Assembly: GCA_002428735.1 (NCBI GenBank)
Contig: DIXO01000001.1
Coordinates: forward strand, 57,580 to 121,579
Reading direction: 5' to 3'
From: Syntrophaceae bacterium UBA6078
GTDB lineage: Bacteria > Desulfobacterota > Syntrophia > Syntrophales > UBA2210
DNA length: 64,000 nt
The notes under the pieces are model-generated. The model was given only the letters and a program-made list of their open reading frames with translations. It did not search any database and was not told where the DNA came from. A program made the translations under genes and the position numbers. Positions 1 through 64,000 of the stretch are shown here, piece by piece; position 1 is the stretch's first letter; the number at the start of each line of letters is the position of its first letter.

Positions 1-253
1 GCTCCTTGTACCTCACCCGCACCCCGGTATTGCACTTGCTGCACACCAGCATGACGTTGGATACATGCAGAGGGGATTCCTTTTCTACGATGCCGCCCTT
101 CCCTTTCGCGTCGGGGCGCTGATGCTTCTTCATCAGATTGATCTTCTCAATCAAAACGCGGTTTTTATCCTTGGTTACCCCGAGAACTTTCCCGGTTTTC
201 CCCTTCTCTCTGCCGGCGATTACCTTCACCGTATCGTTTTTCTTGATATGCAT
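1..253 (-). CDS. rplX: 50S ribosomal protein L24, 5' part (gene runs off the left edge of the window)
   Basis: Not in ORF track because no stop lies in the window. My translation of the minus strand from ATG at 253..251 gives MHIKKNDTVKVIAGREKGKTGKVLGVTKDKNRVLIEKINLMKKHQRPDAKGKGGIVEKESPLHVSNVMLV..., a KOW-type L24 N-terminus. It lies directly downstream of rplN, as in spc operons. Confidence 0.85.
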   Translation of the reverse strand, partial: MHIKKNDTVKVIAGREKGKTGKVLGVTKDKNRVLIEKINLMKKHQRPDAKGKGGIVEKESPLHVSNVMLVCSKCNTGVRVRYKE

Positions 254-289
254 GCCATCTATCTCCCAAACAGTTACGATCCCTAACTG

Positions 290-658
290 TTATACAACCT
301 CCGGGGCAAGGGACACGATCTTCATAAACTGCTTCGCCCGCAGTTCCCTCGCAACAGGTCCGAATATGCGCGTACCGAGCGGCTCGTGTTGATCATTGAT
401 CAAAACGGCTGAGTTTTCGTCAAACTTGAGGTAAGAACCGTCGCTGCGGCCGATCTCCCGCCGTGTTCTCACGACGACGGCCTTCAGGACATCTCCCTTC
501 TTTACCTTCGAATTGGGGATCGCCTCCTTGACCGACACGACAATCACATCCCCCACACGGGCGTACCGTCTGCGTGAACCGCCAAGAACCTTCACGCAAC
601 AGACTGTCTTGGCCCCGGAATTATCAGCCACCGTTAAAAAGGTCTGCATCTGTATCAT
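290..658 (-). CDS. rplN: 50S ribosomal protein L14
   Basis: 122-aa ORF starting [17 protein letters not shown]..., the near-universal L14 sequence. Operon position fits. Confidence 0.97.
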
Positions 659-685
659 AACACACTCTCCGTTACCGGAATCAGG

Positions 686-943
686 CTATTTTGCCTTCTC
701 CAGTATCTCGCACACTCTCCAGCGCTTTTCCTTGCTCAAGGGACGAGATTCCACAATCACTACCGTATCTCCCAGACCGCAGCTGTTGTCTTTATCGTGG
801 GCCTTGTATTTAGCATACTTCTTAATGTACTTGTGAAACTTGGGATGTTTGACCAGTCGCTCTGCCTGAACAACCACCGTCTTGTCCATCTTGTCGCTGA
901 CAACCATCCCTTGTATCGTCCTTTTGTTGCCCCTGGTATCCAT
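686..943 (-). CDS. rpsQ: 30S ribosomal protein S17
   Basis: 85-aa ORF containing ...[18 protein letters not shown]...HPKFHKY..., typical of S17. It lies between rpmC and rplN. Confidence 0.95.
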
Positions 944-945
944 AC

Positions 946-1146
946 TTAGCTCAGCGCCCCTCTTTCCCTTTCCCTGAGAACGGTTTTTACACGGGCCACA
1001 TTTCTCTTCACCTTCGCAATCATTGAAGAAGATTCCAGTTGCCCTGTGGCAAACCTGATACGAAGCCTGAAGATCTCCTCGGCAAAACCTCTCTCCTTTT
1101 CTTTCAGCTCATCAACGCTCAGATCTCTGATTTCCTTAATTTTCAT
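946..1146 (-). CDS. rpmC: 50S ribosomal protein L29
   Basis: The ORF track extends to 1200, but the conserved L29 N-terminus [18 protein letters not shown] begins at the ATG at 1146. That start overlaps the rplP stop by 11 nt. Confidence 0.9.
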
Positions 1147-1558
1147 CAAATATCTCCCTGGAAAGAACCTTCGTCGCCACGGGGAGTTTGTGCGCTGCAA
1201 GTCTCAACGCCTCACGGGCAACGTGTTCCGGAACTCCCTCCATTTCATAGAGAATTGTACCTTTTTTGACAACGGCAACCCATTCCTCGGGAGTTCCCTT
1301 TCCTTTCCCCATACGGGTTTCCGCCGGTTTTTTCGTGACCGACTTGTGGGGAAAGATGCGGATCCATATCTTGCCGCCACGTTTCACGTGCCGGGTTATG
1401 GCGACACGGGCCGATTCGATCTGCCGTGCCGTTATGCGACCGCTCTCCGTTGCCTGCAGGCCGTATTCGCCGAAATCCACCGTGAGCCCCTTATGGGCGG
1501 CACCTTTGATGCGCCCTTTCTGGATTTTTCTGTATTTTACCCTTTTTGGTGCTAGCAT
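1136..1558 (-). CDS. rplP: 50S ribosomal protein L16
   Basis: 140-aa ORF starting [19 protein letters not shown]..., the canonical L16 N-terminus. Confidence 0.97.
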
Positions 1559-1565
1559 AATGACC

Positions 1566-2222
1566 CTATCCCTGCGAGCCTTTCATGTCCTTCCTGTCCG
1601 GCAGGATCTCCCCGTTGAATATCAAGACCTTGACACCTATGATCCCATAAGTGGTTTTCGCTTCTGCAAACCCGTAGTCGATGTCAGCCCGCAACGTGTG
1701 AAGCGGAACCCGCCCTTCCCGATACCACTCTCTTCTCGCCATTTCGGCCCCGCCTAACCGTCCCGCACACGCCACTCTGATTCCCTGAACGCCAAACTTG
1801 AGGGCCGTGGTCACGCTTCTCTTCATGGCCCTCCGGAAAGCAACCCTCCGTACCAGCTGGAGAGCGATATTCTCGGCCACAAGCTGAGCATCCGTTTCCG
1901 GCTTGCGTACCTCCAGTATATTGATGATGATCTCCCCCGTCATGATCTTTTCGAGATCTTTCTTTACCTTCTCAATTTCGGTCCCTTTCCTGCCGATAAT
2001 GATTCCCGGCCGGGCTGTATATATGTTCACCTTCGCCTTATCCGAAGCCCGTTCAATCTCTATCCTGGATATCCCGGCATGGAAAAACTTCTCCTTGAGG
2101 TGTTTTCTGACCCGTATATCTTCATGGAGCAGTTCACTGTAGTTGCGCTCAGAGAACCATCGAGAGTTCCATGTCTTATTGATGCCCAGCCTGAACCCAA
2201 TGGGATTTACCTTTTGCCCCAA
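1566..2222 (-). CDS. rpsC: 30S ribosomal protein S3
   Basis: The ORF track starts at 2255. The conserved S3 N-terminus (M)[12 protein letters not shown] begins at the TTG at 2222, which is preceded by GGAGGTG 5 nt upstream and avoids overlap with rplV. Confidence 0.93.
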
Positions 2223-2241
2223 ACCTACACCTCCCCGGAGA

Positions 2242-2574
2242 TTACCTTTCAGCAAGTATGACCGTTATATGGCTCGTTCTTTTCTTTATGGCCGCCGCTC
2301 TTCCCTGTGCACGCGCCCTCCATCTCTTCAGCGAGGGTCCCTGATCTACAAATACCTCTCGCACGTACAGAACATTCTCATCAATATTGGGATTCTGGGC
2401 TGCGTTAGCCATAGCGGATTTCAAGACTTTCCTGACGATCCGGGCGGCCTTCTTATCGGTGAACCCAAGCTTTGCGTCCGCCTCCTCAACCTTTTTCCCT
2501 CGAATCAGATCGACCACCAACTGCGCCTTCTGTGGCGATATCCGAACATATTTCACAACCGCTTTTGCTTCCAT
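2242..2574 (-). CDS. rplV: 50S ribosomal protein L22
   Basis: 110-aa ORF starting [27 protein letters not shown]..., typical of L22. Confidence 0.95.
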
Positions 2575-2592
2575 GTATCACAAAACCCCAAG

Positions 2593-2877
2593 CTATCTCT
2601 TTTTCAGCTTTGTTTTCCTGTCACCCGCATGGCTGTAAAAGGTCCTCGTTGGCGCAAATTCTCCCAGTTTGTGTCCAACCATATCCTCTGTCACATACAC
2701 GGGAATGAATTTCTTCCCATTATGCACCGCAAACGTATGGCCGACAAGTTCCGGAGCAACCATGGAACGACGGGACCATGTTTTTATTACCGCCCGGCCT
2801 CCCCCAGCCTCCGCGGCCCGAACCTTTTTCAGCAGTTTTTCACTGACATAAGGGCCTTTTCTTATTGAGCGCGCCAC
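2593..2877 (-). CDS. rpsS: 30S ribosomal protein S19
   Basis: 94-aa ORF with [11 protein letters not shown]...[27 protein letters not shown], typical of S19. Confidence 0.97.
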
Positions 2878-2880
2878 CTT

Positions 2881-3702
2881 CTACCCTCTCTTCTTCACAA
2901 TATATTTATCAGAATTCTTGTTCTTCCTGGTTTTATATCCTTTGGTAGGAATCCCCCAGGGGGTACAGGGGTGCCTTCCTCCGGACGATTTACCTTCCCC
3001 GCCACCCATGGGATGATCAACGGGATTCATCGCCACTCCCCTGACCTTGGGTCTCTTGCCCAGCCACCGTGAACGACCTGCCTTTCCGATACTGACATTC
3101 TCGTGATCGACGTTCCCGAGCTGACCCATGGTCGCCTTGCATTCCATGAGGACCTTCCGAACCTCTCCGGAAGGAAGGCGGACCTGCGCGTAGGATCCCT
3201 CCTTTGCCATCAACTGGCCGTAGGAACCCGCGCTCCTGATCATCTGCCCCCCCTTACCCATCTTCAGTTCAAGGTTATGAATCAGAGAACCCAACGGTAT
3301 ATTTTTCAGGGGGCTTGCGTTCCCTGTTTTGATATCGACCTTCTCGCCGCTGACGATCGTATCCCCTACCTCAAGTCCCAGGGGGGCGAGTATGTACCGC
3401 TTCTCCCCATCCACATAATGAAGCAGGGCTATGCGTGACGAGCGATTCGGGTCATATTCAATAGCCGCGACCCTGGCGGGGATATCCATCTTTTCGCGCC
3501 GAAAATCAACAGCCCTGAATTTCCTCTTGTGTCCGCCCCCGATATGTCTGCTCGTCATGCGACCCCGGTTGTTTCTTCCGCCGGTTCTCTTGAGCGGCTT
3601 TACAAGAGACTTCTCAGGCTCGCTTCTTGTTATCTCCTCGAAGGTGAATCCTGTCTGGGCTCTTCTTCCCGGAGATGTCGGCTTGTATGTCTTGAGTGCC
3701 AT
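2881..3702 (-). CDS. rplB: 50S ribosomal protein L2
   Basis: 273-aa ORF with [14 protein letters not shown]...[16 protein letters not shown], typical of L2. Confidence 0.97.
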
Positions 3703-3724
3703 ATTCCTCTACAATCCCTTCTGC

Positions 3725-4012
3725 CTACACTCCCTCATGAACTTCGATTGAACCGCCCGGAGCGAGGGTAACCACGGCCTTTTTCCAGTTCCGTCTCCTG
3801 CCGACAACCCTCCCCACTCTCTTCTTCTTGCCGGACACGTTTACGGTATGGACATTCAACACGGTAACTTTGAATATCTTTTCTACGGCATTGCGGATAT
3901 CTATCTTCGTCGCCCCTCGATCCACCTCGAAGAGATACTTGTTCTCTTCGTCTCTGGCAACCGTGCTTTTTTCCGTCACCACCGGCTTCTTTATGATGGA
4001 GTATATGTTCAT
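3725..4012 (-). CDS. rplW: 50S ribosomal protein L23
   Basis: 95-aa ORF with ...[11 protein letters not shown]...[20 protein letters not shown], typical of L23. Its start overlaps the rplD stop. Confidence 0.95.
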
Positions 4013-4635
4013 TATGACTGTAACGCCCCTTCTATCTTTTTCACGGAGGGCTCCAGAAGCACGAGGGTGTCATATCTCAGAAGATCAAACACGTTGATGC
4101 CCTCTGATCGCATCATCTTCACAGACTTTATATTCCGGGAAGATTTTTCCAGCATGGTATTTTTCTCATCCAGAACAAAGAGGGTGGTGCCAAGCGCAAA
4201 CCGGTCCAGAACTTCCTGAAATCTCTTCGTCTTTATTTCATCCATCGGAAAATCTCTGAGGATGATGACCCTGTCTTCCTTGACTTTTAAACTCAGGGCG
4301 GACTTCAGCGCGGCCCTTCGCACCTTCTTGGGAACCGCGTAGGAATAGTCCCGCGGATGCGGTCCGAACACAGTCCCTCCGCCTCGCCAGAGAGGCGATC
4401 GGGATGTGCCGGCCCTCGCCCTTCCCGTTCCCTTCTGGCGCCATGGTTTCTTCCCTCCGCCGCTCACATCACTTCTGGTTTTGGTGGAAGCGGTGCCCTG
4501 ACGCCTGGACGCAAGCTGCATCCTCACTACCTCATACAGGATATGCTCATTCACTTCGGCGCCGAATACCTGGTCATTCAGATCAATCTCGGCCACCTTG
4601 GTTTTTTCTATATCGTACACATTCAGAACCGGCAT
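4012..4635 (-). CDS. rplD: 50S ribosomal protein L4
   Basis: 207-aa ORF containing ...[30 protein letters not shown]..., the L4 signature. Confidence 0.95.
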
Positions 4636-4649
4636 TTTTGCAATCTACC

Positions 4650-5282
4650 TTATATTTTAATAGAATCCTTGATCAAAACGATACCGTTTGTACTGCTGGG
4701 GACTGATCCCTTCACCAGAATGATGTTTTTCTCCGGTCTGATACTGACTACCATCAGGTTTTGAACGGTCTGACGGCGGTTACCCATATGTCCCGGCAGT
4801 CTTTTCCCTTTGAACACTCTGGACGGCCACGCGCTGGACCCGATCGAACCGGGAGCCCGGTGAAACATGGAACCATGGGTGGCCCTGCCGCCTTTGAATC
4901 CGTGCCTTTTGACCACACCCGCGAAACCCCGTCCCTTGGTGGTTCCAACCACGTCAATGTAGTCGCCAACCGTGAAGATATCTGCCGTGAGTTCCGCACC
5001 AACCTCGTAATTATTCGCAGATTCCAGTTTAAACTCCCTGAGAATTCTGAAACAGCCCTTATCGGCTTTTTCAAAATGCCCCCTCAGGGGTTTAGTGACG
5101 GTCTTCTCTTTTACCCGATCGAATCCGAGCTGGATGGCATCATAGCCATCGATATCCGCGGTCTTCTTCTGTATGACAACACAGGGCCCCGCCTCGATAG
5201 CGGTAACGGGGATCACAGAACCGTCGTCCCAGAACATCTGGGTCATGCCCAGCTTTTTTCCTATCAGTCCTTTTTTCATCAC
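4650..5282 (-). CDS. rplC: 50S ribosomal protein L3
   Basis: 210-aa ORF with [15 protein letters not shown]...[17 protein letters not shown], typical of L3. Confidence 0.95.
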
Positions 5283-5363
5283 ACCTACGGCTTTCCATCC
5301 ATCATTCTGACAAAAAAGGAGGAGATGAAACCTGAGCGATCATCTCCTCACTCTCGGTCAAAC

Positions 5364-5672
5364 CTATAATTTTATCTCTACATCGACACCGGCGGAGAGA
5401 TCAAGTTTCATCAATGTATCGACGGTAGACTGCGTCGGCTCAACAATATCGATAAGTCTTTTGTGCGTCCGTATCTCAAACTGCTCTCTGGATTTCTTAT
5501 CCACGTTGGGAGATCTGTTCACGCAATATTTATTGATCACCGTCGGAAGAGGAATCGGACCCGCGACTCGCGCGCCGGTCCTCTTCGCAGCTTCAACGAT
5601 ATCCTGTGCCGACCTGTCAAGGAGCTTATAATCGTAAGCCTTGAGACGAATCCGTATCTTCTGATTTTCCAT
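5364..5672 (-). CDS. rpsJ: 30S ribosomal protein S10
   Basis: 102-aa ORF with [14 protein letters not shown]...GPIPLPT, typical of S10. Confidence 0.97.
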
Positions 5673-5695
5673 TGAACCCTTTACCCGTCAAGGAA

Positions 5696-6889
5696 CTATT
5701 CTATAATTTCGCTGACGACGCCTGCCCCGACAGTTCTGCCTCCCTCACGGATGGCGAATCTCAGCCTCTCTTCCATGGCGATAGGGGTTATCAGTTCCGC
5801 CACCATCTCCACATTATCACCGGGCATCACCATCTCTACCCCTTCGGGAAGGGTGGCGACCCCTGTCACGTCCGTTGTCCTGAAATAGAACTGCGGGCGA
5901 TATCCGTTGAAGAAGGGGGTATGTCTTCCACCCTCTTCCTTCGTGAGGACGTATACTTGGGCCTTGAATCTTGTATGGGGGGTAATGGAACCGGGTTTCG
6001 CCACAACCTGACCCCGCTCGACGTCTTCACGCTTTGTTCCCCTCAAAAGAACGCCGATATCATCCCCTGCCCTTCCCTCATCAAGGGTCTTGCGGAACAT
6101 CTCAACGCCGGTGCACACGGTTTTGAAGGTCGGCCGGATCCCCACGATCTCCACCTCGTCGCCCGTCTTGACGATCCCTCTGTCAACCCGTCCGGTTACC
6201 ACGGTCCCGCGCCCGGAGATGGTAAAGACATCGCCAACCGGCATCAGGAAGGGTTTTTCGAGGTCCCGAACAGGCTCCGGGATATACGAATCAACGGCGT
6301 CCATGAGCTCCCAGATGCACTTCGCATCTTCAGAATTCGGATCATCACTCTCCAGCGCCTTCAGAGCCGAACCCCTGACAATCGGGAGATCATCACCGGG
6401 AAACTCGTAAGCCGTCAGCAGTTCTCTGAGCTCCAGCTCGACCAGGTCAAGAAGTTCCGGGTCATCAACCAGGTCAACCTTGTTCAGGAAGACCACAACA
6501 TACGGCACCTGCACCTGGCGGGCGAGAAGTATGTGCTCTCTCGTCTGCGGCATGGGGCCGTCCGAGGCGGCAACCACGAGGATGGCTCCATCCATGTGGG
6601 CGGCACCCGATATCATATTCTTGATATAGTCGGCATGGCCGGGGCAATCGACATGGGCATAGTGCCTCTTGTCGGTCTGGTATTCGACGTGCGCGATATT
6701 TATGGTAACACCCCGTTCCTTTTCCTCGGGGGCGCTATCAATCGAATCAAAGGGCATGAATTCGGCCAGACCCTTGGAGGCCAGGTGTTTCGTTATAGCT
6801 GCAGTCAATGTGGTCTTCCCGTGATCCACATGCCCGATTGTTCCGACATTTAAATGCGGCTTAGTCCTTTCAAATTTCTTCTTTGCCAT
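5696..6889 (-). CDS. tuf: Elongation factor Tu
   Basis: Contains [18 protein letters not shown] and NKVD GTPase motifs and aligns full length as EF-Tu. The likely start is the ATG at 6889 ([12 protein letters not shown]), two codons inside the track ORF. Confidence 0.97.
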
Positions 6890-7027
6890 AACCATTACCT
6901 CCCTTATTTAAAAATGGTCACCTGATTTTTTACCAACCAGCGTTCTCGTCAACTCCCATGCGACATCCCGTTTCAGCGTACCCTCAACAGAAATCACACT
7001 TCGAAGGCAGCTTCTGAAACCAACCCC

Positions 7028-7498
7028 TCAAAATCTATAGTGGGCAAAGGCCTTGTTGGCTTCGGCCATCTTATGAGTGTCTTCCCTCTTCTTCACAGAG
7101 GCCCCTCTCCCCGAAGCCGCATCCATCAATTCGGCCGCCAACTTCTCCTTCATGCTTTTGCCGACCCGGGACTGGGCGTTCCCGATGAGCCACCTGATCG
7201 CAAGGGCCGTTCTTCTCCCCGGCGCGACCTCTGTGGGAACCTGATAGGTAGCGCCACCAATCCGCCTTGATTTAACCTCGAGAACAGGCCTCACGTTGTC
7301 CATCGCCTTTTCAAATACTTCGAGGGGCGATCCTTTCGTCTTATCCTCTACAATGTCAAAAGCGCCATAGAGTATGGACTCGGCAACGCTCTTTTTTCCT
7401 CTTTTCAGCAGATTGTTGACAAACCGCGCCACAAGGGGGCTGTTGTACTTGGGATCTGCCAGTATCTTTCTCTTTGCAATTTCTCTTCTGCGCGGCAT
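7028..7498 (-). CDS. rpsG: 30S ribosomal protein S7
   Basis: 156-aa ORF starting [20 protein letters not shown]..., typical of S7. Confidence 0.97.
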
Positions 7499-7512
7499 AT
7501 CGCTATTCCTGT

Positions 7513-7884
7513 CTACTTCGGTCTTTTGGAGCCGTATTTCGACCGTCCCTGTTTCCTGTCCTGTACCCCCACCGCATCGAGTGATCCCCGCACGATATGA
7601 TAGCGGACTCCGGGAAGATCCTTGACCCTTCCCCCCCGCACAAGGACAACCGAGTGCTCCTGGAGATTATGTCCCACTCCCGGTATGTATGATGTAACCT
7701 CATACCCACTGGTAAGGCGAACCCTGGCAACCTTCCTCAAGGCGGAATTCGGCTTCTTGGGGGTCGTCGTATAGACCCTCACACAGACCCCTCTCCGTTG
7801 AGGACAACTGGCAAGGGCAGGAGCTGAGGTCTTCTTTTCCATCTTTGATCTGCCCTTTCGTATCAACTGGTTTATCGTAGGCAT
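7513..7884 (-). CDS. rpsL: 30S ribosomal protein S12
   Basis: 123-aa ORF with [12 protein letters not shown]...[17 protein letters not shown], typical of S12. Confidence 0.97.
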
Positions 7885-7959
7885 CCTTCCTCCACAATCC
7901 CTCCCGCTCTCTCTTACACAAAACGCCGCATCTTCCCCGCAGCAAAGTAGCGACTTGTA

Positions 7960-10900
7960 TCAATTCACGACTTGACTGTCAAGGGTTTTCTCCATCTTCT
8001 CGTCAATTATTTCCTGATTTTCGGGGATCAGTTTTTCGGTTTCGACAGCGATCCCCAGCTTTTTATACAGGGGAAGCCCCGTACCGGCGGGAACCAGCCG
8101 TCCCATAATGACATTTTCCTTGAGACCGCGCAGGCAATCCACCTTTCCGGACAGCGCGGCTTCAGTAAGCACGCGGGTTGTCTCCTGGAAGGACGCCGCG
8201 GATATAAAGCTGTCCGTGTGAAGCGACGCCTTGGTGATCCCCATGAGCACGGGGACAGCAATGGCCGGCTTTCCTCCCCGTTTCATTGCTTCCTCATTTT
8301 CCTCTTCAAAGGTGTTTTTATCAACCTGCTCATCCGCAAGGAACGAAGTGTCGCCGGAATCGGTGACCCGCACCTTTCGGAGCATCTGACGCACGATAAT
8401 CTCTATATGCTTGTCATTGATCTTGACCCCCTGCAGGCGGTATACCTCCTGCACCTGATCGACCAGATACCGCGCCAGTTCTTTCTCGCCTTTGATCGTC
8501 AGGATATCATGGGGGTTGCTCGATCCATCCATCAGGGCCTGGCCCGCTACCACCCTGTCGCCCTCCTGAACGCTGATATAGCGCCCTCTGGCAATCAGAT
8601 ATTCCTTGGAATCTCCCACCTCGGGAGTCACGACAATCTTTCTCTTCCCTTTGGCGTCTTCTCCGTAGGATATTTCGCCGTCTATCTCGGCTATCACGGC
8701 AAACTCCTTCGGCTTTCGCGCCTCAAAGAGCTCCGCCACACGGGGCAGACCTCCGGTGATGTCCTTTGTTTTCGTCGTCTCCCGGGGAATTCGCGCTATG
8801 ATATCCCCCGCTCTGACGACATCGCCCTCGGAAGCACTGATATTAGCCCCCACGGGCAAGAGATGTCGTGCAATTCCATGGGTTCCCGGGATCCGGGCCG
8901 TCTTTCCGTCTTTGTCCTTGATCGAGATCCGGGGCCGCAGATCGGCTGCCCGGTATTCGACAATAACCTTTCTTGAAAGACCGGTAACCTCGTCAACCTG
9001 TTCCTGCATGGTCTTTCCTTCGATAATATCTCCGAACTTTACCGTACCGTCAACTTCGGAAAGAATCGGAATCGAATAGGGATCCCACTGGGCAATCAGG
9101 GCTCCCGCCTTGACCTCCTCCCCCTCAGGCACCCGCAGGTATGCCCCATAGGGAACCGTGTATTTGCCGCGGTTTCTCCCTTCCTGATCCAGGACATGAA
9201 CCTCGCCGCTTCTGCTCATCACGACGGCTCCGCCGTCTCTCCCGGCAGCCAGATTGAGGTTTACGAACTTGAGTATACCGTCATGCCGCGCTTCCAGAGT
9301 GGAGTGCTCCTCAAATTTGGCTGTACCGCCGATATGGAATGTTCTCATGGTCAGCTGAGTTCCCGGTTCGCCGATGGACTGCGCCGCAATGATGCCGACG
9401 GCCTCACCGATGTTGACCAGATGACCATGCGCCAGGTCCCGTCCATAGCACAGAGCGCACACGCCATGTTTTGATTTGCAGGTAAGGGCCGATCGGATGA
9501 GAACCTTGCTCAGCCCGGCCTTGTCGATCTTCTCCGCAAGCGCCTCGTCGATCTCCTGATTTGCCTTCACCAGGATCTCCCCGGTAAAGGGATCCTCAAT
9601 ATCCTCCAAGGCCACTCTTCCCAGGACACGCTCACCCGCCGTTTCTATGATTTCCCCCCCTTCGACCAGGGCGGACACATAGATTCCGTCAAGGGTGCCG
9701 CAATCCATCTCCATAATGACGCTGTCCTGAGCCACATCGACCAGTCTCCTGGTCAGATATCCGGAATTTGCCGTCTTGAGGGCGGTGTCGGCGAGGCCCT
9801 TCCGCGCGCCGTGCGTAGAGATAAAATACTCGAGAACGGTCAAGCCTTCCCTGAAATTGGCGGTGATGGGCGTCTCAATAATCTCCCCCGAAGGCTTTGC
9901 CATGAGTCCCCTCATGCCGGCGAGCTGCCGTGTCTGGGCGGCGCTGCCCCTGGCTCCTGAATCGGCCATCATGTAGATCGAGTTGAAGCTCTCAACCTGT
10001 ACCTTCTGTCCGTCGGGACCATCCAGTTCCTCTGTTCCGATATTACGCAGCATGTCGTTGGCCACCTTTTCCGTGGCATGCGCCCAGATATCGATGACCT
10101 TGTTATACCGCTCACCGTCGGTGATCAGGCCGTCCATATACTGCTTCTGTATGTCGATAACATCCTTCTGAGCTCTGCCGACGGTGTCGTCCTTGCTCTC
10201 CGGAATGGCGAGGTCACCGATGGCTATCGACAGGCCTGAGAGGGTGGCATACTTGTAGCCGAGATCCTTCAGCCGGTCGGCAAGGATGACCGTTGTCTTT
10301 GCCCCGGTCGTGCGGTAGCAGTAATCGATCAGGTTGGCTATTTCCTTCTTGTTAATCACCTTGTTGATAAAGGCGAAGGGTATGACATCGGGGATAATCT
10401 CATACAGGAGTATCCTGCCGACGGTCGTGTCAACCAGTCCGCCATCCATGCGAACCTGTATTCGCGCGTGGAGGTCAACCGCCCCTGCGTCATAGGCGCT
10501 CCTCACCTCATCGGGCTGGGAGAAGATCATTCCCTCTCCCTTGACGAATTCGCGCGATCGGGTCATGTAATATATGCCGAGAACCATGTCCTGGCTGGGC
10601 ACGATAATGGGTTTCCCGTTTGCCGGTGAGAGAATGTTATTGGTAGACATCATGAGGCATCGCGCCTCGACCTGCGCCTCAACCGACAGAGGCACATGAA
10701 CCGCCATCTGATCACCGTCAAAGTCCGCATTGAATGCCGCGCACACCAGGGGATGGAGCTGCAGCGCCTTCCCTTCGATAAGGACGGGTTCGAAGGCCTG
10801 AATACCGAGCCGATGGAGGGTCGGAGCCCGGTTCAGCATGACGGGGTATTCACGGACAACCTCGTCCAGGGCGTCCCATACCTCCGGGCCCTCTTTCTCA

Positions 10901-12105
10901 ACCATCTTCTTCGCGCTCTTGACGGTCGTCACGTATCCCTTTTCCTCAAGCCGGTTGTAGATAAACGGTTTGAACAGCTCCAGGGCCATCTTCTTGGGAA
11001 GTCCGCACTGGTGCAGCCTGAGATCGGGTCCCACCGTGATCACGGACCGTCCGGAATAGTCGACCCTCTTGCCGAGGAGATTCTGCCTGAACCGCCCCTG
11101 CTTTCCCTTGAGCATGTCGGACAGAGATTTCAGGGGGCGCTTGTTCGAACCGGTGACCGCACGGCCGCGCCTCCCGTTGTCGAAGAGGCAGTCCACCGCT
11201 TCCTGGAGCATCCGCTTCTCATTCCGTATGATGATCTCGGGGGCATTGAGCTCCAGAAGACGTTTCAAACGGTTGTTCCGGTTGATGACCCGCCGGTAGA
11301 GATCATTGAGATCTGAGGTGGCGAAACGCCCGCCATCCAAGGGAACCAGCGGCCTCAGGTCAGGGGGGATAACCGGGAGCACCGTCAGGATCATCCATTC
11401 CGGCCTGTTTCCCGATTTTCTCAGCGTTTCGACAACTTTCAGTCGTTTCGCGACCTTCGTCTTCTTCGTAACCGACGTTGACTCCCCGAGTTCGACCCGG
11501 AGTTCGCTGTCCAGTTCGTCGAGTTTGATTTCTTCCAGAAGCTTTCTGACGGCTTCGGCGCCTATACCCGCTTCAAAGGCGTTCTCTCCGTATTCATCCA
11601 GCAGTTCCAGATACCGGTCTTCGGAAAGAAGCTCCTTTTTCTGCAGAGGGGTATTTTTCGGGTCGACGACGATCCACGACTCAAAATATAACACCCTCTC
11701 CAACTCCTTCAGGGTCAGGTCCAGGACATTCCCGATCCTGCTGGGAAGGCTCTTGAGAAACCAGATATGCGCTACCGGCGATGCCAGGATGATATGCCCC
11801 ATCCTCTCCCTGCGGACCTTTGACTGAATGACTTCAACCCCGCATTTTTCGCACACCATTCCCCGGTGTTTCATTCTCTTGTACCGGCCGCAGAGGCATT
11901 CATAATCCTTGACCGGCCCGAAGATCTTCGCACAGAACAGGCCGTCCCTCTCAGGCTTGAATGTCCGGTAATTGATCGTCTCTGACTTTTTGACCTCGCC
12001 GCGAGACCACGAGATTATCGTTTCCGGCGAGGCCAGCGACACCTTAATGGCGTTGAACCGCACCGGATCCTTCGGCTTCTCGAAAAAACCATAAATATCT
12101 TCCAC
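7960..12105 (-). CDS. rpoC: DNA-directed RNA polymerase subunit beta'
   Basis: 1381-aa ORF with the catalytic [15 protein letters not shown] motif and Zn-binding CxC...CxxC near the N-terminus. Confidence 0.98.
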
Positions 12106-12164
12106 TCGATACCACTCCCTTTGTTTTCTAACAGTTTGTGCGGAGGATCAGGGCATGCAGACCC

Positions 12165-15100
12165 TTACGCATCTTCGAGCAATTCAACATTGATGGCCAG
12201 CCCCTGCAATTCTTTGACCAGCACGTTAAAGGATTCGGGCAGTCCGGGTTCAAGGGTATGCTCCCCCTTGACGATGGCCTCATACATCCTCGTTCTCCCC
12301 ACCACGTCGTCAGCCTTGACGGTCAGAAACTCCTGCAGGGCGTAAGCGGCTCCGTAAGCTTCAATCGCCCACACTTCCATCTCGCCCAGTCTCTGCCCGC
12401 CGAACTGCGCCTTTCCACCGAGGGGCTGCTGGGTGACGAGAGAATAGGGGCCAATGGATCGCGCATGAATCTTGTCATCAACGAGGTGATGCAGTTTCAA
12501 CATGTAAATCATCCCCACGGTCACCGGCTGATCAAAGGGCTCTCCCGTCCGGCCGTCGTAGAGCCTCGTCTGCCCCGTTTCCGGCAGACCGGCGGCCTTG
12601 AGCATATCCTTGATCTCGTCCTCATGGGCCCCGTCAAAAACCGGGGTGGCCATGGGGATTCCTTTTTCCAGTCTGGAGACAAGTTTTCCGAGATCTTCGT
12701 CAGTGGCCCCATCAACAAAGGCGTCAAATTCGGGAGATGCGTACACCTTCTTCATCTCTTGCTTCGCCAAATCCATGCCGGCACTCTCTGCAAGGGCATG
12801 GATCTTTTCCCCCAATCCCTTGGCCGCCCACCCGAGATGGGTTTCAAGGATCTGGCCGACGTTCATACGCGATGGCACCCCGAGCGGATTCAGGACGATA
12901 TCAACCGGCGTCCCGTCCTCAAAGAAGGGCATATCCTCCTCCGGGAGTATCCTCGAGAGCACACCCTTGTTCCCGTGTCTGCCGGCCATCTTGTCACCCA
13001 CGGAAAGCTTCCTCTTGATAGCAACATAGACCTTCACCAGCTTGATGACACCGGGGGGCAGTTCATCCCCCACCGTGACCTTGTCTATCTTCTCAGCGAA
13101 AAAGGCCTCGATGCCCTCCACCCGTTCGGCAAGGCCTTCAAAGAGGGCCCGCGCCCTCCCTTCCGCCTCAAAATCATCGAGAGTGATATCCTTCCAGAGC
13201 CTGGAGGGGATATGATCAAGAATCTCCCTCGTAATGGTCTCCCCTTTCTTCAGCAGGATCTTCCTTCCGTTCGGATCGGCCAGTTTCGAGGCGGATGTTT
13301 TCCCTGTCAGCAATTTGACGATCTTTTTATCCACATTTTCGGTGACGATTCTGATTTCATCGTCCCGGTCTTTCAGGAGACCGTCGATCTCTTCGTCTTC
13401 TATCTCTTTGGATCTGCTGTCCTTATCAGCTCCCTTGCGGGTAAATATCTTGGCGTCGATCACCACCCCATCAACACCGGGAGGAACCCTGAGCGAGGTA
13501 TCTCTCACGTCGCCCGCCTTTTCTCCGAATATGGCCCGGAGCAGTTTTTCCTCGGGGGACAACTGGGTCTCCCCCTTGGGGGTGACTTTCCCCACGAGGA
13601 TATCCCCCGCCTTGACCGACGCGCCCATCCTCACAATGCCGCTTTCATCCAGATTCCTCAGGGCATCCTCACCCACATTGGGGATATCCCGCGTAATCTC
13701 TTCCTTCCCCAGCTTGGTATCTCTCGCCACCGTCTCGAATTCTTCTATGTGAACGGAGGTATAGATATCATCCTTGGCGATTCTTTCGTTGATCAATATT
13801 GAATCTTCGTAGTTGTATCCGCCCCACGGCATGAAGGCAACCATGACGTTTCTTCCCAGCGCCAGTTCGCCATTATCGGTTGCCGGACCGTCGGCTATGA
13901 TATCACCCCTATTGACCCGGCTCCCTCTGTCCACGATCGGTTTGTGATTAAAACAGGTATTCTGGTTTGAACGCTGATATTTGATCAAGCTGTAAATATC
14001 GACACCGATATCGGAGGCATCGAGATCCCTCACGTCCCGTTTAATGACGATCCGTGCGGCATCAACATCCTCGACAATACCCGCCTCTTTTGCCACGATG
14101 ACGGCGCCTGAATCCCGCGCCACAACCGCTCCCATCCCGGTCCCCACGAGAGGTGCCTCCGGCTTGAGGAGCGGCACGGCCTGACGCTGCATATTGGAGC
14201 CCATCAGTGCCCGGTTGGCATCATCGTGCTCCAGAAAGGGGATCAAACCCGCAGCGACGGAAACAAGCTGACTGGGAGACACATCCATCAGATCCACCTC
14301 TCCCGGGGTAACGGTCATGTAATTTCCACTCTTTCGGGCAGTGATGAGTTCTCCCGTAAACTTCCCCTTCGAATCGACAGGGACGTTCGCCTGGGCTATG
14401 ATGTAATCCTCTTCCTCGGTCGCGGTAAGATACCGGATCTCATCAAGGACCCGTCCCCCCTTGACTACCCGGTAGGGTGTTTCTATAAAACCGTAATCAT
14501 TGACCCGCGCATAGGCGCTGAGGGACACAATCAGACCGATGTTGGGACCTTCCGGAGTTTCGACCGGACAGACACGCCCATAGTGGGTATTGTGCACATC
14601 CCGCACCTCAAAACCCGCCCTCTCGCGGGTGAGGCCCCCGGGACCAAGGGCGGAGAGCCTTCTCTTGTGCGTGATCTCGGAGAGAGGGTTAGTCTGATCC
14701 ATAAATTGGGACAGCTGGCTGCTGCCGAAAAACTCGTTGACTACAGCCGTAACCGGTTTGGCATTGATAAGATCATGGGGCATCATGGTTTCTATATCGA
14801 GGAGATTCATCTTCTCCTTGATTGCCCGCTCCATCCGTACCAGTCCAATCCGGTACTGATTTTCTATCAGTTCTCCAACCGATCTGATCCTCCGGTTTCC
14901 GAGGTGATCAATATCATCCACACTGTATTCAGGTACGCCGTCTCTCAGATTGACGAGGTACTTGACCGCTTCCATGACATCCTCCCGGCGGAGAACCGTC
15001 ACATCCGAAGGCACGTTCATGCGAAGCTTGTAGTTCATCTTCACCCGTCCCACATCGGACAGGTCATACGTGTCCTGGCTGAAAAAGAGGCTGTTGAAAA

Positions 15101-16253
15101 ATCGATGGGCCGTTTCAAGGGATGGGGGATTGCTGGGCCTCAACCGTCGATATATGTCGATAATGGCTTCCTCTCCGGTCTCGATCTTATCGATGAGCAT
15201 GGTATTCCTGATATAGGCATTCGCATCCTCCTCATCGAGCTGAATCAGTTTCAACTCAGCGATCTTCCTTTCAAGGATGAGATGAATGCTGTCTTCATGC
15301 AGCTCATCATTGCATTTCAAGAGGACTTCGCCCGTTCCAGGATCCACTACGTCAGCAGCAAGAGCCTTCCCCAGAAGGTAATCCCGGCCTACATCCAGCC
15401 GATCTATCCGCGCTTCCTCCACCCGTTTCAGGAAGGTCTTCGAGATCTTTCTTCCCTTTTTAAGGATAACCTCGCCTGTCTTCGAATCCTTGATGTCTTC
15501 TGGCAGTTTCTCGCCAATAATATTTTCATCCACGATCAAAGAGACACGGTCGCCATCTAGGACAACCTTCTCAATATTGTAGAAGTATCCCATCAGCTCT
15601 TCCGGAGAATAGCCCATGGCCTTGAGGAGGACCGTAACCGGCATCTTTCTCCGTCTGTCCACCCGTGCGTAGAGGATATCCTTCGGGTCGAATTCGAGAT
15701 CAAGCCATGAGCCTCGTATGGGGATTACCCTGGCTGAATATATCAGTTTGCCGCTTGCGTGGGTTTTTCCCTTGTCGTGACCGAAAAATATCCCCGGCGA
15801 CCGATGCAGCTGGCTGACGATCACCCTCTCGGTACCGTTGATATTGAAGGTACCCTTGTCGGTCATCAAGGGGATCTCACCGAAGTATATCTCCTGTTCC
15901 TTGATGTCGCGTATGGTCCTCTGCCCGCCGCTGCGGCCATTACTGTCGAACACGACAAGCCGAACCACGACCCTCAGAGGAGCGTTATAGGTCATCCCCC
16001 TTTGCGTACATTCACGAATATCATACCGGGGAGTGCCAATCTTGTAGCTGACGAATTCCAGCGAGCATTTTCCGCTGAAATCAACAATGGGAAAGACGCT
16101 CTTGAACGCCCCCTGGAGACCGAAGTTCCCTCTTCTTTCAGGCTCCACGTCGGTCTGAAGGAATTTTTCATAGGATTTTCTCTGAATTTCTATGAGATCG
16201 GGTATCTCAACGATCTTTTTGATGCGGCCGAAACTTTTTCTATGTGTACCCAT
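12165..16253 (-). CDS. rpoB: DNA-directed RNA polymerase subunit beta
   Basis: About 1362 aa with the [13 protein letters not shown] motif. The likely start is the ATG at 16253 ([13 protein letters not shown]), 10 codons inside the track ORF. Confidence 0.97.
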
Positions 16254-16291
16254 AGTGATCCTTATAAATACGCTGCCCTTCATAAAAGAGA

Positions 16292-16330
16292 GAAGCCAGA
16301 ACAGAAAAAACTCCTCTGACCTCTGGCTTC
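16292..16330 (-). terminator. Putative rplL-rpoB intergenic attenuator hairpin
   Basis: Perfect 9-bp stem GAAGCCAGA/TCTGGCTTC (16292-16300 with 16322-16330) and a 21-nt loop. On the minus strand it is followed by TCTCTTTT. Its position matches the partial terminator known between rplL and rpoB in other bacteria. The large loop weakens the call. Confidence 0.3.
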
Positions 16331-16383
16331 AGCACTCCCGCCATTGAATCTCCTCGTAACGCTCAGTTCACTCAGTGCGACGG

Positions 16384-16770
16384 TTACTTGATCTCCACTG
16401 TTGCGCCCACTTCTTCCAACTTTGCCTTCATTTCTTCAGCCTCGGCCTTCGACACGCCCTCCTTGACGGGCTTGGGAACGCCTTCAACCAGATCCTTGGC
16501 TTCTTTCAGCCCTAACCCCGTTATGGCTCTGGCCACCTTGATGACCTGGATCTTCTGATCGCCGAATCCCGTGAGAATAACGTCAAAATCTGTTTTTTCC
16601 TCCGCCGGCCCGGCAGCCGCTGCCGGCCCGGTCGCCGCTGCCGCCGCCACGGGAGCTGCCGCGGAGACGCCGAATTTTTCCTCCAGTTCTTTCACCATCT
16701 CGGACAGTTCAAGAACCGTCATATTTTCAATAAAACTGATAACATCTTCCTTTGTAATTTTTGTTGCCAT
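16384..16770 (-). CDS. rplL: 50S ribosomal protein L7/L12
   Basis: 128-aa ORF with an Ala/Pro-rich hinge ([22 protein letters not shown]) and the conserved C-terminal domain [20 protein letters not shown]. Confidence 0.97.
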
Positions 16771-16796
16771 TGTTCGTTATATCCTTTCCTGTGTGT

Positions 16797-17318
16797 CTAA
16801 TTTTTTTCTTTGTTTTGTCTATGAGCCTCAAGCACCTGAACAAACCCCCGGGGGACCGCGCTCAGGACGGTCACAAGCTGGGTCTGAACTCCCACCAGGA
16901 CGGAAAGGAGTTTCCCCAGAAGAATCTCCCTGCTTGGCAGTTCTGCCAGCGCCTTGATCTGATCCCTGGATAACAGCTTGCCATCCAGCACACCCGCCTC
17001 GATCTCAAGCTTGGCGTTCTTCTTGGCAAACTCCACCAGTATCTTGGTTGGCTCAGCCACAGCACCGAAGTTCATCATGAGAGCCTTGGGACCTTTGAGA
17101 TACTCATCCAGCGGTAATAACTCCGTGTCCTTCAAAGCAATGCTGAGAAGGCTGTTTTTCACCACCTTGAACTCGCTCTCGGCTTTGCGCAGTGCATTGC
17201 GCAGGTCCGTAATATCCTTGACCGTGATACCGCTATAGTTTGCAAGAACAGCCAGCTTAACACCCTTGAGCTTTTCATGAAGCTCCGCAACAACACGTTC
17301 CTTCGTACTTCTATTCAA
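16797..17318 (-). CDS. rplJ: 50S ribosomal protein L10
   Basis: The track ORF starts at 17336. However, GGAGG at about 17326-17330 sits 7 nt before the TTG at 17318, which gives the conserved (M)NRSTKERVVAEL L10 N-terminus. Confidence 0.92.
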   Translation of the reverse strand: MNRSTKERVVAELHEKLKGVKLAVLANYSGITVKDITDLRNALRKAESEFKVVKNSLLSIALKDTELLPLDEYLKGPKALMMNFGAVAEPTKILVEFAKKNAKLEIEAGVLDGKLLSRDQIKALAELPSREILLGKLLSVLVGVQTQLVTVLSAVPRGFVQVLEAHRQNKEKN

Positions 17319-17336
17319 TACATGGCCTCCTTCCAT

Positions 17337-17503
17337 TTGTTGAGTTTCAAAATACCCTGCCGCCCTGAGGCGATCAAGATTCTCTGAAAGTCAGACCACT
17401 ATACAGGAAAAGATATTGCTTCAACTCCTCCATAGTCTCGGCAGGCCGACTTCCTGTTCGATTAAACGCTACGGTGCCTGCTGTCTCTGACCTTTTTCTC
17501 TCT
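17337..17503 (-). promoter_or_regulatory. Putative L10 (rplJ) leader
   Basis: 167-nt untranslated spacer between rplA and rplJ. On the minus strand it contains a GCAGGC...GCCTGC hairpin. This is the position of the autoregulatory L10 leader known in other bacteria. I have not aligned it to any model. Confidence 0.3.
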
Positions 17504-18214
17504 TTATACAGCCTTTAAAATACTCCTCACATCCATGGGATCAATACTGACTCCCGGACCCATGGTCGTGGAAAGGGAAATAGCTTTCAGGTATGTTCCC
17601 TTGCTGGATGCAGGTTTCAGTTTCAGTATGGATTCCAGCAGCGCCAGGATATTCTCCGACAACTTATTCGCCCCGAATGAGACCTTCCCGACGGGGCTGT
17701 GGACAATCCCTGCCTTCTCAACTCTGAACTCAACCTTCCCCGCCTTCAGTTCTTCGACCGCCCCCTTTACGTCGAATGTTACCGTGCCCACCTTGGGATT
17801 AGGCATGAGGCCCCGGGGTCCCAGAATTTTACCCAGCTTCCCCACAGCGCCCATCATGTCCGGAGTGGCCACGACCCTGTCGAATTCCATCCAGCCACCC
17901 TTGATCTTTTCAACAAGGTCATCCGAACCGGCACAGTCAGCTCCCGCATCAAGGGCCTCCCGTTCCTTATCCCCCTTCGCGAAAACCAGCACCCGTACTG
18001 TCTTGCCAAGGCCATGGGGGAGAACCACGCTCCCGCGGACCATCTGGTCCGCGTACTTGGGATTGACCCCCAGTTTAATGGCGACATCCGCCGTCTCATC
18101 GAACTTCGCCTTCGCGGTCGATACCGCCAGTTCAACGGCTTCTCCCAGCGAATACTTCCTGCCAGGCTCCACCTTACTACTTTCCTCTAGATATTTCTTG
18201 CCCCTCTTAGACAT
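17504..18214 (-). CDS. rplA: 50S ribosomal protein L1
   Basis: 236-aa ORF with [10 protein letters not shown]...[24 protein letters not shown], typical of L1. Confidence 0.97.
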
Positions 18215-18237
18215 CTTGTTTAAACCCCGAAGTAAGA

Positions 18238-18663
18238 TTATTTGGCGATTTCAATACCCATGGATCGCGCAGTTCCCGCCACCGTGGCCATGGCTCCATC
18301 CATATCGACGGCATTGAGATCCCCATACTTAATTTCAGCAATTTCCCTCAGTTGTTTGGGGGTTATCGTTCCCACCTTGTCCCTCTTGGGATCTCCCGCC
18401 CCCTTCGCAATCTTCGCAGCCTGCTTCAGCAGCACCGCCGTCGGAGGGGTCTTGGTAATAAAGGTAAACGACTTATCGGCATATACGGTTATCTCAACCG
18501 GTATGATCGTACCCTCCTGATTCTGCGTCAGGGCATTATAGGCCTTGCAGAACTCCATGATGTTCACCCCGTGCTGACCCAGGGCAGGGCCGATAGGCGG
18601 CGACGGTGTAGCTTTGCCGGCCTGAATTTGCAGCTTTATGCTCGCGATAACCTTCTTAGCCAT
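18238..18663 (-). CDS. rplK: 50S ribosomal protein L11
   Basis: 141-aa ORF starting [43 protein letters not shown], typical of L11. Confidence 0.97.
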
Positions 18664-18712
18664 GAGACTCCCCTCTGTTTCCCTCTCGTTTTAAGATGTT
18701 CTTTCGATTTTA

Positions 18713-19243
18713 CTAGTTCTGTACCACCTGTATAAAATCCAGTTCCACGGGGGTCGACCTGCCGAAGATGGATACGATGACCCGCAACTTTCCCTTCTCG
18801 GGTCTGACCTCATCAACAACCCCGTCAAAGTTGGTAAAGGGACCATCCACAATCCTCACATGATCCCCCACCTCAAACTTGAATTTCGGCTGGGGTTTCA
18901 GGGTCCCCTCATCTATCTTGGTCTTCAGGGACTGCACCGACGCGTCAGGTATGGGAGACGGCCTGTCCTTCGTCCCGATAAAACCGGTAACCTTGGGGGT
19001 CTCTTTCACCAGATGCCAGGTCTCGTCGGTCAGCTCCATCCGCACCAGTATGTAGCCGGGGAAGAATTTCCGCTTCGAAGTCTTCTTTTCACCCTTCTTG
19101 AGTTCGACAACATCCTCCTCGGGTATGAGGATGTCCTCGAAATGGTCCTGCATGCCAAAGGTTGCCACCCGCTCTTCCAGAGAGCGCTTGACCCTGTTTT
19201 CAAAACCAGAGTATGTGTGAACAACGTACCAGTTGAAAGCCAT
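18713..19243 (-). CDS. nusG: Transcription termination/antitermination factor NusG
   Basis: 176-aa ORF with [14 protein letters not shown]...FPGYILV...KOW ([19 protein letters not shown]). Confidence 0.95.
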
Positions 19244-19247
19244 AATG

Positions 19248-19451
19248 TTAACTCAATACTAACCGCACTATCTTGGTGAGACCGAAATCCACGATACCAA
19301 GGAATATGGAAACGATAACAACTACAACGATCACGACGGAAGTCGATGCAAGGGCTTCCTTGGGTGTTGGCCATGTAACCTTTTTCAGCTCGGCCTTCGC
19401 CTCGCTGAGAAAGTGTCTCACAGTGCTTATCACCGACTGTATCTTCCCCAT
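19248..19451 (-). CDS. secE: Preprotein translocase subunit SecE
   Basis: 67-aa ORF with ...ELKKVTWPTPKE... followed by a single TM helix. It sits immediately upstream of nusG. Confidence 0.9.
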   Translation of the reverse strand: MGKIQSVISTVRHFLSEAKAELKKVTWPTPKEALASTSVVIVVVVIVSIFLGIVDFGLTKIVRLVLS

Positions 19452-19477
19452 CCTACATCACCTCGGAGAACACATAT

Positions 19478-19554
19478 TGGCAGGCCAGGAGGGATTCGAA
19501 CCCCCAACACCCGGATTTGGAGTCCGGTGCTCTAGCCGTTAGAGCTACTGGCCT
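19478..19554 (-). tRNA. tRNA-Trp (anticodon CCA)
   Basis: Hand-folded cloverleaf on the minus strand: AGGCCAG acceptor, anticodon arm CCGGA-CTCCAAA-TCCGG, T-loop TTCGAAT, encoded CCA. It occupies the classic position between rpmG and secE. Confidence 0.9.
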
Positions 19555-19673
19555 GTTCCGGACACCATGCCCCTCGCGACACACTCAGGAAAACCGCACG
19601 GGGACATTTGCATTTTTCTCGCTTCACAACAGCGCCCCCGGAAGACATTCCTCGCCGCAAACACAGGGGATGG

Positions 19674-19823
19674 CTACTTCGTTTCTTTGTGTTCCGTATG
19701 CCGCTGACAGAATTTGCAATACTTCTTCATCTCAAGACGGTTTTTCGTGATCCGCTTGTTCTTCGTCGTCGTGTAATTTCTCTGTTTGCATTCCCCACAC
19801 GCAAGGGTAACGATATCTCTCAT
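19674..19823 (-). CDS. rpmG: 50S ribosomal protein L33
   Basis: Below the ORF-track size cutoff. My translation from ATG at 19823 is [49 protein letters not shown] (49 aa), with the CxxC...CxxC zinc-ribbon form of L33. Confidence 0.92.
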
Positions 19824-19848
19824 ATCGATCAACCTGCTTTCACCAAAA

Positions 19849-19924
19849 TGGAGCCCACGACCAGGATTGAACTGGTGACCTCATCCTTACCAAGGATGTG
19901 CTCTACCGACTGAGCTACGTGGGC
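19849..19924 (-). tRNA. tRNA-Thr (anticodon GGT)
   Basis: Minus-strand cloverleaf GCCCACG...CATCC-TTGGTAA-GGATG...TTCAATC...CGTGGGC-T-CCA. Confidence 0.9.
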
Positions 19925-19962
19925 CGATAACAATCCCCTTCCTCACTCCAGAGAGGCAAAAA

Positions 19963-20038
19963 TGGAGCGGGAAACGGGATTCGAACCCGCGACCCTCAGC
20001 TTGGAAGGCTGACGCTCTAGCCCCTGAGCTATTCCCGC
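19963..20038 (-). tRNA. tRNA-Gly (anticodon TCC)
   Basis: Minus-strand cloverleaf GCGGGAA...TCAGC-CTTCCAA-GCTGA...GCGGG-TTCGAAT-CCCGT...TTCCCGC-T-CCA. Confidence 0.9.
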
Positions 20039-20066
20039 CTCATGAAAATCCAAAATGACAAAAATA

Positions 20067-20151
20067 TGGTGGAGGGGGGAGGACTTGAACCTCCGTAGGC
20101 TTCGCCGGCAGATTTACAGTCTGCTCCCTTTGACCACTCGGGAACCCCTCC
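20067..20151 (-). tRNA. tRNA-Tyr (anticodon GTA)
   Basis: Minus-strand class II tRNA GGAGGGG...GCAGA-CTGTAAA-TCTGC with a long variable arm, then GGAGG-TTCAAGT-CCTCC...CCCCTCC-A-CCA. Confidence 0.9.
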
Positions 20152-20169
20152 ACACCAGTCATCAGCAAC

Positions 20170-20245
20170 TGGAGCTGGCGATGGGACTCGAACCCGCGAC
20201 CTGCTGATTACAAATCAGCTGCTCTACCAATTGAGCTACGCCAGC
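20170..20245 (-). tRNA. tRNA-Thr (anticodon TGT)
   Basis: Minus-strand cloverleaf GCTGGCG...GCTGA-TTTGTAA-TCAGC...TTCGAGT...CGCCAGC-T-CCA. There is one C-A mismatch in the T-stem. Confidence 0.85.
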
Positions 20246-20350
20246 ACGTTAGCTTATCCATATTACAGGGGTTTCAAGCAGCGGAACGGGCGGGCAATAC
20301 CTCAAAGCCCTTCAATGAACGCGCTTGTCGCCCTTCGAATAGAATCCGGG

Positions 20351-20379
20351 ATACTAGATACAAAAGATGTATTTGTCAA
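20351..20379 (-). promoter_or_regulatory. Sigma-70-type promoter for the tRNA-rpmG-secE-nusG transcription unit
   Basis: The minus strand reads TTGACA (20379-20374), then 17 nt, then TAGTAT (20356-20351). It is preceded by an A-rich UP-like tract (AATAAAAAACCC) and lies about 100 nt upstream of the first tRNA. Confidence 0.55.
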
Positions 20380-20426
20380 GGGTTTTTTATTGGAAATCGT
20401 GATTGAAGAAGAAAAATCGTCAGCCC

Positions 20427-20993
20427 TTACTCCTCGCTAAACACCTGCGCGGAAAAAATAAATATCTGCGCATCCGGATCTTTCCATGCATCATCCCGAA
20501 GTCCCGCTTTTCTGCAGGTTTCCTCCAGAAAGGTAGTCCGGTCCCACTTGTACTCAGAGGCAACCTGGGGCAGGAGCAAACCGGAACGGAGCCCTTTGAC
20601 TATATAGATTCCATGTCGCCCCACTTCAATCTCGCCCACATCGTGTATCTGTTTCAGGGGAGTCAAGGCGGAAATTTCTATGTCGAGAGACTTGAGTTCA
20701 TCCTCGCGGACGGGAGGAAATCGGGGGTCGTTGAAAGCCGCCGCCTGTGCCATCTCCTCGACCGTTTCACCGAGGGGCTTTCGTGCCTCGATGAACCCGA
20801 TACAGCCCCTTAAACGGCCCTGTTTCTTGAGGGTGACAAAGGCGCCCCTCTTTTCCTTCAAAGCACCTGACCCGATCTCCGGGGGAGACATCTTTATCCC
20901 GGCAAGGCGGGCCTCAATACTCTTCCGAGCCATGGTCAGGAGCAGGCCTTTTTCCTGCTGTGTCAGCTGCACATCGAGAACTTTCTCGCTCAT
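20427..20993 (-). CDS. AMMECR1 domain protein (AmmeMemoRadiSam system protein A-like)
   Basis: 188-aa ORF with ...GAFVTLKKQGRLRGCIGFIEARKPL...AAFNDPRFPPV...LEIEISALTPL..., which is the AMMECR1 core pattern. There is a 4-nt overlap with the upstream Memo-like gene. Confidence 0.85.
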   Translation of the reverse strand: MSEKVLDVQLTQQEKGLLLTMARKSIEARLAGIKMSPPEIGSGALKEKRGAFVTLKKQGRLRGCIGFIEARKPLGETVEEMAQAAAFNDPRFPPVREDELKSLDIEISALTPLKQIHDVGEIEVGRHGIYIVKGLRSGLLLPQVASEYKWDRTTFLEETCRKAGLRDDAWKDPDAQIFIFSAQVFSEE

Positions 20994-21922
20994 TGCAGGC
21001 CCTTTCCACCTTTCTTATACAGGACGGCGGCGGCGTACCCCACGACGCCGTTTCTGTCCCCCGTGATGTCGCCGGAGTTCATGTAGGCCAGGATTTTTGC
21101 GCTGTCGGCCCCGAGCGCGGCAGCCACCAGTATGGTCACGGCCGCCGGTCCGGCGCCGCAGGCCTCGTATCTCCCGCTTTCAACGCCCCGGAGGAACCCC
21201 TCCGCGTCCATCTTTTCGATATATTCCAGAGCCGCCGAATCCATTGCAACGGCCGTGTCGTAACTGTGATAATGGGAGAGATCGGTACTGGCGATCACGA
21301 GCACCCTGCCATCTCCCACCGCCCGGATGATTGCTCCGGCCACCGCCCTGCAGGTGCCCATATCCTGAGTCCCCATCAGGATGGGAACAAAGGGTACGCG
21401 ATCGAAAACTACCTGGAGAAAGGGCACCTGGATCTCGAGAGAATTCTCCGGAAGGACGTGATTCGAGGTCAGTGATACCATGCCACCGCTGTATGCCGCT
21501 ATCTTTTCGGCAAGGTCCCTGTCAACGGGAGCGATTCCCAGGGGGGTCTCATACCCCTTCCCGTCATAGAGGGAAGCCCCTCTGAAAGATGCCCTGTGGC
21601 TTGGGCCGATGAGAATCACGGCATCGAAATCCTTCCCCTGCGCGGCCTTGTAAGCATACGCGGCCACCTGCCCGGAATAGACGTACCCGGCATGAGGAGA
21701 GATGACCCCTATCACCGTTCCATCAAGGGCATCCACCCGCGCACCGGCAAGATATCCTTCTATATCGGATCTCAAACGCGCCGGATCTGCCGGATACCAT
21801 GTCCCCGCGATCATTGGCTTTCGTACCATCTCCATTTCACCCCCTCCCCCCTCTGCGACAAGCGAAAGGGCAAGAAACATGACCAAGATTATACATGATA
21901 TGGTGCAGACATGCCTGTTCAT
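20990..21922 (-). CDS. Memo-like protein (AmmeMemoRadiSam system protein B-like)
   Basis: 310-aa ORF with the AGTWYPADP...ISPHAGYVYSG...DLSHYH pattern of the MEMO1 family. The N-terminal 25 aa are hydrophobic and signal-peptide-like. Alternative internal starts (MEMVRKPM) would remove them. Confidence 0.8.
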   Translation of the reverse strand: MNRHVCTISCIILVMFLALSLVAEGGGGEMEMVRKPMIAGTWYPADPARLRSDIEGYLAGARVDALDGTVIGVISPHAGYVYSGQVAAYAYKAAQGKDFDAVILIGPSHRASFRGASLYDGKGYETPLGIAPVDRDLAEKIAAYSGGMVSLTSNHVLPENSLEIQVPFLQVVFDRVPFVPILMGTQDMGTCRAVAGAIIRAVGDGRVLVIASTDLSHYHSYDTAVAMDSAALEYIEKMDAEGFLRGVESGRYEACGAGPAAVTILVAAALGADSAKILAYMNSGDITGDRNGVVGYAAAVLYKKGGKGLQ

Positions 21923-22086
21923 TCACACCTGCCGGTCATTTTAGGTTGCATCCATGATATAAGTGATTTTTTACCCTGTCAAGCCCAAGGGCTTCAGCCC
22001 AAGGGCTTCAGGCGGTCCAATGCGCCGAAAGGGCTATCCTGAATCAGACGACATGAAAGGGGATCACAAAAAGAAAGGCGGGAAGA

Positions 22087-22737
22087 TTATCGGCGGCTCT
22101 CTCGGTCAGGGCGCGCTGAAAATGCGCAGGCGGCATACCGGCCGTCGTGGCTCATGCTGAGAGTGACGGCAGAGGCGCATCCCGCAATCCGTACCACGGG
22201 AGGGGCCAGACCCTGACATCCTTTTGGACGGTAGATGCGGACAGCCTCCGGCGGCTCACACACATAGCCTGCTATGCCCCGTTTTGCCATTTCCCTGACA
22301 AAGGCGGATTCATCATCGGGTGAAAAACAGGTCCGGGGAATCTTCCGAATATCCCAGATGATGGTGTCAATTTCGTCGTCCGTCGCCGCGCCCAGGCAGT
22401 GAATGTAATTGCCGGTAATAAAAAAACGGACCGAAACCGGCCCTGAGGGAGTGTCAACGGTGCCTGATTCAGGTACGTGGCTGCCTTCGCCAAGCAGATA
22501 CACCTCATACCGCGCCGGCGCTGAGGAAACGGATGGAGAGCGCCTGCGTACCGCCTTGTACGCCGTTTCCTTCCCTGCCCACAGGCTCCAGAGCATTCTG
22601 TCCGGATCGCTGCTTTCCAGGATCTTTTGCCGCTCACCCGGCGTGAACACCCTGTTCATGAATGGGATATCCCGACTTTTCCCTCTTGCCTGAGGAGCCA
22701 TACGATCCACGACGTCGTTGCCGATCAAAATACTCAT
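22087..22737 (-). CDS. 4'-phosphopantetheinyl transferase family protein (AcpS-like N-terminal half plus ~100-aa C-terminal extension)
   Basis: 216-aa ORF with N-terminal ILIGNDVVD (Mg-binding Asp region) and WAGKETAYKA (the W/FxxKE motif) at AcpS-like spacing. The start overlaps the 3' end of the upstream acyltransferase by 104 nt. Confidence 0.7.
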   Translation of the reverse strand: MSILIGNDVVDRMAPQARGKSRDIPFMNRVFTPGERQKILESSDPDRMLWSLWAGKETAYKAVRRRSPSVSSAPARYEVYLLGEGSHVPESGTVDTPSGPVSVRFFITGNYIHCLGAATDDEIDTIIWDIRKIPRTCFSPDDESAFVREMAKRGIAGYVCEPPEAVRIYRPKGCQGLAPPVVRIAGCASAVTLSMSHDGRYAACAFSARPDRESRR

Positions 22738-23449
22738 CCTCCATCCGTGCCAGATGTTCCACGATCCGCAGCGCGCAGTCCCTCTGGGCCTTCAATCCCT
22801 TCCCTTCCATCTCCGGCACCAGGGTCTCTACCGTCATGGTGAAACGTTCACCAAACCGGGGGACACCAGTGTACGTTTTCTGGCCGTCTCCCCTGAGATA
22901 GATACACATGACCCGGCAACCGGGGGCATGGGCCACCAGACGCCCCACGCCGTAGGTAAAATTCTCCACATTGATCCGTCCCGTCCGGGAACGCCCCCCC
23001 TCGGGAAAGATGAGCAGGCTTTCGCCTCTGTTCAGGAGATGGAAGCACCGATCCATGGTTGATCTCATCTGGTCCCGGTCACCCCCCCGGCTGATGGGAA
23101 TGCATTTCGACAGATAGCAGACCGCCGTCAGAAAGGGGTTCTTCTGGAAATTCTTTCGTTCCGGCAGATTCCAGGGAAACCGCCGGTATCGGATCATATA
23201 CCCGTGCAGAGGCGCCATGGCCCACTGAACGATGACGGAATCTATCATGGTCAGGTGATTCGGACAGATGATCCAGGGCCCTTTGTGCTCCCTGAAGAGG
23301 CGGTGGATCGTTTGTCTCACTCTTCCGAGTTCCCGTACCCGGTAGCCCATCACCAGCATAAAAAGGTGGGCAAGGGGAGCTATGATGAAAATGGAGAGAC
23401 GCCCCAGAAAGCCCTGCAGGCGCAGGGAATATCTCGTTTTCCAGTTCAT
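22634..23449 (-). CDS. PlsC/LPLAT-family acyltransferase
   Basis: 271-aa ORF with an N-terminal hydrophobic anchor, the HX4D motif (NHLTMID) and FPEGGRSRTG, which are the hallmarks of lysophospholipid acyltransferases. Confidence 0.85.
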   Translation of the reverse strand: MNWKTRYSLRLQGFLGRLSIFIIAPLAHLFMLVMGYRVRELGRVRQTIHRLFREHKGPWIICPNHLTMIDSVIVQWAMAPLHGYMIRYRRFPWNLPERKNFQKNPFLTAVCYLSKCIPISRGGDRDQMRSTMDRCFHLLNRGESLLIFPEGGRSRTGRINVENFTYGVGRLVAHAPGCRVMCIYLRGDGQKTYTGVPRFGERFTMTVETLVPEMEGKGLKAQRDCALRIVEHLARMEDEYFDRQRRRGSYGSSGKREKSGYPIHEQGVHAG

Positions 23450-23453
23450 AATT

Positions 23454-23702
23454 TCACTGTAATTTCGTTTTTATTACGTCCACTGCATTCCCGATCGTTC
23501 GGATCTGATCGGCATCGTCGTCGTCAATCTCGATATCAAAGGTGTCCTCACACTTGATGATCACATCAACCAGACGCGCGGAATTGACCTTGAGATCGTC
23601 GAGTATGTGCGTATCCTTTGTCGCCCCGTCGAGCAGGGCCGGATCCTTGACGTATGGCCTCAAAATATTCACCATCTCCTGAAAAATCTGCTGTTCGTCC
23701 AT
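23454..23702 (-). CDS. Acyl carrier protein (atypical attachment-site context)
   Basis: 82-aa acidic protein. LDDLKVNSARLVDVIIKCEDTFDIEIDDDD aligns to the ACP helix II region, with NSA where canonical AcpP has DSL. Confidence 0.85.
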   Translation of the reverse strand: MDEQQIFQEMVNILRPYVKDPALLDGATKDTHILDDLKVNSARLVDVIIKCEDTFDIEIDDDDADQIRTIGNAVDVIKTKLQ

Positions 23703-23741
23703 TGTGTTCTCCTTAGTGAATGATTATGGGTCGAAAGCCGC

Positions 23742-25025
23742 TTACGCCTTCTCCCACTTTTTAAAAATCAGACATCCGTTCACATCTCCAAAACCGAAAC
23801 TGGCCTTGGCGATAATCTTCAGTTCGGGATATTCCATGACCGTCTGGGGAATCCTGTGGGCGAAGGCCGCGATCCCCGGGTGCACATCCTCGCAGTTGAC
23901 GGAGGGGTGCAGAAATCCCTTATACAACTGGAGCGCAACGGCAACGCTTTCGATGGCCCCTGCCGCCCCGAGGCAGTGCCCGATCATCGATTTTGTGGAG
24001 CTGATATAGGGGAAATCGTCCGGACCTCTTTCGAGGGCCCGGGACCAGTTTTCGACTTCCGAAGGATCGGCAAAGGTGGCGGTCAGGTGCCCGTTGATGG
24101 CATCGATTTCATGGGGAGATATGCCCGCGTCGGCCAGCGCCCCTCTGATGCAGCGCTGGACCCCTTCCGGGTTCGGCGCCGTCATGCTGCCGCCGTTTCG
24201 CTGTCCGCCGCAGTTGACGGCCCCTCCCAGTATCTCCGCATAGATCCTTGCTCCGCGGGATTGCGCGGCTTCCAGTTCTTCAAGGACCAGAACGGCTCCT
24301 CCGGCGCCGGGAACAAAACCATTGGCCGTGGCGCTCATGGGACGGGAGCCCTTTTCCGGCTGATCGTTGAACTTGCGGGCGATAACCCGCATGGAATCGA
24401 ATCCCGCCCATATGTAGGGCGACGCGCCTTCAGATCCCCCCGCCAGCATCCTCGTTGCCAGTCCCGCCCGTATCCTCCACAGCGCGTCCACAATAGCCTC
24501 CGTACCAGTGCTGCAGGCGGCGGAATTCGAGGTCACCTGGTTTCCCAGGGCCAGCAGACCTCCCACACGGGCGCTCGTTCCGCTGTTCATGACCTGTTCG
24601 ACAACCCTGCTCCCCATACGCCGTGTCTTTCCCTCATTCACCATGGGGACAATGGTTTCGGCAATCGTATCCATCCCCCCGATCCCGCACCCGAGGATGG
24701 CGCCCGTCTCCCAGTCCACCGGATCATCATCGCGGGGCACCTCGAGCCCCGCGTCTCGCCACGCATCGACAGCGGATACGGATATATATCCGATATTATC
24801 GTTCAGGGAGAGGAGCTTTTCATGATCGAAATAGCTCTTGCGAACTTCGTCAAATCCTTGCGGCATTCCCCCTATCTGACAGCCGAACTGCAGCTCCTTC
24901 AGCCGGGGGAAGAACCGGATCCCCGACCGCCCTTCGCGCAGGCCCTGTTCGAAACTGTCAAGACCGTAGCCGTTGGGGGCCACCACTCCCATTCCCGTGA
25001 TCACAACCCTAGGTTTCATGTGCAT
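23742..25025 (-). CDS. Beta-ketoacyl-ACP synthase, KAS I/II (FabB/FabF) family
   Basis: 427-aa ORF with the active-site Cys (NSAACSTGTEA) and two His (INGHLTAT, KSMIGHCLGAAG), so the Cys-His-His triad is intact. Confidence 0.9.
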   Translation of the reverse strand: MHMKPRVVITGMGVVAPNGYGLDSFEQGLREGRSGIRFFPRLKELQFGCQIGGMPQGFDEVRKSYFDHEKLLSLNDNIGYISVSAVDAWRDAGLEVPRDDDPVDWETGAILGCGIGGMDTIAETIVPMVNEGKTRRMGSRVVEQVMNSGTSARVGGLLALGNQVTSNSAACSTGTEAIVDALWRIRAGLATRMLAGGSEGASPYIWAGFDSMRVIARKFNDQPEKGSRPMSATANGFVPGAGGAVLVLEELEAAQSRGARIYAEILGGAVNCGGQRNGGSMTAPNPEGVQRCIRGALADAGISPHEIDAINGHLTATFADPSEVENWSRALERGPDDFPYISSTKSMIGHCLGAAGAIESVAVALQLYKGFLHPSVNCEDVHPGIAAFAHRIPQTVMEYPELKIIAKASFGFGDVNGCLIFKKWEKA

Positions 25026-25485
25026 CGACTCCTCTGCCGGTCAGCGTTCCGGAACAGATAAACTCCCCGTTTTCTTTCTCCATGCGGGTCCTCGTCTTCA
25101 GGTTTCCCCTGCGGAGATAGACCTTCTCAGCCTTGATAATGACACGCTCCCCGGGGTTTACGATAGCGTGAAACTCGCATTCATCGACCATGGCAAAGAG
25201 GGTGACCATCCGACCGATCTGTTCCAGGGATACGCCCCGAATCATAAGCAGGTATATGCCGAAGGCGACAACCCCGGTCTGCGCCATCGTCTCGATCAGA
25301 ATAACCCCGGGTGTAATGGGGCGGTCCGGGAAGTGCCCCCGGTAGAAGTATTCGTCGTCCCGGAACCGGTATGCTCCCACGATATGCTCACCATCCATCT
25401 CCAGTATGTCATCAATAAACCGGAACGGGCGCTGCTGAGGAACCATTGCAAGGACCTGCCGGACCGTTTCATGATCAGCCGCCAT
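25009..25485 (-). CDS. FabZ-like 3-hydroxyacyl-ACP dehydratase (hot-dog fold)
   Basis: 158-aa ORF with PFRFIDDILEMD...YFYRGHFPDRPITPGVILIETMAQ, the FabZ signature including the catalytic His. Confidence 0.85.
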   Translation of the reverse strand: MAADHETVRQVLAMVPQQRPFRFIDDILEMDGEHIVGAYRFRDDEYFYRGHFPDRPITPGVILIETMAQTGVVAFGIYLLMIRGVSLEQIGRMVTLFAMVDECEFHAIVNPGERVIIKAEKVYLRRGNLKTRTRMEKENGEFICSGTLTGRGVDAHET

Positions 25486-26227
25486 AGAGCCCCCCGCTCA
25501 CGTGGATCACGCTTCCCGTAACGTATGTTCCCCTGCAGGCGAGGAAGGCCACGACATCGGCGACCTCCTCGGGACGGCCCATCCTCCCCAGAGGGATATT
25601 CTGAGCAATCCCGTGCCGCACCTCGTCGGAAAGTTCTGCGGTCATGGCCGTATCGATGAAACCCGGCGCCACGGAATTGACGAGAATCTCGCGCCCCTGC
25701 AATTCCCTGGTCAGGGATTTTGTAAAGGCATCAAGAGCGGCCTTCTCCATGGTATAGGGGATCTGCCATTTGTTCCCCGTATGCCCCACCACGCTGGAGA
25801 TGTTGATAATCCTGCCCTTTCCCGTGCGCAGCATGAAGAGGCGCAGTATCCGTTTGGTGAGATACCAGGTTCCGCGAAGCGTCGAACGCTGGAGGTCGAA
25901 CTCTTCGATCCTCATGGCATTGATATCGTTATTGACGGAAATGCCGGCATTGTTGACCAAAACATCGACACGGCCCGCCTCTTTTTTGATCGATGTGACC
26001 ATTGTCTCAACATCATCCACATCAGCGAGATCGGCCTTCAGGAGAAACCCCTCTCCAATCCTCGAGAGAACTGCCCGCGCATCTGTCTCGCTCCGACGGT
26101 AATGGATACCGATCCTGAACCCCTCACGGGCGAGGGCCTCACAACATGCGGCCCCGATCCCCGTCCCGCCCCCCGTGACAATGGCCACCGGCGTTGATCC
26201 TTCATCCCTGCTGCCTGATCGGTTCAT
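25475..26227 (-). CDS. 3-oxoacyl-ACP reductase-type short-chain dehydrogenase (FabG-like)
   Basis: 250-aa ORF with a TGGGTGIGAA Rossmann motif, the NNAG motif and the catalytic S...YTMEK (YxxxK). Confidence 0.85.
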   Translation of the reverse strand: MNRSGSRDEGSTPVAIVTGGGTGIGAACCEALAREGFRIGIHYRRSETDARAVLSRIGEGFLLKADLADVDDVETMVTSIKKEAGRVDVLVNNAGISVNNDINAMRIEEFDLQRSTLRGTWYLTKRILRLFMLRTGKGRIINISSVVGHTGNKWQIPYTMEKAALDAFTKSLTRELQGREILVNSVAPGFIDTAMTAELSDEVRHGIAQNIPLGRMGRPEEVADVVAFLACRGTYVTGSVIHVSGGLYGG

Positions 26228-26820
26228 AGTTCCCTCTTGATAATGCCCCCCAGCGCAAGGGGTGAGCGTTTTGGATAATCCGGATAGACAATCCCTTTGA
26301 AGATCCCGGCGCGGGCATTCTTGACAGTCATGATCAGTTCGTCATCCACAAATACCCTGCCATCTCCGATGACGATACTCGACCCGGAACCCTTGAGATT
26401 GGAAAATCGTTTTACATCAACTTCATATCGGACGGTCTTGTTGTAGGGCCGGACCTGCCCGTTGAAGATAATCTCCTCAGAGCCCAGTGCCCTGCCGCCC
26501 CCCAATCCCCCTTTCCAGCAACAGTAAAAACCCAGAAGCTGCCAGATCGCGTCAACGCACAGGCAACCCGGCTGCACGGGATCGCCCGGCATGTGACACT
26601 GAAAATACCAGGCGTCCATCCTGATATCCTGCTCGGCGACAATGGACCCTTTCCTTCCATCAGCCCCGATGGAGATGATGCGATCCATCATCAGAAAAGG
26701 CGGCGCGGGGAGTCGGGAGTCGAAATCTTGGGGAGGGTCATCCACTAGCCGTCCGTAGGAAAAGGTAATGAGATCCTCAAGATCAAAGCTGTCCTTCTTC
26801 ATGAATTCAGAGTATTTCAC
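26224..26820 (-). CDS. FabA-like 3-hydroxyacyl-ACP dehydratase/isomerase
   Basis: 198-aa ORF with LPAPPFLMMDRI...WYFQCHMPGDPVQPGCLCVDAIWQLLGF, matching the FabA signature. Both the catalytic His and Asp appear to be present. Confidence 0.8.
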   Translation of the reverse strand: MKYSEFMKKDSFDLEDLITFSYGRLVDDPPQDFDSRLPAPPFLMMDRIISIGADGRKGSIVAEQDIRMDAWYFQCHMPGDPVQPGCLCVDAIWQLLGFYCCWKGGLGGGRALGSEEIIFNGQVRPYNKTVRYEVDVKRFSNLKGSGSSIVIGDGRVFVDDELIMTVKNARAGIFKGIVYPDYPKRSPLALGGIIKREL

Positions 26821-26847
26821 GGTTTCCTCTTCATTGGCCTGTCTGCC

Positions 26848-27834
26848 TTATGCCGCGATCCTCAGCATGGCCCGGACCCAGGTAAGCCCAGCCCCCACCA
26901 GGGCCAGCGCGATATGGTCCCCGGCGCCGAGTTCGTCCCAGTGCTGGCTCAGGACAGTCGGTGCTCCCGAGCCTCCGGTGTTGCCGTAATCGATAATATT
27001 ATGCCAGTGGTCATCTTCCGATATTCCGCACCGCTCGCTCACGGTCCTGAGCATACCGAAATTCGCCTGATGCCCGACAAACTTGAATCTGCCACAGCCG
27101 GCAGGATACAGCTCCTGTAAATCTCTGAGCAGTTCAGTCGTCTTTCGTATGGCGAACCCCTGAACGACCCTCCCATCCTGATCGAAATGCCCCACGCGGG
27201 GGACGCGGACCTTGTCCCAGGAGCGGGGGTTCGAATCGCAGAAAAAGGCCTCGAATATCATTTTCGAAGGGATGGACGCGGATACGACAGCTGCGCTGGT
27301 TCCGTCCCCGAAAAGGGGGGCGGACCGCCGATCCGAATAATCGATGATACGGGTCAAATTCTCGGGATTGACCACCAGAATAAAGGGCGGCAGCGCCTCC
27401 GGTTTCATGTCGGAGAGAAACTTCATCTGCATCCCGAAGGTGGAACAGGCTGAATTCAGGTCAAAACAGGGGGCGTCGATCCCGATCTCTCCCGCCACAC
27501 ATGCCGCCTCCGCCGGCGTGACATGATCGGGTGCGGAGCTTCCGGAGACTACCATCCCGATATCATGGGACTCCAACCCCGCCCGTTCCAGCGCCTGCTC
27601 AGCGGCACGCGCCGCTGTCTGGGCGTTCGTATAGAGACAGGCCTCCATGGCGGCCCGCGAGTCACGGTTTTTCGTCGTCCTGATGTAATCCAGCGGCAGG
27701 GCCGTGCGGCGGGTATGGATGCCGACCCGTTCCAGAATCCACTCCTCGCTGCAGCCGATATCCAGTTCCTCCAGAAACCGGTTCGTAAGGACAGTCTCCG
27801 GATGAAAATGACCTAATCCGTGAAGATACAACAT
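26848..27834 (-). CDS. 3-oxoacyl-ACP synthase III (FabH/KASIII) family
   Basis: 328-aa ORF with the Cys-His-Asn triad contexts DLNSACSTF, GHQAN and YGNTGGSG. Confidence 0.85.
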   Translation of the reverse strand: MLYLHGLGHFHPETVLTNRFLEELDIGCSEEWILERVGIHTRRTALPLDYIRTTKNRDSRAAMEACLYTNAQTAARAAEQALERAGLESHDIGMVVSGSSAPDHVTPAEAACVAGEIGIDAPCFDLNSACSTFGMQMKFLSDMKPEALPPFILVVNPENLTRIIDYSDRRSAPLFGDGTSAAVVSASIPSKMIFEAFFCDSNPRSWDKVRVPRVGHFDQDGRVVQGFAIRKTTELLRDLQELYPAGCGRFKFVGHQANFGMLRTVSERCGISEDDHWHNIIDYGNTGGSGAPTVLSQHWDELGAGDHIALALVGAGLTWVRAMLRIAA

Positions 27835-27837
27835 ATT

Positions 27838-29037
27838 CTATACGAGCTCCCGTCCGATGATCATATCCTGGACCTCTCTGACCCCTTCATATATGTCGAT
27901 GATATGGGCATCCCTCGCAAGCTTTGATATCTCATACTCGGACATGAACCCGTAACCGCCGTGAAGATGGAGCCCTTCCTTGGCGCAGAAAAGCGCCGCT
28001 TCGGCGGCGACATTCTTCGCCAGGGAGGCGTATACGCCTCTGTCCTCGGCACACTCCTGGACCTTGTCCGCCGCCTTCATCAGGGCCAGATCCGCCAGCT
28101 CAACCCGTTTCCACATTTCCACCAGGGTATCCCGCGCGACGGGGAGGTCGCAGATCCTCTGCCCGAACTGTTTGCGTTCCTTCGTGTATTCAAGGGTAAG
28201 GTCAAATGCCCGCTTCGCAAGGCCGACACCGATAGCCGCCACCATGGGCCTCGCGTAATCGAGGACGTCGACGGCATACTTGAAGCCCAGCCGCCGGTTT
28301 CCGATGATCTGATAATCCTCGATGACCACATCCTCAAAGGTAACCGTCGCCGTATTCGAGAGACGCTGGCCGAGCTTGTCCTCCGGTTTCCCCGTGGTAA
28401 TCCTCCCTCCCCCCGGCAGGGTGATCTCCCGTCCTCCCGTGGGCTGGGCGGTTATATCCGCCGCGGACACCGCGCTGCAGGGTATGATGACACAGGCCAT
28501 CATCAGACCCCGGGGACTTCCCGTCTTGCAGAAAACCGTAAACTGTGACGCATATGAAGCATTGGTAATGAAACACTTTTCCCCGTTGAGGATGTACCGT
28601 CCGTCATCTCCCTTTCTGATGAAGGTGGTCATGGCGGCATTGTCGGAGCCCGCTCCGGGTTCGGTCAGGCAGAAGGCTGAAATGATGGGAGCGTCCACGA
28701 AGGGTTTGAGAAATTTCTCTTTCTGCTCTTCCGTTCCATTCTGTGTAATCACAAAATTCGCCAGATCGTTGCACATGGCCGACGTGGAGATACCGGTATC
28801 GCCGTAGGACAGTTCCCGGACTATCAGAGCGGATGAAATGATATCCACCTCGAATCCCTTCACCGACTCGGGAATGGAAAGGTTCATCAGTCCCATCTCC
28901 CATGCCTTTTTGATAATATCGAGGGGGAACGCATGGTCGCGCTCCCGCTCCATCACGCTCGGCGTTATCTCGTTTTTGACAAATCTCCGGACCGTTTCCA
29001 CATACATTTTCTGGTCGTCGGCAAGCGTAAAATCCAT
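27838..29037 (-). CDS. Acyl-CoA dehydrogenase family flavoprotein
   Basis: Contains LTEPGAGSD and C-terminal YEGVREVQDMIIGREL motifs. The likely start is the ATG at 29037 (MDFTLADDQKMYVETVRRF); the track ORF starts at 29085. It carries a ~25-30-aa Gly/Thr-rich insertion (SAVSAADITAQPTGGREITLPGGGRITTG) before the KLG(Q/I)R segment. Confidence 0.85.
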   Translation of the reverse strand: MDFTLADDQKMYVETVRRFVKNEITPSVMERERDHAFPLDIIKKAWEMGLMNLSIPESVKGFEVDIISSALIVRELSYGDTGISTSAMCNDLANFVITQNGTEEQKEKFLKPFVDAPIISAFCLTEPGAGSDNAAMTTFIRKGDDGRYILNGEKCFITNASYASQFTVFCKTGSPRGLMMACVIIPCSAVSAADITAQPTGGREITLPGGGRITTGKPEDKLGQRLSNTATVTFEDVVIEDYQIIGNRRLGFKYAVDVLDYARPMVAAIGVGLAKRAFDLTLEYTKERKQFGQRICDLPVARDTLVEMWKRVELADLALMKAADKVQECAEDRGVYASLAKNVAAEAALFCAKEGLHLHGGYGFMSEYEISKLARDAHIIDIYEGVREVQDMIIGRELV

Positions 29038-29170
29038 ATGGTGCCTTACTCTCCTTAAAAATTGATGTCTTAACAGAGCCTCCATCGCCTTCCGGGGCGA
29101 GGAATCACTGCGCCGGAACCGTTCTCAATCTCTCACACGTCTTATAAACGGGAGAATCGGAATGCAACGG

Positions 29171-30142
29171 TCAACCGTCATGATGGTTTCTGCAACCCGG
29201 TTCCTTTTCAAACACTTTCCGGGCTCCGGAAAGGGTGGTGACAGACTGGCATTCAACGCCCATGGTCTTGAAAAACCCTCTGAGAGGGCGGCCGGGGCCT
29301 ATTTCAAGGGTAAAATCCGCGGTCGCGGCAAGGGTTTCCATATTCTTCCTCCACCGTACCGTATTGCTGAGCTGCGTAACCAGGCGGTCAACGATTTCCG
29401 CGCGGTTTTCCGAATGAAACAGGCCGGTCACATTCGACGTCACCCGCCTCGCGTTGGCTGGCTGTACCTGTCCGTCGATTCCGCGGAGCACATCCCGGAA
29501 CCCTTCCTCGATGGGCTCCATATAACGGCTGTGAAACGGGGCGCTCACATTCAGCGGAACAAAACGGAAAGAGGGGTTGTTCCCTACGGAGTTTTTGATC
29601 CTCTTTTCCGCTTCGGGCATTGCCTTCGAATCACCGCTGACCACGACCTGATCAGCGGAATTGTCATTCGCCAGATCAATCGGCAGATCATCCAGCGCCC
29701 GCAGAACCGCAGAAACATCCAGTCTATCAGCTATCACGGCTGCCATTCCGCCCAATCCCACGGGAGTTGCCTCCTGCATGAGGCGTCCGCGCGTCTGAAC
29801 CGCCGTCAGGGCTTCGGAAAAGGGGAGTACTCCCGCGGCGACCAGTGCGGCATACTCGCCCAGGCTGTGTCCCCCGAAATACTCCGGTTCAAAGCCATAG
29901 AGAATACCGAGTCCGCGAAGCATGGCGATCTCCGTCGCCAGGATGCAGGGCTGGGCGTATTCGGTCAGGTCCAACCGCTTGTCCTCCTCAAAACAGAGGG
30001 AGGAAACATCCCATCCCAGGGCATCCGACGCCTCGTGGTAGGTATCCCTGCTGATGGGGACGGCGTCGTAAAAGTCTTTCCCCATGCCGGGGCGCTGTGA
30101 CCCCTGCCCCGGGAAAACGACTGCTATCCTTGGTTCGCCCAT
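29171..30142 (-). CDS. fabD: Malonyl-CoA:ACP transacylase
   Basis: Contains VFPGQGSQRPGMG and GHSLGEYAALV (active-site Ser). The ATG at 30142 is preceded by GAGGTG; the track start at 30148 is GTG. Confidence 0.88.
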   Translation of the reverse strand: MGEPRIAVVFPGQGSQRPGMGKDFYDAVPISRDTYHEASDALGWDVSSLCFEEDKRLDLTEYAQPCILATEIAMLRGLGILYGFEPEYFGGHSLGEYAALVAAGVLPFSEALTAVQTRGRLMQEATPVGLGGMAAVIADRLDVSAVLRALDDLPIDLANDNSADQVVVSGDSKAMPEAEKRIKNSVGNNPSFRFVPLNVSAPFHSRYMEPIEEGFRDVLRGIDGQVQPANARRVTSNVTGLFHSENRAEIVDRLVTQLSNTVRWRKNMETLAATADFTLEIGPGRPLRGFFKTMGVECQSVTTLSGARKVFEKEPGCRNHHDG

Positions 30143-30190
30143 TTCCACCTCTGCGTCTCACATCTCGATGTGACCTTCCTCCCATGTCTA

Positions 30191-30206
30191 CGCACATTAC
30201 ATGCCA
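30191..30206 (-). promoter_or_regulatory. Candidate sigma-54 (-24/-12) promoter of the FAS-like cluster
   Basis: The minus strand reads TGGCATG-TAAT-GTGCG against the consensus TGGCACG-N4-TTGCW. The invariant GG and GC are at exact spacing. The -12 element lies about 49 nt upstream of the fabD ATG. Confidence 0.55.
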
Positions 30207-30231
30207 TCGTATTCCTGCCTGACCGGATTTG

Positions 30232-30244
30232 CATCAACTGATTG
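30232..30244. promoter_or_regulatory. IHF-like site between the palindrome and the sigma-54 promoter
   Basis: CATCAACTGATTG matches WATCAANNNNTTR at 12 of 13 positions. It lies between the -24/-12 element and the upstream palindrome. Confidence 0.25.
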
Positions 30245-30306
30245 AAATGTAAAGGGCTATGCAGCCATAATCCCGTCCTCTCCCCAGTCGGCATCGCAGG
30301 TTTTGA

Positions 30307-30343
30307 TGCGTAATCCCCTTCGCAGTCGGTAATAGATTACGCA
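30307..30343. promoter_or_regulatory. Perfect 9-bp inverted repeat, candidate enhancer (UAS) for a sigma-54 activator
   Basis: TGCGTAATC (30307-30315), 19 nt, then GATTACGCA (30335-30343). It is centred about 120 bp upstream of the -24 element, in the divergent region shared with the kinase/activator operon. Confidence 0.4.
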
Positions 30344-30482
30344 CCTGCACAAAGCAAATCCCCATGGCCGGAACGCCTGATTTTGTTCGGGCACAGGACG
30401 AAAGGAGAGACGGATTCGTAGTTCCTGGCCGATCTTGTATTGCCGCTGCGTATATGATAGCTTTTTTGCAAGGAGAGCGCAT

Positions 30483-32012
30483 ATGGAGACCTTTGCACTG
30501 GCGGCGATCAGCCTCACGATTGCGGCTTCGCTGTTCATAAAAAGAACGAAACGGCCCCTCCATATCACGTTTGCCTCCCTGTGCCTCGGACTCTTTCTTG
30601 AAAAAACGGGGGTATTTTTCGGAGGGATCTTCCCCAATGGCTTCTGGAAGACACTGCACGTCCTGGGTCTTCTGGTGATACCTCCGCTGCTGATCGCCTT
30701 CAGCGTCATTTTCCTTGGTAACCACAGAGGGTATTCAAAAGGCCCGGCGGCATATGCGGGCATCGGAAGTCTGATCGCCGCCGCCCTATATTTTCCCTTC
30801 CTCTTCCACCGACCTTACGCCGTGGGTATTCTCTACCTCTACGTGGGAGCCACGCTGGCGTACTGTCTCGTCATGCTCTTTCAGGCGATACGCCATGCAC
30901 CCCGCAATGGGGAGCGTAAGAGGTTTATCTATGTGGCCGCAGCCTGCTCCGCCGCCGGCATCCTGAGTCTCACGGACATAGCACTCCGGTACCACCCCGG
31001 GGTCCCCCCCTTATCCGATATTTCACTGGCGTTTCTCATCTACTTCATCCTCGTCATCATTACCTATCCCCGCCTTCCGGAACTTCACGAAATAATGGTT
31101 CGGGCAGCCATCGTCTTCCTCCTGATGATTTTTGCAACGGTCACCTTTTATCTTGTCCTCGCCATGTTCGGAGACGGGGAGCATATCCCTCCGTTCAATC
31201 TGATATTCATGACGGCCTTCATCATCGTCATCTTTATAGACCCTGTTAAGCTGATTCTTAAGAAGGCGGGGATCTATCTCTTTCTCGAAGGGAAAGGATC
31301 GCTGAACTCCCTCTATACCATCGACGAAGAGATGGAGAGGGAGAAGGCTCTCCTCCTTGAAGAGATGGCGACCACCCTCGCGCACGAGATCCGCAATCCT
31401 CTCGGATCGATAAAAGGAGCCGCCCAGTACCTGAGATCGGACAGCGATTCAGAGGAGAATCGTGAACTCTTCAATGTCATTACCAGCGAAATCGACCGGC
31501 TGAACAATGTGGTCTCACGCTTCCTCAACTACGCGAAACCGGGGGCGATCAATCCCGATACCCGGAGTATGTCGGATATCCTGGAAAGAATTGTCACCCT
31601 GATCTCGTCACAGCATCTCGCTGAGGGGATCATCATCAAAAAGGACATCCCGCAGGACCTTCCCCCCGTCTGGGTTGACGGGGAACAGATGATGCAGGCG
31701 GTCCTGAATGTCACCCTGAACGCCGTGGAGGCCATGCCCACGGGGGGTACCCTGACCCTTTCGGCGAGGGTTGTGGATCCTGAAAGCGGCCCCTGGATCG
31801 AAATCGCCGTTGAGGATACGGGAGAGGGAATCGAGAAAAAAGCGATAAAACGTCTGTTCAAACCCTTTTATACAACCAAGGAAAAGGGCACAGGGATCGG
31901 CCTTGCCATCTCTCAGCAGATCGTCAAAGCCCACGGAGGGACTATCGACGTCACCTCCTCCCCGGGACGGGGATCGGTCTTTCACATACGGATACCGGTC
32001 CAAAGCCCATGA
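30483..32012 (+). CDS. Polytopic membrane sensor histidine kinase
   Basis: The ATG at 30483 (METFALAAISL) is followed by about 8-9 hydrophobic helices with short loops over ~270 aa. Then come the H-box LAHEIRNPLGSIKG and the ATPase N/G boxes (NAVEAM, EDTGEGI, GTGIGLAI). Confidence 0.88.
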   Translation: METFALAAISLTIAASLFIKRTKRPLHITFASLCLGLFLEKTGVFFGGIFPNGFWKTLHVLGLLVIPPLLIAFSVIFLGNHRGYSKGPAAYAGIGSLIAAALYFPFLFHRPYAVGILYLYVGATLAYCLVMLFQAIRHAPRNGERKRFIYVAAACSAAGILSLTDIALRYHPGVPPLSDISLAFLIYFILVIITYPRLPELHEIMVRAAIVFLLMIFATVTFYLVLAMFGDGEHIPPFNLIFMTAFIIVIFIDPVKLILKKAGIYLFLEGKGSLNSLYTIDEEMEREKALLLEEMATTLAHEIRNPLGSIKGAAQYLRSDSDSEENRELFNVITSEIDRLNNVVSRFLNYAKPGAINPDTRSMSDILERIVTLISSQHLAEGIIIKKDIPQDLPPVWVDGEQMMQAVLNVTLNAVEAMPTGGTLTLSARVVDPESGPWIEIAVEDTGEGIEKKAIKRLFKPFYTTKEKGTGIGLAISQQIVKAHGGTIDVTSSPGRGSVFHIRIPVQSP

Positions 32013-32105
32013 CTCTGCCGGTGAGACAAAGAGATTCCCGGACGCTTGACAGTATAACCATACTGTAATAGAACCGCACAGGAAACGATCCAGAGAACCG
32101 GTGGC

Positions 32106-33509
32106 ATGGGGCCAGACATGATCGGCGCAAAACCATTAGAAAAGAAGACCATATTGGTCGTCGACGATGAAAAGAGCATGCGGCTCGTTCTGTCCGCCAT
32201 GCTCAAAAAGGAAGGGTACGGAGTTGAGACTGCCGCCGACGGTTTCGAAGCCCTCGAGCTCATCAGGAGGAAGGATATCTCCGTCGTCGTCACCGATCTT
32301 AAGATGCCCCGTCTCGGCGGCATCGGCCTCTTGCGCCGGGTCATGGAAAAGCACCCCTCAGTGCCGGTCATCATCATCACAGCCCATGGCACCATAGAAA
32401 ACGCCGTCGAGGCCGTCAAGAAGGGGGCCTTCGACTATATTACCAAACCCTTCGATCAGGAAGACCTGAAAAACGTGATTGCCAAGGCGGTACAGACAAA
32501 ATCACTGAGCGACCGTGAGGTGGTCTTTGATTCCGTGGAGGGCGACCGCACCGTCCTCATAGGGACCAGCAAACCGATGCTGGATATATACGACATTATC
32601 AAAACGGTCGCGCCGACCCCGACTACCATTCTGATCACCGGAGAAACGGGGACGGGGAAAGAGCTCGTCGCCCGCGCGATTCATGAAAACAGTCCCCGAA
32701 GAGAAAATCCCTTTATCAAGATCAACTGCGCCGCCATCCCCGAAAACCTGATGGAAAGCGAACTGTTTGGATACGAGAAGGGGGCCTTCACCGGGGCCGT
32801 CCACAGAAAACCCGGAAGATTCGAACAGGCCAACACGGGAACACTGTTTCTCGATGAAATCGGCGATCTGCCGAAAGACATGCAGGCAAAGCTGCTCCGG
32901 ACGATCCAGGACCGGGAATTCGAACGGGTTGGCGGGGTACAGACCATCACGATCGACGTCAGACTGATCGCCGCCACGAACAGAGATCTTCTCCAGGATG
33001 TTCTGGACAAACGGTTCCGGGAAGATCTCTACTACCGGATCAATGTCATGCCCATCATTCTGCCGCCATTGCGGGACAGAAAGAATGACATCCCGCTCCT
33101 CCTGAATCACTTCATGGATAAATTCAACAGGAAACTGGACCGACACGTACGATGGATAGAACCGGAGGCTGAGCGGTTCTTTTGCGAATACAACTGGCCC
33201 GGGAATATCAGAGAGATGGAGAATCTCCTTGAGAGGCTCATTCTCCTTACGAGCGACGACACCATCCGCTACGACGCGCTCCCCGTCGAAATTCTGAACC
33301 AGCTCACTCTTGAGACGGTCGGGCCGGACGTAACCAGAGGCTCCATCAAAGAGATCGTCAGAAGCCGGGCCGAAGCGGCGGAGAGTCATATTATCGCGCG
33401 GGTTCTCGAACAGTGCGGTAAGAACGTAACCCGGGCGGCCGAGCGGCTGGGGATCAGCCGCAAGGGGCTGCAGCTGAAAATGATCAAGTACGGCTTGAGG
33501 AAACAATAA
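32106..33509 (+). CDS. Sigma-54-dependent response regulator (NtrC family)
   Basis: 467-aa ORF with a REC domain (ILVVDDE...VVTDLKMP), AAA+ Walker A GETGTGKE, the GAFTGA sigma-54 contact motif and a C-terminal HTH (NVTRAAERLGISRKGL). Confidence 0.92.
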   Translation: MGPDMIGAKPLEKKTILVVDDEKSMRLVLSAMLKKEGYGVETAADGFEALELIRRKDISVVVTDLKMPRLGGIGLLRRVMEKHPSVPVIIITAHGTIENAVEAVKKGAFDYITKPFDQEDLKNVIAKAVQTKSLSDREVVFDSVEGDRTVLIGTSKPMLDIYDIIKTVAPTPTTILITGETGTGKELVARAIHENSPRRENPFIKINCAAIPENLMESELFGYEKGAFTGAVHRKPGRFEQANTGTLFLDEIGDLPKDMQAKLLRTIQDREFERVGGVQTITIDVRLIAATNRDLLQDVLDKRFREDLYYRINVMPIILPPLRDRKNDIPLLLNHFMDKFNRKLDRHVRWIEPEAERFFCEYNWPGNIREMENLLERLILLTSDDTIRYDALPVEILNQLTLETVGPDVTRGSIKEIVRSRAEAAESHIIARVLEQCGKNVTRAAERLGISRKGLQLKMIKYGLRKQ

Positions 33510-33542
33510 AATTCACATATCACATAGCTGGAGGTTCACATC

Positions 33543-34550
33543 ATGTCTGTTACGGTAGCTATCAACGGTTTTGGAAGAATTGGCAGATACCTCGTCAGGA
33601 CCTGCCTGGACAGAGACGACATCACGATCGTCGCGATCAATACGCGGGCTGATACGGGCACCCTTGCCCATCTGCTGAAATATGATTCCGTTCACGGGAA
33701 AATCAATGCGCATGTCGCGGCGGAGGGGGAATTTCTGATCGTTGGAGGCAGGAAAATACGGGTAACCAATGCAACCGGGAATATGGAGACTCTCCCCTGG
33801 AAGGAACTGGGTGTCGATATCGTCATGGAATCAACGGGGAAATTCCGGTCGCGCGATGAGGCGGCCGTGCATCTCAGGGCCGGCGCGAAGAAGGTGATCC
33901 TCGCGGCCCCGGGGAAGGGGGTCGACGGCACCTTTGTGATGGGGGTCAATGAGACCACATATGATCCACGGAAACACGATGTCATCTCAAATGCGTCCTG
34001 CACGACCAACTGCCTTGCCCCGGTCGCCATGGTCCTGCACAACACCTTCTCCATCGTCAAGGGGCTGATGACAACCGTTCATTCCTATACGATGGATCAG
34101 AGGCTCCTTGACGGGTCCCACAAGGATCTGCGACGGGCCCGGGCCGCCGCCATGTCCATCGTCCCCACCTCCACGGGGGCTGCCAAAGCTGTGGCCGAGG
34201 TCATCCCCTCGCTCAAGGGGAAACTGGACGGCTTGGCGCTGCGGGTCCCCACGCCGAATGTCTCCCTCGTCGATCTGACCGTGGAGGTGGAGAAGGCAAC
34301 CACCGCGGAAGAGGTCAACGCGGCGCTGAAGGCGGCTTCAGAGGGAAAGCTGAAAGGTATCATGGCATTCTGCGAAGAGGAACTCGTCTCCGTCGATTTC
34401 ACCAGCGATCCCCACTCATCCCTGGTGGATGCGCCGTTGACAAAGGTAATCGATAAAACCCTCGTCAAGGTCTTCTCATGGTATGATAACGAGAGCGGGT
34501 ACGCCTGCAGAATGAGAGACCTTGCCCTGTATATCGGCAATAACCTGTAA
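33543..34550 (+). CDS. gap: Glyceraldehyde-3-phosphate dehydrogenase
   Basis: 335-aa ORF with INGFGRIGR and the active site SNASCTTNCLAP. Confidence 0.95.
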   Translation: MSVTVAINGFGRIGRYLVRTCLDRDDITIVAINTRADTGTLAHLLKYDSVHGKINAHVAAEGEFLIVGGRKIRVTNATGNMETLPWKELGVDIVMESTGKFRSRDEAAVHLRAGAKKVILAAPGKGVDGTFVMGVNETTYDPRKHDVISNASCTTNCLAPVAMVLHNTFSIVKGLMTTVHSYTMDQRLLDGSHKDLRRARAAAMSIVPTSTGAAKAVAEVIPSLKGKLDGLALRVPTPNVSLVDLTVEVEKATTAEEVNAALKAASEGKLKGIMAFCEEELVSVDFTSDPHSSLVDAPLTKVIDKTLVKVFSWYDNESGYACRMRDLALYIGNNL

Positions 34551-34569
34551 CAGGGCGGGAACAGACATC

Positions 34570-35319
34570 ATGATACGACCGATGGTAGCGGCCAACTGGA
34601 AAATGCACAAAACCGTCCCCGAGGCGGTCGCCCTGGCAAAACGGTTGAGGGACGCATTTCCCGAACCGGGGGACCGGGATATCGTCATCGCCCCTCCCTT
34701 TACTGCCCTCGGCCCTGTGAGCGCGATTCTGAAGGGGAGCCCCGTGCGGCTGTCAGCCCAGAACATGCACTGGGAGACAAATGGGGCCTACACCGGTGAG
34801 ATCTCCTCCGTCATGCTCATCGACGCCGGGTGTGAGTTCGTCATCCTGGGTCACTCCGAACGGCGCACTCTCTTCGGAGAAAGCGGCGAGATGGTGAACC
34901 GGAAGGTGCGCACGGCGGTCCAGGCCGGGCTGAAGCCCATATTCTGCATCGGAGAGACCCTGGAACAGCGGCAATCCGGAGCAACCTTCGCGGTCCTTGA
35001 AGGGCAGATAAAAGAAGGATTGAATAATATAGATTCTGGTGATATAAGGCGGGTCACTTTCGCCTACGAGCCTGTCTGGGCGATCGGCACCGGTGAGACG
35101 GCAACGCCCGACCAGGCACAGGAAGCACACCGTTTCATCCGCAAAAGATTGACTTCCCTCTACGGTGAGGAAATCGCCTCCCGGGTGGTCATCATGTACG
35201 GAGGGAGCGTGAATCCCGAAAATGTGCGAAGCCTCATGGAGCAGCCGGATATCAACGGCGCCTTGGTAGGCGGGGCGAGCCTCGAATTTGAATCGTTCGC
35301 CGGAATCATACGATTTTAG
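34570..35319 (+). CDS. tpiA: Triosephosphate isomerase
   Basis: The ATG at 34570 gives MIRPMVAANWKMHK; also GHSERR and AYEPVWAIGTG. The track ORF's upstream extension overlaps gap. Confidence 0.93.
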   Translation: MIRPMVAANWKMHKTVPEAVALAKRLRDAFPEPGDRDIVIAPPFTALGPVSAILKGSPVRLSAQNMHWETNGAYTGEISSVMLIDAGCEFVILGHSERRTLFGESGEMVNRKVRTAVQAGLKPIFCIGETLEQRQSGATFAVLEGQIKEGLNNIDSGDIRRVTFAYEPVWAIGTGETATPDQAQEAHRFIRKRLTSLYGEEIASRVVIMYGGSVNPENVRSLMEQPDINGALVGGASLEFESFAGIIRF

Positions 35320-35342
35320 AAGGATAAGGAGATAAACACACA

Positions 35343-35705
35343 GTGCATACGGCCATAGTAGTCTTTCACATTATAATCTGCATAGGGATGATCCTCGTTG
35401 TTTTGCTGCAGACCGGCAAGGGGGCTGACATGGGAGCGGCCTTCGGCGGCTCCAGCCAGACCGTCTTCGGGAGCAGTGGACCGGGAACGTTCCTCGGGAA
35501 AGTGACAACCGGTATCGCGATATTCTTCATGCTCACGTCTCTCTGGCTCGCGTATTCTTCGACCCATAAGACCAGCGGCTCGATCATGGAAGGGGTCTCC
35601 GTGCCCGGGGTCGAAAGCACCATCCCGGCAGGTGATGAAACCAAACCTGCGGCCGGCGGAGACACGATCCCCGCTCCGGAAGCGGCAAAAGACAAGACCA
35701 ATTGA
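35343..35705 (+). CDS. secG: Preprotein translocase subunit SecG
   Basis: 120-aa ORF with ...ILVVLLQTGKGADMGAAFGGSSQTVFGSSG...; two TM helices. It lies downstream of tpiA and upstream of tRNA-Leu, as in many bacteria. Confidence 0.88.
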   Translation: MHTAIVVFHIIICIGMILVVLLQTGKGADMGAAFGGSSQTVFGSSGPGTFLGKVTTGIAIFFMLTSLWLAYSSTHKTSGSIMEGVSVPGVESTIPAGDETKPAAGGDTIPAPEAAKDKTN

Positions 35706-35752
35706 TTTTTATGTTGACAAAAGAGCGGAAAAAAACTAGGTTCCGGCGGAAT

Positions 35753-35839
35753 GCCGAAGTGGTGGAACATGGTAGACACGCTATCTTGAGGGGGTAGTGG
35801 CTTACGGCCGTCCGGGTTCAAGTCCCGGCTTCGGCACCA
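35753..35839 (+). tRNA. tRNA-Leu (anticodon GAG)
   Basis: Class II cloverleaf GCCGAAG...CTATC-TTGAGGG-GGTAG with a long variable arm, then CCGGG-TTCAAGT-CCCGG, CTTCGGC-A-CCA. Confidence 0.9.
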
Positions 35840-35847
35840 TCGATACG

Positions 35848-35888
35848 CAAAGGGGTTGGCTTTATTATAAAGCCGACCCCTTTTCATT
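35848..35888 (+). terminator. Rho-independent terminator after tRNA-Leu
   Basis: AAAGGGGTTGGCTTTA / TAAAGCCGACCCCTTT forms a 16-bp stem (one G-T pair) with a TTA loop, followed by TTTTCATTT. Confidence 0.75.
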
Positions 35889-36127
35889 TGGTTCTACCGG
35901 TGGTTTATGGATCATAACCATCCAGTACCAGTAAGGTACCAGCTAAAAAGAGAAAAAACCGCGCAAAAGAAACTCTGCAACTCGACATATTGAGAACTTC
36001 CTTTTACGACTATATCGGATTTTCCACCTACCTTTCATTTATTGACATGACTGGATTTTTGGAGCATTTACTGTGCAGTCCTTGTCAAAACAAAAAAATT
36101 GTCAAGACTGCCTTACCATGTTTCATT

Positions 36128-38137
36128 TCAAATATTCCTGGCTACTTCATAAGCATCCCAGATGGCAGACATAATGTTTCGGGGTTGTTTAGCGTCTCCG
36201 ATAAGATAAATATCGGGTATTGTGCTCTTAAGGGATTCGAAAAGTTTCTGCTCCGGTTTAAGCCCGACTGCCAGTATCACATTGCCGGCGGGAAGTCTGC
36301 TTCTGCGAAAAGAGGTATCAATCAATTCGACCTCATCTGACAATACCGCTAACAGGCTGGTATGGGTGAGTATTTTTACCTTATGAAATTTCAAGAGGTC
36401 AAGGAGCATGATCTTGTTGGCATGCGGCACCGGGATGCCGCCGCTCATAAGGCTCTGTAACATTTCCACTATAGTAACCGTACGCCCCTGCTGAGCAAGC
36501 CAAAGAGCGGTTTCACAACCAGTGAGACCGCCTCCGATAACAACACTTGGGTCTTTGATCTGCTTTTTACCCAGAAGAATATCGGTTGCTGTAACAACCG
36601 TTTCCTCACGGATGCCCTGAACATCAGAAAAGGCTGGCTGTGACCCTGTCGCGATTATTACCGTATCAGGCTTTTCTTTCATGATAACATCAGGAGACGC
36701 TTCTTTATTCAAAAAGATTTCAGTATTCATATCAGCCAGATCAATCTCGTACCATCTGAGGAGTCGAGCCACATCTTTTTTAAATGCCGGCACGGACGCT
36801 TCCAAAAGATGGCCACCTAATTTGTCACTTTTTTCATACAGAGATACCTGATGACCTCTCATGGTGGCAACCCTGGCCGCTTCCATTCCTGCAACACCGC
36901 CGCCAATAACCATTACCCTTTTTATTTCGTTCGTTTGCTGAATGGCATATTCCTTTTCCCTTCCACATGACGGATTCACCGCACACGAGAGCGGTCTCCC
37001 CAAACCCATTCTTCCCAAACACCCATCATGGCAAGCAAGACACGGGCGTATCTTCTCCGTTTTCCCTCCAAGCACCTTGTTAACCCAGTGCGGTTCAGTC
37101 AACAGTCCGCGCCCTAAGGCCACCATATCTGCCTTATCTTCTGCCAAGGCTTTTTCTGCCAGCTCCGGCAGTTCCATCCTTCCAGCCGCAATGACCGGAA
37201 CCTTCACCACTTTCTTGAGTTGTTCGGTGAGGGGGAGATAACACCCGTGTTCCTGATAGAGCGGTGGATGGGCCCAATACCATGCATCATAAGACCCGGC
37301 ATCAGCATTAAAGGCATCGTAACCGGCCTCTTCAAGAATCCTTGCCGCCTTCAATCCTTCTTCCGTATCCCGGCCACATTCTTTGAATTCCTCCCCGGGC
37401 AGGCCACCCTGCCCCCAATCCTTAATATAACTCTTAACGCTATATCTCAGTTGAACCGGGAAACCCGGCCCCACCTTTTTCTTGATTTCTTTAACAATCT
37501 CGGTAGCCAGCGTTAATCGTCCCTTTAAATCACCCCCATATTTATCGGTTCTTCTATTGAACATGGCGATTGCGAACTGATCAATAAGATAGCCCTCATG
37601 CACCGCATGGATTTCCACCCCATCGAAACCAGCGGTAACGGCTATCCTGGCCGCCTTTCCGAAAGCCGCCACCAGACTCTCGACTTCTTCGGTTGTAAGC
37701 TCTTTACAGGTAATCGTTGGATCCCAATAATTCGGAATCGCGGAAGGCGCTACGGATCGAGTCAGGTAGCGAGTTGGATTGCCAACGCGGCCATGACCGG
37801 CCGTCAGCTGTAGAAAAATCTTCGCGCCGTAAGCATGCACACTCTCTGTCAGTTCAGAAGCCGTTTGAATAAAATGCCCCGGATTCACCGATATAAATGG
37901 TATCGAGGGGATTTGGCGTTTTTCGATTTCGTTTTCAACCTTGGTCAATGAAGTGATTATGAGACCTGTGCCTCCCCTGGCTCGCTCTACGTAATAATCG
38001 ATCGCCCTCTGAGCAAACGCCCCCTCAAGAGTGCATAACCCGCTAATTCCCATGGGAGCCATGGCAATGCGGTTCTTGATTTCCACCTTTCCTATTGTGA
38101 TAGGCTCAAAAATTTTTGAGAATTGACTTTTGACCAT
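36128..38137 (-). CDS. FMN/FAD/[4Fe-4S] oxidoreductase of the old-yellow-enzyme / 2,4-dienoyl-CoA reductase (FadH) type
   Basis: About 669 aa from the ATG at 38137, with GGAGGTG 8 nt upstream. It has an N-terminal OYE TIM-barrel (NRIAMAPM..., HAVHEGYLIDQF), a Cys cluster (RPCLACHDGCLGR...SCAVNPSCG) and two dinucleotide folds (VIGGGVAGMEAA, VIGGGLTGCETA). Substrate is unknown. Confidence 0.85.
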   Translation of the reverse strand: MVKSQFSKIFEPITIGKVEIKNRIAMAPMGISGLCTLEGAFAQRAIDYYVERARGGTGLIITSLTKVENEIEKRQIPSIPFISVNPGHFIQTASELTESVHAYGAKIFLQLTAGHGRVGNPTRYLTRSVAPSAIPNYWDPTITCKELTTEEVESLVAAFGKAARIAVTAGFDGVEIHAVHEGYLIDQFAIAMFNRRTDKYGGDLKGRLTLATEIVKEIKKKVGPGFPVQLRYSVKSYIKDWGQGGLPGEEFKECGRDTEEGLKAARILEEAGYDAFNADAGSYDAWYWAHPPLYQEHGCYLPLTEQLKKVVKVPVIAAGRMELPELAEKALAEDKADMVALGRGLLTEPHWVNKVLGGKTEKIRPCLACHDGCLGRMGLGRPLSCAVNPSCGREKEYAIQQTNEIKRVMVIGGGVAGMEAARVATMRGHQVSLYEKSDKLGGHLLEASVPAFKKDVARLLRWYEIDLADMNTEIFLNKEASPDVIMKEKPDTVIIATGSQPAFSDVQGIREETVVTATDILLGKKQIKDPSVVIGGGLTGCETALWLAQQGRTVTIVEMLQSLMSGGIPVPHANKIMLLDLLKFHKVKILTHTSLLAVLSDEVELIDTSFRRSRLPAGNVILAVGLKPEQKLFESLKSTIPDIYLIGDAKQPRNIMSAIWDAYEVARNI

Positions 38138-38248
38138 ATACCTGGCACCTCCATAGTTTATATTTATATATCTCCTACAAATGCTGGCCTTCTGCAATTA
38201 CTGCCGTGCTGTGCGAAGCTAATCTAAAATCTGGCGCCTCTGATGCTC

Positions 38249-38277
38249 AGATTATCGCCTCATCTCCAGTTCGTCAA
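38249..38277 (-). promoter_or_regulatory. Possible sigma-70 promoter of the OYE/FadH-like gene
   Basis: The minus strand reads TTGACG (38277-38272), then 17 nt, then TAATCT (38254-38249). It lies about 110 nt upstream of the ATG at 38137. Confidence 0.3.
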
Positions 38278-38362
38278 TCCCTATGTTCCAGCCCTATATT
38301 CCTGCGACCATACAACGCTTTCATTTTACTGTATCTTAGATATGTTTTAAAAAAAGTCGTCA

Positions 38363-40114
38363 TTATTGCCCCGTTTGATGAATTCTCTTCGACGGATCGT
38401 TTCGCTTAAGCTCTCTCAGGGAACGCGCCGTCATCCCCAGTGATCGATCGTATTCTTCCAGCGCCGAGGCGATATGGTCAGCCACTTCCTCCCACAGATC
38501 GCCCAGATCTCTCACGAACGAATTTATTATTTCGTTCGTTTTTCGCTCGATAACAGCTTGATATCGGCGATAAAACCAGAGGCCGGCGAACAGGTTTATC
38601 AGGGCGTAGCTCCCCAGCGCCGCGAGACCGGCGGGGCTGAAAAGGTTGTAAAAGGCGGTGAAAGTAAAATTCAAAAGGGAAGGCAGTGACCGGTTCGCGT
38701 AAAGATCCTGCCATGATTCCTTCCCTGCGAGGGCAAAAATGAGAGTGGCCAGGAGAAAGAGATACACGAGATACTGACCTGAGCGAAAGATGATATGCGA
38801 GCCACGGCGCGCCGATGCAAACCGGCTGGCGACCTCCCCCTCGATCTTCTCTTCCAGGCGTGCCATGTACCGCTCCGGGTTCACTCTTTGGTCAACCTGT
38901 TCGGTCATTGCCGGATTCGCCCCTTTTCGCATGAGGCCGCTCATGATGGTATTGGTGAGGTACTCGATCCGCCGCTGAAAGACCTGTGCCGTTCGCCCAG
39001 CGGCGATGCCGAGTGATTCCGCTTCTTCCGTTTCGTCCTTGGGCTGTCTCTGAAATTTCCAGCGCTGCATGAAAGTCGCCACGCCATAGCCGGGACCGGC
39101 CAGGAGCGAACTGTCCTCTACCTGCAAACGCACTTCGGCCCGGACATTCTCATCCATAACGGCATGCACCGCCTCTTGAAGGAACGACCGGTCTTCAGCA
39201 ATTCCTTCCCTGATTCGTGCCATGGTCCCGGTCAGGATATCGTGCATGGCTTCGAGGTGCACAAGTTCGTTTTCAAAGCGTTCAAGATAACGGGCGTATT
39301 CTCTGTCCAGGTTTCCGGTCTTGATCGCCTGTATCTCCTTCACGTCTCTCCGGCGGAAGATCTCCTGGCGCAGCAACGGAAATTGGTTCCAGGAAGAGAG
39401 GACAGATTCGTTGAAGGCCTCGGCCGCGGAGAGGATATAGATGGCCGGATCGGCAATATCGACCTTTCTCAGATGGCCCTGGAAATCGACAGATACCCGC
39501 CGCATCTCTTCGAATCCCTCCTCCGCGCTCCTGCCGTCAAAGAACAGGTCCGCCTTGTTGACAGCGAAATAGAAATTATGCTCCGATTTGGGCGCCAGTT
39601 TCAGAAATTCATAAAACGTGCCGTCTCCGTATTTTTCGGGAGAGGTTAGCCAGATGAGAACATCCACGTTCTCCATAAATCCCAGCACCTGCCGCCTGTG
39701 CCCGGCCAGGAGACTGTCATAATCGGGAAGGTCGCACAGGATGATCTGCCGCACCGCATCCCGGGTATGGGTGAACTCCCGCCAGACCATCTCCGGATCG
39801 GGAGCAAAAGGGGGCGGCGCCTCGCCGTGGCGGTATATGAGTATCGCGTCGGTGTGCGGCCTGCGGTGGCTCGCAGACGAGATCGCGGCTCCGGCAAGGG
39901 CGTTCATGAGGGTTGACTTTCCCACACCGGTCCCCCCCAGTAATCCGATCACCAGACAGCTCCGGGCTAGGGCATCGAGCTTGTCGAGAAGCGCCCGTCC
40001 CTCTTCCGCGATGCGCTGCCCCTCGTCTCTCGAGAGGGTAAAAAGATCCCCCTTTCGGGCAATCTCTTGGGCTTTCAGGATGTCATCGCGCAGCCGTGCG
40101 GAGGAATCGTCCAT
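38363..40114 (-). CDS. Large P-loop GTPase, paralogue 2 (dynamin-like/HSR1-like, C-terminal hydrophobic hairpins)
   Basis: 583-aa ORF with G1 GGTGVGKST, a G3-position ILCDLPDYDS and G4 NKAD. A long helical middle region follows. Hydrophobic segments (YLVYLFLLATLIFALAG; LAALGSYALINLFAGLWFY) lie near the C-terminus. The ATG at 40114 is 3 nt after the upstream stop. Confidence 0.75.
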   Translation of the reverse strand: MDDSSARLRDDILKAQEIARKGDLFTLSRDEGQRIAEEGRALLDKLDALARSCLVIGLLGGTGVGKSTLMNALAGAAISSASHRRPHTDAILIYRHGEAPPPFAPDPEMVWREFTHTRDAVRQIILCDLPDYDSLLAGHRRQVLGFMENVDVLIWLTSPEKYGDGTFYEFLKLAPKSEHNFYFAVNKADLFFDGRSAEEGFEEMRRVSVDFQGHLRKVDIADPAIYILSAAEAFNESVLSSWNQFPLLRQEIFRRRDVKEIQAIKTGNLDREYARYLERFENELVHLEAMHDILTGTMARIREGIAEDRSFLQEAVHAVMDENVRAEVRLQVEDSSLLAGPGYGVATFMQRWKFQRQPKDETEEAESLGIAAGRTAQVFQRRIEYLTNTIMSGLMRKGANPAMTEQVDQRVNPERYMARLEEKIEGEVASRFASARRGSHIIFRSGQYLVYLFLLATLIFALAGKESWQDLYANRSLPSLLNFTFTAFYNLFSPAGLAALGSYALINLFAGLWFYRRYQAVIERKTNEIINSFVRDLGDLWEEVADHIASALEEYDRSLGMTARSLRELKRNDPSKRIHQTGQ

Positions 40115-40117
40115 GAC

Positions 40118-41800
40118 CTAGCTCCCCAGTTCCGTCTTCAGTTCTTTCAATTCCCGGATCATCTCTTCCCGGATAAGGAACGGCTCAAGTAAGGACGCAT
40201 AGCGCTGTTTCTGCTCTTCCAGAATTTCCAGAACTCCCTTCCGGTACCGCGCGTCCATTTCGCGGGCAATGGCCTGAATTTCCCGATACGCGAAGAGGCT
40301 GACCGATCCCTTCGTCACCAGCGGAGCCAGAAAGGAGTCAAGCGCCGCCTCGATAAAGCCGATCCCCCCCAAGAGAACGATTTCGAAGGAAAGGATCAGC
40401 CCTCCCCACAGAATGGCGGTGGAATAGATCCCCACTTCCTTGTACTTCGGTATCCCTCGGGCAAGTTCACGGAATTTTGCTTCCAGCCATTCAATCAGCC
40501 CCTCTTGGAGCCGCTCAATCCTGTCCCGGACCTCTTTATCGGAGAATGCCAGCGTGTCGCGGTGAAGCGCCTCGGAGAATGGAGCGCCCGGAGTCCCGGG
40601 AGAGAGAGTCTCAAGGACGCGGCGGTTTGTCGCGCTGATTGCCGAAAGGATGGGCGTGATGTCGGCCTGTTTTTGTATCCGTGCCAGGTCTTTTCTGCGC
40701 ACGTGGTCCGCGCCCCGCTCGCGAAGTCCGAGCAGACGCAGAGGGGCGAGCACAAGTTGTTTTATATAGTGGCGGGGTTTTGAGAGGATATCGTAGCGAC
40801 TGTAGATCTTCCTGATCTCTTGCCGGATGTGGCCCTCATTGTCCCGTTTGAAGTGCGCTTCAAAGGGACGGAAAAGAACGCTGCCCTGCTCTTCAAAGAG
40901 GGCGTCGATCTGATGCAACCACCGTTCCGCAGCCCCGTTTTCACGTTCCACGAGGTCAAGGAAGGAATCGATGGAATGTCTGAGCCTGGCACGCCTCCTG
41001 TGTCTCCGTTCGTCCAGAAAATCAGGAAGGGTCTCTTTGCGTACGGTTTCAAAAAAGCGCGCCGCGAAACCGCTGAAGGCTTCCTGTCCGGCAATCGTCT
41101 GAACAGAGGGGGCGGGGGTATAGGGAATAAAACATATCCGATCACCGTCAAGCTCCATTCCCCGGTTCCGGAAAAAATCGATGATTTCATCCCGCGTAGC
41201 GGCGGGATCGGCCTTATTGAAGAGAAAAAAGTACGGCATCCCTTCTTTTTTAACACGACCAAAGGTCCGGGATGGGATCTCGTCCGCGTACTTCTCCTGG
41301 CTGGTCACAAAGATAATCAGATCGGCCAGGCGGTACAGGTCCTGGGCCATTCGGCGATTTTCCCCGTCAATGCTGTCAAGATCGGGGGTGTCGACCATGA
41401 CGAGATGGTCAATCTCGTCACGGTCATGCTCGAAGATGATCAGCCCCTTGACTGCGGTGGGGGCGTGGGACGGGGTGGATTCTTCTCCACTCACAGGATT
41501 AGAAAAGTGGAATGTATTGTCCAGCGAATGCTTTGCGTGGACGTACATGACGGGGGCAGCCGTTGTCGGCCGTTCCATTCCGGCCGCGCTGATGGTCGCG
41601 CTGCACAGGGCGTTGAAAAGCGTTGATTTCCCCGTTCCTGTGCCGCCCATAAATACCACCCAGAGCAATGGCTCTTTTTTCTTATACCTGTAGATGGCGA
41701 TGTCTTTGGACAGGGCATCCCGCACGTCATAAAATTCCCCTGCTTCCACCGCCAGCCCAGGGATTCGCACCCTCTCCAAAAACCTGTTGTTGAAATCCAT
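40118..41800 (-). CDS. Large P-loop GTPase, paralogue 1 (dynamin-like/HSR1-like, C-terminal hydrophobic hairpin)
   Basis: About 560 aa from the ATG at 41800 (MDFNNRFLERV, with AAGGAG upstream); the track start at 41836 is GTG. It has G1 GGTGTGKST, a G3-position VMVDTPDLDS, G4 NKAD, and the hydrophobic stretch VGIYSTAILWGGLILSFEIVLLGGIGFIEAAL near the C-terminus. Confidence 0.75.
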   Translation of the reverse strand: MDFNNRFLERVRIPGLAVEAGEFYDVRDALSKDIAIYRYKKKEPLLWVVFMGGTGTGKSTLFNALCSATISAAGMERPTTAAPVMYVHAKHSLDNTFHFSNPVSGEESTPSHAPTAVKGLIIFEHDRDEIDHLVMVDTPDLDSIDGENRRMAQDLYRLADLIIFVTSQEKYADEIPSRTFGRVKKEGMPYFFLFNKADPAATRDEIIDFFRNRGMELDGDRICFIPYTPAPSVQTIAGQEAFSGFAARFFETVRKETLPDFLDERRHRRRARLRHSIDSFLDLVERENGAAERWLHQIDALFEEQGSVLFRPFEAHFKRDNEGHIRQEIRKIYSRYDILSKPRHYIKQLVLAPLRLLGLRERGADHVRRKDLARIQKQADITPILSAISATNRRVLETLSPGTPGAPFSEALHRDTLAFSDKEVRDRIERLQEGLIEWLEAKFRELARGIPKYKEVGIYSTAILWGGLILSFEIVLLGGIGFIEAALDSFLAPLVTKGSVSLFAYREIQAIAREMDARYRKGVLEILEEQKQRYASLLEPFLIREEMIRELKELKTELGS

Positions 41801-42043
41801 TGCCTCCTGCTCCTTATGGCGCCCGATGCCGTACACATGATCCCGCGTATATCAAATAATCTTAATTGATTATCCTCCTTATATACTCTACCAGAAGGAC
41901 ATTGAAACATCAACGGCCTTATGGAGAGAGATCGGGGTCGGTGTGTGCATGGGCAATGACGGATTTGGTGAATCGCAAAAGGCTGAAGTTCGGGCTGCTC
42001 TTTTCATGTTTTCTTCTGCTCAGATTTATAGTATTTGTTCTAT

Positions 42044-43093
42044 ATGAGTACCTATTTCTCCGAAACGCAGGGTTCGGAACAGGAAACCGTTGCTTCTCTG
42101 AAGGATCTCCTCTACCGGATGCCCCACCCCTTTCGCGAAGGGGACGCCGTCGGCGTGAAACTTCACTGGGGGGAACGGGGAAACCACAGCTATCTGCCAC
42201 CAGTCTATGCGCGGGAGATCGTCAGATGGCTCCAGGAAAACGGGGCGCGGCCCTTCGTCTTCGACACGACGGTTCTCTATTCCGGCGGGCGGCGCAGCGG
42301 GAAAGACTCCCTGGAAACGGCGGCGGAGCATGGATACACGAAAGACTTTCTCGGCTGCGAGGTGGTCATCGGGGATGGCCTCGAAGGGAGTGATGTGGTG
42401 GATATCCCCTGCTCCTTGAAACATTTCCCCACGGTACAGGCCGGAGCGGTCGTGAACAGGGCGGAAGGGTTCGTCATCTTCTCTCATTTCAAAGGGCATC
42501 TGGGCGCGGGGTTCGGCGGCGCGATCAAAAACATCTCCATGGGGTTTGCCTCTCGGGCCCAGAAACAGCGCATGCACGCGGATGCCTACCCGTCACTCAT
42601 GGAAAAGCGATGCACCCGCTGTGGCATCTGCGTCGATGTGTGCCCTACCGGGGCGGCTCGCATCTCCGATGGGGAATTCCCCACCTACGATCTGGAACGG
42701 TGCATCGGGTGCGCCCAGTGCATCGGTCAGTGTCCGGTGATGGCGTTGAAGATCTTTTTCTCGGGGGATTCAAGCGTGTTTCAGGAAAAGCTGGTGGAAA
42801 CCGCGGCTGCGGTGTGGAGACGTATCGATAAAAAAACCGTCCTCATCAACGCGCTCGTCAGGATAACCGCAGACTGCGACTGCCTGCCGGGGAAGGCGGA
42901 GATCATATCGCCCGATAGAGGGTTTATCGGCGGTTACCACCCGGTGACCGTCGACCGGGCGTCGCTTGAACGGGTGGGCGAAGGACTCATCACCGGGACC
43001 CACCCGCACGTCCCGTGGCAGCGGCAGTTCACCTTTGCCAGGGAAATCGGCTTTTTCCCTTCCGGGGGGGGCAAACTGATTCATCATAAGTAA
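42044..43093 (+). CDS. 4Fe-4S dicluster domain protein (DUF362-like frame)
   Basis: Two ferredoxin motifs, CTRCGICVDVCP and CIGCAQCIGQCP, lie in the middle of a ~350-aa protein. The flanks resemble what I recall of DUF362, which is unverified. The ATG at 42044 lies inside the TTG-started track ORF. Confidence 0.6.
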   Translation: MSTYFSETQGSEQETVASLKDLLYRMPHPFREGDAVGVKLHWGERGNHSYLPPVYAREIVRWLQENGARPFVFDTTVLYSGGRRSGKDSLETAAEHGYTKDFLGCEVVIGDGLEGSDVVDIPCSLKHFPTVQAGAVVNRAEGFVIFSHFKGHLGAGFGGAIKNISMGFASRAQKQRMHADAYPSLMEKRCTRCGICVDVCPTGAARISDGEFPTYDLERCIGCAQCIGQCPVMALKIFFSGDSSVFQEKLVETAAAVWRRIDKKTVLINALVRITADCDCLPGKAEIISPDRGFIGGYHPVTVDRASLERVGEGLITGTHPHVPWQRQFTFAREIGFFPSGGGKLIHHK

Positions 43094-43248
43094 AATGGTA
43101 CTATAGCCGACAGTGAGGATCACGGGCGAGCGTCTATCCAAGGCTGGTCTTGGAGGAGTTCATGCGTCTTTCCTTCCCATTGTATTTTGAGCGCTTTGGT
43201 GGTATTGCTCCCCTCACAATACACCCATGAATGAAAGGACCGACGAGT

Positions 43249-44052
43249 ATGGAATATCAGTGGATTGAAGTGAAGATGGAGGATCACGTCGCGACGGTAG
43301 CACTGAACAGAACGAAAAGCCTCAACGCCCTGAGTCTCGATTTCGCAAAAGAAATTGTCGATGTATTCACCGAACTGGGAACGATGAGCGATGTCTGGGT
43401 TATTATTCTGAAGAGCAATGCCCGGATCTTTTCCGCCGGTCTCGATCTGAAGGATGCCATGTCGCGGGGCCTTATCGGAAAACCGAAGAATATGCTCAAT
43501 ATCCCCATCAACGATCGGGTCCTCTTTGACTGCTGCCATGTCATCGAGGAATGCAAGAAACCGGTCATCGCCGCCGTACATGGGATGTGCGTCGGCGCCG
43601 GGCTTGACATCATCTCCTCGTGCGACCTCCGCCTCTGCACCGAAGACGCCACATTCTCACTCCGTGAGGCGCGGATAGGCATCGTCGCCGACATGGGTGT
43701 CCTCCAGCGGCTCCCTCACATCATCGGCCAGGCCTTTACGCGGCAGATGGCCTACACGGGGCGGTTTTTCACCGCCGGTGAGGTTGAACGGATGGGGCTG
43801 GTCCTCGAAATCTATCCGGACCAGAAAGCGCTGATGAAGGGGGCGATGAAGCTGGCTGAAGAGATCAAGGAGAGCGCTCCTCTTGGGGTTCAGAATACCA
43901 AGGAGGTTCTCAACTACAGTCGGACGGCGACGATCCGGGACGGCATAGCGCTGGCGGTTCACAAAAATATGGTGCTCCTCGCGTCGAAGGATTGCGTCGA
44001 AGCGATAACGGCTTTTGCCGAGAAACGGAAACCCGATTTCACGGGTGAATAG
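43249..44052 (+). CDS. Enoyl-CoA hydratase/isomerase (crotonase) family protein
   Basis: Contains VATVALNRTKSLNAL...IFSAGLDLK...AAVHGMCVGAGLD, the crotonase oxyanion-hole pattern. The ATG at 43249 has AAAGGA upstream. Confidence 0.85.
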   Translation: MEYQWIEVKMEDHVATVALNRTKSLNALSLDFAKEIVDVFTELGTMSDVWVIILKSNARIFSAGLDLKDAMSRGLIGKPKNMLNIPINDRVLFDCCHVIEECKKPVIAAVHGMCVGAGLDIISSCDLRLCTEDATFSLREARIGIVADMGVLQRLPHIIGQAFTRQMAYTGRFFTAGEVERMGLVLEIYPDQKALMKGAMKLAEEIKESAPLGVQNTKEVLNYSRTATIRDGIALAVHKNMVLLASKDCVEAITAFAEKRKPDFTGE

Positions 44053-44189
44053 AGACATGGCAGCTACGCCCCTTGCTGCATTCCCCTCTGGGCAGACGGG
44101 GACGGGGCGGTTCACGCTCAAAAAATTACTTGTATAAAACGAGGTGCCCTGTTAGAAAAATTTGGGTATGCACGTGAAAGAGGTCAATC

Positions 44190-45125
44190 ATGGAAAACAT
44201 TTCTGATGCCACGAAACACTTTATCGATCTGAGACGCCACATGTGGATGGCCGGTATTGATGAAGAACTTCGGAGGCTCATCTGGCAGATAGCCGTAACG
44301 GGTAAGTATATATCTTCCAAGATTCAGGAGTCGAACCGGAAACTGGCAGGCCATAACAACATGTATGGAGAAGAACAACTTGCCCTGGATATGAGTTCCG
44401 ATGAGATCATCAAGAATCAGCTCACATTCTCGGGTTTTGTCAGTCATTACGCCTCCGAGGAAAGAGACGCCATCATTCAGGTGGGCAAGGGAGGGGAGAA
44501 ATATATCGTCACAGCCGACCCCCTGGACGGCTCTTCCCTGGTCGATACCAACCTCGCCATCGGAACCATTATCGGGATCCATGATGCCCCTATCCTGACA
44601 AAAGGCGAAAAAAGCCTCGTCGCCGCGATGTACATCACTTACGGGCCGCTGATCACGATGACGTACTCCGCCGGTAACGGAACCCATGAGTTCGTTCTCA
44701 ACAGAGAGGGGGAATACGTTCTTTCCGAAGAAAACATACGACTTGACGAAAAGGGCACCATATACAGCATCGGCGGTCTCCGAAAGGAATGGACACAGGG
44801 GCACCTCGAATACATCCGGTTTCTGGAAAACGAGGGGTACAAGCTGCGATACAGCGGGGGATTTGTCCCTGATATCAACCAGATCCTGATCAAAGGGGGG
44901 GGTATCTTCACCTACCCGGCGCTGAAAGGCAGCCCCCAGGGGAAATTGCGCCTTATCTATGAACTCCAACCCATGGCATTTCTTATGGAACAGGCGGGGG
45001 GGATGGCGACGGATGGGATTGAACGCATCCTGTCGATACCGGCACAGACCCACGATCAGAGATCACCCGTCTACATGGGAAGCAGGTATGAGGTGGAAAC
45101 GGCAAAGACATTTCTGAAAGAGTGA
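44190..45125 (+). CDS. fbp: Fructose-1,6-bisphosphatase class 1
   Basis: 311-aa ORF with ...ASEERD...VTADPLDGSSLVDTNLAIGTIIGI...GGIFTYP..., typical of class 1 FBPase. Confidence 0.88.
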   Translation: MENISDATKHFIDLRRHMWMAGIDEELRRLIWQIAVTGKYISSKIQESNRKLAGHNNMYGEEQLALDMSSDEIIKNQLTFSGFVSHYASEERDAIIQVGKGGEKYIVTADPLDGSSLVDTNLAIGTIIGIHDAPILTKGEKSLVAAMYITYGPLITMTYSAGNGTHEFVLNREGEYVLSEENIRLDEKGTIYSIGGLRKEWTQGHLEYIRFLENEGYKLRYSGGFVPDINQILIKGGGIFTYPALKGSPQGKLRLIYELQPMAFLMEQAGGMATDGIERILSIPAQTHDQRSPVYMGSRYEVETAKTFLKE

Positions 45126-45169
45126 TTGGACAAGGCATGCCACCGAAGAGACAAAGAGGGGGATCTGTT

Positions 45170-46564
45170 ATGATTTACGAAAGTCTTGACCAGTTGAAAA
45201 AAGGCATTTCCGGCGTATTGACCATCGAGAAAGATGACGTCACCGTATCGGATGAAACCCGTCTCCGGGAGACACTGATCGACAACCTCGTCTATTCGGC
45301 CGTCTTCAGCCCTGACAACGAGGCACAATCATGCTCACGGTGGCTGATCCGGCGGGCCGGAGCTCGTCTGGGATGTGTGGCCTCCTCGATCCAGTCGCTA
45401 TACGAAGCGATGGGGAAGGGCGCCGTTTCAGGCTTCACCGTTCCAGCCATCAATTTGCGCGGCATCACATACCACAGCGCCCAGGCGGTATTTCGAGCCG
45501 CCATGGAGGCACATGCCGGTCCCGTTATCTTTGAGATTGCCCGTTCGGAGATCGGATATACCGATCAGCGCCCTTCGGAATACACCACTGCGGTAACCGC
45601 CGCCGCCATCAAGGCCGGCTACAGGGGTCCTCTCTTCCTGCAGGGCGACCACTTCCAGATAAATGCAAAAGGCTATGCCGCTGATCCGGTTGCTGAGATT
45701 CAGGGGATTCAATCGCTGATAGGAGAGGCAATCGAGGCGGGGTTTTACAACATCGATATCGACGCCTCCACCCTCGCTGATCTGAGCAGGCCTTCCGTCA
45801 GGGAACAGCATGAACTGAACTACACCATCACCGCGGACATTACCGCCATGATACGGAATATCGAGCCGGCAGGCGTTACCGTGTCCGTCGGTGGAGAGAT
45901 AGGAGAAATCGGTGACAAAAATACGACGGTAGAAGAATTTACCGTTTTTATGGACAATTATCTCGCCACACTCGGCAGAAGAGGAAAGGGACTGAAAGGG
46001 ATCAGCAAGATCAGCATCCAGACGGGAACGACCCACGGAGGCGTCCCGCTCCCTGACGGTTCAATTGCGGAAGCAAAGATAGACTTCGGCGCCCTCAAAG
46101 AGATATCCCGTGTGGCCCAATCCCGGTATGGTCTTTCAGGGGCCGTTCAACACGGAGCGTCCACCCTCCCCGACGAGGCCTTCAATCACTTCCCGCCGAC
46201 AGGAACAGCGGAAATACATCTGGCAACAGGCTTTCAGAACATGATCTATGACAGCGGGCATTTTCCCCGGGATCTCAGAGAAAAGATATATGCGTGGATC
46301 AACTCCGATCTGAGGGTCGAAAAGAAGGAAACTGACACTGACGAGCAGTTTATTTACAAGACCAGGAAAAAGGGATTCGGCCGTTTCAAGGAAGACATGT
46401 GGGCTCTTCCCCCCCCTGTTCTGGAGAAGATCGGCGCTGAACTGCAGGGGAAGTTTTCATTCCTTTTCGAAAAGCTTAATCTGCCGGGGACCAGAGATAT
46501 CATGGATCGGCTGGTCAAACCGGTCGATGTTCCCTTGAAAGTCCCACCGCAATTGAAGCAGTAA
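45170..46564 (+). CDS. Class II (metal-dependent) fructose/ketose-bisphosphate aldolase family protein, long form
   Basis: 464 aa from the ATG at 45170 (RBS AGAGGGGGA). VPAINLRG...GPVIFEIARSE...FLQGDHFQ...GFYNIDIDAS...GTTHGG follows the class II aldolase motif order. It lies adjacent to fbp. Confidence 0.6.
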   Translation: MIYESLDQLKKGISGVLTIEKDDVTVSDETRLRETLIDNLVYSAVFSPDNEAQSCSRWLIRRAGARLGCVASSIQSLYEAMGKGAVSGFTVPAINLRGITYHSAQAVFRAAMEAHAGPVIFEIARSEIGYTDQRPSEYTTAVTAAAIKAGYRGPLFLQGDHFQINAKGYAADPVAEIQGIQSLIGEAIEAGFYNIDIDASTLADLSRPSVREQHELNYTITADITAMIRNIEPAGVTVSVGGEIGEIGDKNTTVEEFTVFMDNYLATLGRRGKGLKGISKISIQTGTTHGGVPLPDGSIAEAKIDFGALKEISRVAQSRYGLSGAVQHGASTLPDEAFNHFPPTGTAEIHLATGFQNMIYDSGHFPRDLREKIYAWINSDLRVEKKETDTDEQFIYKTRKKGFGRFKEDMWALPPPVLEKIGAELQGKFSFLFEKLNLPGTRDIMDRLVKPVDVPLKVPPQLKQ

Positions 46565-46659
46565 AATGTGAGTTTTTAAAATAGTGGCTGGACAAGCAAA
46601 GATTGTATCTGTATGTGTGTAACGGGAATAAAAAAACAACAGAGGAGGGAGTTCCAATC

Positions 46660-48552
46660 ATGTCAGAGAAGTATTCAGAAATTTACAATTTATCTATCAA
46701 TCATCCTGACCGTTTTTGGGGAGAAGCCGCCGAGTCGGTCCAGTGGGAGAAGAAGTGGGACAGGGTGTTGGACGACAGCAACAAGCCTTTTTACCGGTGG
46801 TTTGTGGGAGGCAGGCTAAACACCTGTTACAATGCGCTGGACTATCACGTGCAGAATGGCCGTGGTGACCAGACAGCCATTATCTATGACAGTCCGGTTA
46901 CTGACACCGTAAAGAAAACAACCTACCGTGAACTTCTTGACAGGGTTTCGCGATTTGCGGGGGGGTTGCGGGACCTCGGCGTAACGAAGGGGGACACGGT
47001 CGTCATCTATATGCCCATGATCCCTGAAGCCCCAATGGCCATGCTCGCCTGCGCGCGGATCGGGGCCGTCCATTCCGTTGTGTTTGGAGGATTCGCCCCC
47101 AACGAACTGGCAATCCGCATCGACGACGCGAAACCAAAGGTTGTTGTCTCCGCCTCCTGCGGAATTGAAGGGAAGAAAACCATACCCTACAAACCGCTCC
47201 TGGATCAGGCAATCAAGATATCCACTCACAAGCCGGATAAGTGCGTTATCTTCCAGCGTCCTCAGGCGGAAGCCCCTCTGACCCCCGGTCGCGATTTTGA
47301 CGGGGAATCTTTGATGCAGGAGGCAAAACCGGCGGATTGCGTCGCTGTTGAAGCGACGGACCCCCTGTACATTCTCTACACGTCGGGAACAACAGGAAAG
47401 CCAAAGGGGGTTATGCGCGACAATGGAGGCCACGCGGTCGCCCTGAAGTGGTCGATGAAGTACCTCTACGGCGTAAAGCCCGGCGAGGTTTACTGGGCGG
47501 CATCAGACGTGGGATGGGTTGTGGGCCATTCATATATTGTTTACGCCCCTCTCCTGGCAGGTTGTACGACGATCCTGTACGAAGGGAAACCGGTCGGGAC
47601 GCCGGATCCCGGAGCTTTCTGGCGGGTCATCTCCGAACATGGCGTTTCCGTCCTCTTCACAGCCCCGACGGCATTTCGCGCCATCAAGAAGGAAGATCCG
47701 CGGGCCGAGTACCTGAAGAAATATGATATCAAGTCGTTGCGGTACCTTTTTCTGGCCGGCGAGCGGCTTGATCCCGACACCTACTACTGGGCTTCCGACA
47801 TCTTGAAGATACCGGTCATCGATCATTGGTGGCAGACGGAAACGGGATGGGGCATTGCCGCGAATTGCATGGGGATTGAGCCCTTCCCCATCAAGGCGGG
47901 CTCTCCCACAAAAGCCGTCCCCGGTTACGACGTTCAGATCATTGATGCCGAGGGCAAAACACTGCCTCCCGGGGTAGACGGCATTATCGGGATCAAGCTG
48001 CCTCTCCCCCCCGGGTGCCTGCCGACCCTGTGGAAGGATGACAAGCGATACCTTGAATATGTGACCGAGATACCGGGATTCTATGTAACCGGTGACGGAG
48101 GCCATATCGATGAAGACGGGTATCTTTTCATCATGGGGCGAATCGATGATGTCATCAATGTCGCCGGACACCGGCTCTCCACCGGTGCCATGGAAGAGAT
48201 AGTGGCGAAGCACCAGGATGTTGCGGAATGCGCCGTTCTCGGGGCGAACGAGCAGCTCAAGGGGGAAGTCCCTGTCGGTTTTGCCGTTCTGAAGGCCGGG
48301 GTTGAGCGCGAACCGGATGAGATAGTCAAGGAACTGGTGCAGATGGTGCGATCCGATATCGGTGCCGTTGCCTGTTTCAAGCAGTGCGCCATCGTGAAGG
48401 CCCTTCCCAAGACCCGCTCGGGGAAGACACTGAGGGCGACCATGCGCAAGATCGTCAACGGTGAAAAGTATACCGTTCCTTCGACAATCGAAGACGAGTC
48501 GGTCCTCGCCGGTATCGAAGCGGCGGCAAAGAAGCTGGGATTGGGCAAATAA
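46660..48552 (+). CDS. AMP-forming acyl-CoA synthetase (propionyl-/acetyl-CoA synthetase family)
   Basis: 630 aa from the ATG at 46660 (RBS GAGGAGGG). It has N-terminal ...NHPDRFWGEAA..., the AMP-binding motif YTSGTTGKPKGV and C-terminal ...LPKTRSGKTLR. The length and N-terminus fit PrpE better than Acs, but that is not decisive. Confidence 0.85.
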   Translation: MSEKYSEIYNLSINHPDRFWGEAAESVQWEKKWDRVLDDSNKPFYRWFVGGRLNTCYNALDYHVQNGRGDQTAIIYDSPVTDTVKKTTYRELLDRVSRFAGGLRDLGVTKGDTVVIYMPMIPEAPMAMLACARIGAVHSVVFGGFAPNELAIRIDDAKPKVVVSASCGIEGKKTIPYKPLLDQAIKISTHKPDKCVIFQRPQAEAPLTPGRDFDGESLMQEAKPADCVAVEATDPLYILYTSGTTGKPKGVMRDNGGHAVALKWSMKYLYGVKPGEVYWAASDVGWVVGHSYIVYAPLLAGCTTILYEGKPVGTPDPGAFWRVISEHGVSVLFTAPTAFRAIKKEDPRAEYLKKYDIKSLRYLFLAGERLDPDTYYWASDILKIPVIDHWWQTETGWGIAANCMGIEPFPIKAGSPTKAVPGYDVQIIDAEGKTLPPGVDGIIGIKLPLPPGCLPTLWKDDKRYLEYVTEIPGFYVTGDGGHIDEDGYLFIMGRIDDVINVAGHRLSTGAMEEIVAKHQDVAECAVLGANEQLKGEVPVGFAVLKAGVEREPDEIVKELVQMVRSDIGAVACFKQCAIVKALPKTRSGKTLRATMRKIVNGEKYTVPSTIEDESVLAGIEAAAKKLGLGK

Positions 48553-48617
48553 GTCGCACATTACACCTGAGGCGAAAGGAACTGTGCAGCACTGGTTCAA
48601 AAGGGAGAAAGGAATTA

Positions 48618-49292
48618 ATGAAAGAGATACTACAGAAGGCAATCGATAGAAAACAGAAGGCCCTCTCCGAGTACGATTCGAAGCGGGTCATTGCATCGGC
48701 CGGGGTTGCGATTACGCGGGAAGGTCTTGCCGCTTCCAGGGATGAGGCCGTCAGCCTCGCCGAAGGATTTGGATTCCCGGTAGTCTTGAAGGGCTGCTCC
48801 AGCACGTTGACCCATAAAACAGAGATGGGGATGGTGAAGCTGAACCTGGGAAGCGCCAACGATGTGGCACAGGCATACGATGAAATTATCGCGGCCGGCG
48901 CGGAACTCGACGGGGTCCTCGTACAGGAGATGATCAAGGGGGTACGCGAATTTGTCATCGGTCTCACCCGCGATCCCCAGTTCGGCCCGTGCGTCATGTT
49001 CGGCCTGGGTGGTATTTTTACCGAGGTTCTGAACGATGTCAGCTTCAGAGTGGCTCCCATCTCTGAAATGGACGCCATGGAAATGATGGAAGAAATCAAG
49101 ACCAAAAAACTGCTCGACGCGTTCCGGGGAAGCCCGGCGGTTGACAGAAAGGCCCTTGCCAGGGCCCTCGTCGGGATCGGCAACCTTGGCGTTGAATACG
49201 ACCAGATCGCCGAGATAGACATCAATCCCGTTATCATTGCGGGGGACCGTCCGATCGCCGTTGACGCGCTGGTTGTCCTTAATAATTCCTGA
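48618..49292 (+). CDS. Stand-alone ATP-grasp domain protein (beta-domain of ADP-forming acyl-CoA synthetase type)
   Basis: 224-aa ORF with LSEYDSKRVIASAGV...AEGFGFPVVLK...GVLVQEMI...EFVIGLTRDPQFGPCVMFGLGGIFTEVLNDVSFRVAP...EIDINPV, the pattern of AcdB-like ATP-grasp domains. Confidence 0.7.
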   Translation: MKEILQKAIDRKQKALSEYDSKRVIASAGVAITREGLAASRDEAVSLAEGFGFPVVLKGCSSTLTHKTEMGMVKLNLGSANDVAQAYDEIIAAGAELDGVLVQEMIKGVREFVIGLTRDPQFGPCVMFGLGGIFTEVLNDVSFRVAPISEMDAMEMMEEIKTKKLLDAFRGSPAVDRKALARALVGIGNLGVEYDQIAEIDINPVIIAGDRPIAVDALVVLNNS

Positions 49293-49334
49293 GGGCAGCA
49301 ACAGGATAAAAAACTTCACCGTACCATACGAACC

Positions 49335-49377
49335 ATACCATACCCGCGTGTTGCACAGGAACATGCGGGTATGGTAT
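49335..49377. other. Perfect 13-bp stem hairpin in the 368-nt spacer upstream of carB
   Basis: ATACCATACCCGC (49335-49347), a 17-nt loop, then GCGGGTATGGTAT (49365-49377). No U-tract follows on either strand. Confidence 0.5.
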
Positions 49378-49660
49378 CTGTGCACGGACTCGATCTGGGC
49401 GTTCGGTTGGGCGGCCTTGATCACGGGGTGGTCGCAGGCGCTTTCATGGAGCTGCTCCCTTTTTCCTGTATTCAATTATCCCGAATCCTGTAACCAGGCA
49501 TACAGAGACAATCCGGCCTTCCGGAACCATTCCCGGTCATTCCATCCTTCAGCCCCGCCTCAGCATTTACACCTTGACAGGAAGGGGTGACTTTTCTATA
49601 CTGCGCTCCGCCTTACAGACAGTTTTTCACAAAGGGACACCACAGGAAGGACGACGCCGT

Positions 49661-52600
49661 ATGCCCCCACGCACAGATATACACAAGGTACTTATCATTG
49701 GATCAGGGCCCATTATCATCGGCCAGGCCTGCGAATTTGACTATTCGGGGACACAGGCGTGCAAGGCGCTCAAGAAACTGGGGTACGAGATTGTCCTCGT
49801 CAACTCCAATCCCGCCACCATCATGACCGATCCTGGAATGGCTGACGCGACCTATGTCGAGCCCCTGAACACCCGGCGTCTTGAAGAAATTATCGAGAAG
49901 GAACGTCCCGACGCGATCCTTCCCAATCTGGGGGGGCAGTCGGGGCTCAATCTGACATCGGAACTCGCGCGCAAGGGAATTCTCGAAAAGTACGCAGTGG
50001 AGATCATCGGTGTCAATATCGACGCCATTGAACGGGGCGAGGACCGTATCGCGTTCAAAAAGACCATGGACGGTCTCGGCATTGAGATGCCGAAAAGCAA
50101 GCCCGCCTACAGCGTGGAAGAGGCGGAGCAGATCGCCGAAGAGCTGGGGTATCCGGTGGTGATCCGGCCGGCATACACCATGGGAGGAACCGGAGGCGGG
50201 CTGGTGTATAACAAGGAAGAACTCCAGACCATCGCCGGCAGAGGAATCGCGGCAAGTCTGATCGGCCAGATCCTCGTCGAGGAATCGGTCCTCGGATGGG
50301 AAGAGCTGGAACTGGAGGTGGTCCGGGATGCCAAGAACCAGATGATCACCGTCTGCTTCATAGAAAACGTCGACGCCATGGGCGTCCATACCGGCGACTC
50401 ATTCTGTACTGCCCCCATGATGACCATCTCCCCCGAACTGCAGGAGCGTCTCCAGAAATACTCATACGATATCGTCGAGGCCATCCAGGTCATCGGCGGT
50501 ACGAACGTGCAGTTCGCCCATAATCCGGAAACCGGGCGGGTCGTGGTCATCGAGATCAATCCGCGGACATCACGCTCCTCAGCCCTGGCATCCAAGGCGA
50601 CGGGATTCCCCATCGCCCTCATCTCATCCATGCTGGCGGCGGGGCTGACCCTGGACGAGATACCGTACTGGAAAGAGGGAACCTTGGACAGATACACCCC
50701 CTCGGGCGAGTACGTGGTTGCCAAATTTCCCCGATGGGCCTTTGAAAAATTCGAAGGGGCCATCGACGAACTCGGGACGCAGATGCGCGCCGTGGGAGAG
50801 GTCATGAGCATCGGGAAGACGTACAAGGAGGCCCTGCAGAAGGCCGTCCGATCCCTCGAGATCAACCGCTATGGTCTCGGCTTTGCGAGGGATTTTCATG
50901 AACGCTCCCTCGACGAGTTGATGAGTCTCCTCTCCAGGCCGACGAGCGAACGGCAGTTCATCATGTACGAGGCCCTCCGCAAGGGGGCCCGCGTGGAGGA
51001 CATCCAGGCGAAGACCCATATCAAGGCGTGGTTCATCGAGCAGATGAAAGAGCTGGTCGAACGGGAAGAAGAAATCCTCCGCTGCCAGGGAGGCGTTTTC
51101 CCTGACGACTTGATGATCCAGGCGAAGAAGGACGGATTCGCTGACCGGTATCTTGCCAGACTGCTCGCCATACCGGAAGGTGAAATACGGAAACGCCGCA
51201 TATCCATGGGCGTCACGGAGGGATGGGAGCCGGTCCCCGTGAGCGGCGTCGAGGACGCGGCATACTATTTCTCAACTTACAATGCGCCCGACAGGGTGCT
51301 CTCGACCGACAGAAAGAAGATCATCGTTCTCGGCGGGGGGCCGAACAGGATCGGCCAGGGGATTGAGTTCGATTACTGCTGTGTACACGCCGCCTTCGCC
51401 ATCAAGGATGAGGGGTTCGAAGCCATCATGGTAAACTGCAATCCCGAGACGGTATCCACCGACTATGACACCTCGAACAGGCTCTACTTCGAGCCGCTGA
51501 CGGTGGAAGACGTCCTGAGTATCTATGAGAAGGAAAAACCTGAAGGGGTCATCGTGCAGTTCGGCGGCCAGACTCCCCTGAATATCGCGAACGAACTTGC
51601 TGAAGCGGGGGTGAGGATCATAGGAACCTCTCCGGAAATGATCGACCTGGCCGAAGACCGGGATCGCTTCCGGAAGGTAATGGAAAAACTCGGGATACCG
51701 GAACCGAAATCGGGGATGGCAAGCACCATAGGGGAGGCCCTCGTCATCGCACAGGAGATCGGGTATCCATTGATGGTGAGACCTTCATACGTCCTGGGAG
51801 GGCGCGGGATGGAAGTGGTCCACGATGAGGACATGCTGAGACGCTACCTCGCCGCCGCCGTCGATGTCACCCCCGAGAGACCCGTCCTGATCGACAAGTT
51901 CCTGGAGAATGCCATCGAGGTGGAGGCCGACGCCATCTCCGACGGAACGGATGTCTTTATTCCCTCTATTATGGAGCATATCGAGCTGGCGGGGGTCCAT
52001 TCGGGAGACTCCGCGTGCGCAATTCCCCCCGTCAGCCTGTCGGACGCCGCCATCGCCACGATCTCTGAATACACAAGAAAGATCGCACGGGAGCTGCGCG
52101 TGGTGGGGTTGATGAACATCCAGTACGCCATCATGGATGATGTTGTTTACATCCTCGAGGCAAATCCCCGGGCATCCCGGACGGTGCCGCTGGTTTCAAA
52201 GGTCTGCAACATATCGATGGCGAGGATTGCCACGCAGCTCATGCTGGGAAAGAAACTGAAAGACCTCCGTCTGGAGAAGAAGGCCTTACGACATTTCGGC
52301 GTCAAGGAGGCCGTTTTTCCCTTTAATATGTTCCCGGAGGTCGACCCCCTCCTGGGGCCGGAAATGCGCTCGACGGGAGAAGTCCTGGGGATGGCAGATT
52401 CGTTCGGTCTGGCCTTCTTCAAGGCCCAGGAGGCCACCGGTCAGGGCCTTCCCGAAGCGGGGACCGTTCTCATCACCGCCTATGATGACGATAAAAAAGC
52501 AATCCTCAATGTGGCACGGGAATTCCAGAGGCTTGGTTTCTCCCTGAAAACCACCAGGGGAACGAACCGGTTTCTGGCGGAGCACGGGGTCTCCTCGGAC

Positions 52601-52861
52601 GTGATACTCAAGATGCACGAAGGCCGGCCCAATATTACCGACGGGATAAAAAACCATGAAATCCATCTCGTGATCAACACGCCGAGCGGCAGGATGAGCC
52701 AGCATGACGATTCATATATCAGAAAAACCGCGATCAGATACAAGGTCCCCTACATCACCACGGCAGCCGCGGCCATAGCCGCCGTCAGAGGGATCGCCGC
52801 CACGCGGAAAGACCACGGCCGCGTAAAATCTCTTCAGAGCTACCATCTGGACATGGGTTGA
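49661..52861 (+). CDS. carB: Carbamoyl-phosphate synthase large subunit
   Basis: 1066 aa from the ATG at 49661 (MPPRTDIHKVLIIGSGPIIIGQACEFDYSG), with duplicated ATP-grasp halves and a C-terminal MGS-like domain. Confidence 0.96.
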   Translation: MPPRTDIHKVLIIGSGPIIIGQACEFDYSGTQACKALKKLGYEIVLVNSNPATIMTDPGMADATYVEPLNTRRLEEIIEKERPDAILPNLGGQSGLNLTSELARKGILEKYAVEIIGVNIDAIERGEDRIAFKKTMDGLGIEMPKSKPAYSVEEAEQIAEELGYPVVIRPAYTMGGTGGGLVYNKEELQTIAGRGIAASLIGQILVEESVLGWEELELEVVRDAKNQMITVCFIENVDAMGVHTGDSFCTAPMMTISPELQERLQKYSYDIVEAIQVIGGTNVQFAHNPETGRVVVIEINPRTSRSSALASKATGFPIALISSMLAAGLTLDEIPYWKEGTLDRYTPSGEYVVAKFPRWAFEKFEGAIDELGTQMRAVGEVMSIGKTYKEALQKAVRSLEINRYGLGFARDFHERSLDELMSLLSRPTSERQFIMYEALRKGARVEDIQAKTHIKAWFIEQMKELVEREEEILRCQGGVFPDDLMIQAKKDGFADRYLARLLAIPEGEIRKRRISMGVTEGWEPVPVSGVEDAAYYFSTYNAPDRVLSTDRKKIIVLGGGPNRIGQGIEFDYCCVHAAFAIKDEGFEAIMVNCNPETVSTDYDTSNRLYFEPLTVEDVLSIYEKEKPEGVIVQFGGQTPLNIANELAEAGVRIIGTSPEMIDLAEDRDRFRKVMEKLGIPEPKSGMASTIGEALVIAQEIGYPLMVRPSYVLGGRGMEVVHDEDMLRRYLAAAVDVTPERPVLIDKFLENAIEVEADAISDGTDVFIPSIMEHIELAGVHSGDSACAIPPVSLSDAAIATISEYTRKIARELRVVGLMNIQYAIMDDVVYILEANPRASRTVPLVSKVCNISMARIATQLMLGKKLKDLRLEKKALRHFGVKEAVFPFNMFPEVDPLLGPEMRSTGEVLGMADSFGLAFFKAQEATGQGLPEAGTVLITAYDDDKKAILNVAREFQRLGFSLKTTRGTNRFLAEHGVSSDVILKMHEGRPNITDGIKNHEIHLVINTPSGRMSQHDDSYIRKTAIRYKVPYITTAAAAIAAVRGIAATRKDHGRVKSLQSYHLDMG

Positions 52862-52986
52862 TCAGGGCGTTATTCTTTTGAATGCATTGCCGCGGATGTA
52901 TATGACCCATACCGCGTTCCGCCGCGCCAGGAATGGTTTTTTATTGACCGGTTAAACCCCGCGCGTCAAGGGAAAAGGACCAGACC

Positions 52987-54369
52987 ATGAAATTCATAGA
53001 GGAAAATTGCGGTGTCTTCGGCATCTATTCAACAAGGCCCTGTGCGGACGACATCTACCAGGGGTTGGACTTCCTCCAGCACCGGGGGCAGGAATATTGC
53101 GGCATTTCCACCTTCGACACGGAAATCAACCATATAACCCACCATGGGAGAGTCGCCACGCGATTCACGGGTGAAGAACTGCGAAGGCTGACCGGCATGT
53201 GGGGGATAGGCCACGTAAGCCTGCGGGACCGGCAGCCCATGAAGTGGCTCACCCGCGCCGGGGAGATCGCTGTCGCCTTCAGCGGCAATGTCATCAACTC
53301 ACACGCCCTCCTGGAAGATATGATGAACCGGGGAAAATCGTTTTACAAGGGGTATGACATAGAGATCATCTCCAAGATTATTATCGAGGTGGGGGAGGGG
53401 GATATAGTGAGGGGCATATCAGCCCTTTCCGAAAAGATCCAGGGTTCGTATTCCCTGGCGGTACTGACAGGGGATGGCATTTACGCCTCCCGGGATCTGT
53501 ATGGATTCCGGCCCCTTATTCTTGGCGGAGACTCCGAGCGGCTCGCCGTGAGTTCGGAATCACGAGCCATGCAGAACATGGATATGGAGATTATACGGGA
53601 TGTGGCCCCGGGGGAAATCGTCCTCATCAACAGAGAAGGGATCCAGACGCTGGAGCAGCTCGATTCACCCCGCAGGGCGCACTGCGCCTTTGAATGGGCA
53701 TACACGGCGAGCATCGATTCCATCATAGACGGCGTCTACGTGCAGGAGGCCCGGAACAATCTCGGCGAAAGCCTCGCCCAGAGGGATATTGACGAAGGGG
53801 GGATGGTTGCCGATATCGTCGCGCCCGTTCCCATGTCGGGGATGGGACACGCGCTCGGGTATCACCGGCGATCGAAGATCAGTTATCAGGATGTGTTTCT
53901 CTATAACCGGTATGCCGACCGAAGCTATACCCAGATCACCCAGGTTGCCCGGGAGAAGATGGCCAAGCGCAAGCTGTCCGTCCTTCCCTATGTGAAGGGG
54001 AAAAAGGTTGTCCTCTGCGACGATTCGATCGTCCGGGGAACACAGATCATGAACAAGGTGAAAGACCTCAAAAAGGCGGGAGCGAAGGAGGTCCATGTGC
54101 GAATTGCCTGTCCTCCCCTTATGTATCCCTGCGCCTTCGGAATCTCCACCCGCTCGGGAGGAGAGTTGCTGGCACGGAAACATGTCAAGACGGACGGGAT
54201 CCTGTCCATGGAGCAGTTGATGGATCTTGAGTCATGGGTTGCCCTTACGCTCGGCGCGGATTCCGTCAAGTTCAACACCATGGATGCCTTCGTGGCGTCC
54301 CTCCTCATGCCCCGGGACAGTCTGTGTCTCCAGTGTTTTGACGGGATCATTCCCTCCAAGGCATTATAG
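52987..54369 (+). CDS. purF: Amidophosphoribosyltransferase
   Basis: 460-aa ORF. The Ntn Cys follows a short propeptide (MKFIEEN-CGVFGIY). It has a PRTase motif (VVLCDDSIVRGT) and C-terminal Cys ligands of the Fe-S type. Confidence 0.92.
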   Translation: MKFIEENCGVFGIYSTRPCADDIYQGLDFLQHRGQEYCGISTFDTEINHITHHGRVATRFTGEELRRLTGMWGIGHVSLRDRQPMKWLTRAGEIAVAFSGNVINSHALLEDMMNRGKSFYKGYDIEIISKIIIEVGEGDIVRGISALSEKIQGSYSLAVLTGDGIYASRDLYGFRPLILGGDSERLAVSSESRAMQNMDMEIIRDVAPGEIVLINREGIQTLEQLDSPRRAHCAFEWAYTASIDSIIDGVYVQEARNNLGESLAQRDIDEGGMVADIVAPVPMSGMGHALGYHRRSKISYQDVFLYNRYADRSYTQITQVAREKMAKRKLSVLPYVKGKKVVLCDDSIVRGTQIMNKVKDLKKAGAKEVHVRIACPPLMYPCAFGISTRSGGELLARKHVKTDGILSMEQLMDLESWVALTLGADSVKFNTMDAFVASLLMPRDSLCLQCFDGIIPSKAL

Positions 54370-54381
54370 CATCGCACTCAT

Positions 54382-55281
54382 TCAATCAAAGGAAAGATGG
54401 ACGATCGACAGGGGATCCGCATAATCGTCCACCAGCCTCAGCCCCCAGTGCAGGTGAGGCCCGGTGGATCTCCCCGTTGAACCCACGCGTCCAATAACTG
54501 TCCCCTTTTCGATAACGGTCCCTTCCCTGACAGCGGTCTCCGACAGATGGCAGTAAATGGAGAAGAGACCGATTCCGTGGTTCATGATCACGGTGTTTCC
54601 TGAAAAATAAAGGTCCCGAACCAGGACGACCTTCCCCGTATTGGACGCCTTCACGGGGGTGCCTGCAGGTGAACGGATATCCACGCCCCGATGGCGGGAC
54701 ACAACTTCGTCATTAAAGACCCTCCGGGCGCCGAATACCCCCGTTACCCGGTCATCCACCGGCATGACAAATCCCCCCGTGCCCAGCCAGCCCGGCACGG
54801 ATGTCCCGTATATGCCACGGAGAAGCGCCTGCTCCTCCTGTATCCTTTTGATCTCCGCAGCGGTTGGGCTGGTAAACCGCTGGGCCACCCGTATCGTGCT
54901 TGAAGGGAATGTCCCCGGGGACATGGCAAGCTTGAAGGAAATATCTTTCGGGGCGCCGTGGAATGGTTGGAGATGAACAACGGCATCGTAGGTTCCCGGC
55001 TCCATGTCGAGTCTCAGCACGATGAGGGTAAAATGCTTCAGGCCCTCCCTGTCTGAGGCAAAGGGGTATTCCTTCCCGTCAAAGGATAACAGGGCTGAGG
55101 CAGCCTCGGGCGATACGAGGGTTACCTTGACGACCTCTCCCTGGCTGAGCCTGCGATATTCCGAGTGTATGGCTACCCTTCCCGCATCGGTGGGACTGAT
55201 CACGGAAACGGCGGACGAACGACCGGGGCACAGGATGAGCAGCGCAAGGCAGATAATCAGCAAAGACGCGCGCGTTTTCAT
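54382..55281 (-). CDS. M23 family metallopeptidase (secreted)
   Basis: The ATG at 55281 gives the signal peptide MKTRASLLIICLALLILCPGRSSA. The C-terminal LytM motifs are HRGVDI and GSTGRSTGPHLHW. The track ORF's extra 41 N-terminal codons are unlikely to be translated. Confidence 0.88.
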   Translation of the reverse strand: MKTRASLLIICLALLILCPGRSSAVSVISPTDAGRVAIHSEYRRLSQGEVVKVTLVSPEAASALLSFDGKEYPFASDREGLKHFTLIVLRLDMEPGTYDAVVHLQPFHGAPKDISFKLAMSPGTFPSSTIRVAQRFTSPTAAEIKRIQEEQALLRGIYGTSVPGWLGTGGFVMPVDDRVTGVFGARRVFNDEVVSRHRGVDIRSPAGTPVKASNTGKVVLVRDLYFSGNTVIMNHGIGLFSIYCHLSETAVREGTVIEKGTVIGRVGSTGRSTGPHLHWGLRLVDDYADPLSIVHLSFD

Positions 55282-55540
55282 AGGAATCCTTCTACACCAG
55301 AAAGACACTTTTTTCAAAGGCGTTATAGGGATTTCTCCTCTCATGGACAGCATATACCGCTCATTTTCCCCGGGGAGTGGGGAAAAGAGAGACATCTTCT
55401 CCAATATACCGGTCTGCGAAACAATGGACCATCTCCGGGAAAGCGATGAGAGGATCGGAGAGCATGTACATGGTTAGGGGGGCGTTACCGCATTCTGAAC
55501 ATTTCCGTTTTGATATTGCGGTCAAATGTGGTAGAAGTCT

Positions 55541-55626
55541 CCCTGAGCGAACGCGGACAAAGCCAAGCCGGCAGACCCGGATGCCGTCGGATCAATACAG
55601 ATCGAGAACACGGAGTTCGCTGAGGG
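55541..55626. other. Long-range imperfect inverted repeat enclosing ~60 nt with internal small stems
   Basis: CCCTGAGCGAAC (55541-55552) pairs 11 of 12 with GTTCGCTGAGGG (55615-55626). Internal CGGCA/TGCCG and GATC/GATC stems are present. It lies in the divergent region between the M23 peptidase and lipoprotein genes. Confidence 0.35.
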
Positions 55627-55722
55627 CGATGGGCGCGTGAGCAATACCATCTCCTGCCGGAAAAACGCAGAAAGAAATAGTGTGACAGAGTGAAAAAAAC
55701 AACAAACCAAGAAGGTGCTGTC

Positions 55723-56118
55723 ATGAAAAGAGGGTCTTTGCTGTTGGTTGTGATAGCCTGTGCTTTCATCCTGTCGGGCTGTGCCGCCGCTGTGATAGGA
55801 GGCGCCGCGGTCGGGGGAGGAACAGGGGCGTACTTTTACGTAAACGGTGAACTGAAGACCGATTACCCCTCCTCATTCGACAAGGCGTGGAATGCCTGCG
55901 AGAAGACCGTGGCCTATATGAACGCGACAGACGTGTTCCCGGAGAAAGAGATAAGCAAGGGAACCATACAGGCCATAATCGATGGCGAGCGGGTCCGGTT
56001 TGTCGTGGAATACAAGACGAAGGACCTCACCACCGTGTCCATACGGGTCGGCATCATCGGCAATAAATCGGCGTCGCAACGACTCCACGACAAGGTAGCC
56101 GCGTACCTGTCCGAGTAA
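55723..56118 (+). CDS. Lipoprotein (DUF3568-like)
   Basis: The ATG at 55723 (RBS GAAGGTG) gives MKRGSLLLVVIACAFILSGC, with lipobox LSGC. The mature part is about 110 aa. The family assignment is from memory only. Confidence 0.7.
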   Translation: MKRGSLLLVVIACAFILSGCAAAVIGGAAVGGGTGAYFYVNGELKTDYPSSFDKAWNACEKTVAYMNATDVFPEKEISKGTIQAIIDGERVRFVVEYKTKDLTTVSIRVGIIGNKSASQRLHDKVAAYLSE

Positions 56119-56212
56119 TAGATCCGGAGAGAACCGGTCAGTGAGAGTCCCGTGTCTGCCCCTGACCGGCCCACAGTGGCTCCTGCTTTCATCCAAAGGC
56201 GGCATCCCTATC

Positions 56213-57199
56213 ATGGTAAAAAAATTGTGTTTCGGGATTGCCGTCGGTCTGTTCTTTGTGTATCTCTCATTCAGAGGCGTCGATCCGGGGGGTATTGCCG
56301 ACGGTCTGAAAGGCGTAAAATTTTCCTGTATCCCTCCTGTCCTCTTTCTCCTCGTTTTTATACAGTTCCTCAGATCATACCGGTGGGGCATCATCCTGAA
56401 ACCGATCAGGTCCATCGATCAGGGTTCTCTCTTTTCCGTAACCAGCGTGGGGTTTCTGGCCGTGGTCGCCATCCCTGCCCGGATCGGCGAACTTGCGCGC
56501 CCCTACCTCATCAGCGCAAAGACAGGCGTCAGCATGTCTTCAGCGGTGGGAACAATACTGGTGGAGCGTGTATTTGACGGCCTGAGCGTCCTTGCGATCT
56601 TCTTCGTCGTCGTTCTGCTCATGCCCCTCCCCCCCTGGCTGATCAGGGGAAGCCTCTTCTTTCTTTGCGTAACGCTCGTATTCCTCAGTCTCATGATCTT
56701 GCTCATCTGCAAGAGAGAGGCCACTCTCGGTTTCATTGCGCCTCTCCTGCGGAGACTCCCTGAACGATGGCGCCTCAGAGTGGTTGGTATGATCCATAAC
56801 CTGATCGACGGCTTCAAGATCATTTCAGATACGAGATCCATCTGCTATGTGGCTCTTCTTTCCATCGTCATATGGGTGATCAACGCAGTGGTCATGTACG
56901 TCTTCTTCTTCGCCTTCGGCTTTGATCTCCCCTTCGTGGCGGCCCTGGTTCTTATGATCATCATCATCCTGGGGATCGCCATCCCCACCGCGCCTGGTTT
57001 TATCGGGAACTGGCATTTCTTCTGCATCCTGGGACTGGGCCTGTTCGGCATCCACAAGGCCGACGCCCTCGCCTACGCCATCGTGCTCCATTTCATCAGC
57101 ATGAGCACGATCGCACTGTTGGGAATCATCTTCCTTCCCTTCAACCGGTTTTCTCTGTCCGATATAAAAGGCCGTCTTTCCTCAGGCCATGATGGGTAA
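56213..57199 (+). CDS. UPF0104 / lysyl-PG-synthase-TM-like (flippase-like) integral membrane protein
   Basis: The ATG at 56213 gives MVKKLCFGIAVGLFFVYLSFRGVD..., then ...LRSYRWGIIL..., with about 8 TM helices. This is the typical N-terminal pattern of the family. Confidence 0.7.
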   Translation: MVKKLCFGIAVGLFFVYLSFRGVDPGGIADGLKGVKFSCIPPVLFLLVFIQFLRSYRWGIILKPIRSIDQGSLFSVTSVGFLAVVAIPARIGELARPYLISAKTGVSMSSAVGTILVERVFDGLSVLAIFFVVVLLMPLPPWLIRGSLFFLCVTLVFLSLMILLICKREATLGFIAPLLRRLPERWRLRVVGMIHNLIDGFKIISDTRSICYVALLSIVIWVINAVVMYVFFFAFGFDLPFVAALVLMIIIILGIAIPTAPGFIGNWHFFCILGLGLFGIHKADALAYAIVLHFISMSTIALLGIIFLPFNRFSLSDIKGRLSSGHDG

Positions 57200-57275
57200 T
57201 GTGACTGTATTCAAAGGGGAAAGGAATGTGCGGTGCGGTGAAAGGATTCTTACATTCCGCAAAAAATGAATGCTT

Positions 57276-57310
57276 CCTTCAAAGGCCTTTCGGTAGATTC
57301 CCTTTGAAGG
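57276..57310 (-). terminator. Hairpin between the convergent UPF0104 and activator genes
   Basis: CCTTCAAAGG (57276-57285), 15 nt, then CCTTTGAAGG (57301-57310). On the minus strand it is followed 9 nt later by TTTTTT. Confidence 0.35.
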
Positions 57311-57376
57311 TCCGCCTCTGATCGTATCAGGGAAACAACCGGGGCAGGATGCCGGCGGGGGAAGACGTATGCGCTA

Positions 57377-58741
57377 TCATCCCTTTTGTTTCACTTCATC
57401 GAGTCCGTAGGCCTTGATCTTCTTGTGCAGATTGCTCCGTTCCAGCCCGATGGCCTTGGCCGTTTTCTTGATGTTCCACTTGTTTTCCGCCAGTTTCTGC
57501 GCAATATAGTCTTTCTCAAACTCCTCTTTCGCTCCCCTGAGGGAATCGCCGTCCCCGGAAGAAGCAGCGGGAGCGGCGGCGTGGCTTTCCCTCGAGAGAG
57601 GCGGTATGTCTCCGGCGGTAATGATTTCCGACGGGGATGTGATCGCCAGCCGCTCGATGATATTCTTCAACTCTCTCACGTTCCCGGGCCAGGTGTGCTC
57701 CATGAGAACGGCAAGGGCGGCATCGGCAATATGTTTCTCCGCCTTTGCCTCCTTGAGCGAAAAATCCCTCATGAATCGCCTTGCCAGGAGAGGAACATCC
57801 TCGATCCGTTCTCTCAGCGGGGGAACATGGAGCGGGATAACGTTCAACCGGTAGTACAGGTCCTGCCGGAAGCGCCCCTGCTCCATTTCGTATTCCAGAT
57901 CCTTATTGGTCGCCGCGATCACCCGGACGTCGGTATCGATAATCCGCGTCCCCCCTACCCTCTCGAACTTTTTTTCCTGAAGGATCCGGAGGATCTTTGC
58001 CTGCGCCTTCAGACTCATATCGGCGACCTCGTCAAGAAAAATGGTCCCTTTATTGGCAAGATCGAACTTCCCCCTCTTTTTCTCGGTGGCCCCGGTAAAA
58101 GCACCCTTTTCGTGTCCGAAGAGCTCGCTCTCGATCAACTCTTCGGGGATGGCGGCGCAATTCACCTCTATAAAAGGCTTGTTGGAACGGCTGCTCTGCC
58201 GGTGCAGCGATCGGGCGACGAGTTCCTTCCCCGTGCCATTCTCCCCCATGATCAGGATCCACGCGTTGGTGGGGGCGATGATCTGTATCATCTCCCGCAA
58301 TTCGATGATCACCTTGCTTGCCCCGTCGATATCGTGCAGCTGCCCGTTTTTTAACCGCCTGTTTTCCTCCTCCAGGCGCACGATATCCAGGGCGTGATTG
58401 ACGGCAAGAAGGGTCTTGTCAAGGGACAGGGGCTTCTCCACAAAATCGAAGGCCCCCAGTTTTGTCGTTGTGACCGCCGATTCAACCGTTCCATGTCCGG
58501 ATATCATGATAACCTGCATCTGGGGATATTTCGCCTTGATCCGTTTCAGCGTCTCGACGCCGTCGATTCCCGGAAGCCATATGTCCAGGAGAACGAGGCT
58601 GGGGAGTTCCTCCTCGATCCTGTCGAGACACGCCTCTCCGCTCTGAGCGGTCAGCACCTCGTACCCTTCGTCAGAAAGGATCCCCTTCAATGACTGGCAG
58701 ATAGTCTCTTCATCATCCACAACCAGTATCGTCTCGTTCAT
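57377..58741 (-). CDS. Sigma-54-dependent response regulator (NtrC/NtrX-like)
   Basis: 454-aa ORF with a REC domain (ILVVDDE...VLLDIWLP), Walker A GENGTGKE, GAFTGA and a C-terminal HTH (NIKKTAKAIGLERSNL). Confidence 0.92.
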   Translation of the reverse strand: MNETILVVDDEETICQSLKGILSDEGYEVLTAQSGEACLDRIEEELPSLVLLDIWLPGIDGVETLKRIKAKYPQMQVIMISGHGTVESAVTTTKLGAFDFVEKPLSLDKTLLAVNHALDIVRLEEENRRLKNGQLHDIDGASKVIIELREMIQIIAPTNAWILIMGENGTGKELVARSLHRQSSRSNKPFIEVNCAAIPEELIESELFGHEKGAFTGATEKKRGKFDLANKGTIFLDEVADMSLKAQAKILRILQEKKFERVGGTRIIDTDVRVIAATNKDLEYEMEQGRFRQDLYYRLNVIPLHVPPLRERIEDVPLLARRFMRDFSLKEAKAEKHIADAALAVLMEHTWPGNVRELKNIIERLAITSPSEIITAGDIPPLSRESHAAAPAASSGDGDSLRGAKEEFEKDYIAQKLAENKWNIKKTAKAIGLERSNLHKKIKAYGLDEVKQKG

Positions 58742-58748
58742 GTCTCTC

Positions 58749-60944
58749 CTATGCTACGGGCAGTTCGACGGTTACGATGGTTCCACCCTCCGTATTGTCG
58801 GTTATCTTCACGGAACCGTTATGATCGGATACAATGGAGCTCACAATGACAAGGCCGAGACCCGTCCCCGCCTTTTTTGTTGAAAAGTACGGTTCAAAGA
58901 GCCTCATCTTGTCTTCAGGCGAGATCCCGAGGCCGTTATCCCTGACAGCCAGATAGACCATTCTGTGTCTCTTCTCATATCGGGTACTGATTTCAATCCT
59001 TCCATCATGATCCACCGCCGAGACGGCCGCAACCGCATTGTCCAGGAGGTTGACCATCGCCCTCTTTACCTGCTCCGCATCGATATTGAGAATCGGGATA
59101 CGGGAATCCTTCTGAAAATCGAAGGCAATCTCTCTGTGGGCATCCTGGAAGAGGATAACCGCGTCTTCGACCACCGCGTTCAAGTCATTGGGGGACGGAT
59201 TGGTCACGGGCATCCTCGCGAACTGGGAGAATTCATTGACCAGGTTCTTCAGGAGTTCCACCTGATTGATGATGGTCTTCGTACACTCATGAAACACGGA
59301 ATCCGTTTCTCCATCGAGTCTGTCCCCGTATTTTCGCTGCAGCCGCTCCGCGCTCAGTTTGACGGGCGTCAGGGGATTCTTGATTTCATGGGCGATTCTT
59401 TTCGCGGCCTCTCTCCACGCGGCTATGCGCTCGGATTTTTGGAGCTGTGTGATGTCCTCGAACACGGCCACAATCCCCATGTACTGATTGTTATCATCTT
59501 TCAGGAGGGTCGCGGATATGAGAAGAACCATCACCTCATCCTTGACCGTCAGCTGCATCTGCCGCTCCACAAAGCCGCCATCGTTGGCGCGCAATTCCTG
59601 GAGAAGCTCATGGACCATCTCCATCTGTTCCGGTTTCAGAACATTCTCAAAGCGTCTGTTGAGGATCTCCTCTCCCCGTATGCCCAGCATCTTTTCAGCG
59701 GCGCTGTTGATGGTGCTCACCACATTATCCCTGTCGACGGAAACAACGCCGGCTGAAACATTGCGGAGAACCGTTTCCATATAGCTTCTGCGTTGTTCAA
59801 GATCCGCGTTGACCCGCTTCAATTCGAGGCTTCTTTCTTTCAGATCCTTCGTCATCTGGTTGAATGAATCGGCCAGGACTCCAATCTCATCTTCCGCGAG
59901 AACATCTATGTGGTAATCAAGGTTGCCGTGGGCGACCTCATGGGTCGCCTCGGCAAGTTCATGCACGGGAACGGTGATCCCCTTCGCCAGAAAGAGACCA
60001 AACCACATGGAAGAAAAGATTATCAGAAGGGTAACAATGAAGAGGGTCACGATATAACTGATCTTTAGGGGATTTTTCAACAGTTTCAGCTGGTCGTATT
60101 CCTCGGCTGTCCGGGATATGACGGCCATCTTATCAATCAATTCCTTATCCATATAATAACTGACAGCGATGATCCCGATAACCTCTTTCGGAGTAAAATT
60201 GGAATAGATCGGGGCTATCCCGCTGATGAGATCGCCCCCTCCCACGGAGCTGACCATGGAAAGGTCCTTCCCCATAAAAATGTCTTCCAGGGTCCGGGGA
60301 GAAAACCGGGGGGCGAGGATATCGGGATTGTCAGGGTCCTTGAGAAAGAGCTCCTCATTTCTGTTGTCAAAGCGGACGAGGACGGTTCCGAGCCTGAAAT
60401 GCCGCTGCCGTTGAGTCAGGAAGCCCTTGAGATACTCGGACTGTTCTTTCTCATAGAGCTTGTTGTCGGTTATCTCAGAACCGATCTGAAGCGCGTAATT
60501 CTTCGCATTATCCGAAAGCCGCTGATAGTAATCCTGGGCAACCTCAAGGGACAGGGTAAACGCCCTCCCCATCTTGATGTCAAAACGGCTGTCTATGCTG
60601 TATGTGAGAAACTGAATGGAAACCAGAAACAGGACGACCGTGGGGATCAGGGAAAGGATCATGAAGGCGACAACGAGCTTTGTTCTCAGCTTTGAACCCA
60701 GAATTCCCCGTCTTCGCTCAAATATGAGTTTGGTCAGATTTCGCGCGATCAGAAAAACAAGAAAGATGATCAGGATCAGATTGATATTGATCAGGCCGAA
60801 AATAAGCACCTCATTGGACATCGGCAGAAGAACATCGATGGTGGAAAGGTGGCTTTCTATGTAGGTGAGAACAATGATGACGGCGATGACAACCAGTATG
60901 GCGATGCGTTCTCTTCGGCGTTTTTTTAATTCATCAGCATCCAT
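58749..60944 (-). CDS. NtrY-like sensor histidine kinase (TM-HAMP-PAS-HisKA-HATPase)
   Basis: 731-aa ORF. N-terminal TM helices are followed by a ~200-aa extracytoplasmic-looking segment, a further TM helix and a HAMP domain. Then come a PAS-like region, the H-box IAHEIKNPLTPVK and the ATPase boxes (NAVAA, DNGLGI, GTGLGL). Confidence 0.85.
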   Translation of the reverse strand: MDADELKKRRRERIAILVVIAVIIVLTYIESHLSTIDVLLPMSNEVLIFGLININLILIIFLVFLIARNLTKLIFERRRGILGSKLRTKLVVAFMILSLIPTVVLFLVSIQFLTYSIDSRFDIKMGRAFTLSLEVAQDYYQRLSDNAKNYALQIGSEITDNKLYEKEQSEYLKGFLTQRQRHFRLGTVLVRFDNRNEELFLKDPDNPDILAPRFSPRTLEDIFMGKDLSMVSSVGGGDLISGIAPIYSNFTPKEVIGIIAVSYYMDKELIDKMAVISRTAEEYDQLKLLKNPLKISYIVTLFIVTLLIIFSSMWFGLFLAKGITVPVHELAEATHEVAHGNLDYHIDVLAEDEIGVLADSFNQMTKDLKERSLELKRVNADLEQRRSYMETVLRNVSAGVVSVDRDNVVSTINSAAEKMLGIRGEEILNRRFENVLKPEQMEMVHELLQELRANDGGFVERQMQLTVKDEVMVLLISATLLKDDNNQYMGIVAVFEDITQLQKSERIAAWREAAKRIAHEIKNPLTPVKLSAERLQRKYGDRLDGETDSVFHECTKTIINQVELLKNLVNEFSQFARMPVTNPSPNDLNAVVEDAVILFQDAHREIAFDFQKDSRIPILNIDAEQVKRAMVNLLDNAVAAVSAVDHDGRIEISTRYEKRHRMVYLAVRDNGLGISPEDKMRLFEPYFSTKKAGTGLGLVIVSSIVSDHNGSVKITDNTEGGTIVTVELPVA

Positions 60945-61146
60945 CTGTATGCCACCGCGTCAGACGGCATGTATCTTGGAGGGCTAAAACGCGAGCGCCA
61001 GAGAGAACGCCGACCACGGGCCAATCTGCCGCTTCGTCCCGAAGATACATGCAGTGTATATCCCGTATTGTTCCAACAACGAATGAAACCTGAGTCAACC
61101 ACCCGGACACCGACTCGCTTCGCTCGCTGGTATGAATTCTGCCTGC

Positions 61147-61178
61147 AATTTTTACCGCGTCAACGACTTGTAAAAATT
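61147..61178. repeat. Hairpin/palindrome copy A (variant arms)
   Basis: AATTTTTAC, then 14 nt (CGCGTCAACGACTT), then GTAAAAATT. The arms are perfect over 9 bp. Confidence 0.85.
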
Positions 61179-61201
61179 GGGCTTTATTCATTCGACTTGC
61201 C

Positions 61202-61231
61202 GGTTTCACTGCGTCAAAGATTTGTGAAACC
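61202..61231. repeat. Hairpin/palindrome copy B
   Basis: GGTTTCAC, then 14 nt (TGCGTCAAAGATTT), then GTGAAACC. The arms are perfect over 8 bp. Confidence 0.85.
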
Positions 61232-61288
61232 TGAGTCAATCACCCGGACACCGACTCGCTTCGATCGCTGGTGTTAATTCGACTTGCC

Positions 61289-61318
61289 GGTTTCACTGCG
61301 TCAAAAACTTGTGAAACC
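61289..61318. repeat. Hairpin/palindrome copy C
   Basis: GGTTTCAC, then 14 nt (TGCGTCAAAAACTT), then GTGAAACC. The arms are perfect over 8 bp. Confidence 0.85.
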
Positions 61319-61327
61319 TGAGTCTCA

Positions 61328-61882
61328 TTAATATACGAAGTCCTGTCTCGCCCAGTCGGTTTCAAAATCCCACAGGGACACGAAAAAGAAAACGTACTCC
61401 AGATGCAGCGGAAGACGAACCGCATCCAGTTTCGCCTTTGCCCGCAGATAGTAGCGTTCCCCCCTTGTCAGCTCCGTCAGAGGCGTCAATGAGACGCCGT
61501 TCAGTTCGGCCATCGCGTCCTTCGCCTCTGAAAATTCCTTGAACTGCTCCGGCTCTTTCCCCTCTTCGCTGAAGAGGACATAAAAGATTTTTTTAATATT
61601 GTCGTATTTGATCGTGTGCCTCACCTCATGGACAGACACCTTTTTATCAAACCACCAGCGACGCTCCCGGCATAATTCCAGAATAACCGTAAAGGTGGTC
61701 GGGATTCCGGCGAGGATCGCCTCCTCCATCTTTTCCGTAAAACAGTTTTCCAGTTTCAGATACACAAGCAGGTGTTCTGGCGTATTGCTTATCAGCAGAT
61801 CCGCGACTTTCGCTTCCGCCGCGAATCCGTGCACCGGAAAAAGAAAACAGCACGCTACTATGAGGAGTTTGCAACAGCGCAT
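61328..61882 (-). CDS. Secreted protein of unknown function (DUF4390-like)
   Basis: 184-aa ORF with the signal peptide MRCCKLLIVACCFLFPVHGFAAEA. The family name is from memory of DUF4390 genes lying next to NtrY-type kinases and has not been verified. Confidence 0.55.
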   Translation of the reverse strand: MRCCKLLIVACCFLFPVHGFAAEAKVADLLISNTPEHLLVYLKLENCFTEKMEEAILAGIPTTFTVILELCRERRWWFDKKVSVHEVRHTIKYDNIKKIFYVLFSEEGKEPEQFKEFSEAKDAMAELNGVSLTPLTELTRGERYYLRAKAKLDAVRLPLHLEYVFFFVSLWDFETDWARQDFVY

Positions 61883-62006
61883 GGGACTTATTCTCCGGCG
61901 CGTCAGATGGGGCAGCCGAGTGAAACGGCGAACTCCAGCGCCGGATCATACTAAGGAAAGGAAGCCCAAAAATCAAGGCTTATTTGGGTGTCGATCGGGG
62001 CAGGGG

Positions 62007-62948
62007 TTAATCGGCGGCAGGCAGTGAAACCTCATCCGGAGAATCATAGGGGCGGGCGTCGATGATATCATCGAACAGTTCCCATTGGCCGTTGAAATAA
62101 TGGACCATCTCCCAGCGCTCCCGGTGCTCCAGGAGTGTTTTCAGAAGGAGATTGTTGAGCCGGTGGCCGGACCGGTACGCCACGAAGTGGCCGATGATGG
62201 GCATCCCGAGGAGGGACAGGTCTCCAATGGCATCCAGCACCTTGTGCTTCACAAACTCATCAGGGAATCGAAGCCCTTCTTTATTGATAATCTTTTCTTC
62301 ACCCAGGACTATGGCGTTGCGAAGAGAGCCTCCCAGAGCCAGGCCCCGCGCCTGAAGATACTCGACCTCATGGAGAAAACCGAAGGTGCGGGCCGCGCAG
62401 ATATCACGTTCGTAAGCCTCGGGAGAAAAGACCATATCGCATGATTGTCTCCCTATCAATGGGTGACTGAAATCTATATCATAGGTTATCCTGAACTCAG
62501 GGGAGGGAAGTAGGGCGGCGTGTCCCTCATCATCGGAGACGGAAACCGGCTCCTTTATCACCACGCACCGTTTTGGCTTATCCTGCGATTTGATGCCCGC
62601 ATTCTTGAGAAAATTGACAAAAGGGAGAGAACTGCCATCCATGATCGGGATTTCGAAGGAATCCGTTTCGATAATCGCGTTGTCTATCCCCATGCCGAAA
62701 CACGCGGACAGGAGGTGTTCAACCGTGGAAATCCTGGTCCCATTCGTTCCCAGAGTCGTTGCCAGCGTCGTGTCGGACACGCTGAGCGGCTCCGCTTTGA
62801 TTCCGTCGCTTCCCGGCTGGTCGCTCCGGTAAAACACGATGCCTTCATCAACTCCCGCCGGCCTGATGGTCATATTGATCTTCCTGCCCGAGTGGAGTCC
62901 CACACTTTTGCAGGATATCTCTTTTCCAATGGTCTTTTGTACGTACAT
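62007..62948 (-). CDS. lpxC: UDP-3-O-acyl-N-acetylglucosamine deacetylase
   Basis: 313 aa from the ATG at 62948 (MYVQKTIGKEISCKSVGLHSGRKINMTIRPA), with ...TVEHLLSA... and HFVAYRSGHRLNN motifs. The track ORF has 20 extra upstream codons. Confidence 0.92.
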   Translation of the reverse strand: MYVQKTIGKEISCKSVGLHSGRKINMTIRPAGVDEGIVFYRSDQPGSDGIKAEPLSVSDTTLATTLGTNGTRISTVEHLLSACFGMGIDNAIIETDSFEIPIMDGSSLPFVNFLKNAGIKSQDKPKRCVVIKEPVSVSDDEGHAALLPSPEFRITYDIDFSHPLIGRQSCDMVFSPEAYERDICAARTFGFLHEVEYLQARGLALGGSLRNAIVLGEEKIINKEGLRFPDEFVKHKVLDAIGDLSLLGMPIIGHFVAYRSGHRLNNLLLKTLLEHRERWEMVHYFNGQWELFDDIIDARPYDSPDEVSLPAAD

Positions 62949-63134
62949 CTGCCCGCCTTTCGGAGAAGAGAGCAGCAATAAGCATACCAGGCATCCGAAG
63001 AGGGGCACCGGATGTCCATCGATTACGCAACACTATGGGATTACGAAGAGTATTTTTCTCGTGCCGGTTTCTGACTACTGCATCATGGGCACCCGATCCC
63101 CATAAAGGTGTGTTGAAAAAGACACACGGATGTG

Positions 63135-63668
63135 TCAGGGTCCTTTATAAAATCTCTCCTTTTCGCTGTAGATGCATCCACAGTACTGCTGGCGGTAAAT
63201 CTTCAATTCCCGGGAGATCCTGATTCCCTCCTGCCACCCCTCCCTGAAATCGCGGTAATAAAATCCCACATCGTATTTCTTTTCGAGACTCTCCCCCACT
63301 TCCTTCATACGATTGTGATCCTGAAACCTGCTGTAGAGAAGCGTCGTGGTGAAGGCGTCAAATTTTCCCTTCCGGGCGACGCGGGCGGCATGACTCATGC
63401 GCAGGTGGTAACAGTACGCGCACCGCGCCTCCTCCCTGAAGGCCACGCCCCTGAGGAATTCCTCCATGGGATAGTCGTCGAACCGGATCAGCCGCATATC
63501 CACATCGCGGGCATACTGGATCAGTGCGTCCAGCCTCCGGGCATATTCGGTGTAGGGTTGAATATTCGGATTGTAGAAAAGACCGGCAACCTCATGCCCC
63601 TCCTGTCTCAATACATCGAGAGGGTAGATGGCGCAGGGCGCGCAGCAGATGTGGAGTAATATCTTCAT
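63135..63668 (-). CDS. queH: Epoxyqueuosine reductase QueH (DUF208)
   Basis: 177-aa ORF with MKILLHICCAPCAIYPL...YNPNIQPYTEY...CYHLR...QQYCGCIYSE, the Cys pattern of QueH. Confidence 0.8.
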   Translation of the reverse strand: MKILLHICCAPCAIYPLDVLRQEGHEVAGLFYNPNIQPYTEYARRLDALIQYARDVDMRLIRFDDYPMEEFLRGVAFREEARCAYCYHLRMSHAARVARKGKFDAFTTTLLYSRFQDHNRMKEVGESLEKKYDVGFYYRDFREGWQEGIRISRELKIYRQQYCGCIYSEKERFYKGP

Positions 63669-63745
63669 GCCCTCATTCCGGGTGGACCGGTTCGGTCTTC
63701 AGAGGCGGCGCAGATCAAAGCCCTCCCCTTCAGTACAGACCGTTT

Positions 63746-64000
63746 TCAGAACAGTTCCTCCTGTTGCCTCGAAATCCATTTTTTTCCGAAGTGTTCGTAG
63801 GCAAGGCGGGTCGCGACCCTCCCCCGCGTCGTGCGGTGAAGAAACCCTTCTTGGATCAGGTAGGGTTCGTAGACATCCTCAATGGTGTTCCTTTCCTCTC
63901 CGATGGCGGAGGAAAGACTGTCGATGCCGACCGGTCCGCCGTCGAATTTGTCGATCAAGGTCAAAAGGATGGTCCGGTCCATGAAATCGAATCCGCGATG
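63746..64000 (-). CDS. ruvB: Holliday junction helicase RuvB, C-terminal part (gene runs off the right edge)
   Basis: The frame is open to the window edge. ...[58 protein letters not shown] is the conserved RuvB winged-helix C-terminus. Confidence 0.9.

Follow-up and report, generated by a model that had tools for sequence, protein, structure and literature searches.

A candidate enhancer-dependent sigma-54 control region upstream of an accessory FAS II-like operon in Syntrophales

Transcriptional control of type II fatty-acid-synthesis genes has been described for FabR, FadR, FapR, FabT, DesT and FasR. To our knowledge, all of these are one-component ligand-binding repressors or activators working at sigma-70-type promoters, as are, more broadly, all the well-studied bacterial fatty-acid-synthesis regulators, which are one-component proteins at sigma-70 promoters; we know of none of the proteins named that belongs to a two-component system or to the sigma-54 enhancer-binding proteins. 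In Bacillus subtilis, DesK/DesR is a membrane thickness and fluidity sensor that controls a desaturase. Sigma-54 systems with a similar layout are found elsewhere. In Escherichia coli, AtoC binds a palindrome of about 40 bp, consisting of two inverted 20-bp sites, upstream of the sigma-54 promoter of atoDAEB (PMC3118216). In Desulfovibrio vulgaris, divergent orp operons are reported to be controlled by OrpR, IHF and sigma-54 through palindromic enhancer sites (PMC3897727, PMC8359166).

The locus described here combines a two-component system of this kind with a fatty-acid-synthesis cluster, a combination that the original prediction had called unusual. In the three sigma-54 regulon surveys that we consulted, namely the D. 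vulgaris regulome (PMC4641369), a cross-phylum analysis from 2025 (PMC12316311) and PMC3162934, sigma-54/EBP control of FAS II is not reported; in a literature whose coverage here is incomplete, we found no published precedent for it. The case does fit the general theme that Francke et al. (PMC3162934) proposed for sigma-54, the control of the cell exterior, including phospholipid precursors.

The accessory FAS II-like operon and the divergent kinase-activator pair

The region under study is a 340-bp intergenic region between a FabD-like gene and a sensor kinase gene, located in the window (the whole 64-kb stretch of DNA that was analysed), which comes from a bacterium of the Syntrophales. On its left side lies a ten-gene operon, read on the minus strand, whose members were assigned by Pfam and NCBIfam:

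22087..30142, minus strand: FAS II-like ten-gene operon as a whole
29171-30142, minus strand: FabD-like protein
27838-29085, minus strand: acyl-CoA dehydrogenase (ACAD)
26848-27834, minus strand: KASIII
26224-26820, minus strand: FabA
25475-26227, minus strand: FabG
25009-25485, minus strand: FabZ-like protein
23742-25025, minus strand: KAS I/II
23454-23702, minus strand: ACP
22634-23449, minus strand: PlsC-like acyltransferase
22087-22737, minus strand: PPTase

The genes overlap or are separated by tiny intergenic gaps, terminators within the cluster are not in excess, and the gene downstream of the cluster has its own sigma-70-like promoter. The proteins scored below the NCBIfam equivalog cut-offs (bits against cut-off) for fabD (259.8/260.9), fabH (138.9/292.1), fabG (229.1/297.75), fabF (295.7/493.75) and ACP (43.2/70.45), and FabA alone passed one NCBIfam model (NF003509, 200.7 against a cut-off of 124). 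Since the cut-offs of housekeeping FAS II are missed by all members but FabA, we consider the cluster to be a divergent, accessory FAS II. No enoyl reductase of the FabI/K/L/V type was found within the cluster, and the best NCBIfam match of its ACAD is acryloyl-CoA reductase. A catabolic, beta-oxidation-like role for the cluster was judged unlikely given the presence of FabD, ACP, PPTase and the PlsC-like acyltransferase.

On the other side of the intergenic region, a divergent operon encoding a kinase and a GAFTGA-containing activator had been predicted at 30483-33509, and Pfam confirmed the domains of both proteins. The features on this side are the following:

30483..32012, plus strand: sensor histidine kinase, nine TM helices followed by DHp (H-box LAHEIRNPL) and HATPase_c
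32106..33509, plus strand: NtrC-family response regulator, with REC, an AAA+ sigma-54 interaction domain carrying GAFTGA, and a Fis-type HTH_8
30435..30463, plus strand: probable sigma-70-type promoter of the kinase-activator operon, a conserved block

In the activator, Pfam detected Response_reg (7.7e-33), Sigma54_activat (7e-74), AAA_lid_14 and HTH_8 (2.1e-9), and the translation contains the REC signature residues, a Walker A motif GETGTGKE and GAFTGA; the closest solved structures are the NtrC-family entries 4l4u and 1ny5. In the kinase, HisKA and HATPase_c domains follow an N-terminal membrane region (residues 1-258 to 1-266) with nine hydrophobic segments joined by loops of 5-15 residues. 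The AlphaFold model likewise contains nine helices in this region, with pLDDT of about 75-89, in agreement with the sensor of about eight to nine helices and short loops that had been read from the translation. Neither PF16927 (HisKA_7TM) nor PF07695 (7TMR-DISM) of Pfam matched the window kinase at E <=1, and several full-length homologues (46-52% identity) carry precomputed matches to one or the other. A fold search with the kinase model matched cytoplasmic kinase cores alone, with ZraS first, and gave no match for the membrane domain. A nine-helix sensor with essentially no extramembrane loops favours a cue that is perceived within the membrane, which the architecture suggests, and sensing of membrane or lipid state would fit such a sensor.

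The closest named relatives of the pair are AtoC/AtoS and ZraR/ZraS, well below the equivalog cut-offs: the activator reaches 489.1 bits against a cut-off of 714 for AtoC (NF008469), and the kinase 222.3 bits against 646 for AtoS (NF008468), with a match to the catalytic core alone (residues 281-508). That NCBIfam ranks AtoC and AtoS first at all, together with the acryloyl-CoA reductase match of the ACAD and the fact that Syntrophales metabolise fatty acids, speaks for a system resembling AtoS/AtoC, in which an organic or fatty-acid substrate would induce the cluster, whose role would be to process that substrate and not to maintain homeostasis of the membrane state. We regard this as rather unlikely: FabD, a dedicated ACP, PPTase, the decarboxylating KAS enzymes and the PlsC-like acyltransferase point instead to synthesis and incorporation into lipid, and the kinase, almost wholly embedded in the membrane, has neither the PAS nor the periplasmic domain of AtoS.

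The kinase-activator operon is probably read from a separate promoter of the sigma-70 type. The candidate consists of a -35 element TTGTAT (30435-30440), an extended TG (30455-30456) and a -10 element TAGCTT (30458-30463); it lies below the threshold of the consensus scan, and other clades have CTTGAC(T/A)-17-TATxxT in the same place. Autoregulation of the kinase operon by sigma-54 was considered and rejected, as no plus-strand -24/-12 motif precedes the kinase gene and the sigma-70-type promoter is conserved instead.

The putative sigma-54 promoter and its upstream elements

The intergenic region was compared with its counterparts in two samples. Species-representative genomes, scanned with a kinase alignment, yielded 26 orthologous kinase-activator loci (L001-L026), 8 of which have a FAS-like cluster divergent from the kinase. 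Metagenomes, scanned with an alignment of the protein best conserved in the cluster, the ACAD, yielded 80 further cluster loci, 66 of them with usable upstream sequence. Seven relatives whose kinases are 69-90% identical were used for a close alignment, and 222 coding windows served as controls for motif scores. The conserved islands in the seven-relative alignment are the promoter, the tandem dyads (with varying inner spacers), an ATTTCA..TT block and a kinase-proximal block. The elements of the window discussed below are:

30191..30206, minus strand: putative sigma-54 (-24/-12) promoter TGGCATGTAATGTGCG, from sequence and conservation
30232..30249, no strand: A/T-rich element between enhancer and promoter, with the IHF-like CATCAACTGATTG and the clade-conserved ATTTCA
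30307..30324, no strand: putative enhancer dyad A, TGCGTA-ATCCCC-TTCGCA, a 12/12 match to TGCGWA-N6-TWCGCA
30326..30343, no strand: putative enhancer dyad B, TCGGTA-ATAGAT-TACGCA, an imperfect 10/12 match

A sigma-54 promoter had been proposed about 49 nt before fabD, and both its spacing and its recurrence bear this out. TGGCATGTAATGTGCG reads on the minus strand from 30206 to 30191 and matches 13 of 16 consensus positions (TGGCAC-N5-TTGCW-like), with GG (30205-30204) and GC (30193-30192) exactly 10 bp apart. From its -12 C, 49 nt lead to the ATG of the FabD-like gene at 30142, which is kept as ATGGG in relatives and is most likely the gene start; transcription would begin near 30180. A -24/-12 match alone, taken without position or conservation, is no rarity: counting both strands, the window has two copies of TGGCAY-N6-TGC where 0.87 would be expected, and a single such match in 128 kb is unremarkable in itself, which is the starting point for regarding the motifs as products of chance. 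At 57011, another copy of the promoter motif in the window, TGGCATTTCTTCTGCA, falls within a coding ORF and was itself treated as a chance match. On the correct strand of the 340-bp intergenic region, about 0.002 occurrences would be expected by chance.

Conservation of the promoter is extensive. GGCATG.AATGTGC is invariant across the seven close relatives in a poorly conserved background, and the cluster strand bears a strong -24/-12 motif in all eight genome loci in which the FAS-like cluster is divergent from the kinase. Among the 66 metagenome loci, 60 have a motif scoring at least 17 downstream of their best tandem site, against 23% of the coding control windows. Over 65 non-identical orthologous promoters, the consensus is TGGCATG.AT..TGCT, with the GG and TGC at about 2 bits. 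An ORF with an RpoN box was sought within the 64-kb window and none was found; the presence of rpoN in the genome is implied only by two GAFTGA activators.

Upstream of the promoter, a perfect palindrome, TGCGTAATC-N19-GATTACGCA, had been noticed, and its coordinates and arms (30307-30315 and 30335-30343, 100% complementary) proved exact, with its centre 120 bp from the -24 GG. By an arithmetic estimate, about 0.04 perfect 9-nt inverted repeats with a spacer of up to 30 nt are expected in 340 bp. What did not hold was its reading as one site. Comparison of the intergenic regions of the orthologous genome loci led us to recognise a larger unit of 37 bp (30307-30343), in which dyads A and B, each 18 bp long, stand one base apart in a 19-bp register and provide four TGCG(T/A)A half-sites that alternate in orientation; the palindrome arms are the two outer half-sites of these tandem dyads. 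A single dyad at 10449, within a 1381-aa ORF and with no partner dyad, was treated as chance.

The palindrome had been expected to recur in orthologous loci, and it does so as the tandem site. At a threshold of at least 19/24, the tandem site has exactly one copy in the 64-kb window and one per locus in 15 genome loci, and 20 shuffled windows together gave a single copy. Of the 66 cluster loci from metagenomes, 50 reach this threshold, the highest score among the 222 coding controls being 17. About 16 of the 66 fall below it; in several of them one dyad is displaced by 1 bp, and some six cluster loci form a subgroup that lacks both the tandem site and the -24/-12 motif. The enhancer consensus pooled from the 65 promoters is TGCGTA-N6-TTC.CA-C-TGCGAA-N6-TACGCA, and nearly all of these promoters place its centre either 113-122 or 128-133 bp from the GG, two narrow classes. 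As the two classes lie about 13-14 bp apart, which is no clean helical turn of 10.5 bp, we make no claim of helical phasing. The promoter, the enhancer and the fixed spacing between them are in this way established at the level of sequence and its conservation, and the putative sigma-54 system is conserved across many Syntrophales.

These data bear directly on two versions of another reading: that the motifs arose by chance, or that the palindrome forms a hairpin in RNA or DNA (a terminator or attenuator, for example) and plays no part as an enhancer. The palindrome does fold back on itself (hairpin z-score -2.3), a value that the dyads explain. The half-sites are conserved and the spacers are non-complementary in relatives (1.9 of 6), which argues for a protein site and not a hairpin. 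The site also lies upstream of both predicted promoters, so that it is probably not transcribed; Rfam gave no match over 30050-30550, and no terminator-like site was present. Chance, for its part, is opposed by the conservation of both motifs and of their spacing over about 65 promoters. The conservation data effectively refute both versions, and we consider them extremely improbable.

Between the enhancer and the promoter, an IHF site had been proposed. A 12/13 match to the IHF consensus WATCAANNNNTTR is indeed present at that place (CATCAACTGATTG, plus strand, 30232-30244), but matches with at most one mismatch are no more frequent in the 64-kb window than chance predicts (28 against 34 expected), and an IHF consensus match was sought in distant orthologues and was absent there. 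Across the 65 promoters, such matches are weakly enriched (16 against 9.2 expected), and in many relatives the A/T tract carries a CAATAAT-like motif instead. A sigma-70-like promoter on the plus strand, TTGAAA-18-CATAAT (30242-30271, 10/12 matches), has its -35 hexamer where the conserved part of the element lies, ATTTCA (minus strand, 30248-30243). These observations leave slightly under an even chance that 30232-30249 is something other than an IHF site, be it the -35 hexamer of this sigma-70 promoter, the site of another factor or intrinsically bent A/T-rich DNA. The sigma-70 version is weakened by a -10 element that is not conserved and by a spacing broken by a 9-10-bp insertion in relatives. 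A bending site fits the invariance of ATTTCA and TT at a fixed position in the seven close relatives, and also the A/T-rich tract that is general across the family, where A+T amounts to 69-77% in the stretch from -60 to -30 relative to the -24 T and to about 50% in its surroundings. Some architectural or DNA-bending element between enhancer and promoter is thus likely, with IHF as a candidate factor.

The activator that probably serves the enhancer

The tandem site is not confined to the FAS-like cluster. At seven genome loci in which this cluster is not beside the kinase, the tandem site and a -24 element TGGCAC precede a gene for a small Lys/Ala-rich protein, which lies either just before the kinase or after the activator. 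The small protein has no Pfam match, and its AlphaFold model (mean pLDDT 34.5) is unusable. At locus L014, the FAS cluster and the small-protein gene flank a single tandem site, which would serve both. The site is therefore found beside kinase-activator orthologues in two unrelated contexts, which links the enhancer to the adjacent activator. The HTH segment of the activator is conserved between the window and L015.

The distribution of the site also contains what would be expected if the enhancer were bound by a different sigma-54 activator, encoded elsewhere, and the adjacent two-component system controlled something else. A second GAFTGA activator is encoded in the window at 57377-58741, the tandem site is retained by 23 of the 33 cluster loci that lack a kinase gene within 5 kb, and 11 of the 26 kinase-activator loci are without a tandem site as far out as 7 kb, so that adjacency of site and activator is not universal. 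In the 15 kinase-less loci carrying the site whose upstream genes were inspected, these genes have unrelated housekeeping functions and include no other recurrent regulator, which again favours the adjacent activator. This, the presence of the site beside kinase-activator orthologues at both the FAS cluster and the small-protein gene, and the conserved HTH segment make a different activator quite improbable.

Judged from this co-localisation, the adjacent activator most likely serves the enhancer. The core of the original prediction, a sigma-54 promoter of a FAS cluster with an enhancer and a cognate divergent pair, gains support from conservation at a fixed distance over about 65 promoters and from an enhancer that follows the activator into a second context, a co-occurrence of enhancer and activator family that can be seen in the sequences themselves. 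The two-component system had further been called dedicated; the cognate reading is supported by co-localisation, but strict dedication is not, given that the enhancer also precedes the small-protein gene in other Syntrophales.

Proposed mechanism and comparison with known systems

Taken together, we think it probable that the 340-bp region between the FabD-like and kinase genes is an enhancer-dependent sigma-54 control region for the ten-gene accessory FAS II-like operon. In such a mechanism, sigma-54 RNA polymerase would form a closed complex on TGGCAT-N6-TGC (30206-30192), and the nine-helix membrane kinase, on receiving its presumed signal, would phosphorylate the REC domain of the neighbouring response regulator. 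At 30307-30343, the activator would then occupy the four TGCG(T/A)A half-sites, probably in the form of two dimers from which the active oligomer grows, and looping over about 120 bp, with the A/T-rich segment probably bent or bound by IHF, would bring it to the polymerase. ATP hydrolysis would open the promoter, and the ten-gene operon would be transcribed to about 22087, while the kinase-activator operon would be expressed from its own sigma-70-type promoter.

More tentatively, and with less confidence than we place in the control region itself, we suggest that the kinase may read the physical or chemical state of the bilayer and, through sigma-54, may turn on a complete second FAS that remodels acyl chains, in which the flavin enzyme of the ACAD type may replace FabI/K/L/V. 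This would be a homeostatic circuit like that of DesK, built from NtrC-type parts, and possibly the first case of FAS II control by sigma-54 and a two-component system, conserved across the Syntrophales. If true, conserved, enhancer-dependent control of an entire accessory FAS II operon by a two-component system and sigma-54 would represent a new regulatory mode of membrane lipid synthesis. The defined 37-bp site, the promoter and the kinase would offer a handle on membrane adjustment in slow-growing syntrophs, and the cis-element (TGCG(T/A)A x4 with TGGCATG-N4-NTGCT) could be used for regulon mapping in Syntrophales genomes and metatranscriptomes.

Several known systems share parts of this arrangement. 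DesK and the kinase described here both have a sensor made essentially of TM helices alone, and DesK controls, as the present kinase would, genes that alter acyl chains. The analogy is one of logic only: DesK has five helices and HisKA_3, DesR is of the NarL type and acts at a sigma-A promoter, and neither the sensor nor the output domains are homologous to those described here. The OrpR-IHF-sigma-54 system provides a deltaproteobacterial parallel, but OrpR is a one-component redox-sensing activator with unrelated targets; the IHF dependence of the orp operons is demonstrated experimentally there, whereas the IHF site of the present locus is a candidate.

NtrB/NtrC-glnAp2 and NtrC1/NtrC4 of Aquifex share with our system the REC-AAA+(GAFTGA)-HTH activator and tandem dyads placed about 100-140 bp upstream of a -24/-12 promoter. 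NtrB, in contrast, is soluble and responds to PII, while the present kinase is an integral membrane protein, and the predicted regulon concerns lipid synthesis and not nitrogen. The nearest characterised analogue is AtoS/AtoC-atoDAEB, which likewise joins a kinase and an NtrC-type activator with a sigma-54 promoter and a lipid-related operon adjoining the regulator genes. It differs in its DNA motif, since the sites here are TGCG(T/A)A half-sites, in its sensor, since the kinase here spans the membrane with nine helices and lacks both a PAS and a periplasmic domain, and in its target, which is short-chain fatty-acid catabolism in AtoSC and a biosynthetic FAS II here. In conclusion, the mechanism is the standard, textbook one of the NtrC type; what is new is the FAS II operon as a target and the type of sensor, and the value of the case lies in these two and in the breadth of its conservation.

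Small-protein genes in other Syntrophales

Outside the window, other Syntrophales carry a gene for a small protein that is an apparent second member of the regulon, and it was found at seven loci with kinase-activator orthologues:

L007:1517-1834, small-protein gene
L009:5372-5815, small-protein gene
L010:6396-6830, small-protein gene
L013:7492-7860, small-protein gene
L014:6410-6769, small-protein gene
L015:10583-10930, small-protein gene
L023:6447-6824, small-protein gene

At these seven loci, the protein is about 115-190 aa long with a Lys/Ala-rich N-terminal tail, and its core is conserved (HDHWHL, plus CFRYALP at the C-terminus). It matches no Pfam family, and its homologues are confined to Syntrophales. 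Every one of the seven genes is preceded by tandem dyads of the cluster type, the putative activator site, together with a TGGCAC -24 element; the -12 element is TGA or TGT, not TGC. In three of the loci (L009, L010, and L023), the kinase-activator genes lie directly downstream of the small-protein gene, and the two may therefore form an autoregulated operon.

Across 65 orthologous promoters (L002-L168), the enhancer centre nearly always lies either 113-122 or 128-133 bp from the -24 GG. These two tight groups are about 13-14 bp apart, not one helical turn.

Probable promoters bordering the sensor genes and the operon end

Probable sigma-70-type promoters lie on both sides of the sigma-54 operon:

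30431-30463, plus strand, conserved sequence ahead of the kinase gene, resembling a sigma-70-type promoter with extended -10 (TTGTAT-N14-TGA-TAGCTT)
21954-21982, minus strand, strong sigma-70-like promoter (TTGACA-17-TATCAT, 11/12), just past the PPTase gene
20990-21922, minus strand, ORF downstream of that promoter
20427-20993, minus strand, second ORF downstream of it

Given the putative promoter upstream of the kinase gene, which in other clades has a canonical CTTGAC(T/A)-17-TATxxT at the equivalent place, expression of the sensor system appears to be independent of sigma-54. The promoter past the PPTase gene is probably the start of a separate two-ORF unit, and the sigma-54 operon would therefore end there.

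An independent sigma-54 two-component system was also observed in the same window (57377-60944, minus strand):

57377-58741, minus strand, second GAFTGA-containing sigma-54 activator, 454 aa
58749-60944, minus strand, 731-aa ORF directly upstream, probably its kinase

Cluster variants and the reductive step

Smithella-type clusters are without FabA and have a 483-aa carboxyltransferase-5S/oxaloacetate-decarboxylase-alpha-like gene inserted between FabD and ACAD:

L018:4155-5606, inserted gene
L143, L147, L149, L158, and L166, inserted gene

In another subgroup (L161, L163, L164, and L167), the gene order is different, and neither the enhancer nor the sigma-54 motif is present.

The cluster contains no enoyl-ACP reductase of the FabI/K/L/V type. 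Its most conserved protein, with 68-89% identity across loci, is ACAD:

27838-29085, minus strand, ACAD

ACAD may be the cluster's enoyl reductase, or it may work as a dehydrogenase on acyl-ACP; its best NCBIfam match, scoring under the cut-off, is acryloyl-CoA reductase.

Follow-up and report, generated by a model that had tools for sequence, protein, structure and literature searches.

INTRODUCTION

Miniature elements of the Correia and ERIC type are processed by RNase III or RNase E, with effects on the levels of the flanking mRNAs. REPs have been tied to mRNA stability and to differential expression within operons, and BOX elements, which are transcribed and are predicted to act at the RNA level, modulate the expression of neighboring genes (PMC3184786). 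MIRUs, to judge from the title of the report by Supply et al. 1997 (cited in PMC3184786), came to light in a spacer within a two-component-system operon.

The array considered here also lies between genes related to a two-component system. It was recently proposed that the DUF4390 protein PlrP is a third component of NtrYX-type two-component systems; in that model, the amount of PlrP relative to the kinase determines whether the kinase behaves as a phosphatase (PMC13001219). In Bordetella, plrP (DUF4390) and plrS share one promoter (PMC13001219), and the published NtrX site at the ntrY promoter of Brucella and Sinorhizobium is CAA-N3-5-TTG (PMC9223101). Here we analyze a repeat array between a DUF4390 gene and an NtrY-like kinase gene in a 64,000-nucleotide stretch of Syntrophaceae bacterium UBA6078 DNA (contig DIXO01000001.1), referred to below as the window and numbered from its first letter. 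A preliminary description of the window had proposed that the array comprises three hairpins selected for pairing, either as structured RNA or as a dyad-symmetric protein site, and that it may serve the ntrYX-like operon as an operator or enhancer array or as a processing signal.

RESULTS

Architecture of the array

The spacer between the DUF4390 (PlrP-like) gene (61328..61882, minus strand; Pfam PF14334, E = 1.6e-41) and the NtrY-like histidine kinase gene (58749..60944, minus strand; assigned by Pfam) contains a repeat array that spans 61063-61331 on the minus strand. It is made up of an 87-nt short unit (61238-61324), a 141-nt long unit (61097-61237), and a decayed terminal copy, and it includes three hairpins. 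The array starts at a TTAA (61328-61331), the 5' TTAA of the first module, within which sits the TAA stop codon of DUF4390 (61328-61330), and it ends with the decayed copy (61063-61096). The array noticed earlier is therefore real but larger than had been described. The long unit equals 87 nt plus a 54-nt insert (61133-61186); with the insert taken out, the two units differ at 6 of 87 positions, which bears out the direct repeat with 93% identical copies and a 54-nt insertion that had been reported.

The three hairpins do share one architecture, as had been proposed. Sequence reading and a repeat search gave the cores at 61202-61231 and 61289-61318 as GGTTTCAC-N14-GTGAAACC, and the third, at 61146-61179, as CAATTTTTAC-N14-GTAAAAATTG. 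The dyad of this third hairpin had been recognized, but its arms, of 10 bp, are one pair longer than described, and the common 14-nt loop consensus YGCGTCAANGAYTT does not fit it, since this copy reads ...AAAAACTT. In contrast, the claim of paired arm substitutions holds: compared with the other two hairpins, three pairs are changed in the inserted one, and all three are compensated (T-A to C-G, T-A to G-C, and A-T to G-C). The dyad pattern and the loop pattern each have three matches, a number equalled in 0 of 100 shuffles in either case.

The building block of the array is a TTAA-bounded module of 50 nt that folds as an irregular hairpin of ~62 nt with ~22 bp and is followed by a 36-nt tail. 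Module A1 (61274..61331, minus strand) consists of TTAA, the 50-nt palindromic module, and TTAA; it matches the covariance model with 74.4 bits, and its predicted fold has -18.2 kcal/mol (z = -4.1). This hairpin consists of P0 (UUAAU/AUUAA), tandem GA/GA, GACU/AGUC, a CA bulge, a stem of 8 to 10 bp, the internal loop AA/GCA, another 3 bp, and the loop UUU. Tail 1 (61238..61273, minus strand) forms a small P2 hairpin, ACACC...GGUGU (61248-61274), with a conserved purine-rich loop; a C-G pair of P2 is replaced by U-A in half of 12 units (RNAalifold). The long unit carries a second copy of the A hairpin, module A2 (61191..61237, minus strand; core 61202-61231; 68.2 bits), and the nested paralogous hairpin of module B (61133..61190, minus strand; core 61146-61179; 73.1 bits), followed by tail 2 (61097..61132, minus strand) with its P2 hairpin at 61107-61133. 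The extra 54 nt of module B (61133-61186) are one 50-nt module plus a 4-nt flank, and its flanks, TGAA...TTCA, are a compensated variant of TTAA...TTAA. In the decayed terminal copy (61063..61096, minus strand), identified by comparison with an intact hairpin of the related locus L009 and with L004, the left arm and loop are recognizable but the right arm no longer pairs.

A separate long-range helix (60967..61052, minus strand), in which 61042-61052 pairs with 60967-60977, lies outside the repeat family; the GC-rich segment that it surrounds is variable and closely precedes the ribosome-binding site of ntrY. The arms of this helix are altered in L002 and L009, yet they still pair.

Covariation and strand preference

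The alignment of 29 distinct modules from relatives showed 96.2% of the pair cells paired, against 82.1% after shuffling (none of 500 shuffles reached the observed value, but such statistics overstate the significance because the aligned module sequences are related) and 32 to 45% when the partners were slid. Changes on both sides were seen in 9 of the 13 named pairs of these modules, and RNAalifold identified three further covarying pairs, with ACU/AGU in A modules versus GCC/GGC in B modules. The outer TTAA stems covary as well (UGAAU/AUUCA and UAAAU/AUUUA, plus a G·U intermediate), and nineteen pairs are almost fully paired across 27 modules. Compensatory changes and G·U intermediates are also found in place at single-copy orthologous hairpins, for instance in L005 compared with L038. 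The conserved unpaired nucleotides are the GA/GA pair, the CA bulge, the AA/GYR internal loop, and the UUU tip. This strong covariation supports the proposal that the stems are selected for pairing and are not a decaying duplication.

As to whether RNA or a dyad-symmetric protein site is selected, the two halves of the earlier suggestion fared differently. The ratio of G·U to A·C in the sense orientation is ~24 to 5 (two alignments summed), and the gene-sense strand gives the better fold in 21 of 25 modules, with means of -17.7 versus -15.7 kcal/mol, both pointing to RNA; in contrast, the arms are free to vary provided that pairing is kept, and asymmetry is seen in the loop, the CA bulge, and the flanks, which argues against a dyad-symmetric protein site. 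The strand bias alone, however, does not separate RNA from single-stranded DNA, because hairpins of single-stranded DNA, too, tolerate G·T better than any other mismatch.

The first unit is 72 to 86% identical between orthologues whose DUF4390 third codon positions are only 46 to 55% identical, a level of conservation about equal to that of codon positions 1 and 2 of DUF4390. Inspection by eye for pairing of the hairpin loop with the tail loop as a pseudoknot showed no consistent complementarity. Rfam gave nothing at the gathering threshold in the window and, at E <= 10, only chance matches to miRNAs or leaders for the window array and the L044 array.

Distribution, copy number, and turnover

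Among Syntrophales relatives, the spacer carries between 0 and at least 4 copies. The loci L002 and L003 encode an identical DUF4390 protein, yet exactly one 87-nt unit separates their spacers; relatives also contain units of 85 and 86 nt. The element is absent, or present only as a remnant, in the orthologous DUF4390-ntrY spacers of L004, L010, L012, L014, and L040. Of 12 metagenome matches, six lie in the DUF4390-ntrY spacer and six in a single other context, which is intergenic and downstream of a gene for a LivK-type (Peripla_BP_6) binding protein and its terminator. Homology searches placed this binding protein among Syntrophales/Smithellaceae MAGs. Homology between the two contexts begins only at the TTAA. 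The nested module B also occurs in L002, L011, L013, and L048 and, in the second context, in L041, L044, L046, L049, and L051.

No copy beyond these two contexts was found in a covariance-model search of 582 kb plus 68 kb, and other binding-protein loci of the clade (L054-L057) lack the element. Likewise, the exact hairpin 30-mer had no match in GTDB representative genomes, and in viral contigs the tail pattern had none, while the module-flank pattern had one chance match in a coding region that the covariance model did not match. The preliminary description had reasoned that dozens of scattered copies would mark a generic repetitive element and that absence from orthologous spacers would speak against a locus-specific role. 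An unrelated spacer does carry the element, and orthologous spacers without it exist, but the copies do not run into dozens.

All modules share one orientation in every array, many contigs break within the array, and hybrid modules with an A left arm and a B right arm indicate recombination between loops. Taken together, the arrays show that units are gained and lost through unequal recombination between repeats and that the copies within an array evolve in concert. The element itself is dispensable, and any function it has must be so too, since the array ends in a decayed copy and the element has disappeared from several lineages.

Transcriptional context

The genes lpxC, DUF4390, ntrY, and ntrX, the last encoding an NtrX-like sigma-54 activator with an intact GAFTGA motif (57377-58741, minus strand, after the ntrY-like gene), all lie on the minus strand, as does the better-folding strand of the array. 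A sigma-54-type -24/-12 promoter motif, TGGTATGCTTATTGCT (62974..62989, minus strand), is found ~26 nt upstream of the likely lpxC start (62948), and a motif of the same type occurs at this place in 13 orthologous loci. This promoter probably drives the lpxC-DUF4390-[array]-ntrY-ntrX unit, and terminator prediction gave nothing between DUF4390 and the array. From the common strand of the genes, the conserved promoter upstream of lpxC, and the lack of a predicted terminator before the array, we infer that the array is part of the mRNA. A -10-like GATAAT/GATACAT box near ntrY is a possible internal promoter. In L043, L050, and L052, ~45 nt separate the end of the last hairpin from the start codon of ntrY.

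DISCUSSION

We give a probability of roughly one half to the reading that the array belongs to a low-copy, hitherto undescribed family of modular hairpin repeats in Syntrophales-type genomes, of which it is the copy at this locus, and forms a co-transcribed structured intercistronic element of the REP/BOX/MIRU kind. The occurrence of the family beside unrelated transporter genes favors RNA hairpins over an operator. According to this reading, the array would be transcribed within the lpxC-DUF4390-ntrY-ntrX mRNA and would work there as a group of stable RNA hairpins. It could then function as an intercistronic processing or stability element in the manner of REP, BOX, and Correia elements, possibly as an RNase III-type substrate or as a barrier to 3' exonucleases, and might thereby uncouple the amounts of the periplasmic partner DUF4390/PlrP from those of the kinase and the regulator, with copy number setting the strength of the effect. 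Several observations speak against it. The stems are AU rich, with ~-18 kcal/mol per module, and would form a weaker exonuclease barrier than classical GC-rich REPs, and in the second context the array follows a strong intrinsic terminator, where low read-through is expected. The possible internal promoter near ntrY, the decayed terminal copy, and the lineages without the element also count against it.

The alternative that survives best, although we consider it unlikely, is that of a selfish miniature mobile element without host function, either MITE-like, with TTAA as its target-site duplication, or a REP/RAYT-like single-stranded DNA hairpin, in which the needs of the mobilizing enzyme would keep the hairpin, the conserved loop, and the flanks. 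TTAA or a variant bounds every module, the long unit is the short unit plus exactly 54 nt (50 + 4) at the TTAA 3' of module A, and the homology between the two contexts starts exactly at a preexisting TTAA, the 'TAT TAA' stop in one and 'TTTTTTAA' of the terminator in the other. However, tandem duplication would give the same TTAA/54-nt pattern, and the TTAA flanks pair and covary, so that they may be a stem instead of a duplication. The patchy presence among relatives and the frequent contig breaks inside the array also fit mobility, as does an IS-like end that adjoins a hairpin arm in L041, an arrangement known for REPs. Nevertheless, only two contexts were found among the 12 metagenome matches and none elsewhere in ~650 kb, and a Pfam scan of ~30 window ORFs revealed no transposase, Y1/RAYT gene, or related IS. 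Also against a selfish element are the compensatory changes and G·U intermediates in place at single-copy orthologous hairpins and the retention of the element at one site across lineages with near-saturated synonymous sites.

Still more tentatively, the co-transcribed hairpin element might be a new structured RNA motif recognized by a protein, with the tandem GA/GA, the CA bulge, the AA/GYR internal loop, the UUU tip, and the GAAUUAA flank as the proposed recognition features. Tandem arrays would then form a copy-number-tunable intercistronic rheostat for the ratio of PlrP/DUF4390 to NtrY/NtrX and, likewise, at one amino-acid binding-protein locus of syntrophic Syntrophales. We regard this extension as speculative.

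An independent trans-acting RNA, be it a multi-hairpin small RNA, a protein sponge of the CsrB/RsmZ kind, or a repeat RNA that is processed like type III antitoxins, appears improbable. Tandem identical hairpins with conserved loops and covarying stems, the variable number of hairpins, and the position of the second-context array between a terminator and the next promoter, like that of a free-standing gene, would all suit such an RNA. In the first context, however, the array fills the intercistronic gap from within the stop codon of the upstream gene, and neither a promoter nor a terminator of its own was predicted. The loops lack a conserved GGA, so a CsrA-type sponge was rejected. No toxin-like gene is adjacent, and a ToxI-like type III antitoxin was rejected on the neighbors, which are DUF4390, NtrY-like kinase, or binding-protein genes.

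Slightly more doubtful again is an array of protein-binding sites in double-stranded DNA, whether an autoregulatory NtrX operator or enhancer or IHF-type sites in the manner of BIME-1 and Correia elements. On the plus strand, the window loops read TCAA-N4-TTG, which we take to resemble the IHF core; TCAA-N4-TTR, however, occurs in only 9 of 29 distinct modules and WATCAA-N4-TTR in 0 of 29. The array precedes ntrY in the first context and a binding-protein gene in the second, and one relative has such binding-protein genes next to a sigma-54 activator. All three window hairpin loops contain CAA-N4-TTG, in agreement with the NtrX motif (PMC9223101), but only 5 of the 29 distinct modules have it, and the C of the motif is the stem-closing base, which covaries. 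The arms covary instead of keeping half-sites and are free to change while paired, and the distance to the downstream start codon or promoter varies from ~45 to >300 nt. Furthermore, many orthologous spacers lack the element, and the sigma-54 promoter that is conserved precedes lpxC, 1.7 kb upstream. With a second, unrelated context, several orthologous spacers with no element or only a remnant, and no conservation of the motif, the suggestion of a locus-specific NtrX operator or enhancer array is not supported, and most likely the array is not an NtrX operator. The weak sigma-54-like motif pointed out in the spacer, TGGCCCGTGGTCGGC (61009..61023, minus strand), is indeed present, but its GG or GC is lost in L002, L004, and L009; a spacer sigma-54 promoter or enhancer was rejected because GG-N10-GC is not conserved in these close relatives.

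The idea that translated mini-ORFs couple DUF4390 and ntrY translation, as proposed for MIRUs, is largely refuted: the window units of 87, 141, and 54 nt are multiples of three and a 101-codon ORF (61239 to 60934) crosses the long unit and terminates 10 nt beyond the ATG of ntrY, but relatives have some units of 85 and 86 nt, that frame is interrupted in most lineages by a UAA within 'CAUAAG', and the substitutions track base pairing and not codons. A CRISPR array was rejected because the 57-nt segments between the hairpins are themselves repeated and conserved across loci, and an integron attC site because of the conserved inter-hairpin segments, the lack of an integrase neighbor, and a poor match to the R box.

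Given that a structured element of variable copy number lies between the two genes, the array is a plausible natural knob on the DUF4390-to-kinase ratio in uncultured syntrophs. The module shows deep covariation, is conserved at its site across near-saturated lineages while its number varies between near-identical strains, and is not represented in Rfam. Even if it were only selfish DNA, it would document a small TTAA-bounded repeat family in Syntrophales, and the repeat family explains the assembly breaks at the DUF4390-ntrY locus.

Comparison with known systems

The NtrX operator of Brucella and Sinorhizobium resembles the array in its position upstream of ntrY and in the CAA-N4-TTG of the window copies (PMC9223101). 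In contrast, the motif is not conserved in the family described here and the element is also present at an unrelated locus, and the regulator is a GAFTGA-bearing sigma-54 activator with a likely promoter upstream of lpxC.

MIRUs share with the array tandem units of 40 to 100 bp in an operon spacer (here 85 to 87 and 141 nt) and a copy number that varies between strains, as well as polycistronic transcription (probable for the array), flanking tetranucleotide direct repeats, and absence from the homologous site of relatives (PMC3184786). They differ in occupying 40 to 50 loci and in carrying small ORFs that overlap the neighboring genes, whereas the array has a strongly covarying hairpin instead, and in most relatives a UAA or a frame shift interrupts the window ORF. 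The two are unrelated in sequence, and the phylum is a different one. The BOX elements of Streptococcus pneumoniae are likewise modular, with a variable number of tandem internal modules, but they have three module types (A, B, and C) and >100 dispersed copies, and their sequences are unrelated to that of the array.

REPs and BIMEs, as in the malE-malF and hisJ-hisQ spacers, are similarly short palindromic modules 3' of genes, including genes for periplasmic binding proteins. They form hairpins, occur in clusters together with linker motifs, differ in number from strain to strain, and are co-transcribed, as the array probably is. In size, too, the array modules, with cores of 30 to 34 nt within hairpins of ~62 nt in spacers, fall within the REP definition of an extragenic imperfect palindrome of 21 to 65 nt. 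However, REPs and BIMEs are GC rich, number hundreds per genome, alternate in orientation, and have a conserved 5' tetranucleotide and a cognate RAYT. Here, the stems of the array are AU rich, the orientation is direct throughout, the 5' flank is UUAAUGAGAC and not GTAG-like, and no RAYT was seen among ~30 window ORFs scanned. Only two contexts were found among the 12 metagenome matches and the 582 kb plus 68 kb searched, which leans against tens to hundreds of dispersed copies.

Finally, MITEs of the Correia and ERIC type resemble the array in their inverted-repeat ends, which on transcription pair to give a long irregular hairpin, and they are flanked by short AT-rich duplications, to which the TTAA flanks of the array may correspond. 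They are single units of 100 to 150 bp in high copy, Correia elements duplicating TA, whereas the array consists of 50-nt modules with TTAA flanks, in low copy and in tandem with a conserved tail.

Results

The array in the spacer between the DUF4390 and NtrY-like kinase genes largely bears out the preliminary description. Its two like hairpins, GGTTTCAC-N14-GTGAAACC, were located at 61202-61231 and 61289-61318 (sequence of 60800-61500, repeat search), and the third, CAATTTTTAC-N14-GTAAAAATTG, at 61146-61179. The direct repeat, with an extra 54 nt in one copy, was recovered from the sequence and by repeat search, and the claimed 93% identity corresponds to differences at 6 of 87 positions between the two units once the insert is removed. 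The arm substitutions are indeed paired: three stem pairs set the inserted hairpin apart from its two counterparts, each of them compensated. The dyad pattern and the loop pattern each matched three times in the 64-kb window, a count that none of 100 shuffles attained for either, and neither matched outside the array within that window. Read in gene sense (minus strand), the array starts in a TTAA within which the DUF4390 stop codon lies, and its terminal copy (61063-61096) is decayed. The long unit is the short one plus exactly 54 nt (50 + 4), placed at the TTAA 3' of the main hairpin block (module A) and carrying its nested paralogue (module B).

An alignment of 29 distinct modules supports a fold in which a 10-bp stem leads through an AA/GYR internal loop to an apical stem of 3 bp capped by a UUU loop. 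Of all pair cells, 96.2% are paired; column shuffles gave 82.1%, with none of 500 as high as the alignment itself, and a slid-partner control gave 32 to 45%. Both sides have changed in 9 of the 13 named pairs. RNAalifold places three more, covarying pairs beneath a CA bulge (ACU/AGU in A modules, GCC/GGC in B modules), and single-sequence folds reveal an outer UUAAU/AUUAA stem across tandem GA/GA. Since this outer stem also covaries (UGAAU/AUUCA in window module B, UAAAU/AUUUA in locus L011, a G·U intermediate in L013), each module is delimited as 50 nt between TTAA sites, folding as a hairpin ~62 nt long with about 22 bp. The folding energies lie between -18 and -26 kcal/mol (z-scores, -4 to -6). 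Another, smaller hairpin, A[C/U]ACC...GGU[G/A]U, is formed by the 36-nt tail; its loop, GAGCGRAGCGA, is conserved, and its C-G pair has become U-A in half of the units.

The element is strand biased. Read in gene sense, the modules show about 24 G·U pairs to 5 A·C mismatches, and 21 of 25 distinct modules fold better on the sense strand (means, -17.7 versus -15.7 kcal/mol; Wilcoxon p about 0.001, no more than indicative given the relatedness of the sequences). Loop, bulge, and flanks are all asymmetric.

Orthologous loci were taken from metagenomes and MAGs, and their spacers were read individually. The element is present where the DUF4390 protein is 64 to 99% identical to that of the window, in variable copy number: none or only a remnant in L004, L010, L012, L014, and L040, one unit in L005, L009, and L013, two in the window and L002, and at least four in L011. 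L002 and L003 encode identical DUF4390 proteins, yet exactly one 87-nt unit distinguishes their spacers. Stems vary by lineage, always on both arms (GGTTTCAC/GTGAAACC, GGTTTCAT/ATGAAACC, AGTTTTCAT/ATGAAAGCT, GGTCTTC/GAAGACC, AGTTTTTAT/ATAAAAACT). Between distant orthologues, whose DUF4390 third codon positions are 46 to 55% identical, identity of the first unit is 72 to 86%, a level similar to that of codon positions 1 and 2. Six metagenome contigs (L001, L035, L037, L047, L048, and L051) end within the array, consistent with assembly breaks caused by a tandem or two-locus repeat.

Between the window and L002, the DUF4390 gene is 99% identical and the unit only 91%. In module A, both copies have had their loop and closing pair replaced together, indicating concerted evolution within arrays. 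Hybrid modules, with the left arm of A, the loop, and the right arm of B, occur in both genomic contexts of the element (L036, 3561-3614; L037, 2312-2365; L042, about 4990-4900; L046, about 500-450); they pair poorly and look like deletions by recombination between homologous loops. Together with the decayed window copy, they are signs of ongoing recombination and decay. Other repeat elements lie in the same spacer of L013 (6400-6900) and L010 (760-900), one of them between inverted repeats resembling GGATAGGCTGAAGGC...GCCTTCAGCCTATCC, and L013 also contains a stretch of short repeats of the GTGTTTTCGT type; insertions seem to be concentrated in this spacer.

Specificity for the ntrY locus, as originally envisaged, did not hold. 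When metagenome contigs were scanned with a strict pattern matching the conserved tail, 12 loci emerged, 6 in the DUF4390-ntrY spacer and 6 in a single other context, 3' of a Peripla_BP_6 (LivK-type) gene and its intrinsic terminator, where the array lies between tandem binding-protein paralogues. The nearest named relatives of this binding protein are Syntrophales/Smithellaceae MAGs, and the closest relatives of the window DUF4390 protein are from Syntrophales/Syntrophaceae MAGs; in L040, paralogues of the binding protein share one 2.79-Mb contig with the DUF4390 homologue. Upstream of TTAA the two contexts have no sequence in common, and they are homologous from TTAA on (TGAGAC...). The junction reads 'TAT TAA' at the DUF4390 stop codon and 'TTTTTTAA' at the terminator tail. 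Neither blastn of the units nor a module covariance model found further copies in about 650 kb searched, and a search of viral contigs yielded nothing real. Twelve tail matches in only two contexts would be very unlikely given at least four equally detectable contexts, and we therefore infer a low-copy family.

In the second context, L044 (6570-7010), L042, and L046 share a conserved TTGACA-containing box, TTTTCTCTTGACAGGGAAAGGC, downstream of the array and a ~400-nt leader before the next binding-protein gene. Near that gene, a good sigma-54-like sequence, TGGTAGTACGATTGC, occurs in L046, but its GG is missing from L044. In L054 similar binding-protein genes adjoin a PAS/sigma-54 activator. 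In L041, a partial ORF (...MDVKEHCAE*, about 10950-11214, minus strand) runs off the contig end; its IS-like terminus abuts the right arm of a hairpin module (TTAC|GGTGCAGGTCGAAT) beside a duplicated tail-plus-promoter segment, which recalls IS insertion into REPs.

Discussion

The relevant genes around the array all lie on the minus strand, where lpxC (62007-63008) is followed by those for DUF4390 (61328-61882), the NtrY-like kinase (58749-60944), and the NtrX-like sigma-54 activator (57377-58741). PlrP, which belongs to the DUF4390 family, was recently put forward as a third component of NtrYX-type systems and is expressed jointly with the kinase gene (PMC13001219). A sigma-54-type -24/-12 motif, TGGTATGCTTATTGCT (62974-62989, minus strand), lies ~26 nt before the likely lpxC start (62948); the 333-aa ORF starting at 63008 is probably over-extended, as relatives are called at 313 aa. 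The motif keeps its position in 13 orthologous loci, distant ones included (L001, L002, L004, L009, L013-L016, L036, L037, L043, L050, and L052). This conservation suggests that the array lies within an lpxC-DUF4390-ntrY-ntrX transcription unit, probably driven by sigma-54 and perhaps under autoregulation by the NtrX-like activator, whose GAFTGA motif is intact. No terminator was predicted from DUF4390 to the array. In L043, L050, and L052, ~45 nt separate the last hairpin from the ntrY ATG, which leaves little room for a separate ntrY promoter, although a -10-like GATAAT box there might act as one.

A long-range helix of 11 bp (GCAUGUAUCUU/AAGAUACAUGC; 61042-61052 with 60967-60977, minus strand) surrounds a variable GC-rich segment directly 5' of the ntrY ribosome-binding site. 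It recurs in L002 and L009 with arms changed yet pairing and the enclosed segment ~46 nt longer. It may represent a distinct regulatory structure or mark the termini of a further small insertion. Elsewhere the window holds five clustered tRNA genes (19481-20245, minus strand) and a second histidine kinase/sigma-54 activator pair (30435-33509, plus strand). The other ORFs scanned at 20-57 kb have housekeeping roles (fatty-acid synthesis, glycolysis, carbamoyl-phosphate synthase), and none is a mobile-element gene.

The family is modular, covarying, and strand biased, conserved in place at the DUF4390-ntrY locus, variable in copy number between strains, and present in two contexts. Co-transcribed with its neighbors, the array would form RNA hairpins between cistrons, which could act as a processing site or decay barrier that uncouples upstream from downstream gene levels; REP, BOX, MIRU, and Correia elements provide the analogy (PMC3184786). 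That unpaired nucleotides are conserved hints at a specific protein that recognizes them. The main rival is that the array is a selfish mobile module targeting TTAA. Against this, copy number is low, the compensatory changes arose in place at the DUF4390-ntrY locus, and no transposase was found among the roughly 30 window ORFs scanned; for these reasons we favor a host-level role, while noting that the two are not mutually exclusive. The suggested NtrX operator or enhancer fares worse: CAA-N4-TTG, which fits the CAA-N3-5-TTG reported to be bound by NtrX in the ntrY promoter (PMC9223101), is in all three window loops but only 5 of the 29 distinct modules, and its C is the stem-closing base, covarying with its partner. 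The weak sigma-54-like motif noted at 61009-61023 has lost its GG or GC in L002, L004, and L009.

In summary, we regard the element as of moderate interest, because it lies between PlrP-like and NtrY-like genes and its covariation is unusually clean. No Rfam family matches it, and it lacks defining features of CRISPR, ToxI, and NtrX operators. It differs from REP/BIME in orientation, 5' motif, and probably copy number, and from MIRU in lacking the ORFs that define them. In how it would work, the element comes closest to transcribed intergenic palindromic repeats, a known class.
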